From contig NC_091469.1 in the NCBI RefSeq assembly GCF_036971445.1, positions 159,340,001 through 159,404,000 on the forward strand: a DNA stretch of 64,000 nucleotides, written 5' to 3'. This document shows, in pieces, positions 1-64,000 of this stretch. The translations under genes and the position numbers were made by a program. Origin of the DNA: Narcine bancroftii. Its lineage: Eukaryota. Below the pieces are notes generated by a model. It saw only the letters and a program-made list of their open reading frames with translations, made no database searches and was not told where the DNA came from. Position 1 is the stretch's first letter, and every line of letters begins with the position of its first letter.

Positions 1-692
1 AGGTCAGTTAAGATCTCAGGATAGGAGCAGAATTAGGCCATTCAGCCTATTGAATCTGCCCCACCATTTAATAATGAACTGATCCATTTTCCCACTCGGG
101 CCCACTGCCCATCCTTTCCCCATAACCTTTAATACCCGGGCTAATCAAGAACCAGTCAATCTCTGCCTTAAATGCACCCAATTATGTTCAAAAGCAGAAA
201 TGCATTTAAAAACAAACAGGATGTTAAATTTAATTTCATCTGTGGAACTGTTTTAAGAGGAAATCAGAAGAGAAATTGGGTCTGCCAGGAATGAGCTGAG
301 AAAGCACTTGGAACATCAAAGAATGAATCCCCAAAAGGAACAAAGGGCCACGTTGCTTCATCAATTGATGTTTGTCACACAAGCTACAAGAGCAGAAGTA
401 GGTCATGTTCCACAGACCCTCTGGCTAAAGACATTTCTCCGCATCTCGGTTTTAAACTGATGCCCTTTTATCCTGAAGTTGTGGCCTCTTGTCCTAGACT
501 CCCCAGGATGGGAAACATCCTTTGCACATCTACTCTGTTCAGGCCTTTCCACATTGAAAATGTCTATGAATCCCCACTCCTCCTTCTGTACTCCAACGAG
601 TGCCGTCCAAGAGCTGACAAACGCTCCTCATTTGCTAACCCTTTAATTCCTGGTAAATCTGCCTTGAATCCTCTCAAATGCTAGCACATCCT

Positions 693-983
693 TGTGGTGT
701 GCTGTTAGCCAGAATCAGACACACACAAGGTAAAGACTGTACAACAGGCTTTAATCAATAAAGACTTCTACAGAGCCAGGCTGGCTGTGGCTGCAGCACC
801 TCTGAGTGAGGCCTCAGGTGGCCGGCGCAGGCTTATATCCCGGAGGATGATTGACACCCGACCGGGTGGGGCTTGATCCATTCAGGCCGTCTGAGTGACA
901 GTCGGCCAGGTGTTGCCTGTCCCCTTACACTCCTACAGGTACAGAGATTTCCCCCTGCAGTAGGCAGGTGGTGCACCATCACA
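693..983 (-). mobile_element. Solo LTR (291 bp)
   Basis: TGTGGTG...CATCACA termini. Perfect 5-bp TSD ATCCT (688-692, 984-988). The site is empty in the other arm (~22260). Strand is tentative. Confidence 0.85.
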
Positions 984-1242
984 ATCCTTTCTCAAATAAG
1001 GTACCCAAAATTGTACACAGTACAGGTAGACCCTGACCCATGACTCTCCCCACTAATGAGCGAATTTTAAAAAATTTATCCACATTAAAAAAACATAACA
1101 TTTACATGGTTTATGTTGTATTTCACAAACTATATCAGGGATACAAGAGCCAAGATGTGCGTACTTACCTTATTAGTAAGCGTTCCAGATACTGAGGTTG
1201 GGCGTGCAAATATGCGAGCCTTCAGAAGGTGCATGCGCTGTG

Positions 1243-1358
1243 GGGTTCGCGTATCGGAGTTCAGTTGGCGCATGTGGGAGAGTTAAGGATGTAATTTCAA
1301 TATCGTTAGAGTGATTAGCTCTCCCGCATGCGCCAACCGAACTCCGATACGCGAACCC
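1243..1358. repeat. CpG-rich hairpin/palindrome (44-bp stem, 3 mismatches, 28-nt loop)
   Basis: GGGTTCGCGTATCGGAGTTCAGTTGGCGCATGTGGGAGAGTTAA (1243-1286) pairs with TTAGCTCTCCCGCATGCGCCAACCGAACTCCGATACGCGAACCC (1315-1358). Confidence 0.9.
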
Positions 1359-2371
1359 AACAAAGGCTCACTCATTTGCCAATTGAAGACTTGTGCATGG
1401 GTACAGGAATCGAGATATCCGCACCCAGCCCTGTGGCCCCAACTTGGGCCAGAATGTGGAGAGATTTGTTGCCAGGTTTTGGGGTCTTCTGGGCCGGTCA
1501 TATTAGCCATAAAGTTGAAGTGGTTTCTTAATTGAAACTCACGAACAATGGGTGTTGGCTTAAAAGCATTTGTGTGTACACACAGCATTCTACTGGCAGT
1601 TGGACAAAAGAGCAGGACTTTTAATTCAATGACTAACAGACCATCTGGAGTCACATTCACTTATAAGTGGACAGAAATGCTTTTAACATTTAAATATGAA
1701 TTAGCTTTGGAAGTAAGTTCAAAAGGCCATCTGCTGTGGTTCATGCTTTTGGAAAAATGAAACAGAAATGATGTCATGTGGCAGGTGGTGAGAATTTTCG
1801 GAGAAACATATCACTGTAAGGAGAGGCATTTTGAAACCAGAAGGAAGTTGAGCATCCTGGAAAAGGCAGGACTGAAAGACAGTCGCCTCTATCGAGAGAG
1901 AGCAATGCTGTTCTGGATTGTATTATCCTTATCATAGGAGATAGCCCCAATCAGTGGCCATGAAGAAGAGTCACTTCACTGTCTCTTTGACAAAAGAAGC
2001 CAGTTTCAGGATTGAAGATACAGTGATCAGAAAAGATCATGTTGTGTGTTACTCCTGGACAAAGGGGACACAGAATAAGTGGCTTCTGAAATAAGGAAAC
2101 CACTTCCTGTCACTTGGTGAGGGGCCTTCAGCCTCGAGAGCTGCTGGTTATCTGTGAGCAGTCATGGGTGTTCGTAGATAGTGAATAATTTATTTAATTA
2201 ATTCAAAGGGTCGGTCTTTTGTTTGTTTATTTATTTTCCCGGGGTGATTTTGAAAGTTGGGTGGGGGCCTCGCGCAGGTGCGTGATGTTGGGCAGGCAGG
2301 AGAATTTATAAAGGGAAGGCCAGCTTACCCTGCTGTTCACTTGGTGAGGAGCCTTTAGCCACGAGAGTCTG

Positions 2372-5300
2372 GTGCCTGCTGGGAATTGATGATTGTGAGA
2401 GGGATTAATTGGGAAATTAAGTAAATTATCAGGGACCAATAAAAAGGAGGGTTCACTAAAGGAGGGGCCAGTGAGTAAGCGGCCTAGTGAAGGAGAGAGA
2501 CTTCAAGGCTTTGACTCGAGAGGCTTTTGCGAGCTGAGGAAGAGCCCTCTGTGAGGTCAGGTTTGGTAAGTCTCTTTTGAAGTTGATCTAAATTAATCTA
2601 ATGTAAATTGAAGAGCAGGTGATAGATGCAGTTAGGGCAGGTGAGTGCAGGATGTGGGAGGTCAGGGGCAGCACAGATGTTCCTGATGATGACACATGCA
2701 AAAATGCATCCAGTTGCAACTCATGGAAGCCTGGGTTAGGGAGCTGGAGTTACAGCTGGATGAACTGTGGATCATAAGGGAGGGAGAGGCAGTGATAGAT
2801 AGGAGTGATGGGGAGGCAGTCATCCCCAGCAGTCAGGAGTCAGGGAAATGGGTGTCTGTGAGGAAAGGGAAAGGAGGGGAGAGAGGCAGTGCTGAGAACT
2901 CTTTTGGCTGTTACCCTCAACATCAAGTATACTGCTTTGGATACTGTTGGATACTGATGATCTACAGGGGACAAGTCATGGAGATCGGGTCTCTGGCACA
3001 GGGGCTGGACCCTTGGCTCAGAAGGGAAGGCGGGGAAAAGAGTAGGGCTCTTGAAGTTGGCGACTTGCTGGTTAGGGGAGCAGATAGAAGGTTTGCTGGA
3101 TGTGATCGCTAATACAAAAATACCAACCAATCGCCTGATTGGTATATTGCTTCCCAGGTGCTAGGGTCAGGGATGTCTCTGATCATGTCCACAGCATTCT
3201 GGAGAGGAAGGGCGAGCATACAGAAATTGTGGTCCATATGGGGACCAATGACATAGTTAAAAATGGGGATGAGGTCCTGAAAAGGGATTACATAGATTTA
3301 GGGGAGAAGATGAAAAGCAGGACCTCAAGAATGGCAATCTTGGGATTGCCGCCTGTACCATGTGCTAGTGAGGGTAGGAATAGGAAATTGTGGAGGATGA
3401 CTGTGTGGCTCAGGAGCTGGGGCAGGGGTTCACATTTCTAGATCATTGGGATCTCTTCTGAGGCAAGTCTGACCTGAACAAAAGGGATGGGCTGTACTTG
3501 AACTGGAGGGGGACCAATATCCTGGCGGGCAGGTTTGTTAGAGCTGATGGGGAGGGTTTAAACTAGTTTGGCAGGGGGATGGGAATCAGAATGAGAGTAC
3601 GGAGATGAGGGAGGAAGTACACCTAGATTGGAAGGAACAGAACATAAATATAAATGAAGGAGGGAGGACGGTAAAGGTAGTTAGTCACACAAGGAGTACA
3701 TGTGGAGGAAAGTCTCTCTAGGACATGTATTTTAATGCAAGGAGCCTAGTAAATAAGGAGAATGAGCTTAAGGCATGGACGGCCATGTGGAAATACGATA
3801 TTGTGGTCATCAGTGAAGCTTAGTTGCAGGACCCAGGTTTGGCAGTTAAATATTCCAGGATTCTGTTGTTTTACGCATGGTAGGACAGGGGGGATAAAAG
3901 ATGGGTGGGGGGGGGGTTGCATTGCTTATTAGAGAGAACATTACAGCAGTGCTGTGGCAGGATGGTTCGGTGGGATCGTCCAGCGAGGCTATTTGGGTGG
4001 AATTGAGGAATGGCAGAGGCATGAATATATTAATGGGAGTGACCAGCTAATGGGCTGAGGGAATTAGAGGAGCAAATTTGTAAGGAGATTGCATATACGT
4101 GTAATAAACACAAAGTGGTAGTTGTGGGAGATTTCAACTTTCCTAACATTAACTGGAACACCCATACAGTAAGGGGGCTGGATGGGGTAGAGTTTATTAA
4201 TATGTTCAGGCAAGTTTTCTGAATCAATACGTAGAAGAACTGACTTGAGAAGGGGCAGAATTGGATCTCCTATTAGGGAACAAGGTAGGTCAGGTGACAG
4301 AGGTTTGTGTTGGGGAACACTTTGGGTCTAGTGATCACAATACTATTAGTTTTAGACTAGTAATGGAAAAGAATAGAGGTGGGCCAAAGGTGGAGATTCT
4401 TGACTGGAAGAAAGCAAATGTCAAGGGGATGAGAAAAGATTTGGAGGGTGTGGAATGGGATAAGTTATTTTCAGGGAAGAATGTAGCTGATAAATGGAGG
4501 ATATTCAAAGGAGAAGTTCTGAGAGGGTAAAGTTGGTCTGTCCCTGTGAGGATTAAAGGAAAGGTTAGAAACTGTAGGGAGCCTTGGTTTTTCAAAAGAT
4601 ATTGGGGACTTGTGGTAGGTAAATTAATGGAGAAAATTCTTAGAGATAGTACTTATAAACATCTGGATAGACAGGGTCTGATCAGGAGCACTCAACATGG
4701 ATTTGTGGGAGGAAGGTCATGTTTGACCAATCTGATTGAATTTTTTGAAGAGGTGACTAGGAATGTGGATGAGGGTAGCGCAGTGGATGTTGTCTATATG
4801 GACTTCAGTAAGGCCTTCGATAAGGTACCACATGGAAGGTTAGTTAGGAAGGTGCAGTCTTTAGGTATAAATTTTAAGATAGTCAAATGGATTGAACATT
4901 GGCTGAAAGGGAGAGGCCAGAGAGTGGTAGTGGATAATTGTCTGTCAGGTTGGAGGCCGGTGACCAGTGGTGTGCCTCAAGGATCTGTATTGGGCCCATT
5001 GTTGTTCGTTAAATACATTAATGATCTAGATGATGGGGTGGTGAATTGGATTAGTAAATATGCAGACGATACTAAGATAGGTGGAATAGTGGATAATGAA
5101 GAAGGTTTTCAAGGATTGCAGAGGGATTTGGGCTGCTTAGAAAAGTGGGCTGAAAAATGGCAGATGGAATTTAATGCTGATAAGTGTGAGGTGCTTCATT
5201 TTGGTAAGAAGAATCAGAATAGGACATACGTGGTAAATGGGAGAGCATTGAGAAATACAGAAGAGCAGAAAGATTTAGGAGTGACGGTACATCGTTCCCT

Positions 5301-6599
5301 GAAGGTAGAAACTCATGTGAATAGGGTGGTGAAGAAGGCTTTTAGTATGCTGGCCTTTATCAATCATTGCATGGAATATAGGAGTTGGGAGGTGATGTTG
5401 AGATTGTATAAGACGTTGGTGCGGCCTCATTTGGAGTTCTGTGTGCAGTTCTGGTCGCCTAATTATAGGAAGGATATAAACAGAGTGGAGAGAGTGCAGA
5501 GAAGGTTTACCAGAATGTTACCTGGGTTTAAGCCTCTAGAGTATAGGGAGAGATTGGGCAGATTAGGTCTTTATTCTTTGGAGCGTAGAAGGTTGAGAGG
5601 GGATTTGATAGAAGTATTTAAGATTATGAAAGGGATAGACAGAGTGGATGTGGATAGACTATTTCCGTTAAGAGGAGGAAAGATTAAAACAAGAGGACAT
5701 GAGTTAAGAATTAAGGGGCAGAGGTTTAGAGGTAACATGAGGGGGAACTTCTTTACTCAGAGAGTGGTAGCCGTGTGGAATGAGCTTCCAGGAGAAATAG
5801 TGGCGGCGGAGTCAATTGTATTATTTAAGAAAAGGTTGGACAGGTATATGGATGAGAAGAAGATGGAGGGTTATGGGCATTGTGCAGGGAGGTGGGACTA
5901 GAAAGGGGTGTTTGGTTCGGTGCGGACTAGAAGGGCCTAATGGCCTGTTTCCGTGCTGTAATTGTTATGTTATGTTATGTTATGACTTGGTTTGGAGGAA
6001 GAGGGATGTGTACAACGGGTATAAACAGCAGGGAATGGATGAAGTGATTGAGGAATATAAGTGTAAAAATAAAACAGACATAATTCTCTGAAAGTTGAAT
6101 CACATGTGGACAGGGTGGTGAAGAAGGCATTTATTATGTTGGCTTCATAAATCAGAGTATAGAACACAAGAGTTGGGATGTTATGTTGAAGTTGTACAAG
6201 GCATTGGTGAGGCCAAATTTGGAATATTGTGTGCAGTTTTGGTTGCCAAATTACAGGAAGGATAGAAACAGTATCGAGAGAGGGCAGAGGAGGTTTACGA
6301 GAATGTTGCTGGGGTTTCAGGGAATGGTTAAGCAGGCTGGGATTTTATTCCCTGGAGCATAGAAGGTTGAGGGGTTATTTGATAGAGGTATTCATAATTA
6401 TAAGGGGGAATGGAGAAAGTCAATGTGGACAGGCTTTTCCCACTGAGAGTGGGGGAGATTCAAACAAGAGGGTGTGGATTGAGAGTAAAAGGGGAAAAGT
6501 TTAAGGGAAACATTAGGGGAAGTTTCTTCATGCAGAGGATGGTGGGGATATGGAATGAACTTCTGGCAGTGGTGGTAGAAGCAAGGTCGATGTTAATAT
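2372..6599 (+). mobile_element. Old, degraded CR1/L3 LINE (ORF1 with Cys motif and SGNH esterase; ORF2 endonuclease; 3' RT remnant), interrupted by a younger CR1
   Basis: ORF1 motifs VGDLLVRG, CFPGARV and VVHMGTNDI. Endonuclease motifs VVVGDFNFP and EHFGSSDHN. Many stops and frameshifts. Confidence 0.9.
4613..5983 (+). mobile_element. Young 5'-truncated CR1 with an uninterrupted RT-to-C-terminus frame
   Basis: RT motifs DFSKAFDKV, SGVPQGSVLGP and YADD in ORF 4546..5901. (TTATG)n tail. TSD GACTTG at 4607-4612 and 5984-5989. Confidence 0.9.
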
Positions 6600-6901
6600 T
6601 GTTGGTCGTACACACACAAACACACAAACACCCACCCACACTCACCCACCCACACCCACCCACACCCACCCACCCACACCCACACTGAAGTGCCAGTTGA
6701 TGAAGTAGACAAAGACGATGTGGTCAAACAATAATCATGGCTTTTATTAGCAGAAACTCGGTACAATAATGAAAGACAATAGGTGCATTAACAGTTATAC
6801 CCAAGGGGAGTGTCCTTAACAGTAGAGATAATGCACAGCCAATGTTAGCACAGCAAGGCTCGCAAGAGGGGAGACAGGCAGCTTGGCAGACATTCACCAC
6901 A
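6600..6901 (-). mobile_element. Probable solo LTR containing a CA/CACC simple repeat
   Basis: TGTTGG...CACCACA termini and a minus-strand AATAAA. No TSD is visible and it does not match the LTR at 10216. Confidence 0.5.
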
Positions 6902-8498
6902 GTGTTCTCCACCATAGACCTGAAGGCAGCATACCACCAACTGCCCATGAGAAACAGCGATCACATTTACATGGCATTTGAGGCAGACAGCAGGCTGTTT
7001 CAATTTCTGCGACTCCTCTTCGGTGTCACTAATGGAGTGTCCCTGTTTCAGAGAGAAATGGACCGAAGAGTAGATGAGTTCCAACTGAAAGTGGTGTTCC
7101 CCTACTTAGACAACGTGACAATCTGTGGCCACACTCAGGAGGATCATGACACGAATTTAAAAACACTTCTTCCAGGCAGCCGAGGAAAGGAACCTAACAT
7201 ACAACAGAGACAAATGTGTCTTTAGCACCAGGAAGTTGCCAATCCTGGGCTACATAGTGCAGAACGGGTATATCAGCCCAGACCCAGCCCTCTCCTAGAC
7301 CTCCCAGTGCCACACACGCTGAAAGCACTAAAAAGGTGTTTGGGATTGTTCGCTTATTACCCAATGGGTCCCCAACTACGCCGACAGGGCCCGCCCACTT
7401 ATAAAAGCCTCAGTTTTCCCACTGTGTCCAGCAGCCACCAGATCATTCAGGGACATTAGGGACCATATCGCTAAAGCTACCATGCGGTCCATAGATGAGT
7501 CGATCCCATTTCAAGTAGAAACAGATGCATCCAATGTGGCTCTGGCAGCCACCCCAAACCAAGGCAGATGACCGGTGGCCTTTTAAATCATGATCCTTAC
7601 AGGGGTCAGAGGTAAGACACTCAGCAGTAGAGAAGGAGGCCCTAGCCATTGTGGAAGCAGTAAGGCACTGGCGACATTATCTGGCGTCCAAACACTTCAC
7701 CCTTGTCACGGACCAACGGTCTGTGGGTCTTATGTTCGATAACCAGAACAGGGGGAGAATTAAGAATGACAAAATCCTGCGCTGGCGGATAGAATTGTCT
7801 ACATTTAACTATGACATTCTATACCGCCCTGGGAAACTCAACGAGCCCCCGGACGCACTGTCCAGAGGCACTTGTACCATCCTTAACCCCACGTCCCAGT
7901 TGCAGAGCTTGCACAATGAGCTGGGCCATCCGGGGGTCGCTAGACTGTTTCACTTCATTAAAACCCAAAACCTCCCATTTTCGGTCGAGGAAGTGAGGTC
8001 AGTGAACAAGAGCTGCCCCATCTGTGTGGAATTTGCAAACTGCAATTTTACCGGCCAGACAAAGCCACCCTGATAAAAGCTACCAAACCTTTTGAGTGCC
8101 TCAGCCTTGATTTTAAAGGCCCACTCCCGTCCAATAATAGAAATGTCTATTTCCTAAACGTACTAGATGAATATTCCCGTTTCCCCTTCGCAATCCCGTG
8201 TTCTGATGGATCAACAGCCACTGTTATAAAATGCCTCCAACCCATCTTCAGCATATTTGGGTACCCGAACTACATACACACAGACAGGGGGGCTGCGTTC
8301 ATGAGCGCAGAAGTACCTCAGTACCTGCATGAGAGAGGGATTGCTACCAGCCGCACTACAAGTTACAATCGCAGGGGAATGGACAAGTCGAAAGGGAAAA
8401 TGCCACTATCTGGAAAACGGTCCTCTTGACCTTAAAAGCAAAAGACCTGCCTGTTACTAGATGGCAAGAAGTGTTGCCAGAAGCCCTACACTCTAGAC

Positions 8499-9522
8499 CA
8501 GGGGTGTCAAACTCAAATTCACGAAGGGCCAAAATTAAAAACTTGGACGAAGTCGAGGGTCGAACTAAATATTTATTGAAAATTTTCAACACCATCTGCA
8601 TGTTTTCTCTTCTTTCAACATATGTAATGTTAAACTTTTTCTTATTAAAATAAATGTTTAATAATAGTTTTGGATAAACTCTTTCCAGAAGCATAAACAA
8701 ATGAGAAATAAAATATTCAATAAATAATATTTCTCTATAGAGGATTTGTCAAATGTTGCTAGTGTGCTGTCGAATAGTAAAATCTGAGGGCCATTGAGAA
8801 TGTGGGAGAATAACATGATTCCTGAAACAATCCAATGGGTGACTGATTGTGGGCATGAACTCTAGCAGGGTTATTTGCCATGCCCTTTTTCCATTGGTAC
8901 AGATATCCTTTCATTTACACACTTTTCAAGTTTTATGCCTAATGAGCTTGTATCCAGGTGCAGGACCATTTTTAACCAGGAATATATTTATCACTGTGAC
9001 ATGAAACTATTGGAAGATCGTTTTATCCTGAGATTAAAGTTCATAATCCTTACTCAGGCCTGTGTGCGGGAGGGCGGGGTTTGCGGGCGATCGGGTTGGA
9101 CAACGACAGTGCGGGGGCATCGGCTCTCACTACAGGGCGGCATCTCGGCAGATCAGCGGCCCCGTCACCGTGAGTCGTGGGTCGGCCTGCGGCAGGGAGG
9201 GGGAGTGGGCAACGGTCCTGGCGAGGTCAGGCTCAAGGCCTCCGGTTCCGGGCGCTGGGAAGCGGCCTTGGCTTCCCCTGACTCCGGCCAGGCCCCAAAA
9301 CCAGAGTCCACGGTGAGACCCTGCAACGTAAACAGAGGAGGTGGGGGTGATTAGCGGGCTGACGCCAATGCATTCTGGGATTTGTTGTATTACTGTGCAT
9401 GCGCTATACTGGCGCGGCGGCCAGCGGGCCACCTCTAATACATTTTTGAAATGATCTTGCGGGCCAAATATAATTATGTTGCGGGCCAAATTTGGCCCGC
9501 GGGCCAGAGTTTGACATGTGTG
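8499..9522. mobile_element. Non-autonomous hAT DNA transposon (~1.0 kb) inserted in the Gypsy integrase
   Basis: Termini CAGGGGTGTCAAACTC...GAGTTTGACATGTGTG with GGGCC subterminal motifs. Imperfect 8-bp TSD CTCTAGAC/CTCTATTC. The host frame EALHS|IRSLLCTATN resumes after it. Confidence 0.85.
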
Positions 9523-10376
9523 CTCTATTCGTTCTTTGTTGTGTACTGCCACTAACATAACCCCACATGACCATATCTTTTCTTTCATAAGGAAAGCCAC
9601 GACGGGCACAGTTCTGCCTAAATGGATGATAACACCGGGACCTGTTCTCCTCTGGAAGCACTGCAGACCCCACAAAGCGGACCCGTTGGTGGATCAAGTG
9701 GAGTTGAGGCACGCGAACCCTCAGTACACCTTCGTCACATTCCCAGATGGAAGAGAAGACTCAGTGGCCGCCAGGGATCTCGCACCGGCCGGATGTGTGA
9801 ACAACGCGGAGGAAACACAGATGCCTACAGATCAACAAGGAGCCCAGCAGCAGTCACTAGAACAGTCGTCCATCGAGTCACCCCAGAGGACTATACCACC
9901 CACCCCGGAAATCAGGACCCTGTGGGTACGCCCGCCCCACAAAATATCACCACCCTAGACTTGATGGCAGGACCTAATCCCATACAAGAGGATCCCCAGC
10001 CCAAACGGCCACATTACCAACCAGTACTTCCCACTCCTACACTTCCACCAAGAAAGGCCAAAAGGCAGACCGCACTCCCCACCCCTACACCACTACCGAG
10101 GAGGTCCAGAAGGCAACGGAAGCCACGAAAAATTTTGGACTTATGAACTTACAAACAAGGGAAGGAAGACGGGGGGGGGTGGGGGGGGGTAAACAATTTT
10201 TTAAGGGGGGGTGAATGTGGTGATATGTAATTACACCACTAGGCCACCAGGGGTCATCCTGGTGACCTGTATATAAAGCAGTCCGGAGCTACAGTCGAGC
10301 TTTCCAGGTTCATCTTGCAGAGACAAGACCTCTTAGTGTACATATTAGTTTATTAAAGCTGTCTTATAGTCGCACT

Positions 10377-11409
10377 CTTTGGCTTGGCTTCGCGGACGAA
10401 GATTTATGGAGGGGGTAAAAAGTCCACGTCAGCTGCAGGCTCGTTTGTGGCTGACAAGTCCGATGCGGGACAGGCAGACACGATTGCAGCGGTTGCAAGG
10501 GAAAATTGGTTGGTTGGGGTTGGGTGTTGGGTTTTTCCTCCTTTGCCTTTTGTCAGTGAGGTGGGCTCTGCGGTCTTCTTCAAAGGAGGTTGCTGCCCGC
10601 CAAACTGTGAGGCGCCAAGATGCACGGTTCGAGGCGTTATCAGCCCACTGGCGGTGGTCAATGTGGCAGGCACCAAGAGATTTCTTTAGGCAGTCCTTGT
10701 ACCTTTTCTTTGGTGCACCTCTGTCACGGTGGCCAGTGGAGAGCTCGCCATATAACACAATCTTGGGAAGGCGACGGTCCTCCATTCTGGAGACGTGACC
10801 CATCCAGCGCAGCTGGATCTTCAGCAGCGTGGACTCGATGCTGTCGACCTCTGCCATCTCGAGTACTTCGACGTTAGGGGTGTAAGCGCTCCAATGGATG
10901 TTGAGGTTGGAGCGGAGACAACGCTGGTGGAAGCGTTCTAGGAGCCGTAGGTGGTGCCGGTAGAGGACCCATGATTCGGAGCCGAACAGGAGTGTGGGTA
11001 TGACAACGGCTCTGTATACGCTTATCTTTGTGAGGTTTTTCAGTTGGTTGTTTTTCCAGACTCTTTTGTGTAGTCTTCCAAAGGCGCTATTTGCCTTGGC
11101 GAGTCTGTTGTCTATCTCATTGTCGATCCTATCATCTGATGAAATGGTGCAGCCGAGATAGGTAAACTGGTTGACCGTTTTGAGTTTTGTGTGCCCGATG
11201 GAGATGTGGGGGGGCTGGTAGTCATGGTGGGGAGCTGGCTGATGGAGGACCTCAGTTTTCTTCAGGCTGACTTCCAGGCCAAACATTTTGGCAGTTTCCG
11301 CAAAGCAGGACGTCAAGCGCTGAAGAGCTGGCTCTGAATGGGCAACTAAAGCGGCATCGTCTGCAAAGAGTAGTTCACGGACAAGTTTCTCTTGTGTCTT
11401 GGTGTGAGC
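10377..11409 (-). mobile_element. 5'-truncated RTE-clade LINE inserted in the Gypsy 3' LTR
   Basis: ORF 10429..11415 with LLFADD and a C-terminal CxxC..H. TSD TCGCACT at 10370-10376 and 11410-11416. Confidence 0.92.
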
Positions 11410-11639
11410 TCGCACTGCTGGTGTGGTTATTGTCAGTACACTGTCTCCAGCCGATTCATTGGTGACATCATTTCAATTAGTACCTACTTGTGAAATGTAC
11501 ATAGCATTCTCCATAGTTTATATAAAGTCACTGAGTATGAATTCTTCAGTATTTCAAATAAAAGCTGTTTTAAAATGTGTGTATGTGTGTAACCTACTCT
11601 AATTTTACCAAATTCTCCCAATATTTATCTACATTACAA

Positions 11640-12279
11640 CCTCAAAATCCGGCAGCAACAGAAATTCACCAAGACAAATGGTTAATTAAACAAAAGTTGC
11701 TTTTAATTATCTTTAAACATGAAAACAAGATCAAACTCTAACTGATTACTATTAACTTTACTTACCCTAACTTAACCCCCTTCTAATTCTAAGCACACGT
11801 GTGTGTGTAATGTGTGTTTTTAAGTTCAAAACAAGTTATTTGATTCACAGTCAAATCTCACTTCTCACTTCTTCAAGTTCACCGGTATCAGGCAATTCTT
11901 ATAGTGTGCCCAGAATTTAACATTTAAGAATTTTCACCAAGCTTTTGTTCTTGGAAGGTAAATAGTTACTGCTCAGGAAGGTTCTTGTCGGTTTTCAGAG
12001 AGAGATTTGTGGCTTGTTGGACATACATAAACTCCTTCCCATCAGCCACTTCCATGTCTTGCCAAAGAAACTTGACTCATCAAGGTTTTCCAGATGATCA
12101 ACACTTTCTTCCAGGTTACCACAGGTCATTTTGTGTCCCTTATTTCAGGCAAAACATTATACAGCCAGCCATTTCCTCTTGTATCAACCACAAGGATTCC
12201 AACAGGCTGAACTCAGAACTCACAACCCGTCTTCAAAATGGGCTTTCAACAAGCTTCCAAAACCCACTGCCCAAAGTCA

Positions 12280-12332
<53 letters not shown>

Positions 12333-12475
12333 GAAAAATCCTGTTTGTCTCTCTCTGCTTCAACACCACAAAAAAATCAATTCCAACGACCCTGAGATGG
12401 GCCCTTCCATTTGCCAAAACATTTAGACTGGCCAAGCTCTTGTTTTTTAAATGGAATCTATTTTCACAGATCACA
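11640..12475. mobile_element. LTR-like repeat (same family as 52938-53922) containing (CT)n at ~12282-12332
   Basis: Collinear similarity with 52960-53600 (GAAATTCACCAAGA; AAGTTCACCGGTATCAGGCAATTCT; TTCAGAGAGAGATTTGT). Confidence 0.7.
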
Positions 12476-15400
12476 AGAAAAAGGAACAGAAGCAGGCCAT
12501 TTGGCCCCTCGAGTCTGCTCCATGAAACCTCCCTGAGCTAAACTGTTTTGGTACATAGTCCCAAGTTCCAGCCTTGTCCCCATATCCCATGATACCCTGA
12601 CTAATTAGATCCCTATCAATTTTCCCTTTAAATACCCCCAATGATCCGGCCTCCATGTGGCAACAAATTCCACAAATCCACAACTCTCTGGTTAAATTAA
12701 TTTCTCCTCATATCTGTTCTAAATTGGTACTTTCTAATTCTAAGACTGTACCCTCTTGTCCTGGAATCACCCAACAGGGGAAACATCTTATTTACATCCA
12801 CTCTGTCTAATCCATTATTATTTGAAATATTTCTGTGAGATCCCCTCTCATTCTTCTATATTCTAATGAATAGAATCCAAGAGCCACTAAGTGTTTCTCA
12901 TATGTTATCCTCCTCATTCCCGGAATCATTCTGGTAAACCTCCTCTGTACCCTCTCCAACCTTGCTATATCCTTTCTAAGATATGGGGCCCAAAACTGCA
13001 CAGTCTCCAAATGAGGTCACACCAGTGCCCCATCGAGCTTCATCACACCTCTTTATTATGCACAATGCCCTTTGAAATGAATGCCAACATAGCATTTGCC
13101 TTCTGTACCGCCGATCCAACCTGGCGGTCAATATTCAGGGTATCCTGCACGAGGACCCCCAAGTCCCTTTGTACTTCTGAGGTTTGAATTTTCTCCCCAT
13201 CCAAATAATAATCTGACTGTTTATTTCCTTGAACAAAATGCACAAGTGTACATTTCTCAACATTATATCACATCTGCCATTTCTTCGCCCATTCTCTTAA
13301 GCTGTCCAAGTCTCTCTGCAAGCTTTCGATTTCTTCTACATTTCATACTCTACCACTTGGTCTCATCTGTAAACTTTACCACAAAACCATTTAATCCTCA
13401 GTCTAAATCATCAATATACATTGTCAAAAGAAGCAGTCCCAACACTGACCTTTACTGAACTCCACTAGTAACAGGCAACCAACCAGCACAGAATCCCATT
13501 ATTCCCACCCTTTGCTTCCTGCCTATCAGCCAATGCTCCACCCAATCTATTATTTATCCGGTAATTCCATGGACTCTCATCTTACTAAGCAGCCTCTTAT
13601 GTGGCACCTTTTCGAAGGCCTTTTGAAAATCCAAATACACAACTTCTACATCCTCTCTGTCCATCCTCCTTGAGATTTCCACAAAATATTCCATTGGGTT
13701 GGTCAGGCAAGATTGTCCCTTCATGAAACCATGCTGGCTTGGACCTACCCTGCCATGCACCTCAAAGTATTCCATAACTTCGTCCTTGAGGATCGATTCC
13801 AATATCTTTCCAACTGCTGAAGTCAGACTAATAGGCCTAGAATTTCTTTTTTTCTGCCTCCCTCCTTTCTTCAACAGCGGAACTAATTTGTGACCTTCCA
13901 GTCCTCGGGATCCATGCCGAGTCGATTGATTTCTGGAAAATCAATTCCAATGCCTCGACAATCTCCAAGGCCATGGATGCACCTCATCCGGTCCCGGAGA
14001 CTAATCTACCTTTAGACGATTCATCTTACGAGGCACCATCTCTCTTGTAACCCTGACTGTACTAAATTCTATTCCTGGAGACCTTTGAATATCAAGTATA
14101 TTGCTACTGTCCTCCACAGTGAAGACTGGTGGAAAATATCCATTTAGATCCTCTGCCATCTCCTTACCACCCTTAATAATTTCTCCAGCTTCATTTTCAA
14201 TCGTCCCGATATCTACCCTTGTCTCTCTTTTACTTTTTGTATATTTGAAGGAACTCTTAGTATCCTTTAGTATGTTATTTGCCAATTTCCTTTCAGAATT
14301 CATCTGTTCTATCCTCGTGGCTTGCTTTGTCTCTCTCTGTACATTTTAAAAAATTTGCCATCAAACCTCAGTGATGGCCATAATGTCAGACCTTTCGCTT
14401 TGCATCTGCACAACTAGGCCGTCTACCTTATTCCTAATGCTCCATGCTGAAGAAGATTGAAAAGAGGATTGGTGCGAGAACACAGCCTTGCTTCACGCCA
14501 TTGTTAATGGAGAAGGGTTCAGAGAGCTCGTTGCTGTATCTGACCCGACCTTGTTGGTTTTTGTGCAGTTGGATAACCATGTTGAGGAACTTTGGGAGGC
14601 ATCCGAGGCGCTCTAGTATTTGCCAAATCCCTTTCCTGCTCACGGTGTCGAAGACTTTGGTGAGGTCAACAAAGGTGACGTAGAGTCCTTTGTTTTGTTC
14701 TCTGCACTTTTCTTGGAGCTGTCTGAGGGCAAAGACCATGTCAGTAGTTCCCTCTGTTTGCACGAAAGCCACACTGTGATTCTGGGAGAACATTCTCGGC
14801 GAGACTAGGTATTATTCTATTTAGGAGAATCCTAGCGAAGATTTTGCCTGCAATGGAGAGCAGCGTGATTCCCCTGTAGTTTGAGCAGTCTGATTTCTCG
14901 CCTTTGTTTTTGTACAGGGTGATGATGATGGCATCACGAAGGTCCTGAGGCAGTTTTCCTTGGTCCCAACAAAGCTTGAAAAACTCATGCAGTTTGGCAT
15001 GCAGAGTTTTGCCGCCAGCCTTCCAGACCTCTGGGGGGGATTCCATCCATACCTGCTGCTTTGCCACTTTTCAGTTGTTCAATTGCCTTATATGTCTCTT
15101 CCCGGGTGAGGACCTCATCCAGCTCTAGCCTTAAGGGCTGTTGAGGGAACTGGAGCAGGGCGGATTCTTGGACTGAACGGTTGGCACTGAAAAGTGATTG
15201 GAAGTATTCTGACCATCGGTTGAGGATGGAGATCTTGTCGCTGAGGAGGACTTTGCCGTCTGAGCTGTGCAGTGGGCTTTGGACTTGGGGTGAGGGGCTG
15301 TACACAGCCTTTAGAGCCTCGTAAAAACCCCTGAAGTTACCAATGTCCGCGCTGAGCTGGGTTCGTTTGGCGAGGCTAGTCCACTACTCATTCTGGATCT

Positions 15401-17775
15401 CCCGGAATTTGCACTGAAGATGGCTGCATGCGCGACGGAAGGCTCGTTTTTTCTCTGGCCAGGACGGCTTTGCAAGGTGAGCCTGGTGGGCAGATTGCTT
15501 CTTTGCCAGCAGCTCCTGGATTTCCTGGTTGTTTTTGTCGAACCAGTCCTTGTTTTTCCTGGAGGAGAAGTCCAGTTCCTCTTCAGTGGATTGCAGTATG
15601 ATACTGAAACAAGCCACGAAAGACCTCAACAATGAAGACGCTGTTTACATCCAGTACCGCATGGATGGCAGTCTCTTCAATCTGAGGTGCCTGCAAGCTC
15701 ACACCAAGACACAAGAGCAACTTGTCCGTGAACTACTCTTTGCAGACGATGCCGCTTTAGTTGCCCATTCAGAGCCAGCTCTTCAGCACTTGACGTCCTG
15801 TTTTGCGGAAACTGCCAAAATGTTTGGCCTGGAAGTCAGTCTGAAGAAAACTGAGGTCCTCCATCAGCCAGCTCCCCACCATGACTACCAGCCCCCCTAC
15901 ATCTCCATCAGGCCCACAAAACTCAAGACGGTCAACCAGTTTACCTATCTTGGCTGCACCATTTCATCGGATGCAAGGATCGACAACGAGATAGACAACA
16001 GACTCGCCAAGGCAAATAGTGCCTTTGGAAGACTACACAAAAGAGTCTGGAAAAACAACCAACTGAAAAACCTCAAAAAGATTAGCGTATACAGAGCCGT
16101 TGTCATACCCACACTCCTGTTCAGCTCCGAATCATGTGTCCTCTACCGGCATCACCTACGGCTCCTAGAACGCTTCCACCAGCGTTGTCTCTGCTCCATC
16201 CTCAACATTCCTTGGAGTGACTTCATCACCAACATCGAAGTACTCGAGATGGCAGAGGCCGACAGCGTCGAATCCACGCTGCTGAAGATCCAACTGCGCT
16301 GGGTAGGTCACGTCTCCAGAATGGAGGACCATCGCCTTCCCAACATCGTGTTATATGGTGAGCTCTCCACTGGCCACCGAGACAGAGGTGCACCAAAGAA
16401 GAGATACAAGGACTGCCTAAAGAAATCTCTTGGTGCCTGCCACATTGACCACCGCCAATGGGCTGATATCGCCTCAAACTGTGCATCTTGGTGCCTCACA
16501 GTTCGGCGGACAGCAACCTCCTTTGAAGAAGACTGCAGAGCCCACCTCACTGACAAAAGACAAAGGAGGAAAAACCCAACACCCAACCCCAACCAACCAA
16601 TTTTCCCTTGCAACCGCTGCAACCGTGTCTGCCTGTCCTGCATCGGACTTGTCAGCCACAAATGAGCCTGCAGCTGACGTGGACATTACCCCTCCATTAA
16701 TCTCATCCGTGAAGCCAAGCCAAAGAATGCTCCATGCATTTAAGTCCAATCCCCTTAGACCGGGATCTGATTTCTCTGTTGTTCCATTGTTCACCAAATT
16801 ATCTTGCCTTTCCCTTTGTTTTTTTTTTGCTGCAATCAATTTCCAATTTCACTTTGTCTACCATTACACCCTGGTTTCTTTCTACCCTAATCTCAGCACT
16901 AAGATTCAGATCCCTCCCCATCCCCCGCCAAACTCATTTAAGCCCTCCCCAACAGCTCTAGCAAACCCATCTTCCAGGATGTTTGTCCCCCTCCAGTTCA
17001 GGTGCAGCTCATCTTGTTTGTAGAGGTCAGACCTTCCCCAGAAGAGATTCTGATGATCTACAAATCTGAACTCCTACCCCCTACACTAACTCTTGAGCCA
17101 CACATTCATCTACCACATCCTCCTATTTCTACCCTCTCTAGCACATGGCTCTGACAGCATCCCTAAGATCACCACCCTTGACGTCTTATTTCTTAACTTC
17201 CTACTTAACTCCCTGTATTCTCTTTTTAAAACCTCATCTCTACTCCTCTCTATGTCATTAGTCCCCACATGGACCACAATGTCTGTCTGCTCCCCTCCCC
17301 CCCCCCTCAGAATACTGTGAACTCGATTAGAGACCATGACCCTGGCACCTGGGAGGCAACACACCAGTTGGGACCCTCGAACTCATCCACAGAAACCCCT
17401 ATCCACACACCCAATCAAAGACACCCCAATCGCTATCACACTTCTCTTTTTCCCCTTACCATCCCAGCCAGGGGTCCTGCCTCTGGACCGGAGACATCAC
17501 CACCTTAACTCATCCCTGGACACTCATCTCCGTCAACTGTATCCAAAAGGCTCTACCTGTTATTGACTCGAAAGACCACAGGGGAATCCTGCACTGTCTG
17601 AGTCTTTCCCTTCCTTCTCCTGACAGTTGCCCATCTACTTGCTTCCTGAAATTTCAGGGTGACTGCCTCCCCAACACTCCTATCTGCAACAACCTCTGCC
17701 TCTCCCAAGATCCACACTTCATCCACCTCTAGCTCCAGTTCCCTACCTTGGGTTGTGAGGAGTTGGAGCTGAATG
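12476..17775 (-). mobile_element. Degraded CR1 LINE (ORF1 esterase, start of endonuclease, RT, 3' end) hosting an RTE insertion
   Basis: Motifs CCLPGARV..VVHVGTNDI, LNAWSI|RNKVD (split by the RTE), RPISLTS, YLDFQKAF and ERVQRRFTRMIPG. Confidence 0.88.
14448..16725 (+). mobile_element. RTE LINE with an inverted 5' segment (14448-~15593 minus; ~15594-16725 plus)
   Basis: The minus segment ends ...ILFSIFFSM at the left boundary and the plus segment starts SMILKQA... 12-bp TSD AATGCTCCATGC at 14436-14447 and 16726-16737. Confidence 0.92.
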
Positions 17776-18072
17776 CATCGCCTGCAGGTGTAGTTATCAG
17801 TTTTGAACTGTTTGTGACCTTTCTAAAACCCCACAATTGATCTCCTCCAAAAACACATCTATGCACAATATAATAGAATACAGTCTGTCTGTGTGTTGGG
17901 TCTTCTTGTATATCTGTTTGCTTTGCTCCGAGGACAGGAGAACGCTGTTTCGTCAGGTTGTTCTTGTACAATCAGAACACAATAAACTTGAGTGGGATGA
18001 AGTGTGGCTGTTGGAAAGACAAATCTGGTTGATTCCGATCGCTAAAGCTTCAGGATTGTTTCTTGCACTTAC

Positions 18073-18150
18073 CAACAATCAAGACGTGAACCATCTTGGC
18101 ATCTTTCTTAAGGCAGTCAATAATTGCTGATCTATCAAAGGGTTCAATTT
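18073..18150 (-). other. Candidate orphan 78-nt exon
   Basis: Minus-strand acceptor TTTTATTTTGCAG and donor G|GTAAGTG in non-repetitive DNA. The phase-1 frame is open (IEPFDRSAIIDCLKKDAKMVHVLIV). Confidence 0.35.
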
Positions 18151-18664
18151 CTGCAAAATAAAAATGGCACTTTCCCAGCACGCTCTCTTCGTGGCTGTTT
18201 GGTTTCACAATTCAACACTTACTTGCTTTTGAGGAAGTAGAGAAAGAGGAAGGAGCTCAAAATATATTTCAGTGGATGTCATGGGGACCATGTGGGTAGA
18301 ATGAACTCAGTTATGTCTATGGCAGAATCAGAATTTATTGCCTTGGACGTGTCATGAAATTTGTTGTTTTGTGGCTGCGACACAGTGCAAACATTGCTAT
18401 AAAAATACCTTTGAAAATAAATAAATTAATGTGAAAAAGGCAAGAAAGTGAGGCTGTGTCTGTGGTTTATTGTCCTTTCAGAAATCTGACGGCAGAGGGG
18501 AAGAAGCTGCCCTTGACCATAATATCCAGCACCCCACAGCTTCCGTGGATTCCTCCCATCGAGCGACCAGCACTTCCTTCAGCCAGAGATTTCTAGAGAT
18601 GCAACATGACCTCTTGGCCTTTGAACTCAATCCGCCCAATAATGAAGCCCAGCGTCTCATAGGC

Positions 18665-18811
18665 TAGTGGTTCTCAGCCTCACATCCCATCTTCAGTCAT
18701 CCCTTACGAACCACAGAGCACTGGATGTCATCCTATGGCACTGACACCCCATGGTTCATAAGGGACTACTGAAAGTGGGATGTGAGCAGGAAAAAAGTTG
18801 GAGAAGCCCTG
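18665..18811. mobile_element. Short palindromic hAT (Charlie/MER5-like) MITE
   Basis: TAGTGGTTCTCA...GAGAAGCCCTG termini with an internal inverted repeat. Resembles 58142-58510. Confidence 0.6.
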
Positions 18812-18959
18812 CCATGGACCTTCTTAACTCTCCCATCATCCTGCGTGGAAACTTTTCTTTGAATATTTATGATTTTCCCAATTTAAACTCAAATACTTCT
18901 CAACATGATCAGTGTCCGTTATAACAGATACCTTTATTATTTGAAGATTCATAACTACT

Positions 18960-19845
18960 ATGTTTAATGAATTGCAAGAAATAAAGGAAAAGAAGGATTT
19001 GTATAAAACTAAATTGAAGTAGGAACAAGATTTAAATATACAAATTCAAGAAGAATATGGATGAAACTGTGTCGAGATAGTGGAACTAATACAATCAATG
19101 CTCGATATCAAATGGTTCAATATTATTTTTTGCTTCATATGTATTATACACCCTATCAGTTAAATAAATTTAATTTGAATTTCTCTGCTCAGTGTTTTCG
19201 ATGTAAAAAAGAGGTTGGTAATTTTTTTGTATTCATTGTGGTCGTGTGAAAAGGTAAAAGATTTTTGGAGAGAAATATGTGTTATTGAAAAGAAGATATT
19301 AACACTGAAGGTTAAATTAGGTCCAAGAATTTTGTTTTTGTTGGGCAATATATATGATGAAGATATTAAGTTGGAATTAGATAAATATAACAAGAGATTT
19401 TTGAGTCTATCAACGGCCACAGCGAGAAAGTGTGTGGCTAAAATGTGGAAATTGGGAAACAATGTTAAAATAGAAGAATGGTTTAATGAAAGAAAATATT
19501 GTCTCCCATTAGAAAAACCTACTGAGAGAAGATTTTGATGAATTTTGTCAGATATGGGGGCCTTATGTGAGATTTATGAATATAGACTGATCCAGACCTT
19601 CTAATCCAATCCCCCCTGAAAATATGGTATTTGCATCCAGAAATATTATGGTGTTATTAATGTGGATTTAATTATTACGATGGATGTATTTTTTCTTTTT
19701 TATATCTTTTTTTCTATTCTGCAGGGGTTAGACATGGTGGGGGGGGAGGGCGAAGATTGAAAATTATTTAATATCTATTTGTAATGTTATCACAAGTCAA
19801 TTAGTAATGTATGAAGACAATAATAAATAACATTTTCAACAAAAA
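18960..19845 (+). mobile_element. Old L1 3' fragment (ORF2 C-terminal Cys-rich region and 3' UTR)
   Basis: Motifs CFRCKKEVG, LWSCEKVKDFW and LPLEK, followed by AATAAA. Confidence 0.75.
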
Positions 19846-19944
19846 TACATGTTCAATGTCCGAGCATTAACCCTGTACTCACCCTTCAGGTTTGACCTTC
19901 CAAAATGCACCACCTCACACTTATCCGGATTGAACTAGATCTGT

Positions 19945-20830
19945 AAAGGGCAAAGTATATGAAGAGTATTTGGATAACCATGGACTAATTATGGATCTTC
20001 AACATGGCTTTGAGCATGGTATGTCACATTTAACCAATCTTACACAGATTTTCAAGGATGTTACTTGGAAGGTTGTAGATGTTGTCTACATGGACTTTAG
20101 TAAGGCCTTTGACAAGCTCCTGCATGGGAGGTTAGTCAGGAAGGTACAGGCAGTCGGTATTCATGGTGAGGTCGTGAACTGGATTTGACAGTGGCTGGAC
20201 GGGAGAAGACAGAGAGTGATGGTGGTTGATTGCCTTTCTGATTGAAGGCCTGTGACCAGAGATGTGCCTCAGGGAATCATTGTTTGTCATCTATAGCAAT
20301 GATCCAGATGGCAATATTGCAAACTGGATCAGCAGGCCCAAAGATCGGAGGTGTAGCACACAGAAAAGAGGGCATTCAAAGCTTGCAGAGGGAACTAGAC
20401 CAGCTGGAAAAATGAGCTGGAATTTAACGCAGACAAGTTTGAGGTGTTGCATTTTGGAAAGATAAAGCAGGGTAGGACATACACGGTAAATGGTCGGGCA
20501 CTGAGGAGTGCAGTAGAACAGAGGAACCTGGGAATACAGATACATAATTCCCTGAAAGTGGACAGGGTGGTAAAGAGAGCTTTTGGCCCAATGGCCTTCA
20601 TAAATCTAAGTATTGCGTATAGGAAGAAGTTCGGATGTTTTGGTAAAGTTGTTTAAGACACGGGGGAGGCCAATTTTGGAGCATTGTGTGTAGTTCTGGC
20701 CACCGAACTACAGGAAAGTTATGAATAAGATAGAAAGAGTGCAAAGAAGATTTACACAAATGTTGCCGGATTTCAGGAACTGAGTTACAGGGAAAGGTTA
20801 AACAGGTTTGGACTTTATTCCCTGGAGTGT
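19945..20830 (+). mobile_element. Degraded CR1 RT fragment
   Basis: Motifs VYMDFSKAFDK and LHFGK. Confidence 0.8.
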
Positions 20831-21885
20831 TAATGAATAAGTGGGGTGGGGGGGGGGGGTGGTAAATAAATAACAAACAGACTGGGCCTTCAAATTAATT
20901 AATTAAATAAATCTATATCTACAAACACCAATGACTGCTTACGGATAACCAGCGACTCTCGTGGCTAAAGGCTCCTCACCAAGTGAACAGCAGGGTAAGC
21001 TGGCCTTCCCTTTATAAATTCTCCTGCCTGCCCAACATCACGCACCTGCACATGAGTCCCCTGGCGAACTTTCATAATCACCCTGGGATAATAAATAAAG
21101 AAACAAACAGACAGACCCTTCAAATTAATTAAATAAATAAATCACTATCTACAAACACCCATGACTGCTCACGGATAACCAGCGACTCTCATGGCTGAAG
21201 GTCCCTCACCAAGGGACAGGGAAGTGGGTTCCCTTATTTCAGAAGCCACTTATTCTGTGTCCCCTTTGTCCAGGAATAACACACAACACGATCTTTTCTG
21301 ATCACTGTATCTTCAATCCTGAAACTGGCCTCTTTTGTCAAAGAGACAGTGAAGTGACTCTTCTTCATGGCCACTGATTGGGGCTATCTCCTATGATAAG
21401 GATAATACAACCCAGAACAGCATTGCTCTCTCTCGATAGAGGTGACTGTCTTTCAGTCCTGCCTTTTCCAGGATGCTCAACTTCCTTCTGGTTTCAAAAT
21501 GCCTCTCCTTACAGTGATATGTTTCTCCGAAAATTCTCACCACCTGCCACATGACATCATTTCTGTTTCATTTTTCCAAAAGCATGAACCATGCAGGGCA
21601 GATTGCCTTTTGAACTTATTTCCAAAGTTAATTCATATTTATATGTTGAAAGAATTTCTGTCCACTTATAAGTGAATGTGACTTCAGATGGTCTGTTAAA
21701 AGTCCTGCTCTTTTGTCCAACTGCCAGTAGAATGCTGTGTGTACACACAAATGCTTTTAAGCCAACACCCATTGTTTGTGAGTTTCAATTAAGAATCAAT
21801 TTCAGCTTTATGGCTAATATGACCAGCCCAGAAGACCCCAAAACCCAGCAACAAATCTTTCCACATTCTGGCCCAGGCTTAGGGT

Positions 21886-22076
21886 TGGCGCATGCTGGAG
21901 AGTTAATCACTCTGACGATATTTAAATCACATCCTTAATTCTCCCGCATGCGCCAACCGAACTCCGATACGTGAACCCCACAGCACATGCACTTTCTAAA
22001 GACTCGCATATTCGCACTGGAATCAAGATGGCGGTGCCCAACCCCAGTACCTGGAATGCTGACTAACAAGGTAAGT
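21886..22076 (+). promoter_or_regulatory. Putative CpG promoter / non-coding first exon
   Basis: NRF1-like GCGCATGC / GCATGCGC pair, YY1 consensus CAAGATGGCGG (22024-22034) and donor AAG|GTAAGT (22071-22076). Motif evidence only. Confidence 0.35.
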
Positions 22077-23011
22077 ACGCACATCTTGGTTCTTAAGTGC
22101 CCTGTATCCCTGTTATAGTTTGTGAAATACAACATAAACCATGTAAATGTTATGTTTTTTTAAAGTGGATACATATTAAAAAATTTACACGTTTGTGGGG
22201 AGAGTTGTGAGTCGGGGACTATCTGTCCTGTGTACAGTTTTGGGAACTTATTTGAGAAAGGACATGCTGGCACTGGAGAGGGTTCAGACCAGATTTACTA
22301 GAATGATACCAGGAATGAAAGGGTTAGCAAATGAGGAGCGTTTGTCAGCTCTTGGACGGCACTCGTTGAAGTACAGAAGGAGGAGCGGGAATTCATAGAC
22401 ATCTTGAATGCGCAAAGGCCTGAACAGAGTAGATGTGCAAAGAGTGTTTCCCATCTTCGGGCGTCCAAGACAAGAGGCCACAACTTCAGGATAAAAGGGC
22501 GACAATTTAAAACTGAGATGCGGAGAAATGTCTTTAGACAGAGGGTCACGAGTCTGTGGAAATTGTTGCCACAGGCAGCTGTGGAAGTGAGGTCGTTGGG
22601 TGTATTTAAAGTGATTATTCAGGGCATCAAGGGTTACGGGGAGAAGGCCAGGGAGTGGGGCTGAGTGATAAGGATCAGCTCATGATTAAATGGCAGAGCA
22701 GCCCCGAGGGGCCGATTGGCCTACTTCTGCTCTTATAGCTTGTGTGACAAATGTCAATTGCTGCAACAACATGGCCTTTTGTTCCTTCTGGGGGTTCGGG
22801 CTTCGATGTTCCAAGTGCTATCTCAGCTTGTTCCTGGCAGACCCTCTCTCTCTTCTGACTTCCTCTTAAAACAGTTTCACAGCTTAAATTAGCTTCCACA
22901 TCCTGTGTGTTTCTAAATGCAATTCTGCTTTTAAACATAATTGGGTGCATTTAAGGCAGAGATGGACAGGTTCTTGATTCGCCCGGGCATTAAAGGTTAT
23001 GGGGATAAGGA

Positions 23012-23440
23012 CGGGCAGAGCGGAGAAAGTCGGGCAGTGGGGAGAAGGCTGGGCAGTGGGGAGAAGGCTGGGCAGTGGGGAGAAGGCTGGGCAGTGGGGA
23101 GAAGGTCAGGCAGTGGGGAGAAGGCTGGGCAGTGGGGAGAAGGTCAGGCAGTGGGGAGAAGGCCGGGCAGTGGGGAGAGGGCAGTGGGGAGAAGGTCAGG
23201 CAGTGGGGAGAAGGCCGGGCAGTGGGGAGAAGGCAGTGGGGAGAAGGTCGGGCAGTGGGGAGAAAGTCGGGCAGTGGAGAGAAGGCTGGGCAGTGGGGAG
23301 AAGGCAGTGGGGAGAAGGTCAGGCAGTGGGGAGAAGGCTGGGCAGTGGGGAGAAGGTCAGGCAGTGGGGAGAAGGCCGGGCAGTGGGGAGAAGGCAGTGG
23401 GGAGAAGGCCGTGGGATTGGGAGAAGACCGAGCAGTGGGG
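23012..23440 (+). repeat. G-rich minisatellite, ~19-bp unit GGGCAGTGGGGAGAAGGCT with 14-bp variants
   Basis: Direct tandem repetition. It explains the repetitive ORFs at 22941-23536. Confidence 0.95.
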
Positions 23441-23639
23441 CTTAGTGGGAGAATGGATCAGCTCATGATTGAATGGTGGGGCAGAATTGATGGGCTGAAT
23501 TTCTCTATTACATCTTATTCATTGGACTATGGATGAGATGACCAACTTGCCTGCCCGTAAAAGAACCTCTCTCACTGCATCTCAGTACAGGTGAGAATAA
23601 ACCTGAACTTTGGTGCATTCCTTGCCAGGAGCTTTGTTT

Positions 23640-24545
23640 GCAGGTCATGGAATGATGGGCTTTCTGGCCAAGTTTGCAGATGATACAAAGGTCGGTGGAG
23701 GAGCTGGCAGTGTTGGGGAAGCAGGGAGGCTGCAGAAGGACTGGGACAGAGGAGAATGGGCAGAGATGTCAGAAAGTGCCCAGTCATGAAAAAATAAATG
23801 AGCAGACTATTGTATAAATGGGGAAAAAATGGAAGATACTCAAATGCAGAGAGACTGGGAGTCCTCGTGCAGTATCATCTGAAGGTGAACTTGCAGGTTG
23901 AGGCGTTGGTGAAGAAGGCCAATGCGATGCTGGCATTCATTTCAAGAGGAATCAAATACAAGAGCAGGGATGTGATGTTGAGGTTTATAAGGCCCTGAAG
24001 AGACCTCACTTGGAGAATTGTGAGCAGTTTTAGGCTCCTCATTTAAGAACGGAGGTGCTGACATTGTAGAGAATTCAGGGGAGGTTCAGAAGGATGATTC
24101 CAGGAATGAAAGGGTTACAATTTGAGGAACGTTTGACAGTTCTTGGTCTGTACTCATTGGAATTACGAACAATGTGGGGGTGGGAGGGGGAGTCTCATTG
24201 AAACATTTCAAATGTTGAAAGGCATGGATAGAGTTGATGTAGAAAGGTTGTTTCCCACAGTGGGAGAGTCTAGGACAAGAGGGCACAACTTCAGGATTGA
24301 AGGGTGTCCGCTGAGAACAGAGACGCGTAAGAATTTCTTCAGCCAGAGGGTGATGAATCTGTGGAATTTATTGCCCCAGGTGGTTGGGGAGGCCAGGTCA
24401 TTGGGTGTATTTAAGGAAGAAATTGAATCGATCTTGATTAGCCAGGGCGTCAAAGGTTATGGGGAGATGGCGGGAAGTGGGGCTGAGTGGAAAAATGGAT
24501 CAGCTCATGATTAAATGGCCTATTTCTGCTCATCTCTTAAGATCA
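23640..24545 (+). mobile_element. Degraded CR1 3' fragment
   Basis: Motifs KFADDTK, KKANAMLAFISRG and RTRGHNFRI. Confidence 0.82.
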
Positions 24546-24604
24546 TATAAGTGACCTTATTCCTCAAAGTACCCCCTCACATTCATTTCATGGGTGGTTA
24601 GTAA

Positions 24605-24805
24605 TTTATTTATTTTTAATAGACATACACACAGTCACAGGCCATTTCGGCCCACGAGTCCATGCCACCTAATTTACACCCAATTACCCTTCACCCCTGG
24701 TACATTTTGAATGCTGGAAGGAAACTGGAGTCCCCGGTGAAAACCCAAGCAAACACGGGGAGAGCGTACAAATCCCTTGAATTGTGCTAATCTCTACCTC
24801 AACCA
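24605..24805 (-). mobile_element. V-SINE/HE1-like SINE; further copies at ~30870-31130(-), ~40650-40900(-), ~41585-41820(+) and 45310-45411 + 50034-50180(+)
   Basis: Core GGAGTTTGCAC.TTCTCCCCGTG..TGGGTTTTC and a CR1-like 3' tail shared among the copies. Confidence 0.7.
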
Positions 24806-24809
24806 TTTT

Positions 24810-25230
24810 TCTTGGTTCATCAACTTTTCCATGAAAGGCTGTTGAAGGAGACATCAGGAGGTAAAACAGTGGGAAAGTCGGGTGGAGATTTGACAGGTGG
24901 ATCCACTAAGGTGCACCGTTATGCATTTCTGGAAGTCGGATCATGGTCTGGTATGGGGGCACCAATACCTCTGAGCAGAAAACCCCACCAAAGATCGTGG
25001 ACCCAGCCCATCACAGGCCAAACCATCCCCACTCACTTCAAAATCTACAGGGAACGCTTCCGTCAGAGAGGAGCAGCAGTCATCGAGGGACCACACCACC
25101 CAGCACATGCTCTGTTCTCTCTGCTGCCATCAGGAAAGAGGTCTCAATGCCACAAGTCCTGCTCCACCAGGTTCAGGAACAGCTGCTCCCCCTCCACCAT
25201 CAGACTCCTCAACCACAAACTCAATCAGAG
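24810..25230 (+). mobile_element. Rex1/Babar LINE 3' fragment
   Basis: HPAHALFSLLPSGKR...TRFRNSCSPSTIRLLN. Confidence 0.8.
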
Positions 25231-25329
25231 GGAAAACACAAAAGTGCAGACACCGCAGTTGAAGTAAAATCCCGATGCTGGAGAAACTCAGCTGGTCAAA
25301 GAGTCTCCTTTCTATGGCAAAGATAAGTC

Positions 25330-25893
25330 TCGTCAAGTCAAGATTATTGTTGTCTGATTGTACAAGTAGAACCTAACTTTTTACTTCCTCGATAAAGATA
25401 AATGAATATTGTTTTGTCTAAGTGAGAATCTCGGATGGTCAGCGTGATCAGTTCCTTTGGTCGTTTAGCATTCTCACTGCCCGTGGCAAGAAGCTGTTCC
25501 TCAGCCTGGTGGTTCTGGCTCTGATCCTCCTGTATCTCTTCCCTGATAGGAACAGCTGAAAGATGCTGTGTGCAGGGTGGAAGGGGTTCTCAATGATTTC
25601 ATGCACCCACTTCAAACAACAATCCCAGTAGATCACGTCAGTGTAGGGTGGGGAAGGAAACTCCACTGATCCTCTCTGCCACAATTATGATAACGTGGAT
25701 TGACCTCTGTTCCATTTCTCTGCAGCAACTGTACCCCATTGTGATGCAGCTGGACAGGACACCCTCGATAGAGCTCCTGTAGAAGGTTGACATAATGGTG
25801 GACGGTAGCCTTGCCCACTTCAGTCTTCTCAGGAAGTGCAGTCACTGTTGTACCTTCCTGAACACATGAGTAGATGATGAGTGTCCACGGTAG
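25330..25893 (-). mobile_element. Rex1/Babar LINE 3' fragment
   Basis: HPAHSIFQLFLSGKRYRRIRARTTRLRNSFLPRAVRMLN. Confidence 0.8.
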
Positions 25894-25985
25894 GAAATGA
25901 AAAAACATTTGCAGCCACATCTATTTTTGACAGTGGGAAAATAAGAAGTATTTTGCTGAGAGAAGTCGACACTGAAACTTTGGTG

Positions 25986-26046
25986 ATGAGCTCTCAGTGG
26001 GTCTGTCTCTGCGGGGTCCTGCTGTCGATCTCCGTCCAGGGTTACA
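25986..26046 (+). CDS. Candidate signal-peptide exon of the Siglec-like gene (MSSQWVCLCGVLLSISVQGY+1 nt)
   Basis: Hydrophobic leader in an island of non-repetitive DNA. The phase-1 donor A|GTAGGT matches the phase-1 acceptor at 39355. A possible upstream acceptor TTTTTGACAG ends at 25933. Confidence 0.6.
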
Positions 26047-26524
26047 GTAGGTCTTTTTCTGTACCGTCTCTGTTAACGTTGCGGTTTGGACTTTGGATAA
26101 TTCCATGGTGGGGGAAAAGCTTTGACGGGCAAACCAGGGTTAGGAGGGTGGCCCTGCTTTGGTCGTGCTATAATGTCATGAACGTTACGAAATTCGTTGT
26201 ATTGCAACAGCATTAGTTGCACATATTGCTACAAATTAAATTTAAACAATAAATAAATTAGTGGACAAGAGGAGAAAGTGAGGCTGTGTCTGTGGATCAT
26301 CGTCTGTTCAGAAATCTGATGGCGGAGGGGAAGAAGCTGTTTCTGTACCACTGGGTGTTCGTCTTCAGGCTTCCTGCCTTGATCCTCCCTGGTCATGGGG
26401 AAGGCTTTTGGCTACAGCGCATTGAATTAATGTTTCCAATGTTTCCAGATGCAGTGAAAAGCTTTTATTTACGTGCTATCCATTGACATAGCTCAGCAGG
26501 TCATGCAAGAATAAAATAAAATTA

Positions 26525-27294
26525 TCGTATATACTTGTGTAATGGTCCACATTTTTGTTCCAAATTTTCAGATCAAATTGGGGGGGGGGGGTCAACCTTT
26601 ACGTGGCTCATACATATTTGAATGTGGTAGGTACCTGTGTCATTCAAAGCCTCCTGCTGTTGGTCCCCATCCAGAGGTACAGTAGATGTTTTCTGTTGAC
26701 CTTCCTGCCTCATTTTTTCTCATCATCTCTGCTCATCTTACGGTGCGGACATTGGGACATTTCACAGTGGATGGGGGGTGGTAGAAAAGCTTTCACAGGA
26801 AAACCAATGGGGCAGAAAACACTGTTTAGCTCATTTCCATCTCCATGGCAGCAGAGACCTACCTGTGGGAGCTCGATAGCCGGGACAGGGTCATTAGCCT
26901 GCATTTGGAGTGTCAGGGCTCGTATGGGAAGGTGGTCAGGAGCCCGGATGGCTGGGCAGTTGGGTTGTCGGAAGCTCGGATGGATTGGAGGTCAGGAGCT
27001 CGGATGTGCGGCCAGATGGGGTGTTGGGAACTCGGATGGGCAGGTGGTCTGGAGCTCGAATGGCCAGGCAGTCGGGGCGTCGTGAACTCGGATGGGTGTG
27101 CAGTTGGTATGTAGGGAGCTCGGATGGGTCACAGATCAGGAGCTCAGACGGGTGGGCAGTTGGTATGTAGAAAGCTCGAATGGGCAGGTAGTTGAGGCGA
27201 AAAATAAAAGGGTGAAAAGGCATGATTTCTGGGCCAGAAAAGTGGGGGGGGGGGTTGGGGCTCGACTATCACACTGTATCACGTGTCTCTACGG
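26525..27294. mobile_element. Non-autonomous Tc1/mariner-superfamily (Tc2/pogo-like) element with internal degenerate ~27-bp GGAGCTCGGATGG repeats
   Basis: TA|TCGTATATAC...TCTCTACGG|TA termini with a TA TSD. Tandem motif at ~26930-27200. Confidence 0.6.
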
Positions 27295-28240
27295 TAGATT
27301 GATCATCTGGCATGGTGCTCATTGGAGATTGGAAGGTGGAGGGGATCTTACAGAAACACAGAAAAGTGGCTGCTGGTGACCGTGGTCAAGGGTCAAGGGT
27401 TAGGTAAATTCTTGGCGAATTGCCATGCCTTTTCTGGGTTTGTTAAAAACTTTCCCTCCCCCCACCCCCCCCCCCACCCCCGCAGCATCACTTTCAGGGT
27501 GTCCGGGTTCTCCGCACGCACTCAGATCCTTTCTGCTTTATCAGCCTTTTGGCTGGTTCAAGCACCTTCCTGGACTTCAGGATGCTGCACTAATGTCGGG
27601 GTAGAAGGAAACCTTCTATTTCCATCGGGCATCCCCTCCTTCTTTTTTTTAAAAAACTTTATTTAAAATTTTATGACATGAATAAAATAAAAATTACATT
27701 TAAAGAAATAATAAAAAATAAGATAATAAAAATTAGAATACTACATCACTAAACTACACAAATTAACCCCCCCAATAATTATAACACAACATTAATCGTC
27801 TAATTTAAAATTAGTCCAACCCTCCCCCCAAATAAAGAGTGAAGAATTAATTAACAATGTTGCAAATAAAATAGAAAAAACCCCACTTACAAAAAAAAGG
27901 ATAAAACTTAACAATAAAAAAAATTACTAACAACAAAAAAAATATCAATACTAAAATAATACCCTTAAACATATATTTAAATCAAACATAATACATGTAT
28001 TTAACAAATGAAATCCACTTTAAAACTAAGTTCAAATATTAAAATCATATATCAACCACATATCTGTTATTCAAAAAAATCATAATTAATAATACATAAA
28101 TACAGAATTTCCATTAATACCAAGTTTCCTTTATAATTCATCAAGAGAACAAAAACATCCCTTAGAAAAACAATAAGATAAACTTTTTATTCCCTTCCCC
28201 TCCCCTTATATAAAAAAAAGAAAAAAAAAAGAAAAAAGTT

Positions 28241-28450
28241 CAAACTCTTATAAAATTCTCCATATTCTTCATTTATATCATCTTCAAAATTCTCTATCGA
28301 AATTAACTTAATTTTATTAAACTCTTCTCCCTCAATGTATTTGTACTTAATTTTCTTCTTTTTCTTCCTATCACCTTTCCCCTCATCTTCCTCTTCATCT
28401 AATTCAACGTCCTCAATTTTTGACTTATTATCTTCTGTGACATCATCCTC
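28241..28450 (-). pseudogene. HSP90: Captured cytosolic HSP90 fragment (charged linker / start of middle domain)
   Basis: Hand translation: [70 protein letters not shown]. It aligns without gaps to the HSP90 signature ...IEDVGSDEEE...[41 protein letters not shown]. Confidence 0.88.
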
Positions 28451-29037
28451 TTAAAAAAGAAAGAAAAAAGAGAAACCCCCCCCAAAAAAAGAGAAAAAAA
28501 AGGAGAGAAAAAACCTCCGAATTCCCTCTCAATTACAATCAGAAAACAAAAAGAGTTAAAAAAAATTATTTATTTTAAGAAAATAATAAAAAAAACCTTC
28601 ACTTCTTAACCCAAAAATTAAAAAGAAAAAAAAACAGGTCAGAGGTCACGACTACCTCCTCCTGTTTAAACCGCCCAAAGCGGTAACTCCCCCAAAATAT
28701 TGGGTGTGAGATAACTCCCAGGTAGCTGATGACTTCTGGAAACTAGTGCCCACCCAGTTCCCTCTCCCAATGCCCATTTCATTAAACTATCATCATTATT
28801 TAAACTATTTAAACTCTTCTCAAAAAAAAGATAAAAGATTTATTTTTTAAAATCAACGTTACCACTTCAGTCACCATTGCTTCCATTTCTTTTAAAAATC
28901 TGGATCCAACCTTACATCTCTACTCTCTTTGGAGACCTTGAAGGACTACATCGTTCCTGAAACTGCATGATTGGTAGAGACTAAACAAAGTCCATAACCC
29001 CTTTAGGATTGTCAAAGAACTTTGGCTAATTTCCATC

Positions 29038-30222
29038 CTAAAAAATCTTCAGTTCCGCAGGATACATGAATGTTGCCTTATGTCTTTTTTTCCACAACCG
29101 TTCTTTCACAGAATTAAATTCACGTCGTTGAAACATAATTTCTTGACTCAAATCTTGATAGAAGAAAACAGGATTATTCTGAACCATCAAAGGAGATCTA
29201 TTTTGCTGGGCATTTCTAATAGCCGTACGTAAAATTGTCTCTCTGTCACAATAGTTTAAACAACAGATCAGAACAGCTCTTGGATTCTGTCCTGAAAAAG
29301 ATTTTCTTCTTAAAACTCTATGAGCACGTTCCAGTATTAAACCTTCAGGGAATTTATCCTGTCCTAACACTCGTCTTGGATCTGGTCCTTCTATGCCTTC
29401 TGGCAAACCAACAATTTTCACGTTGTTCCGTCTAGATTGATTCTCAAAATAATCAACCTTTTTTGCTAAATTTTTATTTTGGATCTGCAATGTTTCAATT
29501 ATTCTATTTTCATCTTGCAGTTGATCCTGTGCATCGACTAAACCTTGATCACACATTTCAAATCTTTCAATGGTTTCAAGCTTAAAAGCTCCATTAATGA
29601 CTTCCGCCATCGCATTAATCTTGGAAATAAACAGGTTCACAAAATTAGCTAAGTGACTCGATATAGAATATATCTTATCTTCAAGATCCTTAACAGACAT
29701 TTCAACAGAAGTAGATTCAGCCATAATGGGGTCTTGCTGTTCCTTAGAGACCACGGGATCTTCTGTCTCTTCCCTTAATTTAGTATCTTTTCTAGCAGTT
29801 TGACTTCGTATAAAAATCCATCTCAAAGTCCCCCCAGCAATGCCAGGAGACTGAAGATCAGGATTATCTTTAAGCCAAATCTCTTTAATCATCTTCACTG
29901 AATCGATGTCTGGAAAATCCGTTGTAATTGAGGATGCATTTTGCAGCGCCACCACTGTAGCAGTCGAATGACAGCTCTTTAACTCTCCAGCTGGTGGCGC
30001 CCCAGCTGATTCAACTGTCAAAGTCTCAGTAACAGCACTCACAGTGGCCGTTGTGTGAAATACTGGCACCCGGCCAGCTCTTTGTTCTGAAAGCTGTTGA
30101 GTGAGACCTTCAGAGAGCCTCATCGGCTTAAAATGAAGCTTCAATGCCGAACTCTGCACATTTTCTTCTGGATCCATTCTATGCTGAGTCCTGGCTTCTT
30201 GTAAACAAGTAGGCTCAGACAA
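29038..30222 (-). CDS. L1-type ORF1p (long N-terminal extension, coiled coil, RRM); 24-nt in-frame deletion relative to copy 2 and a C-terminal frameshift
   Basis: Motifs ENQSRRNNVKIVGLPEG, ERAHR, FFYQDLS and YPAELKI. Confidence 0.85.
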   Translation of the reverse strand: MSEPTCLQEARTQHRMDPEENVQSSALKLHFKPMRLSEGLTQQLSEQRAGRVPVFHTTATVSAVTETLTVESAGAPPAGELKSCHSTATVVALQNASSITTDFPDIDSVKMIKEIWLKDNPDLQSPGIAGGTLRWIFIRSQTARKDTKLREETEDPVVSKEQQDPIMAESTSVEMSVKDLEDKIYSISSHLANFVNLFISKINAMAEVINGAFKLETIERFEMCDQGLVDAQDQLQDENRIIETLQIQNKNLAKKVDYFENQSRRNNVKIVGLPEGIEGPDPRRVLGQDKFPEGLILERAHRVLRRKSFSGQNPRAVLICCLNYCDRETILRTAIRNAQQNRSPLMVQNNPVFFYQDLSQEIMFQRREFNSVKERLWKKRHKATFMYPAELKIF

Positions 30223-31429
30223 TTTCAGAAAATGTAGTTTTTTAACAGTCTGTTGATGTTTTCTTTTACCCTTTTTTTTTGCATATGAACCATTAGGTAT
30301 TAATTCAGCACCTCTTATTATTTATAAACTTTTAAAAGAACTTTAACGGGCACTTAAAGACAAAACAATAAATCAGAGTCAGGAGAAGTCTGGAAGGTAC
30401 GTCTGTTCCCTACGCCATCTTGCCATGCCCCCCAAGGCATCCCCTCCTTCTTGTTCCAGCTGCCACTGCTCCCAATATTTTCCCAATATTTTTTCTCTGT
30501 CTTGGTAGCGATTTACCCAAATGCAGCACCTCGCCCTTCTGCCGGTTCCACTGCATCTGCCGTTCCTTAGCCCAGTTCCTCATCTGGTCCAGGTCCCAGT
30601 ACAAACCTTCTTCTCTGTCCACCACCGCACAGATGTCCATGTTATCAGCCCATGTTCCTTCCCACAAATATCCCCATTCAAATCATTTATGTATATTTGA
30701 TAAAGGGTCCCAGTCCCAGACCCTGAAGCCCTCCACTGATCACGGTCCTCCAGTCTCTTCAGCCACTCTCTGACTCCAGTCCCTCAGTTAATTTATTCAG
30801 CCAACTTGCTAGTTGATTTCCTACTTCATGTGTATTAACTTCCCAGACTAGCCGACCATGACAGGAGTTTTTTAAATTATAAATTTAGACATATAACATG
30901 GTAACAGGCCCTTTCAGTCCACGAACCCATGCCACCCAATTACACCCAATTAACCTACAACCCCCCCCCCCCCCCCCACTCCAGTAAGTTTCTAACAATG
31001 GAAGGAAACTGGAATCCCTGGAAAAAACACATACAGACACAGGGAGAACGTGCAAACTCCTTACAAACAGTGCAGGTTTGGACCCTGGTTCCGATCACTA
31101 GTGCAGTAGCATTGTGCCAACCTTGCCTCCCTTAGCAAGCACTTTTCTCAAATCCAGATAACTCATGTTAAATGCCTTGTCCTTATCCACCCTCTTTGTC
31201 CCTCCAGTGTCCCCAAACGAAACACTGACTGACCATTTCTCCCTGTGGATGCTGTCTGACCCGTTGTGACCCCCATCAGTTCTCTCTCTGCCTATCAGAT
31301 GCACAGCGATCGTATCTGCTTCCCCTCCCTCTCCTTTGGGACACATTCCAGGCACCTCCAACTGTGCAGGAAACATTCTCGCTTCGTACATCCTTCAACT
31401 CTCTCTGTAAACCTGTAACTACTAATCAG

Positions 31430-32090
31430 GTTCAAGTCCATGATCACAGGGACCTTGGGTTTCAAATCCATACATCCCTCAAGGTCACCAACCAGGTTAA
31501 GATGATTAAGAAGGCCTATGGGATGCTGGACTTCATTAATAGGGGGATGGAGTTCAGGCATCGAGAGGTCATGTTCTCTCTGGTGAGATCACACTGTGTT
31601 CAGTTCTGGTCACCTCATGCAGAGTAGATTGGCCAGGGTATTGCCTGGATTGGGAAACAAGTCTTATGAGGCAAGGTTAGCAGAACTAGGAGTTTTCTCT
31701 TTGGAGTGTAGAAGGATGAAAAGAGACAATAGAGGTCGACAAGATTCTGAGAGGCAGAGACAAGGTGAACAACCAGGATCTGTTTCTCATGGCAGGAACA
31801 GCAAACACCTCAGGACATGTGTACAAAGTGAAGGGAGGGAAGTTTAGGGGAGACGTCAGGGGTAGGTTTTTGCACAGAGAGTTGTGAGTACCTGCAATGC
31901 CTTGCTAGGGATGTTGGTGGAGGCTGAAACATTGAGGGCATTTAAGAAACTCTTAGACAGGCACATGGATGGGAGAAAAAGAGAGGGTTACGGTGTAGGG
32001 AGGGTTTAGTACTATTTTTAAAGAATATCTGAGTCAGCTCAACATTGAGGGCTGAAGGGTCATACTGTGCTGTAGGGTTCCATGTTCTAT
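31430..32090 (+). mobile_element. Degraded CR1 3' fragment
   Basis: Motifs KKAYGMLDFINRG and CVQFWSP, then the 3' tail. Confidence 0.78.
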
Positions 32091-32265
32091 TGCCTGACTC
32101 TACATATACAACCTAACAAAACAGCACTTCTCTGAAGCACGATGGTGTACCCACATACACACTCTCAGGTGCACAAACATATTTAATCATATCTCTCAAT
32201 AAAGATATCATTAAAAATAATATATACAGATAAATATTTTGGGATGACTTATCTGGTAACAGGAT

Positions 32266-33431
32266 CTTCTTTGGCCTGGCTTCGCGGACGAAGATTTATG
32301 GAGGGGGTAAATGTCCACGTCAGCTGGAGGCTCGTTTGTGGCTGACAAGTCCGATGCGGGACAGGCAGACACGGTTGCAGCGGTTGCAGGGGAAAATTGG
32401 TTGGTTGGGGTTGGGTGTTGGGTTTTTTCTCCTTTGCCTTTTGTCAGTGAGGTGGGCTTTGCGGTCTTCTTCAAAGGACGTTGCTGCCCACCAAACTGTG
32501 AGGCGCCAAGATGCACGGTTTGAGGCGATATCAGCCCACTGGCAGTGGTCAATGTGGCAGGCACCAAGAGATTTCTTTAGGCAGTCCTTGTACCTTTTCT
32601 TTGGTGCACCTCTGTCACGGTGGCCAGTGGAGAGCTCGCCATATAACACGATCTTGGGAAGGCGATGGTCTTCCATTCTGGAGACGTGACCCACCCAGCG
32701 CAGTTGGGTCTTCAGCAGCGTGGATTCGATGCTTGCGGACTCTGCCAGCTCGAGTACTTCGATGTTGGTGATGAAGTCGCTCCAATGAATGTTGAGGATG
32801 GAGCGGAGACAACGCTGGTGGAAGCGTTCTAGGAGTCATAGGTGATGCCGGTAGAGGACCCATGATTCGGAGCCAAACAGGAGTGTGGGTATGACAACGG
32901 CTCTGTATACGCTTATCTTTGTGAGGTTTTTCAGTTGGTTGTTTTTCCAGACTCTTTTGTGTAGTCTTCCAAAGGCGCTATTTGCCTTGGCGAGTCTGTT
33001 GTCTATCTCGTTGTCGATCCTTGCATCCGATGAAATGGTGCAGCCGAGATAGGTAAACTGGTTAACCGTTTTGAGTTTTGTGTGCCCGATGGAGATGTGG
33101 GGGGGGGCTGGTAGTCATGGTGGGGAGCTGACTGATGAAGGACCTCAGTTTTCTTCAGGCTGACTTCCGGGCCAAACATTTTGGCAGTTTCCACAAAACA
33201 GGACGTCAAGCGCTGAAGAGCTGGCTCTGAATGGGCAACTAAAGCGGCATCGTCTGCAAAGAGTAGTTCACGGACAAGTTTCTCTTGTGTCTTGGTGTGA
33301 GCTTGCAGGCGCCTCAGATTGAAGAGACTGCCATCCGTGCGGTACCGGATGTAAACAGCATCTTCATTGTTGAGGTCTTTCATGGCTTGGTTCAGCATCA
33401 TGCTGAAGAAGATTGAAAAGAGGGTTGGTGC
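32266..33431 (-). mobile_element. 5'-truncated RTE LINE
   Basis: Same family as 10377-11409. TSD ACAGGAT at 32259-32265 and 33432-33438. Confidence 0.9.
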
Positions 33432-34361
33432 ACAGGATACTGTGCATCAATCCCACAGCCTGTGGGAAGAAGCTATTTCGCAGCTGACGGCCCTGATTTC
33501 AATGCTCCTGTACCTCCTTCCTGATGGCCGTGGGTCAAAGACACTGTGCCCTGGATGGAAAGGGTCTCCCATAATTCTTAGAGCCTTATTGAGTCAATGC
33601 TCTCAGTAGATGACATCAGTAGAGGAAAGGGAGACCCCAGTGATCTTCTCAGCCGGTTTAGACTAAGACCAGAAGATATTGGAGCAGAAATAGGCCATTT
33701 GGCCCATCAAGTCTGCTCCACCATTCCATCCTGAGCTGATCCATTCTCCAACTCAGCCCAACTCCCCTGACTTGCCCTGATATCCTGACTATTCATATAC
33801 ATAGATTTCAGATTTATGGTACGTGACATCACATACAAATCTGAGATATGTTTTACTGCAGGCGAGGCAAATTTTGACTTATTGATAATGCAAAACAAAA
33901 CTGTACACAGTGAACACATGTAAACAAATAAAGAAATATAAAGCAAACTGACTGTGCAAAACAGAGGGAATAAAAATATCTATCAAATACAAACGTAAGA
34001 GTCCTTAAATGAGTCCCTGATTGAATTGTCATTGAGGAGACTGATGGTGGAGGGGTTGCAGCTGTTCCTGAACGTGATGTGAATCTTTTGGCACTGAGAC
34101 CTCTTTCCTGATGGCAGCAGCGACAACAGAGCATTTGCTGGGTGGTGTGAATCCTTGATGATTGCTGCTGTCCTCCAACGGCAATGTTCCCTGTAGAGGT
34201 CCTTAATGAGGGGGAGGGTTTTGCCAGTGACTTCCTGGGCTGTGGCCACTACCTTTTGGAAGGCTTTAAGCTCGTGGGTATTGGTGGCACCCCACCAGAC
34301 TGTGATACAGACGGTCAGCACACTTTCCACCACACGTCTGAAGAATTTTTCCAGGAATTCT

Positions 34362-34850
34362 TTTTTTAAAAAAATGTTTTATTTTTCACACTATAAACCA
34401 TACTGACCAAAATACATACAGACATTTTTCTCTTGAATATATAGTGTCATGTTCTCCCCTTTTTCCCCCCTCCCTTCCCTCCCTCCCTCACCCCCCCTCC
34501 CCATTTATTCAAAGTTCAATCTATATGATTCATTAAAACCGTTAAACAATGGCATCACTTAATAAAATAAACAAGAAATTTGTGTCTTCTACTTTTATAT
34601 ATTTCGTTGTCTTCTCCTTCAGTCATTTTAGGGGGTGGGGGTCCGCGGTAGGCCCTCTCTGTTGTATACGGTTCATGTATGGTTCCCATATTTGTTCGAA
34701 TACTGTGATGTTATTTCTTAAATTGTATGTTATTTTTTCCAATAGAATACATTTATTCATTTCTATGTACCATTGCTGTACTCTCAGGTTGTCTTCTAAT
34801 TTCCAGGTTGATAAATACATTTTTTTGCTACAGCTAAGGCTATCATAATA
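34362..34850 (-). mobile_element. L1 3' fragment (family of the 54013-61549 element)
   Basis: RVQQWYIEMNKCILLEKITY..FEQIWEPY. The 3' UTR resembles 61330-61549. Confidence 0.85.
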
Positions 34851-34867
34851 AATTTTTCAGGATTTCT

Positions 34868-37632
34868 TTTTTTTTAAACTTTATTTAAAATTTTATGACA
34901 TGAATAAAATAAAAATTACATTTAAAGAAATAATAAAAAATAAGATAATAAAAATTAGAATACTACATCATTAAACTACACAAATTAACCCCCCCCCAAT
35001 AATTATAACACAACATTAATCATCTAATTTAAAATTAGTCCAACCCTCCCCCCCAAAATAATTAATTAACAATGTTGTAAATAAAATAGAAAAAACCCCA
35101 CTTACAAAAAAAAGGATGAAACTTAACAATAAAAAAAATTACTAACAACAAAAAAAATATCAATACTAAAATAATACCCTTAAACATATATTTAAATCAA
35201 ACATAATACATGTATTTAACAAATGAAATCCACTTTAAAACTAAGTTCAAATATTAATATCATATATCAACCACATATCTGTTATATTAAAAAAATCATA
35301 ATTAATAATACATAAATACAAAATTTCCATTAATACCGTTTCCTTTATAATTCATCGAGAGAACAAAAACATCCCTTAGAAAAACAATCAGATAAACTTT
35401 TTATTCCCTTCAAACTCTTATAAAATTCTCCATATTCTTCATTTATAACATCTTCAAAATTCTCTATCGAAATTAACTTAATTTTATTAAACTCTTCTCC
35501 CTCAATGTATTTGTACTTGGTTTTCTTCTTTTTCTTATCACTCTTCCCCTCATCTTCCTCTTCATCTAATTCAACGTCCTCAATTTTTGACTTATTATCT
35601 TCTGTGACATCATCCTCTTAAAAAAGAGAGAAAAAAGAGAAAACCCGCCCCCCCAAAAAAAGAGGAAAAAAAAGGAGAGAAAAAAAAGCTCCTAATTCCC
35701 TCTCAATTACAATCAGAAAACAAAAAGAGTTAAAAAAAATTATTTATTTTTAAAAAATAATTAAAAAAAACCTTCACTTCTTAACCCGAAAATTAAAAAG
35801 AAAAAAAAAACAGGTCGGAGGTCACGACTACCTCCTCCTGTTTAAACCGCCCAAAGCGGTAACTCCCCCAAAATATTGGGTGTGAGATAACTCCCAGGTA
35901 GCTGATGACTTCTGGAAACTAGTGCCCACCCAGTTCCCTCTCCCAACGCCCATTTCATTAAACTATCATCATTATTTAAACTATTTAAACTCTTCTCAAA
36001 AAAAAGATAAAAGATTTATTTTTTTAAATCAACGTAACCACTTCGGTCACCATTGCTTCCATTTCTTTTAAAAAACTGGATCCCACCTTACATCTCTACT
36101 TTCTTTGGAGACCTTGAAGGACTACATCGTTCCTGAAACTGCATGATTAGTAGAGACTGAGCAAAGTCCATAACCTCTTTAGGATTGTCAAAGAACTTTG
36201 GCTAATTTCCATCCTAAAAAATCTTCAGTTCCGCAGGATACCTGATTTTGCCTTATGTCTTTTTTTCCACAACCGTTCTTTCACAGAATTAAATTCGCGT
36301 TGTTGAAACATAATTTCTTGACTCAAATCTTGATAGAAGAAAACAGGATTATTCTGAACCATCAAAGGAGATCTATTTTGCTGGGCATTTCTAATAGCCG
36401 TACGTAGAATTGTCTCTCTGTCACAATAGTTTAAACAACAGATCAAAACAGCTCTTGGATTCTGTCCTGAAAAAGATTTTCTTCTTAAAACTCTATAAGC
36501 ACGTTCCAGTATTAAACGTTAAGGGAATTTATCCTGTCCTAACACTCGTGGAATCCATTCAGTAAAAAATTTTGTTGGATCTGGTCCTTCTATGCCTTCT
36601 GGCAAACCAACAATTTTCACGTTGTTCCATCTAGATTAATTCTCCAAATAATCAACCTTTTTTGCTAAATTTTTATTTTGGATCTGCAATGTTTCAATTA
36701 TTCTATTTTCATCTTGCAGTTGATCCTGTGCATCGACTAAACCTTGATCACACATTTCAAATCTTTCAATGGTTTCAAGCTTAAAAGCTCCATTAATGAC
36801 TTCCGCCATCGCATTAATCTTGGAAATAAACAGGTTCACAAAATTAGCTAAGTGACTCGATACAGAATATATCTTATCTTCAAGATCCTTAACAGACATT
36901 TCAACAGAAGTAGATTCAGCCATAATGGGGTCTTGCTGTTCCTTAGAGACCACGGGATCTTCTGTCTCTTCCCTTAATTTAGTATCTTTTCTAGCAGTTT
37001 GACTTCGTATAAAAATCCCTCTCAAAGTCCCCCCAGCAATGCCAGGAGACTGAAGATCAGGATTATCTTTAAGCCAAACCTCTTTAATCATCTTCACTGA
37101 ATCGATGTCTGGAAAATCCGTTGTAATTGAGGATGCATTTTGCAGCGCCACCACTGTAGCAGTCGAATGACAGCTCTTTAACTCTCCAGCTGGTGGCGCC
37201 CCAGCTGACTCAACTGTCAAAGTCTCAGTAACAGCACTCACAGTGGCCATTGTGTGAAATACTGGCACCCGGCCAGCTCTTTGTTCTGAAAGCTGCTGAG
37301 TGCGACCTTCAGAGAGCCTTACCGGTATAAAACGGAGTTTCAATGCCGAATTCTGTACGTCTTCTTCTGGATCCATTCTACGCTGAGTCCTGGCTTCTTG
37401 TAAACAAGTAGTCTCAGACAATTTCGGAAAATGTAGTTTTTTAACAGTCTGTTGATGTTTTCTTTTACCTTTTTTTTTGCATATAAACCATTAGGTATTA
37501 ATCCAGCACCTCTTATTATTTATAAACTTTTAAAAGAACTTTAACGGGCACTTAAAGACAAAACAATAAATCAGAGTCAGGAGAGGGCTGGAAGGCATGT
37601 CTGTTCCCTACGCCATCTTGCTATGCCCCTCA
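34868..37632 (-). mobile_element. ORF1-only L1-derived retroelement, copy 2, full length (ORF1 37421-~36090 broken by CAA>TAA at 36636)
   Basis: Collinear with copy 1 end to end. It has its own TSD AATTTTTCA(G/T)GATTTCT at 34851-34867 and 37633-37649. Confidence 0.9.
35411..35617 (-). pseudogene. HSP90: Captured HSP90 fragment, copy 2
   Basis: [69 protein letters not shown]. The frame is open and differs in length from copy 1 by one whole codon. Confidence 0.88.
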
Positions 37633-38575
37633 AATTTTTCATGATTTCTGATGTCAATCCAAACTTCTGCAAACTCCTGAGGAAGTAGAGGTGCTGATGT
37701 TCTTTCTTCATGATCAGTCGATTATTTAAGGCAGAGAGTCAATCAATCTTTGCCTTAAATACACCTAACGACCTGGCCTCCACAGCCTCCCATGGTAGCA
37801 ATTCCAGACGTCACCAAGTTTTGGTAAAGAAATTCCTCTGAATCTCTGTTTTAAATGGGTCCCGTCAATCCTGAAGTTGTGTCCTGTTGTCCTAGACGCC
37901 TCTGCCATGTGAACTAACTTTCCCGCAGCTAAAAGCTCAGCAGGTCAAACAGTGAATTTATGGTGCAAATATAAAGATATAGAAACTACGTTTCAGGCTT
38001 GAGATTTTCATCAAGGCATGAGCAAAATGTCAGCAGGTGCTTGAACCAAATGGTGGGGGAGGGGTAGGGGGGGAGCAGAGTCCCACAGACAGGAGGTAAT
38101 AGGTGACTAAGGGAGGGAGCACTGCAGCAAACAGGGGGCGGGGGGATGGCTCTGTGAATGGAGAAGGAATGGGGTGGAGAGATGGGGGGATGGGGCAGCA
38201 GGAGGCACAGAGTCCCACAGGCAAGAGGTAAAAGGTGGCTAAGGGAGGGAGGCACAGCAGCAAACAGGAGGAGCGGGATGACTGTGAATGGAGAGGGAAG
38301 GGGAAGAGAGATGGAGGAGATGGGGGATGGGGAGGGAGGGAGAATGGGGAATGGGCTAGCAGAAGCTGACATTAATGCCATCTGGTTGGAGAGAACCCAG
38401 AAGGAATATTAGGTGTTGCTTTTCCAGTTTACAGGTGGTCTTAGTATGACATCCATCAGGCCAAGGTCAGACATATGTGGGTATGATCCCATCACCAGAC
38501 ACATCTCCTGCCCTTTCTATAGGGAATCATTCCCTCTGTGACTCCCTCATCCACTTTCCCCTTCCTGCTATTCGC

Positions 38576-39215
38576 CCCCTGTTGTAGGTATAACTACCCT
38601 GAGCTCCTCCAGCCTGTATCTCCCCTGTTGTAGGTATAACCACCCTGAGCCCCTCCAGCCTGTATGTCCCCTGTTGTAGGTATAACCGCCCTGAGCCCCT
38701 CCATCATGTATGTCCCCTGTTGTAGGTATAACTGCCCTGAGCCCCACCATCATGTATCTCCCCTGTTGTAGGTATAACCACCCTGTGCCCCTCCAGCCTG
38801 TATCTCCCCTGTTGTAGATATAACCGCCCTGAGCCCCTCCAGCCTGTATGTCCCCTATTGTAAGTATAACCACCCTGAGACCCTCCAGCCTGTATCTCCC
38901 CTGTTGTAGGTATAACCACCCTGTGCCCCTCCAGCCTGTATCTCCCCTGTTGTAGATATAACCGCCCTGAGCCCCTCCAGCCTGTATGTCCCCTATTGTA
39001 AGTATAACCACCCTGAGACCCTTCAGCCTGTATCTTCCCTGTTGTAGGTATAACCACCCTGTGCCACTCCAGCCTGTATCTCCCCTGTTGTAGATATAAC
39101 CGCCCTGAGCCCCTCCAGCCTGTATGTCCCCTATTGTAAGTATAACCACCCTGAGACCCTCCAGCCTGTATCTCCCCTGTTGTAGGTATAACCACCCTGA
39201 GCCCCTCTAGCCTGT
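38576..39215. repeat. 46-bp minisatellite (~14 units) with a 138-bp higher-order period
   Basis: Unit CCCCTGTTGTAGGTATAACCACCCTGAGCCCCTCCAGCCTGTATGT. Three variants cycle, giving the 46-aa periodicity of ORF 38568..39149. Confidence 0.95.
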
Positions 39216-39354
39216 TACACCCCTGTTCTACTGTGTTTATTTCTCAACCAGATCCAGCAGCATCTGACGACGTGTGATGAACAGATTCGCATCCTGAAAC
39301 TCCCGGTGTTTTCTCCTCTTCCAATACTGATCCATCTCCCCTCTCTCCCTGCAG

Positions 39355-39738
39355 ATTATTCCTACAATGGTTGGACAATGTCTGGTGCTGATATTGTGTC
39401 AACAGTGGAAGGATCCTCCGCCGTTTTGCCATGTAGTTTCACCCACCCACCTACGGAGCAGACACTCACTGGAACCGTGATGTGGTACAAGATTAAATCA
39501 GGAGTAAATAAACTTGTGTTTAACTGTACATGTTCTGACCTTGGATCCTCCCAATATGATCCGGCAACACAGGAGGTCGGAGGGGGTCGATTCACGTTCG
39601 TGGGGAACCTAAGCCAGAGAGATGCCTCAGTCATGATGGATCGTCTGAGGCGGGAGGACGGAGCTTGGTATCGGTGCCGCGTGGAGCTCAACATCGGTAA
39701 AATTCAAACTGTGTTTCCAATAACCCTGATCGTGAGAG
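39355..39738 (+). CDS. Ig V-set exon V1a, Siglec-15-like, essential Arg present
   Basis: Splice sites CCCTGCAG| and G|GTGAGA; 384 nt, phase 1-1. Motifs AVLPCSFTHP, W, VFNC, GRFTFVGN..RDAS and YRCRVE. Confidence 0.88.
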
Positions 39739-40184
39739 GTGAGAAAATACCCCATCTGCTGCATTGGGTCACACTCTTCACTCTTCCCCCAACTAATCAT
39801 AACATAACATAACATAACAATTACAGCACGGAAACAGGCCATTAGGCCCTTCTAGTCCGCACCAATAAAATTCAACAAGTTTGGTCAAACATGACTTCCC
39901 ATGCACAAACCCATGTTGAGTGTTCCTAATGTATCGCTAAGAACATTTTCCATGAACTTACCTACCACTGACTTTAAACTTACAGCCTGATAATTGCTAG
40001 GCTTGCTCCTTGAACACTTTTAAACAAAGGAACCACCTGTGCAATACGTCAATCTTCCGACACTATACCTATCTTTCCTGCATGAGTTCATATTGTTTTC
40101 AAAACTTACAAGTGAAATAAAGCAGGATAATTCGACGTGGTCATTCACAACCCAAGTCTGCATATGCTTGACTTGAGACCCCCA

Positions 40185-40640
40185 ACATTCGGGGCCACAA
40201 ACAGTTCTTCCCAATGAAGCAACTCTTCACTTGCGAATCTGCAGGGGTCATCTACTGCATCTGGTGCTCCCGCTGTGGTCTCCTCTACATCGGGGAGACT
40301 GGATGAAGACCGTTGAGCACCTTCACTACCACAGCAAGGAGCACCCAGTGACAAATCATTTCAATTCCCCTCCCCACTCCCGCACTGACATGTCTGTCCC
40401 TGGCCTCGTGCACTGCCAGACCAAAGCTAGTCACAAATTTGTGGAACAACACTTCATATTCCGTCTGGGCCCCCTCCAAACAGACAGCGTTAATGCCGAC
40501 TTCTCCAATTTCCGTTAACACCCCCCACCCCATCTCTCTTTCTCATTCCCCATCCCTCTGTCTACTTTCCATAGTTCCCCACCCCCTTCCCTCTCCATTC
40601 AGAGAGGAACCCCCCTCCTCCTATCACTTCCCAACATTTT
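40185..40640 (+). mobile_element. Penelope-like element fragment (GIY-YIG endonuclease); paralogous piece at ~44775-45005
   Basis: FTCESAGVIYCIWCSRCGLLYIGET...PVTNHFNS. Confidence 0.8.
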
Positions 40641-42125
40641 TTCGTTAATTTAATTTTTAATTAAATTTAGATGTACAGTGTGGTAAATGGCCCTTTTGGC
40701 CCATGTGTCCGTGCCACCCAATTAACCTACACTCCTGGTACATTTTTGAATTGTTCGAGGAAACTGGAGGCCCCGGGGAAGAACCACGAAGATACGGGGA
40801 GAACATGCAAACTCCTTACAGACAGCACAGGATTCGATCCCTTATCCTGATCACTGGCGCTGTAACAGCATTGCACTAACCAATACACCAACCCTTGCTG
40901 CACCACCCACCTATAACCTTTTGCCTGTTGGCCTGTGCCCCTCCCCATGCCCCTTCCTCTCTCCTCTCCTACCCCACTATTTTATCCAGGTGGTAATGGA
41001 CGGCTCAGGCCCAACCCTTTGGCTCCCTTTTACTTCCTGTTGATATTCCGTGACCTGCTGTGTTTTCCCGAGACAAGGATCCATTTTCCCTCTCAGGTCA
41101 CATCAGGGTTCCCTTCATGCAAATTCCTCGAGTGAGGAGCATCATCGGCAGTTGGACAGGATCTGGTCCATCAGAGACCAGCCGCAGGTTGATGGGGTCG
41201 TTCAGAAGGCCTGTGGTACATTGGCCTTTATTAGTTGGGGATTGAGCTCAGGAGTCATGAGGTAATGTCACAGCTCGATAAATATCCGATTAGACCACAC
41301 ACCGAATATTGTGTTCAGTTCTGGTCACTGCATTTCAGGAAGAATGTGGAAGCTATGGAGAGGGTGAAGAGGTGATTGACCAGGATGTTGCCAGGACTGG
41401 AACGGTTGAGTAAAATGCAAGGTTGGATAGGTTGAGTCTTTATTCCCTGGAGCGGAGGAAGATGAGGGACCTGGATGAAAGCTCACAGATTTGTCCCCGA
41501 GGTAGACGATCCTGAATCCAGAGGGCCTTATTTTGAGGTGAGAAGGGAAACACTCAAGATGGATCTGACGGCCATCTTTTCACACAGTAGTCATCGCAAC
41601 ACCATTACAGCACCAGTGATCGGGACAAGGGTTTGAATCCCACGCTGTTTGTAAGGAGTTTGCACATTCTCCCCGTGTCCGCGTGAGGGTTTCCCTGTAG
41701 GTTCCATTCCCCCCCCACCCACCCACCCTTCAAAACACAACATGGGTTGTAGGTGAATTGGGCAGCGCGGGCTCGTGGGCTGATAGGGCCTGTAACCGTG
41801 CTGTACATCTCAATTTTAAAATAGAGTTGTTTGCATCTGGAATGAGCTGCCAGCGGATCCTGTAGAAATGGCCACGATTGCAACATCTTAAAGACATTTG
41901 GTGGGGCGAACGGATGAGAAGGGTTGAAGGATATGGGTCAAATACAGGCAAATGGGACTGGCCCCGAATGCCAGCTGGGTCAATATGAAGGAGTCAGGCC
42001 GAAGGGCCTGTTTTGTGCTCTATAACTCCATAACTATTATTTTACAAGGTGGATATTTTGGCAGGAATTGATCGTGAAGGCAGGGAGGGTCGACTGATAA
42101 ATTTTGATGTCTGTCCTCCCCTCAG

Positions 42126-42521
42126 CTCCTGACGGGAAGGGTTCAGTGGTGAATGGGACCGAGGGAGATTCAGTCACCTTACCCTGTGTGTTCCAACGGC
42201 CTCTGTCTGACCTCACCCTGCACACGATCACCTGGATGGTGAAGGATCCTTATCAGCTCGTCGTCACATTCAGGCGCAGATCTGATGGATCGTGGGTGGC
42301 AGAAAGCGATGCAACTCGATACGAGCTCATCAGGGACCCCAAACATGGAGATGCCTCAACCCGGATAAACCAGCTGAGTGTGCGAGACAATCACGGCTAC
42401 CTGTGTCTAGTGGAGTCCAGGAAACCAGCTTATTTCTATAATATAAAGGGAATTAACGGTCAAGTGAAGACCCCCTATATTCATCTGTCCCAGTGCGAGG
42501 CCCGCTTGTTGGTCTCTCCTG
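42126..42521 (+). CDS. Ig V-type exon V2a
   Basis: Splice sites CCCCTCAG| and G|GTAAGA; 396 nt, phase 1-1. Motifs GDSVTLPC, W, GDAS.RI..L..RD..YLC. Confidence 0.85.
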
Positions 42522-42787
42522 GTAAGAACCCATTGCCAGTGTGTGGTGATGGGGAGGATGGGACAGAGGGTGGGTCCCAGGGCAGGACAGAGGGTGGGAC
42601 AGAGGATGGGGCTCCTCTGGATGGGAACCAACTTTACCGCAGCCAAAAACTCAGCAGGTCGAACAGTGACTTCATGCAAGCAAAGATACAGAACCTACGT
42701 TTCAGGCTTGAGATTTTTATCAAGGAATGAGCAAAATGTTAGCAGGTGCCCAAACTAAATGGTGGGGGTGGGGCGGAGGGGGAACAG

Positions 42788-43450
42788 AGTCCCACAGGCA
42801 GGAGGTAATAGGTGGCTAAGGGAGGGAGGCACAGCAGCAAACAGGGGGAGGGGGGAGGGCTCTGTGAATGGAGAGGGAATGGGGTGGAGAGCTGGTGGAG
42901 ATGGGGGGATGGGGCAGTAGAAGGTGCAGAGTCCCACAGGCATGTGGTGATAGGTGGATAAGGGAAGGGGACACAGCAGCAAACAGGGGGAGGGGGGAGG
43001 GCTCTGTGAATGGAGAGGGAATGGGGTGGAGAGCTGGTGGAGATGGGGGGATGGGGCAGTAGGAGGTGCAGAGTCCCACAGGCATGTGGTGATAGGTGGA
43101 TAAGGGAAGGGGACACAGCAGCAAACAGGGAGAGGGGGGAGGGCTCTGTGAATGGAGAGGGAATGGGGTGGAGAGCTGGTGGAGATGGGGGGATGGGGCA
43201 GTAGGAGGTGCAGAGTCCCACAGGCATGTGGTGATAGGTGGATAAGTGAAAGGGACACAGCAGCAAACAGGGAGAGGGGGGAGGGCTCTGTGAATGGAGA
43301 GGGAATGGGGTGGAGAGCTGGTGGAGATGGGGGGATGGGGCAGTAGGAGGTGCAGAGTCCCACAGGCATGTGGTGATAGGTGGATAAGGGAAGGGGACAC
43401 AGCAGCAAACAGGGAGAGGGGGGATGGCTCTGTGTATGGAGAGGGAAGGG
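42788..43450. repeat. 142-bp tandem repeat (~4.5 units) derived from a Penelope-like tail
   Basis: Near-identical ORFs start at 42868, 43010 and 43152. Confidence 0.95.
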
Positions 43451-44234
43451 GATAGAGAGCTGTAGGAGACTGATCTTCCAGTGGTCAACCATTTCTAATC
43501 TGATGCCCATTAGGGCAACTTGTCTGTCCATGGCCTCTTGTGATATCCCACCAAAACCTCCCATGAATTGGAAGAGCAACACCTAATTTCTGTCTGGGCA
43601 CTCTCCAGCCACATGGCATTAACATCAACTTCACCAGATTCTGCCAGTCTCCACCCCATTCTCCCTCCCTGCCTCATCCACCTGTGCACAATTACTTCTT
43701 TATTGTTTTATGCTAGTGGGAGTGAGGAGAAGAAAAAAAGAGTAAGTAATGAAACTCGTTCCCTGCACAGAACCTTACTCAGAAAACAATATTCTTGCTC
43801 AGCTTATATTGTCCTTTAGATGGGAGCCCACGGACAGTTTTGAATGTAGTTTTAAATGTTTTTTTTTTAACTTTTACAATCTAATGTTTTTGCTACTTCT
43901 GTCCTTTGCAATTCCTGAGATTTACAATTCAGTGATCTTCCCAGCAGCTTTCTGATCCCCCATATCTCTTGCTTCACACGCCCATCTCCTTCGAGTCCTG
44001 CTATGCTCTGCAGCTGTGGATGGCTTAAGCTAATATTGTGTACGTACTACAGCAGAAACCCCTTCCCATAATTCTTTACACCCTGGCCTGTATCTCCCCT
44101 GTTCTACTGTGTTTATGTCTCAACCAGACCTAGCAGTAACTGACAACATGTAATAAGCAGGTTTGCATCCTGAAACTCACAGTGTTTTCTCTAGTTCTTC
44201 CAATACTGATCACCCCTCCCCTCTCTCCCTGCAG

Positions 44235-44618
44235 ATTATTCCTACAACGGTTGGACAATGTCTGGTGCTGATATGGTGACAGCCGTGGAAGGGGAATCCG
44301 CCGTGTTGCCATGTAGTTTCACCCACCCACCCATGGAGCAGACCCTCACTGGTACCGTGATGTGGTATAAGATTAATCTAGGAGTAAATCAACTTGTGTT
44401 TAACTGTACATATCCCGACCTTGGACCCTACCGATGTGATCGGGCAACACAGGAGGTCGAAGGGGGTCGATTCAGGTTCGTGGGGAACATGAGCCAGAGG
44501 GATGCCTCGGTCATGGTGGATCATCTGAACAGGGAGGACGAAGCTCAGTATCGGTGCCACGTGGAGCTCAACATCGGTAAAATTCAAACTGCAGTTACAA
44601 CAAACCTGACAGTGAGAG
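44235..44618 (+). CDS. Ig V-set exon V1b, Siglec-15-like, essential Arg replaced by His
   Basis: Same splice sites and 384-nt length as V1a. Motifs VFNCTYPDLGPYRC and YRCHVE. Confidence 0.85.
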
Positions 44619-45411
44619 GTGAGCAAAGACCCCACCTGCTGCAGTGCGTCACAGTCTTCACTCCTCCCCCAACTAATCATATTGTTTTCAAAACTTACAA
44701 GTGACATAAAGCAGGATAATTCAACATGGTCATTCACAACCCAAGTCTGCACATGCTTGAGTTGAGACCCCCAACATTCGGGGCTACAAATTGTCCTTCC
44801 AAATGAAGCAACACTTCACTTGTGAGTCTGCAGGGGTCACCTACTGCATCTGGTGCTCCTGTTGTGGTCACTTTTACATCGGAGAGACTGGATACCGACC
44901 GTTGAGCACCTTCACTGCCACAGCAAGGAGCTCCCAGTGGCCAATCATTTCAATTCCCTTCCCCCCCCTGCACTGACCTGTCTGTCTCTGGCCTCCTGCA
45001 CTGCCAGAATATTGTGTTCAGTTCTGGTCACAGCATTACAGAAAGGATGTGGAAGCTATGGAGAGGGGGCAGAGGAGATTGACCAGGATGTTGCTAGGAC
45101 TGGAAGGGTTGAGTAAAAGGGGAGCTGGGATAGGCTGGGTCTTTCCTTCCTGGAGCGTAGGAAGATGATGAACCTGGATGAAGTGAATGCTCACAGATTT
45201 GTCCCCAAGGTAGATGATCCTGAACCCAGAGGGCCTTAGTTTGAGGTAAGAAGGGAAAGACACAAGAGGGATCTGACAGCCATCTTTTCACACAGAGGTG
45301 GATGGCATGATCTGTGTAGTGGTCAGCGCAATGTCTTTACAGCACTGACGATCGGGACCAGGGTGCAAATCCCACATTGTCTGTAAGGAGTTTGTACGTT
45401 CTCCCCTTGTC

Positions 45412-48400
45412 TGTAATATTACAGGATACTATCACCAATGTATATATTTGTATATATTTACATATATTAGTAGTGATTGGCTGAGAGCCGTAGCCACACC
45501 CACTGGCAGGTCATAAAGGGATGCTTCTACCCAGACCCAGGTCAGTCTGGACTGGACGACCTCGATGTATTGCGCTCCAGTCTTTTGTTAATAATAGCCT
45601 TGGTTTGATTCAAAAAGTCTTTGAGTCATTCGACGCACTACAATTTTATTTGCAAAAGTTTCAACGGATGGAGAGAATGCTGCGAGCAAAATGCCTCAGC
45701 ATCGACCCGCAGTCAGCTACTGCCCAGAGTGATTTCAGGCACTGGGTGAGGTGCTTCGAGGCAAACCTGCAGAGATCAGACCCCATCGTGGCGGAAGACA
45801 CAAATATACTGGTAACCCTGATGTCCGTGGTGTCCACGGTGGCCTACAAAAACATCCAGGATGCCATGAATGTGCTGAGGGGACTCTACGAGTGGCCTGT
45901 GAATAAGGTCTATGCCAAGCATATGCTAGCGACCAGTAGGTAAACCGGTGAGTCCTGCAGAACCTGCCTCCAGGCACTGAGGTTACTGGGTAGAGCTTGT
46001 GCATGCACAAACAAGATGGTGGCCGGAATCGCCGACGACCTCATCCGGGATGTATATGTGGCTGGGGTCCGATCCAATGAAGTGAGGCAACAATTGCTGG
46101 AGTATGGGGGAGACAGCTTGGTGGAGACCATTCAAATTGCTGGATGACTACACACAGGGCTAGGCCCCCCGTTACGATGTGAGTAGAATGCCAGCGTTTA
46201 GCCCAGGCTCCCCACGCCCCGGTGATGGCCTCGCCGCCGCCACCACACTACTCGACGCAGCCCCAAAGTGCTATTTCTGTGAGAGGGAGAAGCATAGTTG
46301 ATCCCTATGCCCTTCAAGGAAGGACCGATGTGCGAGTCCCAATTGCCTTCCCCAAATTCAAATTACTTGTCCTCAGAACTCTCATTCAATGAGAGCGAGG
46401 AATGCATCGCATGGCAACACTTGATGTCATGACACAAGCATCACATGCGGAAAGATCCGCCCCGCAACGCTCCACCCTCGCCACTATGACGCCACGCTCC
46501 ACTCTCGCCGCTGTGATGCTGATCCCCGACATGGCCCCCCCCCACCCAACAGGACCTTCGCGCAAGCAGGCCCCAAATTGCCTACACAGCGACGGCCGGC
46601 GCCTCCACAGCTCGACGACTCTGACCGTGTCCCGGCACAGGAAGACCCCGTCGGCCAGCCTGCACAGCGAGTATTGCCACCTCTGCAGCTTGCCGCTGAC
46701 TCCGGCCGAATGCTACCGTCTCTGCAACTCACCACCGTCAACCCGCCCACGCTGATGAAATCACCGCATGAGCTTAGCACGCACCAGGCCAAGGCCCCAT
46801 GACACTTCACCCCCACTCCAGCGACGCGAGGATACACTGGACGGCCTCGCCAGCGACGAGTGATGTCATCACACCAGCCTCCACCGTCACCAACACAGAC
46901 TGCAGCCCCACTCCCTGTATCAGTTGCTGCATCAGTGACATTAAAACCAGGACCAGCAAAACCCCCCTGCCAAGGCTATGGAAATGATTAAGGTGAACAG
47001 CAAACTGTCTATTTGATTCAGGTTCGAAAGAGATCTTCCTTCACCAGGACCTGGTCCAACAATGCGCGCTAGCAGTACACCCGACAGACCAGAAGATTTC
47101 ACTGGCCACAAAAGCCCACTCAACGGACACCAAGGGGTATTGTGAGGAGATCCTGAAAGTTCAGGGCATCAGATATATTGGTTTTAAGTTACTAATCCTG
47201 TCTCAGCTGTGTGCTCCTGTATTGTTGGGGTTGGATTTTCAATGCCATTTTCAATCGGTGTCACTGCATTACGGGGGTCTTCACGTCCCACTCTCTGTCT
47301 GCCACCACCACTCCACTCTGGATACCTCCTGCCAGTGTCACCCCATGCCAATACCCGCACTCCGACACTCCACTTGCAGCCTCTCCACCCCCCTGGTCGC
47401 TCCTCCAGCACTCTTCACTAACCTCACCCCTGGCTGGAAACCGATCACCACTAAATGTGGCAGTACAGTTTTGGGGACAGGAAATTTATTAAAAGTGAGG
47501 TGTGCAGATGGCTGGACGAGGGCATCGTTGAGCCCAGCGCAAGTCCCAGGAGGGCGCAGGTGGTAGTGGTGAAGAACGGGGAGAAGCTGCGGATGGTGGT
47601 TGACTACAGCCAAACTGTCAACCACTTCACGCTTTTGGATCCTTACCCTCTTCCGCGAATCACGGATGTGATGAATCAGATCACCCAATACCGTGTGTTT
47701 TCCACCATCGATCTCCGGTCAGCCTACCACCAGCTCCCGATCCGCACGGAAGACCGCCCTTTCGCGGCCTTCGAAGTGAACGGGCATTGTATCAATTACT
47801 CAGGATTCCCTTTGGTGTCACAATGGTGTCGCGGTCTTTCAGCGAGAGATGGACCAGATGGTAGACCAGAACGGCCTAACAGCTACATTCCCGAATCTAG
47901 ACAATGTCACCATCTGTGGCCACAATCCGCAGGACCATGACGCCAACCTTGACAAATACTTCCAAACAGCGAAATGGCTGAATCTGACCTATAATTTCGA
48001 GAAGAGTGTCTTCCGGACCACTCGACTCGCAATTCTAGGTTGCGTGGTGGAAATCGGGATGGTAAAGCCAGACCCGACCGCATGCGCCCTCTCATGGACC
48101 TTCCACCGCCCCAAACCCAGAAGACACTCAAACGCTGCCTGGGGCTTTTTCCTACTACACCCAATGGGTCCCACAGTACGCTGACAAGGCATGACCACAG
48201 TCCCAGTCAGCAGAAGTCAGAGCGGCCTTCGACCGCATCAAGTTGGACATCGCCGCAGCCACTCTGCACGCCATAGACGGATCCATACCCTTCCAGGAAG
48301 AGAGTGATGTATCTGGCTTTGCGCCGGCAGCCACCTTAAACCAGGCCGATAGGCCTGTTGCCTTCTTTTCTCGGACCTTCCAGGGCCCAGAAAGCCGACA

Positions 48401-50033
48401 TTCCTCTGTCATTGGAGACACTACCTCATGGCAGGCGCTTTACACTGCTGACCGACCAATGCGTGGCCTCATTTATGTTTAGCAGCAACCATCAGGATAA
48501 GATCAAAAACGACAAGATCGCCAGGTGGAGAATCGAACTCTCTACCTTCAACTACGATATTCTGTACCAGCCTGGCAAACTTAATGACCCGTCCCATGCC
48601 CTTTCCTGTGGGACATGCACCAGTGTACAACTGGACAGGCTGCAGAGACTCCATGAAGAGCTCTGTCACCCAGGGGTCACCAGGTTCGCCCACTCTGTGA
48701 AAACTCACAACCTGCCCCATAAGGTCGAGGAGATCCACTCCATGATCTGAGCCTGCCCAGTATGCGTTGAGTGCAAGCCCAACTTCTTCTGGTCAGAGAG
48801 GACCCATGTCATTAAAGCAACATGGCCCTTCGAATGACTCAGTGTGGACTCCAAGAAGCCCCCACCATCAACGAACCATAATACCTACATCCTCACAGTA
48901 ATCGAGGAGTACACCCGCTTCCCGTTCGGTATTCCCTGTCCGGACATGACCGCCTCCACAGTCATAAACGCTCTGCATGGCATATTAACCATTTTTGGGT
49001 ACCCCAGTTACATCCATAGTGACCGGAGTCCTCGTTCATGAGTGCGGAGCTGTGGCAGTACCTTCTGGAGCACGGTATTGCTTCAAGCAGAACCACTAGC
49101 TACAACCTGCGCAGTAACGGGCAGGTCGAAAGGGAGAATGCCACCATCTGGAAAGTGATCATGCTTTCCCTTCATTCTAAAGGCCTCCCCACCACTCGCT
49201 GGCAGGACGTCTTCCCAAACGCCCAACACTCCATCAGGTCACCAGTGCTACCCTGCACGAACATATGTTCTCGTTCCCACGGAAATCGTAGTCGGGAATG
49301 ACCACACCGGCTTGGCTGATGGTCCCAGGACCTGTCCTACTGAGACATCACATCTGGTACTCGAAAATCGACCACACAGTCGACCGGGTAACACTGTTAA
49401 ACATGAACCCACACTACATTTATATCAAGTACCTGGACAGATGGGAGGACACGGTCTTGGTAAGGGACCCGGCCCAAGCTGGGTCTGATGTTGTCACGTT
49501 CCAGCCCAAACCTCCATCCAATCCTCCCCTAGGTTACGGTGCCAGGACAGCGAGACCAGCAGCTCCTCACAGATGACAATGGCAGCAGTTTGTACCAATC
49601 TACAGCCAACGATGACCATGGACTAGGCAAAACTGTGTGTGAACCCCAGTGATGATACTCCAACAGCTACCCCAATCCCGGCGCCACGGCGATCACGTGG
49701 ACATTCAGGCCTCCCGACTGCTACAACCCATGAACACTGCATGCTATTCCCCCCGCCCTTTTTTAACTCACCCCAGGGGTCAGTTCTTAAAGAAGGGGTG
49801 AATGTAATAGTATAGGATACTCTCACCAATGTATATATTTGTATATATTTACATATATTAGTAGTGATTGGCTGTGAGCTGTAGCCACGCCTACTGGCAG
49901 GTCATAAAGGGCTGCTGCTAACCAGACCCAGGTCAGTCTGGACTAGTCGACCTCGATGTACTACGCTCCAGTCTTTTGCTAATAAAAGCCTTGGTTTGAG
50001 TCAACAAGACTTTGAGTCATTCAACGCGCTACA
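45412..50033 (+). mobile_element. Full-length degraded Gypsy/Ty3 element (LTRs 45412-45642 and 49803-50033)
   Basis: 231-bp TG..CA LTRs, TSD TTGTC/GTGTC and PPT AAGAAGGGGTGAA. Disrupted gag, RT (RMVVDYSQT, FSTIDLRSAYHQ), RNaseH and integrase. Confidence 0.93.
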
Positions 50034-50471
50034 GTGTCCATGTGGGTTTTCCCTGGAGGCTCCAGTTTAACCCCCTCCCCATCTTTCAAAACATACCAAG
50101 AGATGTAGATTAATTGGGTGGCACGGGCTCGTGGGCTGAAAGGGCCTGTAACCGTACTGTATGTCTCAATTTAAAAAAATAGAGTTGTTTGTATCTGGAA
50201 TGAGCTGCCAGAGGATCCTATAGAAATGAGCACGATTGCAACATCCCAAAGACATTTGGTCGGGCAAATGGATGAGAAGGTTCGAAGGATATGGGCCAAA
50301 TGCAGGCAAATGCGACTGGCCCAGAATGCCAGCTGGGTCAGTGTGATTCAGGCTGAAGGGACTGTTCTGTGCTCCCATGACTATTATTTACAAGGTGGAA
50401 ACTTTGGCAGGAATTGACCGTGAAGGCAGAGAGGGTCGACTGATATATTCTGGTGTCTGTTCTTCCCTCAG

Positions 50472-50865
50472 CTCCTGACGGGAATTGCTCAATGGTGAGT
50501 GGGACTGAGGGAGATTCAGTCACCTTACCCTGTGTGTTCAAATGGCCTCTGTCTGACCTCACCCTGCACACGGTCACCTGGATGGTGAAGGATCCCTATC
50601 GGCACATCGTCACATTCAGGCAGAGATCTGGTGGATCGTGGGTGGCAGAAAGCAATATCGAGTTATGAGCTCGTCGGGGACCCCGAACATGGAGATGCCT
50701 CAACCCGGATAAACCAGCTGAGTGTGCGAGAAAGTGGCAGATACCTGTGTCTGGTGGAGTCCAGTAAACCAGCTAATTTCCATTATCCAAAGGGAATTTA
50801 TGGTCCCCTGAAGACCTCGTTTATTCATCTGACCCAATGCGAGGCCCACTTGGTGGTCTCTCCTG
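50472..50865 (+). pseudogene. Ig V-type exon V2b, frameshifted (394 nt vs 396 nt)
   Basis: Splice sites are intact. A net 2-nt loss near 50655-50663 gives ...ESNIEL* (TGA 50666-50668). The rest of the domain lies in ORF 50631..50987. Confidence 0.82.
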
Positions 50866-52937
50866 GTAAGAAACCTTTGTCACTTTCTCCAGTGTGTGGT
50901 GAGGGGGAGGGCGGGGTGGAGAGTCTGTCACAGGCTGGGACACGCCAGGCATTTAGCTGCACCCACGCCCCATATCCAAAATCTTGAGCTGAAGGTCAGA
51001 TCTGTCGTTGCCAGACTTCGACCAACTTCCCGGACTCCGACTAACACACAATTTGTTTCACCTCTTGTCCGGCACCTGCCAATCAACGGCCTCTGTCTGT
51101 CAACCTGATCCACCAATCCCTCAATGGCTCCTGCCCAACCCCTCCCACCTTGACTTGATTATTTAAGATTCCTTTATTGTCATGTAATGTTACAGAACAT
51201 GTAATATTACATGAAATTGCTTTCTGTAAGGCAAAGAGTGGCCATTAGTGTCACATGAAGGGAAGAAGCAATGGAGAGTCCCTTCAGAGTCGCTGAGTGT
51301 CTGTGGATTATCTCCAACCCTCCCGCAGCCTCTGCAGCCACACAGACTCCTGTTCGATCCATCGACAACCCAAGCTCCAGATCCAAACTCCTGACCCAAT
51401 CAGGAAGCCTTCAGCACCCGAGGCCTTTTGGGAGCCCTTCTTGCCCTCAGCACCCTCTCGAATCCAGGTTCCAATATCTTGTTCCAGTCTCCAGCAACCC
51501 ATGCAGGTCCCCCAACCACAAGTTGCCCGCATCCTGTGTGGGTTCCTCAGCCACTGAGCCTCTCACTGGTCCATCCACTGTTCTCTCTCTTCCACGAATG
51601 CTGCTCGACCCATTGAGTTTCCCCAGCAGATTGTTTGTTGCTCTGGATTCAAGCACCCACAGTCTGCTTCCTCACACCACCTTGACCTTGGACCCTCATT
51701 CACTCACACTGACTATGGGAAGGTGTCACAGTTTAGTGGAGCCTTGGCCCCCTAACATGTGTGGACTGGTAACTGTGCAGCAAGGGCCATGGGACTGGCA
51801 GCGATCACGAGGTACACATCTCGCGCAAAGGGTGAGGGAAGGAAAGAGGACTCCATGTAGGGTCTTGGCTCATCTCTCCACCTCCAAGTGAAACAACACT
51901 TCACTTGTGAACCTTCAGAGGTCATAGAACATTACAGAACAGAAACAGGCCCTTCAGCCCTTCCAGTTCCACTAACCTGCACCCAGTCTATATCCCTCCA
52001 TACCTCACCCATCCATGTACCTGCCCAAATAATTCTTAAATTGAGGCCACATTTACCACTACTCATTCAACATTCCACCACCCTCTGTTCCCCCTAAACT
52101 TTTCCCCTTTCACCCTAAAGCCATGTCCTCTCGTATTTCTCTCTCCTAATCTAAGTGGAAAGAGCCTTCTCCCATTTACTCGGACTATACCCTTCATAAT
52201 TTTGTAAACCTTGATTAAATCTCCACTTATTCTTCTTCATTCCAAGGAATAAAATCCAAACCTGTTTAATCTTTCCCTGTAACTCAACTCCTGAAGACTC
52301 AGCAACATCCTAGTAAATCTTTTCTGCACTTTCAATCTTATTGATAGCCTTCCTGTTGCTAGGCAACCAGAACTGCACACAATATTCCAAATTTGGCCTC
52401 ACCAATGTCTTAAATAACTTCAACACAACATCCCAACTCTTATCCTCAATACTTAGATTTATAAAGGCCAGATGCCAAAAGCTTCCTTTACAACCCTGTC
52501 CACATGTGACACCCCCTTCAGGGAACAATGTACCTGTATCCCCAGGTCCCTTTCCTCCTCCACACTGCTCAGTGCCTGATCATTTACAGTGAATGTCCTT
52601 TCTGGATTTGCTCTTCCAAAATTCAACACCTCACACTTGTCTGCATTAAACTCCATCATCCATTTACTGGCCCAGTTTCCCAGCTGGTCCAGATCCTTCT
52701 TCCAGCTTTGAAAACCTTCCTCACTGTCCATAATGCCTCCTATCTTTGAGTCATCGACAAACTTGCTGATCCAATTTACCACGTTATCATCCAGATCATT
52801 GTTATCCCAACACAGATTCCTGAGGCACACCACTCGTCACCGGCCTCCGGTTTGAGAAGCAATGATCCACGGGCACTCGATTTTCTCCCCCACAGACAAT
52901 TTCGAATCCAGTTTACAACCACTCTATGTACACGTAG

Positions 52938-53922
52938 TGTTATGAGCCTAGAGGGCCCCAAAACCCAGCAGCAGTAGAAATTCACCAAGATAATGGTTAC
53001 TTAAATTTCTTTTAAACATAAAAAGAGGGTCAAATTTTAACTTATTCCTATTACCTTAAACCCCTTCTAATTCTAAGTGCACATGTATGTAATGTGTTTG
53101 CATTCAGGAAAGTTCTTTGTTTCAATGTTCAATCATTCTCTTTTCACTTCTCCAAGTTCACCGGTATCAGGCAATTCTCATACTGTGCACAGACCTATAC
53201 ATTTATGAATCTTCACCAGGCTCTGGTGCTTAAAGTTAAATGGTTACTGCTCAGGAATGTTCTCGTTGCTTTCAGAGAGAGATTTGTTGCTCGTTGGACA
53301 CACACGAACAGATTTCCTCTAATCAGTCACTTCAATGTCTTGCTGAAGTAACTGCCACATCATGGATTTTCTAGGTGATAACCTCTTCTTCCAGGTCAGC
53401 ACAGAGTTCCTCTTGTTTCCCTTATTTCATGAAAAACACTCTAGCCAGCCATTTCATCTTGTAAGGTCAACAAGGGTTTTGAACAGGCTGAACTCACAAC
53501 TCACAACCTGTCTTCAAAATAGGGTTTTCAACAAGCTGCCAGCTTGCCATTTTGCAGCCTCAACTGCTACTGTGGAACTGACCTCTCTCTCTCTCACACA
53601 AAAAGAAATCACCTGTTTCTTTATTCTCTCTCTACTGGTAAAAACCATACGACCTCTTCCAGGGCTCCAAACCCAATTGCCGAAAGATCTTATCTGTATC
53701 TCTGAGCCTGGACTTTATCACCCGTACACAATAGATCAGCATCTTCATTGCTTCTGCAAAGTCAACCGGAGCCTCAGCATCCAGCTTCAGCAAAGCTCTT
53801 GCATTTGAAATGAGATGTCTTTTGTGATGTGTTACTGTTTGTGAAGTGACCTACATAAAACCCCCACAATCTCTCTTTTAAACACAATTTTTTTCATTAC
53901 TATTCTAACATATCCCCAAACA
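52938..53922. mobile_element. Probable solo LTR (~985 bp)
   Basis: TGTT...AACA termini with GTAG/CTAG flanks. It interrupts the CR1 RT and is related to 11640-12475. Confidence 0.7.
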
Positions 53923-56900
53923 CTAGTGCCTGAACTGTCTGAACTAACCTCCCTTGTGGAACATTTCCTTCATCTACCTTCTTGGCAACTTACTGAAAAA
54001 AAACTGAACAAGGGGGAGTCACGTGATGGAGTAGTGGCCAGTTGGTTTGAACCAGCCCTCTCCAGAAAAAAAGAATAAAAAATTGGAAAAGACAGAGCTC
54101 AACGAATATAAAACTCAAGAAATAGAAGATAAAGTTACAGAGAAGAACAAGAAGATGGCACCAAAAAAAGAGAAAGTATGATCAATGGGAAAAAAGAAGG
54201 AAAATCATTGGAGAAGAAAGAAGAAGGCCTTACCTGCACGCAGGGGCAGGGAGCTACAGTGGTGAAGAGCAGCTGATCTCTGAGGTTGGTGAGTGCCCTG
54301 CGAAATCGTGACCTCCCGACCGGTGGACTCCAAAACTGGCTTTTTGAGCCAAACAAAAGTGCGCAATCATAGGATAAAGTGAACACCAGCAGGAGGGGGG
54401 GAGGGGGGGCTCAGCTGAGGAGCGGGCAGCTACAACGTGACCAGCTGAGAGAAGCCCGGCATCAGGGCGCTCAGCTGGAGGAACAAAATAACGGCGAGGA
54501 AAAGATCGAGGAGCCGGAAGAGGGAGAACGGTGGCAGGGTGGCTGACAACAAGAGAATCAACAGCAGGAGGCCCAACAGACAGATGGCCCGTGACCAGAG
54601 GCCCAACAGCAAGAGGTCCAGCAAGAAGAGGCTCAACAAAGTGAGACAAGCAACTCATCAGGAAAATCAGAAGAGACACAGATACAAAGAAGAGAAGAAG
54701 AAGACCCAAACACAGGTACAGACACAGAAGAAGAGGAGGAAGAAGACCAAGATCTTCACAGGGAAATAGAAGGTAAAACAGATGGACAGAATATAGATAA
54801 AGTTTTTTTTCGAGAACAAATGAGAGCATTAAAAGAATGGTTGTCATTAGAATTTAGTGCAGTTAAAAGAAAAATGAAAAGAGCATAAGATAAAATGCAA
54901 AGTTTAGAACTGGTCATGACAGAAATAGGGAAAAGCATGTGGAAGAGCGGGAAACGTCTCTAGAAATGGAAGTAAAGAGAAAAATTGGAAGAAAGTGACA
55001 AAAAAGTTAGACACAAAAGTTGTTATCTCAGAAAATTGATATGTTGGAAAATTATAGTAGGAGAAACAACGTAAAAATAGTGGGCCTGAAGGAGGGTGAA
55101 GAAGGCACAGACATGAAGGAATTTATAAAAGGATGGATCCCGAAGGTCCTGGGAACGACAGAAATGCAGGAAGAAATGGAAATAGAAAGGGAACACAGAG
55201 TATTAGCTCCGAAACCACAGACACATCAAAAACCAAGATCCATCTTAGTAACATTTTTAAGATATACAACAAGAGAAAATATACTGGAGCGGGCAAGGAA
55301 TAAAATTAGAGAAGATAATAAGCCATTGGAATATAAGGAACAAAAAATATTTTTTTACCTGGACAAGTTTTGAACTCTTAAAGAAGAGGAAGGAATTTAA
55401 TACGGCGAAAACGATTTTATGGAAGAAAGGCTATAAATTCATGTTAAGACATCCAGCCGTGCTTAAAGTATTTATACCTGGGGAGCAAAACAGGCTGTTC
55501 TCGGATCCGGAGAAAGTGCAAGAATTCACAGAACATTTGCAGGGCAGAAGAAGAGATGAAGAAATGTAACATGAAAGAAGAACGGTGATAAAGTATATAT
55601 AAAGATGTAAAAATATAAAGTAAAAATAATGTATATGTAAAGAACTAAAGATGGAAAAGAGAAGGGAAGGAAGGAAGAAGGGGGAAAAGAGAGAGAGCTT
55701 TGTAATATGTATAAAAAGATAATGTTTTCTTGGGGGGGCTGGGGGGAGAGAATAACCGTCATTGTGAAATCAGTTGATGCTTGCGAGCAAGATCGCAAAC
55801 CAAATGGAAAGGGGAGTTGTGGTTGCCTGGCAAGGGATAAGGGGAAACTCAGAGAGGGGGGGTTCATTTGGGGTCAAGGTGTTATTGGTTGTGGGGATTG
55901 TCAGAGTATTTCATGTTTTAAATGTGTTGTGATACATTGAGTTTAAAAAATGAAAACTAAAAGACAAAAATGGGAAAAAGGGGGATGGAGGTGGTGAGGA
56001 GGAGGAAAAGAGGTGTAAACAAGATATAAGATGGCCATGTTGAACTATATGACTATAAACATTAATGGAATACATAACCAAATTAAAAGGAAGAGGCTAC
56101 TAAATTTACTGAAAAAAAAAAGATATAGCATTTGTGCAAAAAACGCATCTAACTGAAGTGGAACATAACAAACTAAAGAGAGACTGGGTAGGACATGTAA
56201 CAGCAGCATGATATAATTCAAAAGCCAGAGGTGTAGCCATATTAGTTAACAAAAATGTACCAATCAAAATAGAGGAGGAAATAATAGATCCAACAGGGAG
56301 GTATGTAATGATAAAGCGTCAGATATACTCAGAATTTTGGAATTTTCTCAATATATACGCACCTAATGAGGAGGATCACAAGTTTATGCAAGATATTTTT
56401 TTTGAAGAGTGTAGATACACAAGGGAATATATTGATAGGAGGGGACTTTAACCTTAATTTGGACCCAAAGTTGGATAAAACTGGACAAAAGACAAGCAAA
56501 AAGAATAAAGTAGCCAAATTGATGGTTAAATCAATCCAGGAAATGAAACTTATGGATATATGGAGGAGGCAGCACCCAAGGGAGAAGGAATACTCATATT
56601 ATTCGAGTAGGCATAAAACATACTCAAGGATTGATATGTTTTTGTTGTTGGCCCATATTCAAGGGAGAGTTAGAGAGTTAGGAAAACTGAGTATAAAGCT
56701 AGATTACTTTCTGATCATTCACCCCTGTCATTAGTAATAGAACTGGAGGACATCCAACCAAGAACATATAGATGGAGGTTAAACTCCATGCTACTTAAAA
56801 GACAGGATTTTAGAGAGTTTATTGAACACCAAATTAAAACATATTTTGAAATAAACACAGAATTGGTTAAAGATAAATTTATACTATGGGATGCAATGAA

Positions 56901-58141
56901 AACCTTCATTCAAGGGCAGATAATAAGTTATGTAACTAAGATGAAAAAGGAATACAATCAGGAAATAGAGCAGTTGGAAAGGGAGAAAGTATTTACAGAA
57001 AAGGAACTAGTGAAAAGGGACGATATAAAGAAAAAGAGAGAATGGCGGACATAAAAATAAAATACAAAACATTACAAGCGTATAAGGTGGAGAAGAACAT
57101 AATGGAAATAAAGCAAAAGTATTACGAATTGGGGGAAAAAAACATAAAATATTAGCCTGGCAACTTAAAACAGAAGAAGCTAAAAGACCTGTATTGGCAT
57201 CAAGGAAAAAGGACAAACAAATCACATATAACCCAACAGAGATTAATGAAAACTTAAGGAATTTTATGAATAATTATACCAAACTGAGAATGAGGGGAAA
57301 GATGATAAAATAGAAGAGTTTTTAGCTAAAATTGAACTGCCAAAATTGCAAGAGGAGCAAAAAAAAAACTGATAAAACCATTTGAAATAGAGGAAGTAGA
57401 GGATATATTAAAAAAGCTGCCGAACAATAAAACACCAGGAGAGGATGGATTCCCAATAGAATTCTATAAAACATTTAAAGATTTATTAATTCCTCCTCTC
57501 CTGGAAGTAATGAATCAGGTTGAAGAAACACAAAACTTGCCAGACTCATATAAGACAGCAATAATTACAGTAATACCAAAGGAAGGATCCATTAACACCA
57601 GCATCATATAGACCAATACCTCTACTTAGCTCAGATTATAAGATAATAGAGAAATTATTAGCAAACAGATTGGCCGACTGAGTACCAAAAATAGTAAAAC
57701 AAGATCAAACTGGATTTATCAAGAAAAGACGAACAGCAGATAATGTCTGTAAACTTATTCATTAAATTCATGCAGCTCAAGGATTAAAGTAAAAAAACAA
57801 TGGTGGCTGTTGCCTTAGATGCAGAAAAAGTCTTTGACAGGGTAGAGTGGAACTACTTATTTAAAGTATTACAGAAGTTCAATCTGCCAGAAAAATATAT
57901 TAATTGGATTAAAGCATTATATAATGGACCATTGGCAAAGGTAAATGGATATGTATCGAACCAGTTCAAATTAAGTAGATCAACTAGGCAGGGATGTCCA
58001 TTATCGCCCTCATTGTTCACCTTAGCAATAGAACTATTGGCAGATCTGATAAGAATAGAAAATAAAATAAAAGGGATAAAAATAAAGGAGAAGGAGTATA
58101 AAATCAGTTTATTTGCAGATGACATCATAGTATACCTAACA

Positions 58142-58510
58142 CAGTGGTTCTCAACCTTTTACTTTCCACTCACATACAACTTTAAATATTCCCTGCCATA
58201 AGTATTCTGTGATTAGTAAGTGATTGCTTAAGGTGGTCTGTGAGTAGGAAGGGAAGGTTGAGAATCACTGCTCTAGACCCAATTATTACTGAAATATTTT
58301 GTTTGAGAAAATTGTCATTGGTCCATTTCCTTTGGAGATCTGAAACCGTGCACATAACGAGTCAATGAGGGATGATTAAAACAGTGGTTTTCAAACTTTT
58401 TCTTTCCACCCACATACCACCTTAAACAATCCCTTATTAATCACAGAACACTTATGCATAGGGAATACTTAGTGATATGTGAGTGGAAAGTAAAAAGTTG
58501 GGAACTACTG
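58142..58510. mobile_element. Composite hAT (Charlie-like) MITE in L1 ORF2
   Basis: CAGTGGTTCTCAAC...GTTGGGAACTACTG with two internal palindromic modules. Perfect 8-bp TSD ACCTAACA (58134-58141, 58511-58518). Confidence 0.9.
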
Positions 58511-58904
58511 ACCTAACAGAACCAGAGATATCAATAAAATAACTACATAAGAAATTGAAGGAATATTGGAGTATAAGGTTAACACAAATAAAAGTGAAGC
58601 GATGCCAATGAGTGATGCAAATTGTACAGAACTTGAAAAAGAATCACCATTTAAATGGCAAGCACAAGCTATCTGATACCTAGGGATCAGGTTAGATAAT
58701 AACTAAAGCCACTTGTACAAACTAAATTATCAGCCACTAATAAAGAAATTCCAGGAAGGCTTAGAACATTGGAAAAAATTACCGCTAACGTTGTTAGGGA
58801 GGGTGAACTGCATTAAAATAAATGTGCTCCCAAGGATACAATATTTATTTCAAATGTTACCAATTCCCTTAACAGAGAAATTCTTTGTTGAACTAAAGAG
58901 AATA

Positions 58905-60067
58905 TAACCATATAACCATATAACCACTTACAGCACAGAACAGGCCAGTTCGGCCCTACTAGTCCATGCCATAGCAAATCCCCACCCTCCTAGTCCCACT
59001 GACCAGCACCCGGTCCATACCCCTCTAGTCCCCTCCTATCCATGTAACGATCCAGTCTTTCCTTAAATGTAACCAATAATCCCGCCTCGACCACGTCTGC
59101 CGGAAGCTCATTCCACATCCCCACCACCCTCTGCGTAAAGAAATTTCCCCTCATGTTCCCCCTATAATTTTCCCCCTTCAATCTTAAACCATGTCCTCTA
59201 GTTTGAATCTCCCCCTTTCTTAATTGAAAAAGCCTATCCACATTTACTCTGTCTGTCCCTTTTAAAATCTTAAACACCTCTATTAAGTCCCCTCTCAATC
59301 TTCTACGCTCCAGAGAAAAAAAGCCCCAGTCTGCACAACCTTTCTCTGTAACTCAGACCCTGAAATCCTGTCAACATTCTCGTGAACCTTCTCTGCACTC
59401 TCTCTATTTTGTTTATATCTTTCCTATAATTTGGTGACCAAAACTGTACACAGTACTCCAAATTTGGCCTCACCAATGCCTTGTACAATTTCATCATAAC
59501 CTCCCTACTCTTGAATTCAATACTCCGATTTATGAAGGCCAACATTCCAAATGCCTTCTTCACCACACCATCTACCTGAGTATCAGCCTTGAGGGTACTA
59601 TTTACCATCACTCCTAAATCCCTTTGTTGCTCTGCACTCCTCAATTGTCTACCATTCAATGTATATGACCTATTTAAATTTGCTTTTCCAAAATGCAGCA
59701 CCTCACATTTATCTGTATTAAATTCCATCAGCCATTTCTCAGCCCACACCTCCAGCCTTCCTAAATCACCTTTTAATCTACGGTAATCTACCTCACTGTC
59801 CACAACACCACCAATCTTTGTGTCATCCGCAAACTTGCTTATCCAATTTTCTACCCCTACATCCAGATCGTTAATATATATAACAAATAATAGTGGACCC
59901 AGGACCGAACCCTGAGGAACTCCACTAGTCACCGGCCTCCAATTGGACAAACAATTTTCTACCACTACTCTCTGACACCTCCCATCCATCCATTGCTGAA
60001 TCCATTTCACTACCTCCTTATTTATACCTAATTTATACCTAATGCCTCCACCTTTTTTCCTAACCAG
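58905..60067 (-). mobile_element. 5'-truncated CR1 in L1 ORF2
   Basis: Motifs SGVPQGSVLGP and KFADDTK. (TATGGTTA)n tail. GAATA on both sides, and the L1 frame ELKRI|IRKFLW resumes. Confidence 0.9.
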
Positions 60068-63000
60068 GAATAATAAGGAAATTCTTGTGGAAAGGGGGGA
60101 AACCGAGGGTAGCACTAGATAAATTAACAGAGTGGTACAAACAAGGTGGTTTGCAGTTACCAAACTTCAGAAATTATTATAGAGCAGCACAATTAAGGTA
60201 TTTATCAGATTTTTACCAGACGAGAGAAAAACCAGATTGGACTAAGATAAAACTAGATAAAATAGGAGAGAAGGTACCAGAATATATACTTTATAAGTGG
60301 GATGAAAAGCTGGTGCAATGTAACAGCTCACAAGTATTGCATCATTTACTTAATATTTATGGAAGAAGATATACATAGAAAATAAATTACCAAATACCAA
60401 AATAGTTATTGCCGCAAAATCCGCTAATCCCTTTTACAATAGATAACCTTTCCTTTAGAGAATGGGAAAGAAAAAGAATCAAGAAAATAGAAAATTGTTT
60501 TTTGGGAAATAATTTATTAACATTTGAACAGTTGAAGGACAAATATGGAATAACTCATGGTACAATGTTTGTATATCATCAACTGAAAGCTTATTTAAAG
60601 GATAAATTGGGAAACAGACTGAGATTAACAGAAGGAAGCAGCTTTGAATATGTGATTACAGACAATGATAATAAAAGGATTTATAACGAACATGTACATT
60701 AAGCTGCAAGTTAAAGAAAATGATGAAATAAGCTATAAACCTCAACAAAAGTGGGAAAAGGATTTAAACAAAAGATAAAAAATGAAACATGGGAAAAGTT
60801 ATGTTCTGGAACTATGAAGAATATAATAAACACGAGATTATACATGATTGGTTACACAGGTTATACATCACGCCTCAAAAATTAAAAGAATGGGATCCAA
60901 CAATATCAGACAGATGTTTTTGCTGTAAAAATGAAATGGGAACAAGAAAACATGCAATTTGGGCATGTACGAAAGTGAATACATTTTGGGAAGGAAGAAC
61001 TAAATCAGATATTAAATAAAATCACAAAAAAACAACCTATCAAAAAATCCAGAGATCTTTCTTTTAAGTAACATAAGTAGTAAAGAATTAGTCTTCAAAT
61101 TGGATAAAGCGCAAGAAAGATTCATTATGATAGCCTTAGCAGTAGCAAAAAAATGTATAATGAGAGTACAGCAATGGTACATGGAAATGAATAAATGTAT
61201 TCCATTGGAAAAAATAACATATCATTTAAAAAAATAAAGTTTGAACAAATTTTGGAACCGTACATCGAACATAACAGAGAGAGTTTGCCTCAAAATTCCA
61301 TCCCCTAAAAGGATAAGAAGACAAAACGATTTAATTTAGTGTGTAAAAGTAGATGGCACATTTTTCTTGTTTGTTTTATGGTTTTATTGTATTGTATATG
61401 TTGAATATTTATTGGTTTTGGAGGGGTGTGGGAAGGGGGGAGGGAGGGAAGGGGGAAAAAGGGGGAAAATGCCACTGTGTTTACTGAATGAGAAACGTTT
61501 GTACATATTTTGGTTGATATGGTTCACTGTGTGAGAAATAAAAAATGTTAAAAACTGAACAAGATTCATTAAACGTGACCTACCATGCAGAAAACCATGC
61601 TGACTGTCCTTAATCAGTCCATATCTGTCCAAATATCTACACATTCTATCTCTCAGAACTCCTAATAATTTACCTACTACTGACGTCCGGATCACTGGGC
61701 CATAGTTACCTGGTTTACTCTAGGAGCCTTCGTTAAACAGGGAGACAACAGGAGTCACTTTCCAATCCCCCAGCACCTCTCTTGTGGCCAAGGACATTTT
61801 GAATCTGACAGGGCCCCTGCAATTTCAACACTTGTTTCCCTCAAGGTCCAAGTGAATATTAGATCCGGCCCAGGGGATTTGTCCACCTTTATTCGCTGTC
61901 AGGCAGCAATCTCATCTCCCTCCTTAATCTCCATACATTTCATGACGTTTCTATTTGTTTCCCTTCCATTCGTAAGCAAAATGCCAGTTTCCTGAGTAAA
62001 TACTGATGCAAAAATAGTGTTTTGTTAGTCTCCATGCATCGTTGACCACTCTGATCCTCCCGGGGACCATTTTTCCCTTCCTGATTTCATTATTTAGTAT
62101 TCCCTTACATTTTCGATATTCTGTGAGTACCTCATTTGCTCCTTGTTACCTATAACCAGTTATACACCTCTCTCTTCTTCTTAATCCTATTACCAATATC
62201 CCTTGAAAACCATTGTTCCCTATGCCTGTTAATTTTCCCTTTAATCCTGGTAGGAACGTACCTCAAAATCTCGCCCTTGAATGCCTTCCACTTGTTGGAC
62301 GCATCCTTGCCAGAAAACAGTTTATTCCAATCATCTCCTTCAAGATCCTTTCTCATTTCGACAAAATTGGCCTTTCTCCAATGTAGAACCTCAACTCGAG
62401 GATCAGACTGATCCTTATCCATAAGTAACTTGAACTTAATGACATTATGGCCACTGGAACCAAAGTGCTCACCAACACAGACTTCTGCCACCTGACCTGC
62501 CTGGTTCCCTAATAGGAGATCAAGTATTGCATCCTCTCTCATTGGTACCTCAGCATATTGATTTAGAAAACTTTCCTGTAGACATTTGACAATCTCCAAG
62601 CCACCCAGTCCTTTCACAGTATGGGAGACCCATTCAATATGTGGAAAGTTAAGATCTCCTACTACCACAACTTTGCTTCTTACGATGGTCTGCCAGCTCC
62701 CGACAAATTTGTGCCTCTAATTCTCTCAAACTATCAGGTGGTCTATAATTCAAGCCTGTTAGTGTGTTCACACATTTACCATTCTTTAGCTCCATCCAAA
62801 TGGCCTCTGTCGACGAGCCCTCTGGACTCTCCTGTCTCAGCACAGCTGTGATATTTTCCCTGACTTGCAACACCACTCCTCTCCCTTTCATCGCCCCTGC
62901 CCCCATCACGTCTGAAGCAACAGAACTCCGGAACATTGAGCTGCCAGTCCTGTCCCTCCTGCAACCAAGTCTCACTAATAGCAAGAACATCATAATCCCA

Positions 63001-63219
63001 CATGGAAATCCACTTCCTAAACACATCTAACTTATTGACAATTTAAAATTGATACATCTGAGAACATTCCTATCATGTACAAACCTCTGCTTTCTGAATT
63101 TCCATTCTGTCCTGCTTTAACAGCTCTCCCTCTCTTTCTTTGTCACCATCTATTATCTCCATGGCTTCCTGGCCTTAATCAATTAACTCAATTCCAGCCT
63201 CCTGACTCCAACTCTAAAA

Positions 63220-63855
63220 ATGTTGAGGGAAACTTCTTCACACAGAGTGTGGTGGGAGTGTGGAACGGGCTGCCTGCTGAGGTGGTGAATGTGGGCTCAA
63301 TTTTAACATCTGAGAAGTATTTGGACAGGTACATGGTTGGGAGGGGTATGGAGGGATATGACCTGGGTACAGGTTAGTGGGACTAGGCAAAAAAATGGTT
63401 CAGCTCAGAATAGAAGGGCCGAAGAGTCCTGTTTCTGTGCTGTAATGTTCCATGGTTCTAAACAGTCCATTCAACCCTTCTAGTCTGTTCCAAACTATTA
63501 TTCTGCCTAGTCCCACTGACCATATTCCTCCAGACCCCTCCCATCCATGTACCTGTCCCCCTTGCTTGTTTCTTGTCTGTCAAACTCAAGTTGGCAGCTC
63601 GTTCCACACTCCCACTACTCTCTGTGTGAAAAGGTTCCTCCTGACATTCTCCCTGAACTTCTCCACTAACCCATGTCCTCCAGTTCTTGTTTCACTCCAA
63701 CCTCAGTGGAAAAAACCTACTCTGTGTTTACTCCTCAAAATTTTAAATACCTCGATCAAATCTCCCCTCATTCTTCTACGCTCCAAGGAACAAAGTCTTA
63801 ACCTGTTTAACCTTTCCCTGTACCTCAGTTCCTCAAGTCCCGGCAACATCCTCAT
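63220..63855. mobile_element. Two tail-to-tail CR1 3' fragments
   Basis: GNFFTQSVVGVWN on the + strand to ~63458, then a minus-strand CR1 3' end. Confidence 0.75.
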
Positions 63856-64000
63856 GAATCAAGTGAGGGTGGATTCTGGGCAGGTGCAACCAGGTGGTGG
63901 ATCAGGGAAGAGTTAAGTGATGGGGGAACCCGGTGGGGGGGGGGGGAGACAGGTAGATTATGGGGAATCAGGTGGGGTAGAGTGGGGTGAGACAGGTAGG

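What the first reader, a model, noticed from the sequence alone, without database searches (positions are those of the whole stretch)
37898..50910. Siglec-15-like receptor with a V-V-V-V ectodomain built by intragenic cassette duplication
Seen: four symmetric phase-1 exons in the order V1a-V2a-V1b-V2b. The duplication junction lies in the intron ~90 nt after V2a, and no leader or TM exon is evident between the units. Known: Siglec-15 has one V-set domain (LPC.FTHP, VF.C, GRF...GN, Y.CRVE, all echoed here) followed by one C2-set domain, and Siglecs generally follow V with C2 domains. Inference: a lineage-specific multi-V sialic-acid-receptor-like gene. The second domain type is V-length (132 codons), not C2.
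Basis: partly seen in the sequence, partly recalled or inferred. Interest (0 to 1): 0.7.

Follow-up and report, generated by a model that had tools for sequence, protein, structure and literature searches.

The report
Damaged four-V Siglec-15-like ray receptor
This ray gene has a doubled pair of antibody-like V domains related to the sugar sensor Siglec-15, but a two-base deletion breaks the fourth domain in this animal, so it likely makes a shorter inhibitory immune receptor by exon skipping, or a truncated product, within a shark-and-ray family of likely on/off receptors that repeatedly changes its domain number.

Summary
The V1a-V2a-V1b-V2b layout, the junction 92 nt after V2a and the V-set nature of V2 are real. 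V2b is not symmetric. It is 394 nt, with a 2-nt frameshift and a stop at 50666. DNA contigs of one sample confirm the deletion, and the RefSeq models end there. The leader (25986) and open TM and ITIM-tail exons (just past the window) make this one inhibitory-type gene. This allele cannot encode a four-V membrane receptor; skipping V2b gives an open 543-aa three-V form (predicted). V1a keeps the sialic-acid Arg but has lost a Siglec-15 cysteine; V1b has His for Arg. The gene sits in a 2.6-Mb cluster of V-V genes with ITIM tails or a TM lysine, the best genome-wide match to bony-vertebrate Siglec-15. The layout is not specific to this lineage: intact (V1V2)2 and (V1V2)3 models exist in bamboo sharks, and multi-V Siglec-15-like models in chimaera, lungfish and newt. 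It is Siglec-15-related but not SIGLEC15 itself (no C2, no Lys). Seven literature searches listed no description of the family. This scan noted the same family before in skate DNA.

The parts
25986..26046 (+). Leader exon (ATG, signal peptide, phase-1 donor)
   Evidence: matches the N-terminus of RefSeq models XP_069798692.1/XP_069798693.1
37899..38332 (.). Repeat-derived intron segment found upstream of both V1a and V1b; start of the duplicated cassette
   Evidence: 84% over 449 nt to 42614-43056; only short (65-152 nt), 74-75%, inverted matches in 2 of 5 paralogue upstream regions tested
38576..39227 (.). 46-nt minisatellite (14.2 copies) upstream of V1a; also upstream of V1 in paralogues C, D, E; absent as an array before V1b
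39355..39738 (+). Exon V1a, Siglec-15-like V-set domain; Arg kept, C104-equivalent replaced by Tyr, extra Cys nearby, G-strand aromatic replaced by Ile
   Evidence: a contig of run X5 begins at the acceptor with 19 foreign letters in front
42126..42521 (+). Exon V2a, V-set domain without the Arg, open frame
42554..42614 (.). Duplication junction; a 12-nt microsatellite (4.8 copies) lies directly before the switch point at 42614
44235..44618 (+). Exon V1b, V-set domain; four Siglec-15 cysteines kept, Arg replaced by His; cryptic donor 42 nt upstream used by RefSeq isoform X2
   Evidence: donor +1 G>A at 44619 in one contig of run X5
45412..50033 (+). Decayed Gypsy-like LTR retrotransposon in the V1b-V2b intron only; LTRs 45412-45642 and 49803-50033 match at 210 of 231 nt
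   Evidence: RVT_1 hit; the Gypsy label is my reading of the ORF order and is recalled
50472..50865 (+). Exon V2b, 394 nt, frameshifted; first 185 nt identical to V2 of the inverted neighbour gene A; indel at the end of that tract; stop at 50666-50668
50866..64000 (+). Intron leading out of the window to the rest of the gene: an uncharged TM exon at G000:C1:159405635-159405724 and six open tail exons (starting at C1:159409364, 159410956, 159413888, 159418446, 159425081, 159428376) with two CTYAxV/L motifs and a terminal VIYAAV ITIM
   Evidence: ITIM consensus from PMC7226832 passages

Best explanation
This is one gene of a shark-and-ray cluster of Siglec-15-related V-V receptors, whose V1-V2 cassette was likely duplicated inside the gene and whose fourth V exon is frameshifted in this individual, so it is predicted to yield a three-V (or shorter) ITIM-bearing inhibitory receptor by skipping that exon, plus a truncated four-exon transcript that would likely be degraded or secreted. 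Shown: exon layout, frameshift, open TM and tail exons, the open reading frame of the skipped forms, Siglec-15 as closest solved relative, and neighbours with a TM lysine. Inferred: the ancestral unit was leader-V1-V2-TM-tail; unequal crossing-over copied V1-V2 (dS about 0.2, as old as the ray's paralogues); a retrotransposon then entered the second copy; gene conversion from the head-to-head neighbour A overwrote the first 185 nt of V2b and left the indel at the tract end. Inferred function: the outermost domain V1a would engage a sialylated ligand through its Arg, probably weakly or with altered specificity; the inner V domains would act as a stalk in place of C2; the tail tyrosines would recruit SHP-1/2, opposing the Lys-bearing, DAP12-type neighbours.
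For: Frameshift in the sequence and in DNA contigs. RefSeq models stop at the same codon. In-silico splicing: forms with V2b stop in V2b (473 or 213 aa); forms without it run to the last exon (543, 415, 283 aa). Skipping of V2 is annotated in relatives: V1-TM isoforms P0009, P0021, P0024, P0025. 7 V1 and 7 V2 exons but 6 inhibitory-type TM exons in C1:159.3-159.95 Mb. Shared intron segment before V1a and V1b. V2b is 100% identical to gene A over 185 nt and 86% in the 3' half, and groups with it at 100/90. V1a vs PDB: Siglec-15 first by phmmer (E 1.8e-10), family profile (83.5 bits on one domain, CD33 39 bits) and fold (Z 18.1, rmsd 2.0, 120 aligned; sialoadhesin 16.1). Gull SIGLEC15 as query puts 23 of 24 genome matches in this cluster, and a lungfish Siglec-15 model 28 of 36 with the top 12. 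Of 72 distinct family V1 domains, 59 keep the Arg and 69 the C104 equivalent. Lys-bearing TMs in cluster neighbours and in other rays and sharks.
Against: No read showed V2a-V1b, V1b-V2b or V1b-TM junctions, so the skipped isoform is predicted only, and RefSeq lists only the two truncated proteins in this cluster. V1a and V1b are not supported sisters in either tree, and V2a groups with paralogues C/E, so a fusion of two paralogues is not excluded. In run X5 (another sample) the V2b-specific 3' contig (50745-50865) is preceded only by an in-frame, gene-A-type contig, which may mean an intact allele. The Siglec-15 clade is starred under LG+G4 (97/87) but not under the mixture model (83/92), and the AU test does not reject grouping V1 with sialoadhesin/CD22 (p 0.255). 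V1a lacks the C104 equivalent and the G-strand aromatic, so binding may be lost. The V1a model was built with five Siglec-15 rows among 35, which can pull it towards 7zoz.
Confidence: 0.62

Rival explanations
1. The locus is a decaying pseudogene: every transcript either includes the frameshifted V2b or has a damaged V1b junction, and no surface receptor is made.
For: Stop 197 nt upstream of the V2b donor, a textbook NMD position (rule recalled). Both RefSeq proteins lack a TM. V1b donor G>A in an X5 contig. V1a and V1b each lack a Siglec-15 hallmark. dN/dS 0.64 for V1 and about 1.2 for V2, on few sites. Human SIGLEC12 decayed in a similar way (PMC6288428 passages).
Against: Leader, three V exons, TM and all six tail exons are open with canonical splice sites, and V2b has no further stop in its original frame. 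Contigs of runs X5 and X7 begin exactly at the V1a acceptor, and an X5 contig ends exactly at the V2b donor.
Confidence: 0.18
2. The frameshift is a null allele in this animal, and other individuals carry an intact allele that encodes the four-V inhibitory receptor the first reader proposed.
For: In run X5 the only contig across 50657 carries the two extra bases and all 16 gene-A-type letters, ends at 50774 and overlaps by 30 nt the V2b-specific contig that ends at the donor. Intact (V1V2)2-TM models exist in two bamboo shark genera. Null alleles are common in paired Siglecs.
Against: Contig building drops variants, so a deleted path may have been collapsed onto gene A. The same run shows a dead V1b donor, which would remove V1b or truncate the product. 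No contig links four V exons.
Confidence: 0.12
3. The main product is a secreted decoy of three V domains plus half of V2b, as in the RefSeq models.
For: XP_069798692.1 and XP_069798693.1 have a signal peptide and no TM. Soluble two-Ig receptors are known in carp (PMC3031540 passages).
Against: The half domain ends before its second cysteine and would be unfolded (inferred). Splicing at the V2b donor, suggested, would trigger decay.
Confidence: 0.08

Closest known systems
SIGLEC15 (human, PDB 7ZOZ; PMC10264397, PMC6941304, PMC7226832, passages read)
   Same: V-set with W44, C64-C142, C95-C104 and R143 equivalents in most family members; best hit by sequence, profile and fold; Lys-bearing TM in cluster neighbours
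   Different: No C2 domain; two to four V domains; multigene cluster; this gene has an uncharged TM and an ITIM tail; V1a lacks C104, V1b lacks R143, V2 lacks both the Arg and the second disulfide
Paired CD33-related Siglecs 5/14 and 11/16 (PMC6288428 passages)
   Same: Inhibitory and activating types side by side, gene conversion between neighbours, null alleles
   Different: Different Siglec branch (closest to Siglec-15 in my trees); C2-less; domain number changes by cassette duplication
Primate Siglec-12 (PMC6288428 passages)
   Same: Tandem V-set domains, Arg loss, frameshift or stop alleles
   Different: Siglec-12 keeps C2 domains and is CD33-related; here two distinct V types alternate
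RefSeq models of bamboo sharks (XP_072449516.1, XP_060690378.1, XP_060690354.1, XP_060703220.1) and Heptranchias (XP_067838505.1), auto-named pIgR-like or uncharacterized
   Same: Same family; (V1V2)2, (V1V2)3 or V1V2V2V2 with TM and, in most, tyrosine tails
   Different: Those models are intact; their internal repeats group by species, so they arose or were homogenised separately. I did not check them against DNA or reads
PILR-alpha/beta, and skate MDIRs
   Same: C2-less V-set paired receptors (PILR layout recalled); MDIRs are modular activating/inhibitory receptors of skate (PMC3031540 passages)
   Different: AU test rejects V1 with PILR-like rows (p 0.006); MDIRs are described as CD300/TREM/pIgR-like and were not compared directly

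Membership tests
SIGLEC15 | N-terminal V-set domain with the essential F-strand Arg (R143) | tested here: met
   V1a has it; V1b has His, V2 Leu; 59 of 72 family V1 domains keep it (role)
SIGLEC15 | Disulfides C64-C142 and C95-C104 in the first V domain | tested here: not met
   V1a has Tyr at the C104 position and an extra Cys; V1b has all four; 69 of 72 family domains have C104
SIGLEC15 | Supporting contacts W44 and G-strand aromatic Y154 | tested here: inconclusive
   Trp present; Ile at the Y154 column in V1a and V1b, Phe in 54 of 72 family domains; the alignment has a 3-residue gap there
SIGLEC15 | One C2-set domain after the V domain | tested here: not met
   Second domain is V-set (43 bits, cut-off 26; fold matches are V-set); no C2 exon in the traced gene
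SIGLEC15 | Transmembrane lysine for DAP12/DAP10 | tested here: not met
   TM of this gene is uncharged; Lys present in neighbours at C1:158.01 Mb and 157.54 Mb
SIGLEC15 | Groups with SIGLEC15 in a tree to the exclusion of other Siglecs | tested here: inconclusive
   One clade with SIGLEC15 at 97/87 (75 of 104 rows) and 83/92 (37 rows); AU does not reject V1 with sialoadhesin/CD22 (p 0.255) or with amniote SIGLEC15 alone (p 0.236); MAG and CD33 not in the tree
SIGLEC15 | Conserved neighbours (SLC14A, EPG5, PSTPIP2, ATP5F1A; list recalled) | tested here: inconclusive
   ATP synthase alpha and urea transporter exons are on C8, not C1; no Siglec-15-like exon in 200 kb beside ATP5F1A and no C8 match genome-wide; an FN3/LamG/EGF gene flanks the cluster; EPG5 and PSTPIP2 not located
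Siglecs in general | Sialic-acid-dependent binding | not testable with these tools
   needs a glycan array or cell binding with an Arg mutant
Inhibitory immune receptor | Uncharged TM and cytoplasmic ITIM [I/V/L/S]xYxx[L/V] | tested here: met
   terminal VIYAAV fits; two CTYAxV/L motifs are ITIM-like only (consensus)
PILR | V domain groups with PILR-like domains | tested here: not met
   AU p 0.006; the PILR-like label of those rows is my motif reading, the database name of one is 'turtle homolog B-like'; PILRA fold Z 15.4 vs 18.1 for Siglec-15
pIgR / CD300 / MDIR | CD300/pIgR-type V domains | tested here: inconclusive

The most novel reading that the evidence does not exclude
Siglec-15, a single conserved activating receptor in mammals, gave rise in cartilaginous fish to a paired on/off receptor cluster that dropped the C2 domain and tunes its reach by repeated duplication of a V1-V2 cassette. 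This ray locus catches that process in progress, with intact four-V and broken alleles segregating through gene conversion from a head-to-head neighbour.
Probability: 0.3. Interest if true: 0.65.

Novelty: new variant of a known kind. Interest (0 to 1): 0.42.

Why it matters
Fish are said to have four regular Siglecs, with Siglec-15 as an activating V-C2 receptor (PMC7226832 passages), and paired Siglecs are known from the CD33-related branch. A Siglec-15-related cluster with ITIM and Lys types, no C2 and variable V number in sharks and rays, plus multi-V relatives in chimaera, lungfish, gar and newt models, would mean the paired-receptor design arose separately from the Siglec-15 branch, and that mammalian V-C2 Siglec-15 may be the reduced case. 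That is testable with Fc fusions. The gene in this window is a poor representative, since its fourth domain is broken; the intact bamboo-shark four-V genes are better test objects.

Tried and rejected
Assembly error as the cause of the frameshift: rejected by DNA contigs. Two separate genes: no leader or TM between the units, one surplus V1-V2 pair over TM exons. The 9-nt gap shared by V1a and V1b is not evidence of sisterhood: other rays share it, so it is an insertion in paralogues A/C/D/E. No listed run is on record as RNA; X5 and X7 are guessed RNA, and loose ends that match V1 exon ends at the V2 acceptor show spliced molecules in them. Run X5 gave almost no cover on V2a, and X6 none on V2b; holes in contigs prove nothing and were not used. 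The X7 contig joining a V1b body to V2a has 8 differences, equal to the 8 V1a/V1b differences after a shared 32-nt stretch; I read it as an assembly-graph chimera that supports only the V1a-V2a splice. One search was dominated by repeats (196 joints and 1283 loose ends not shown). Synteny: a guessed EPG5 family accession does not exist in the library; a Pfam scan of 150 of 721 unmasked flank ORFs found only an FN3/LamG/EGF gene and repeat domains. Literature: searches listed no paper describing this family; the MDIR paper was not held; no supplements were opened, and a supplement table of Siglec-like genes in a shark genome paper (for example PMC8455134, one passage read) could list members. 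No complex prediction was run, as no binding claim depends on it. Earlier findings by place and by sequence returned nothing.
Full report
Observation. V1a, V2a and V1b score as V-set above the Pfam cut-off, with no C2-set hit. The duplication junction is at 42614, 92 nt after the V2a donor, directly behind a 12-nt microsatellite. No leader or TM lies between the units. Contigs of runs X1 and X2, one sample, cross the site with no difference, at depths 5.8 and 8.2, like unique flanks. It is therefore not a consensus error, though this sample may be the assembly's own. A 4.6-kb decayed LTR retrotransposon lies between V1b and V2b.

The whole gene. A protein search returned RefSeq models of this locus, named Narcine bancroftii by the source: XP_069798692.1 (473 aa) and XP_069798693.1 (459 aa). 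Both run leader-V1a-V2a-V1b into V2b and end at the frameshift stop, without a TM. The leader exon is at 25986-26046. Using paralogues as guides, I found the TM exon 1.6 kb past the window end and six tail exons up to 24 kb past it, all open, with canonical sites, two CTYAxV/L motifs and a terminal VIYAAV ITIM. In-silico splicing gives stops in V2b whenever it is included, and open frames of 543, 415 and 283 aa when it is skipped. V1-TM isoforms are annotated in relatives, so skipping is plausible, but I saw no read for it.

Reads. Runs X5 and X7 are guessed RNA; they hold V1-to-V2 splice junctions of paralogues. In both, contigs start exactly at the V1a acceptor. In X5 a V2b-specific contig ends exactly at the V2b donor. 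The only X5 contig across the indel is in frame and carries gene A's 16 diagnostic letters, ending one base before the next diagnostic site. This is either an intact allele with a longer conversion tract or a collapsed assembly bubble; I cannot tell which. An X5 contig also shows G>A at the V1b donor, and RefSeq isoform X2 uses a cryptic donor 42 nt upstream.

History of the cassette. Between C1:159.3 and 159.95 Mb there are 7 V1 and 7 V2 exons but 6 inhibitory-type TM exons. A 434-nt intron segment precedes both V1a and V1b at 84% identity; paralogue introns have only short inverted matches in 2 of 5 tested. This favours duplication inside the gene. The units differ as much as paralogues do (86-90%; dS 0.20), so the event is not recent. 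Gene A lies head-to-head just left of the window; the first 185 nt of V2b are identical to its V2, the 3' half only 86%, and the indel sits at the tract end. V2b groups with gene A, V2a with genes C/E, and V1a/V1b are not supported sisters, so a fusion of two paralogues remains possible.

Relationship to Siglec-15. Siglec-15 is the top PDB hit for V1a, for a 17-sequence family profile (83.5 bits on one domain; CD33 39) and for the V1a model (pLDDT 86; Z 18.1, rmsd 2.0, 120 aligned; sialoadhesin 16.1; the model's alignment held five Siglec-15 rows of 35). V2a models as a V-set fold, with nectin-1 and Siglec-15 tied (Z 14.8 and 14.4). In reverse, gull SIGLEC15 places 23 of 24 genome matches in this cluster and a lungfish model 28 of 36. 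Human Siglec-15 uses R143, W44, Y154 and disulfides C64-C142 and C95-C104 (PMC10264397 passages). Among 72 distinct family V1 domains (isoform near-duplicates and three rows of this gene included), 59 keep the Arg, 69 the C104 equivalent and 54 a Phe at Y154. V1a has the Arg but not C104 or the aromatic; V1b has the cysteines but His for Arg. Trees put the family and SIGLEC15 in one clade, starred under LG+G4 (75 of 104 domains; 29 near-redundant or partial rows dropped) and 83/92 under the mixture model (37 domains). AU tests reject a PILR-like grouping but not sialoadhesin/CD22. Synteny is unsettled. The gene fails SIGLEC15 membership on C2, TM lysine and one disulfide. It is best called Siglec-15-related.

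Family breadth. The two homologue searches returned 49 and 53 proteins, all from sharks and rays, including V1-V2-TM genes with either tyrosine tails or a TM lysine. Intact (V1V2)2 models occur in Chiloscyllium and Hemiscyllium, (V1V2)3 in Hemiscyllium, V1V2V2V2 in Heptranchias; internal repeats group by species. A sister subfamily keeps C2 (V-V-C2, some with Lys) in this ray at C1:157.4-157.6 Mb, in Mobula, Heptranchias and Callorhinchus; lungfish has V-V-C2-Lys and seven-V-C2 models, newt V-V with tyrosine tail, gar V-V. These are database models that I did not verify.

Mechanism. Most likely the gene makes a three-V or shorter inhibitory receptor by skipping V2b, with V1a as the ligand-facing domain, inner V domains as stalk and tail tyrosines recruiting SHP-1/2 against Lys-bearing neighbours that would signal through DAP12 (Siglec-15 signalling: PMC6941304 and PMC7226832 passages). 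Splicing to the TM, ligand and signalling are all inferred. Rivals are a pseudogene, an intact four-V allele in other animals, and a secreted decoy. Gene conversion, null alleles and Arg loss parallel primate Siglecs 11/16, 14 and 12 (PMC6288428 passages).

Novelty. Seven full-text searches (listings seen) showed no paper on this family; subscription papers and supplements were not visible. RefSeq already models the locus under automatic names. This scan noted the same family in skate DNA (e1-8642515, e1-10277933), which I read after forming my view and do not count as support. Verdict: a real but damaged member of an apparently undescribed Siglec-15-related paired receptor family. New variant of a known kind, interest 0.42.

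Noticed in passing
G000:C1:157540375-157565968 (L128, L129, L130): V-V-C2-TM gene with a TM lysine, C2 and TM in one open stretch; the best local candidate for a SIGLEC15 co-orthologue, yet its first V has Leu where the Arg should be.
   Followed up: partly
window 105-2369 vs 20861-23018, and 24400-25378 vs C1:159339129-159340182: Inverted duplicate 5' flanks: this gene and gene A stand head-to-head about 28 kb apart, which would favour gene conversion.
   Followed up: partly
window 44619: V1b splice donor reads G>A in one contig of run X5 (depth 6.7); RefSeq isoform X2 uses a cryptic donor 42 nt upstream that removes the G strand.
   Followed up: partly
G000:C1:159520165, 159720569, 159920354 (P0006, P0008, P0061): Paralogues C and E/F have Phe in place of the B-strand cysteine of V1, and C also Ser for the F-strand cysteine, so the core Ig disulfide is lost in otherwise open genes.
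   Followed up: no
G000:C1:159542604-159567203: Paralogue D looks rearranged: a TM exon lies upstream of its V1 and only the last tail exon was found downstream.
   Followed up: no
G000:C1:158055948-158056289 (L009): V1 exon of paralogue H has an in-frame TGA.
   Followed up: no
G000:C1:159413698-159414518 vs 159424891-159425690: The tyrosine-motif tail exon is duplicated within this gene (85% identity); paralogues A and C have multiplied other tyrosine exons, so tails also vary by exon duplication.
   Followed up: partly
window 27640-30435 and 34864-37633; 10372-11414, 15594-16730, 32267-33405: Two 94%-identical LINE-like 5' copies in the first intron, and three 94-95%-identical copies of another LINE with reverse transcriptase.
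   Followed up: no
G000:C5:196284642-196284962 (L113): A separate V exon with PILR-like motifs (my reading), the best match to Siglec-15 queries outside the cluster.
   Followed up: partly
G000:C1:159.99-160.06 Mb (L181-L187): FN3, laminin G and EGF exons flank the cluster, a layout like pikachurin/EGFLAM (name recalled).
   Followed up: partly
P0105 (XP_043935463.1, lungfish): Model with seven tandem Siglec-15-like V domains, all with the F-strand Arg, followed by one C2 and a TM.
   Followed up: partly
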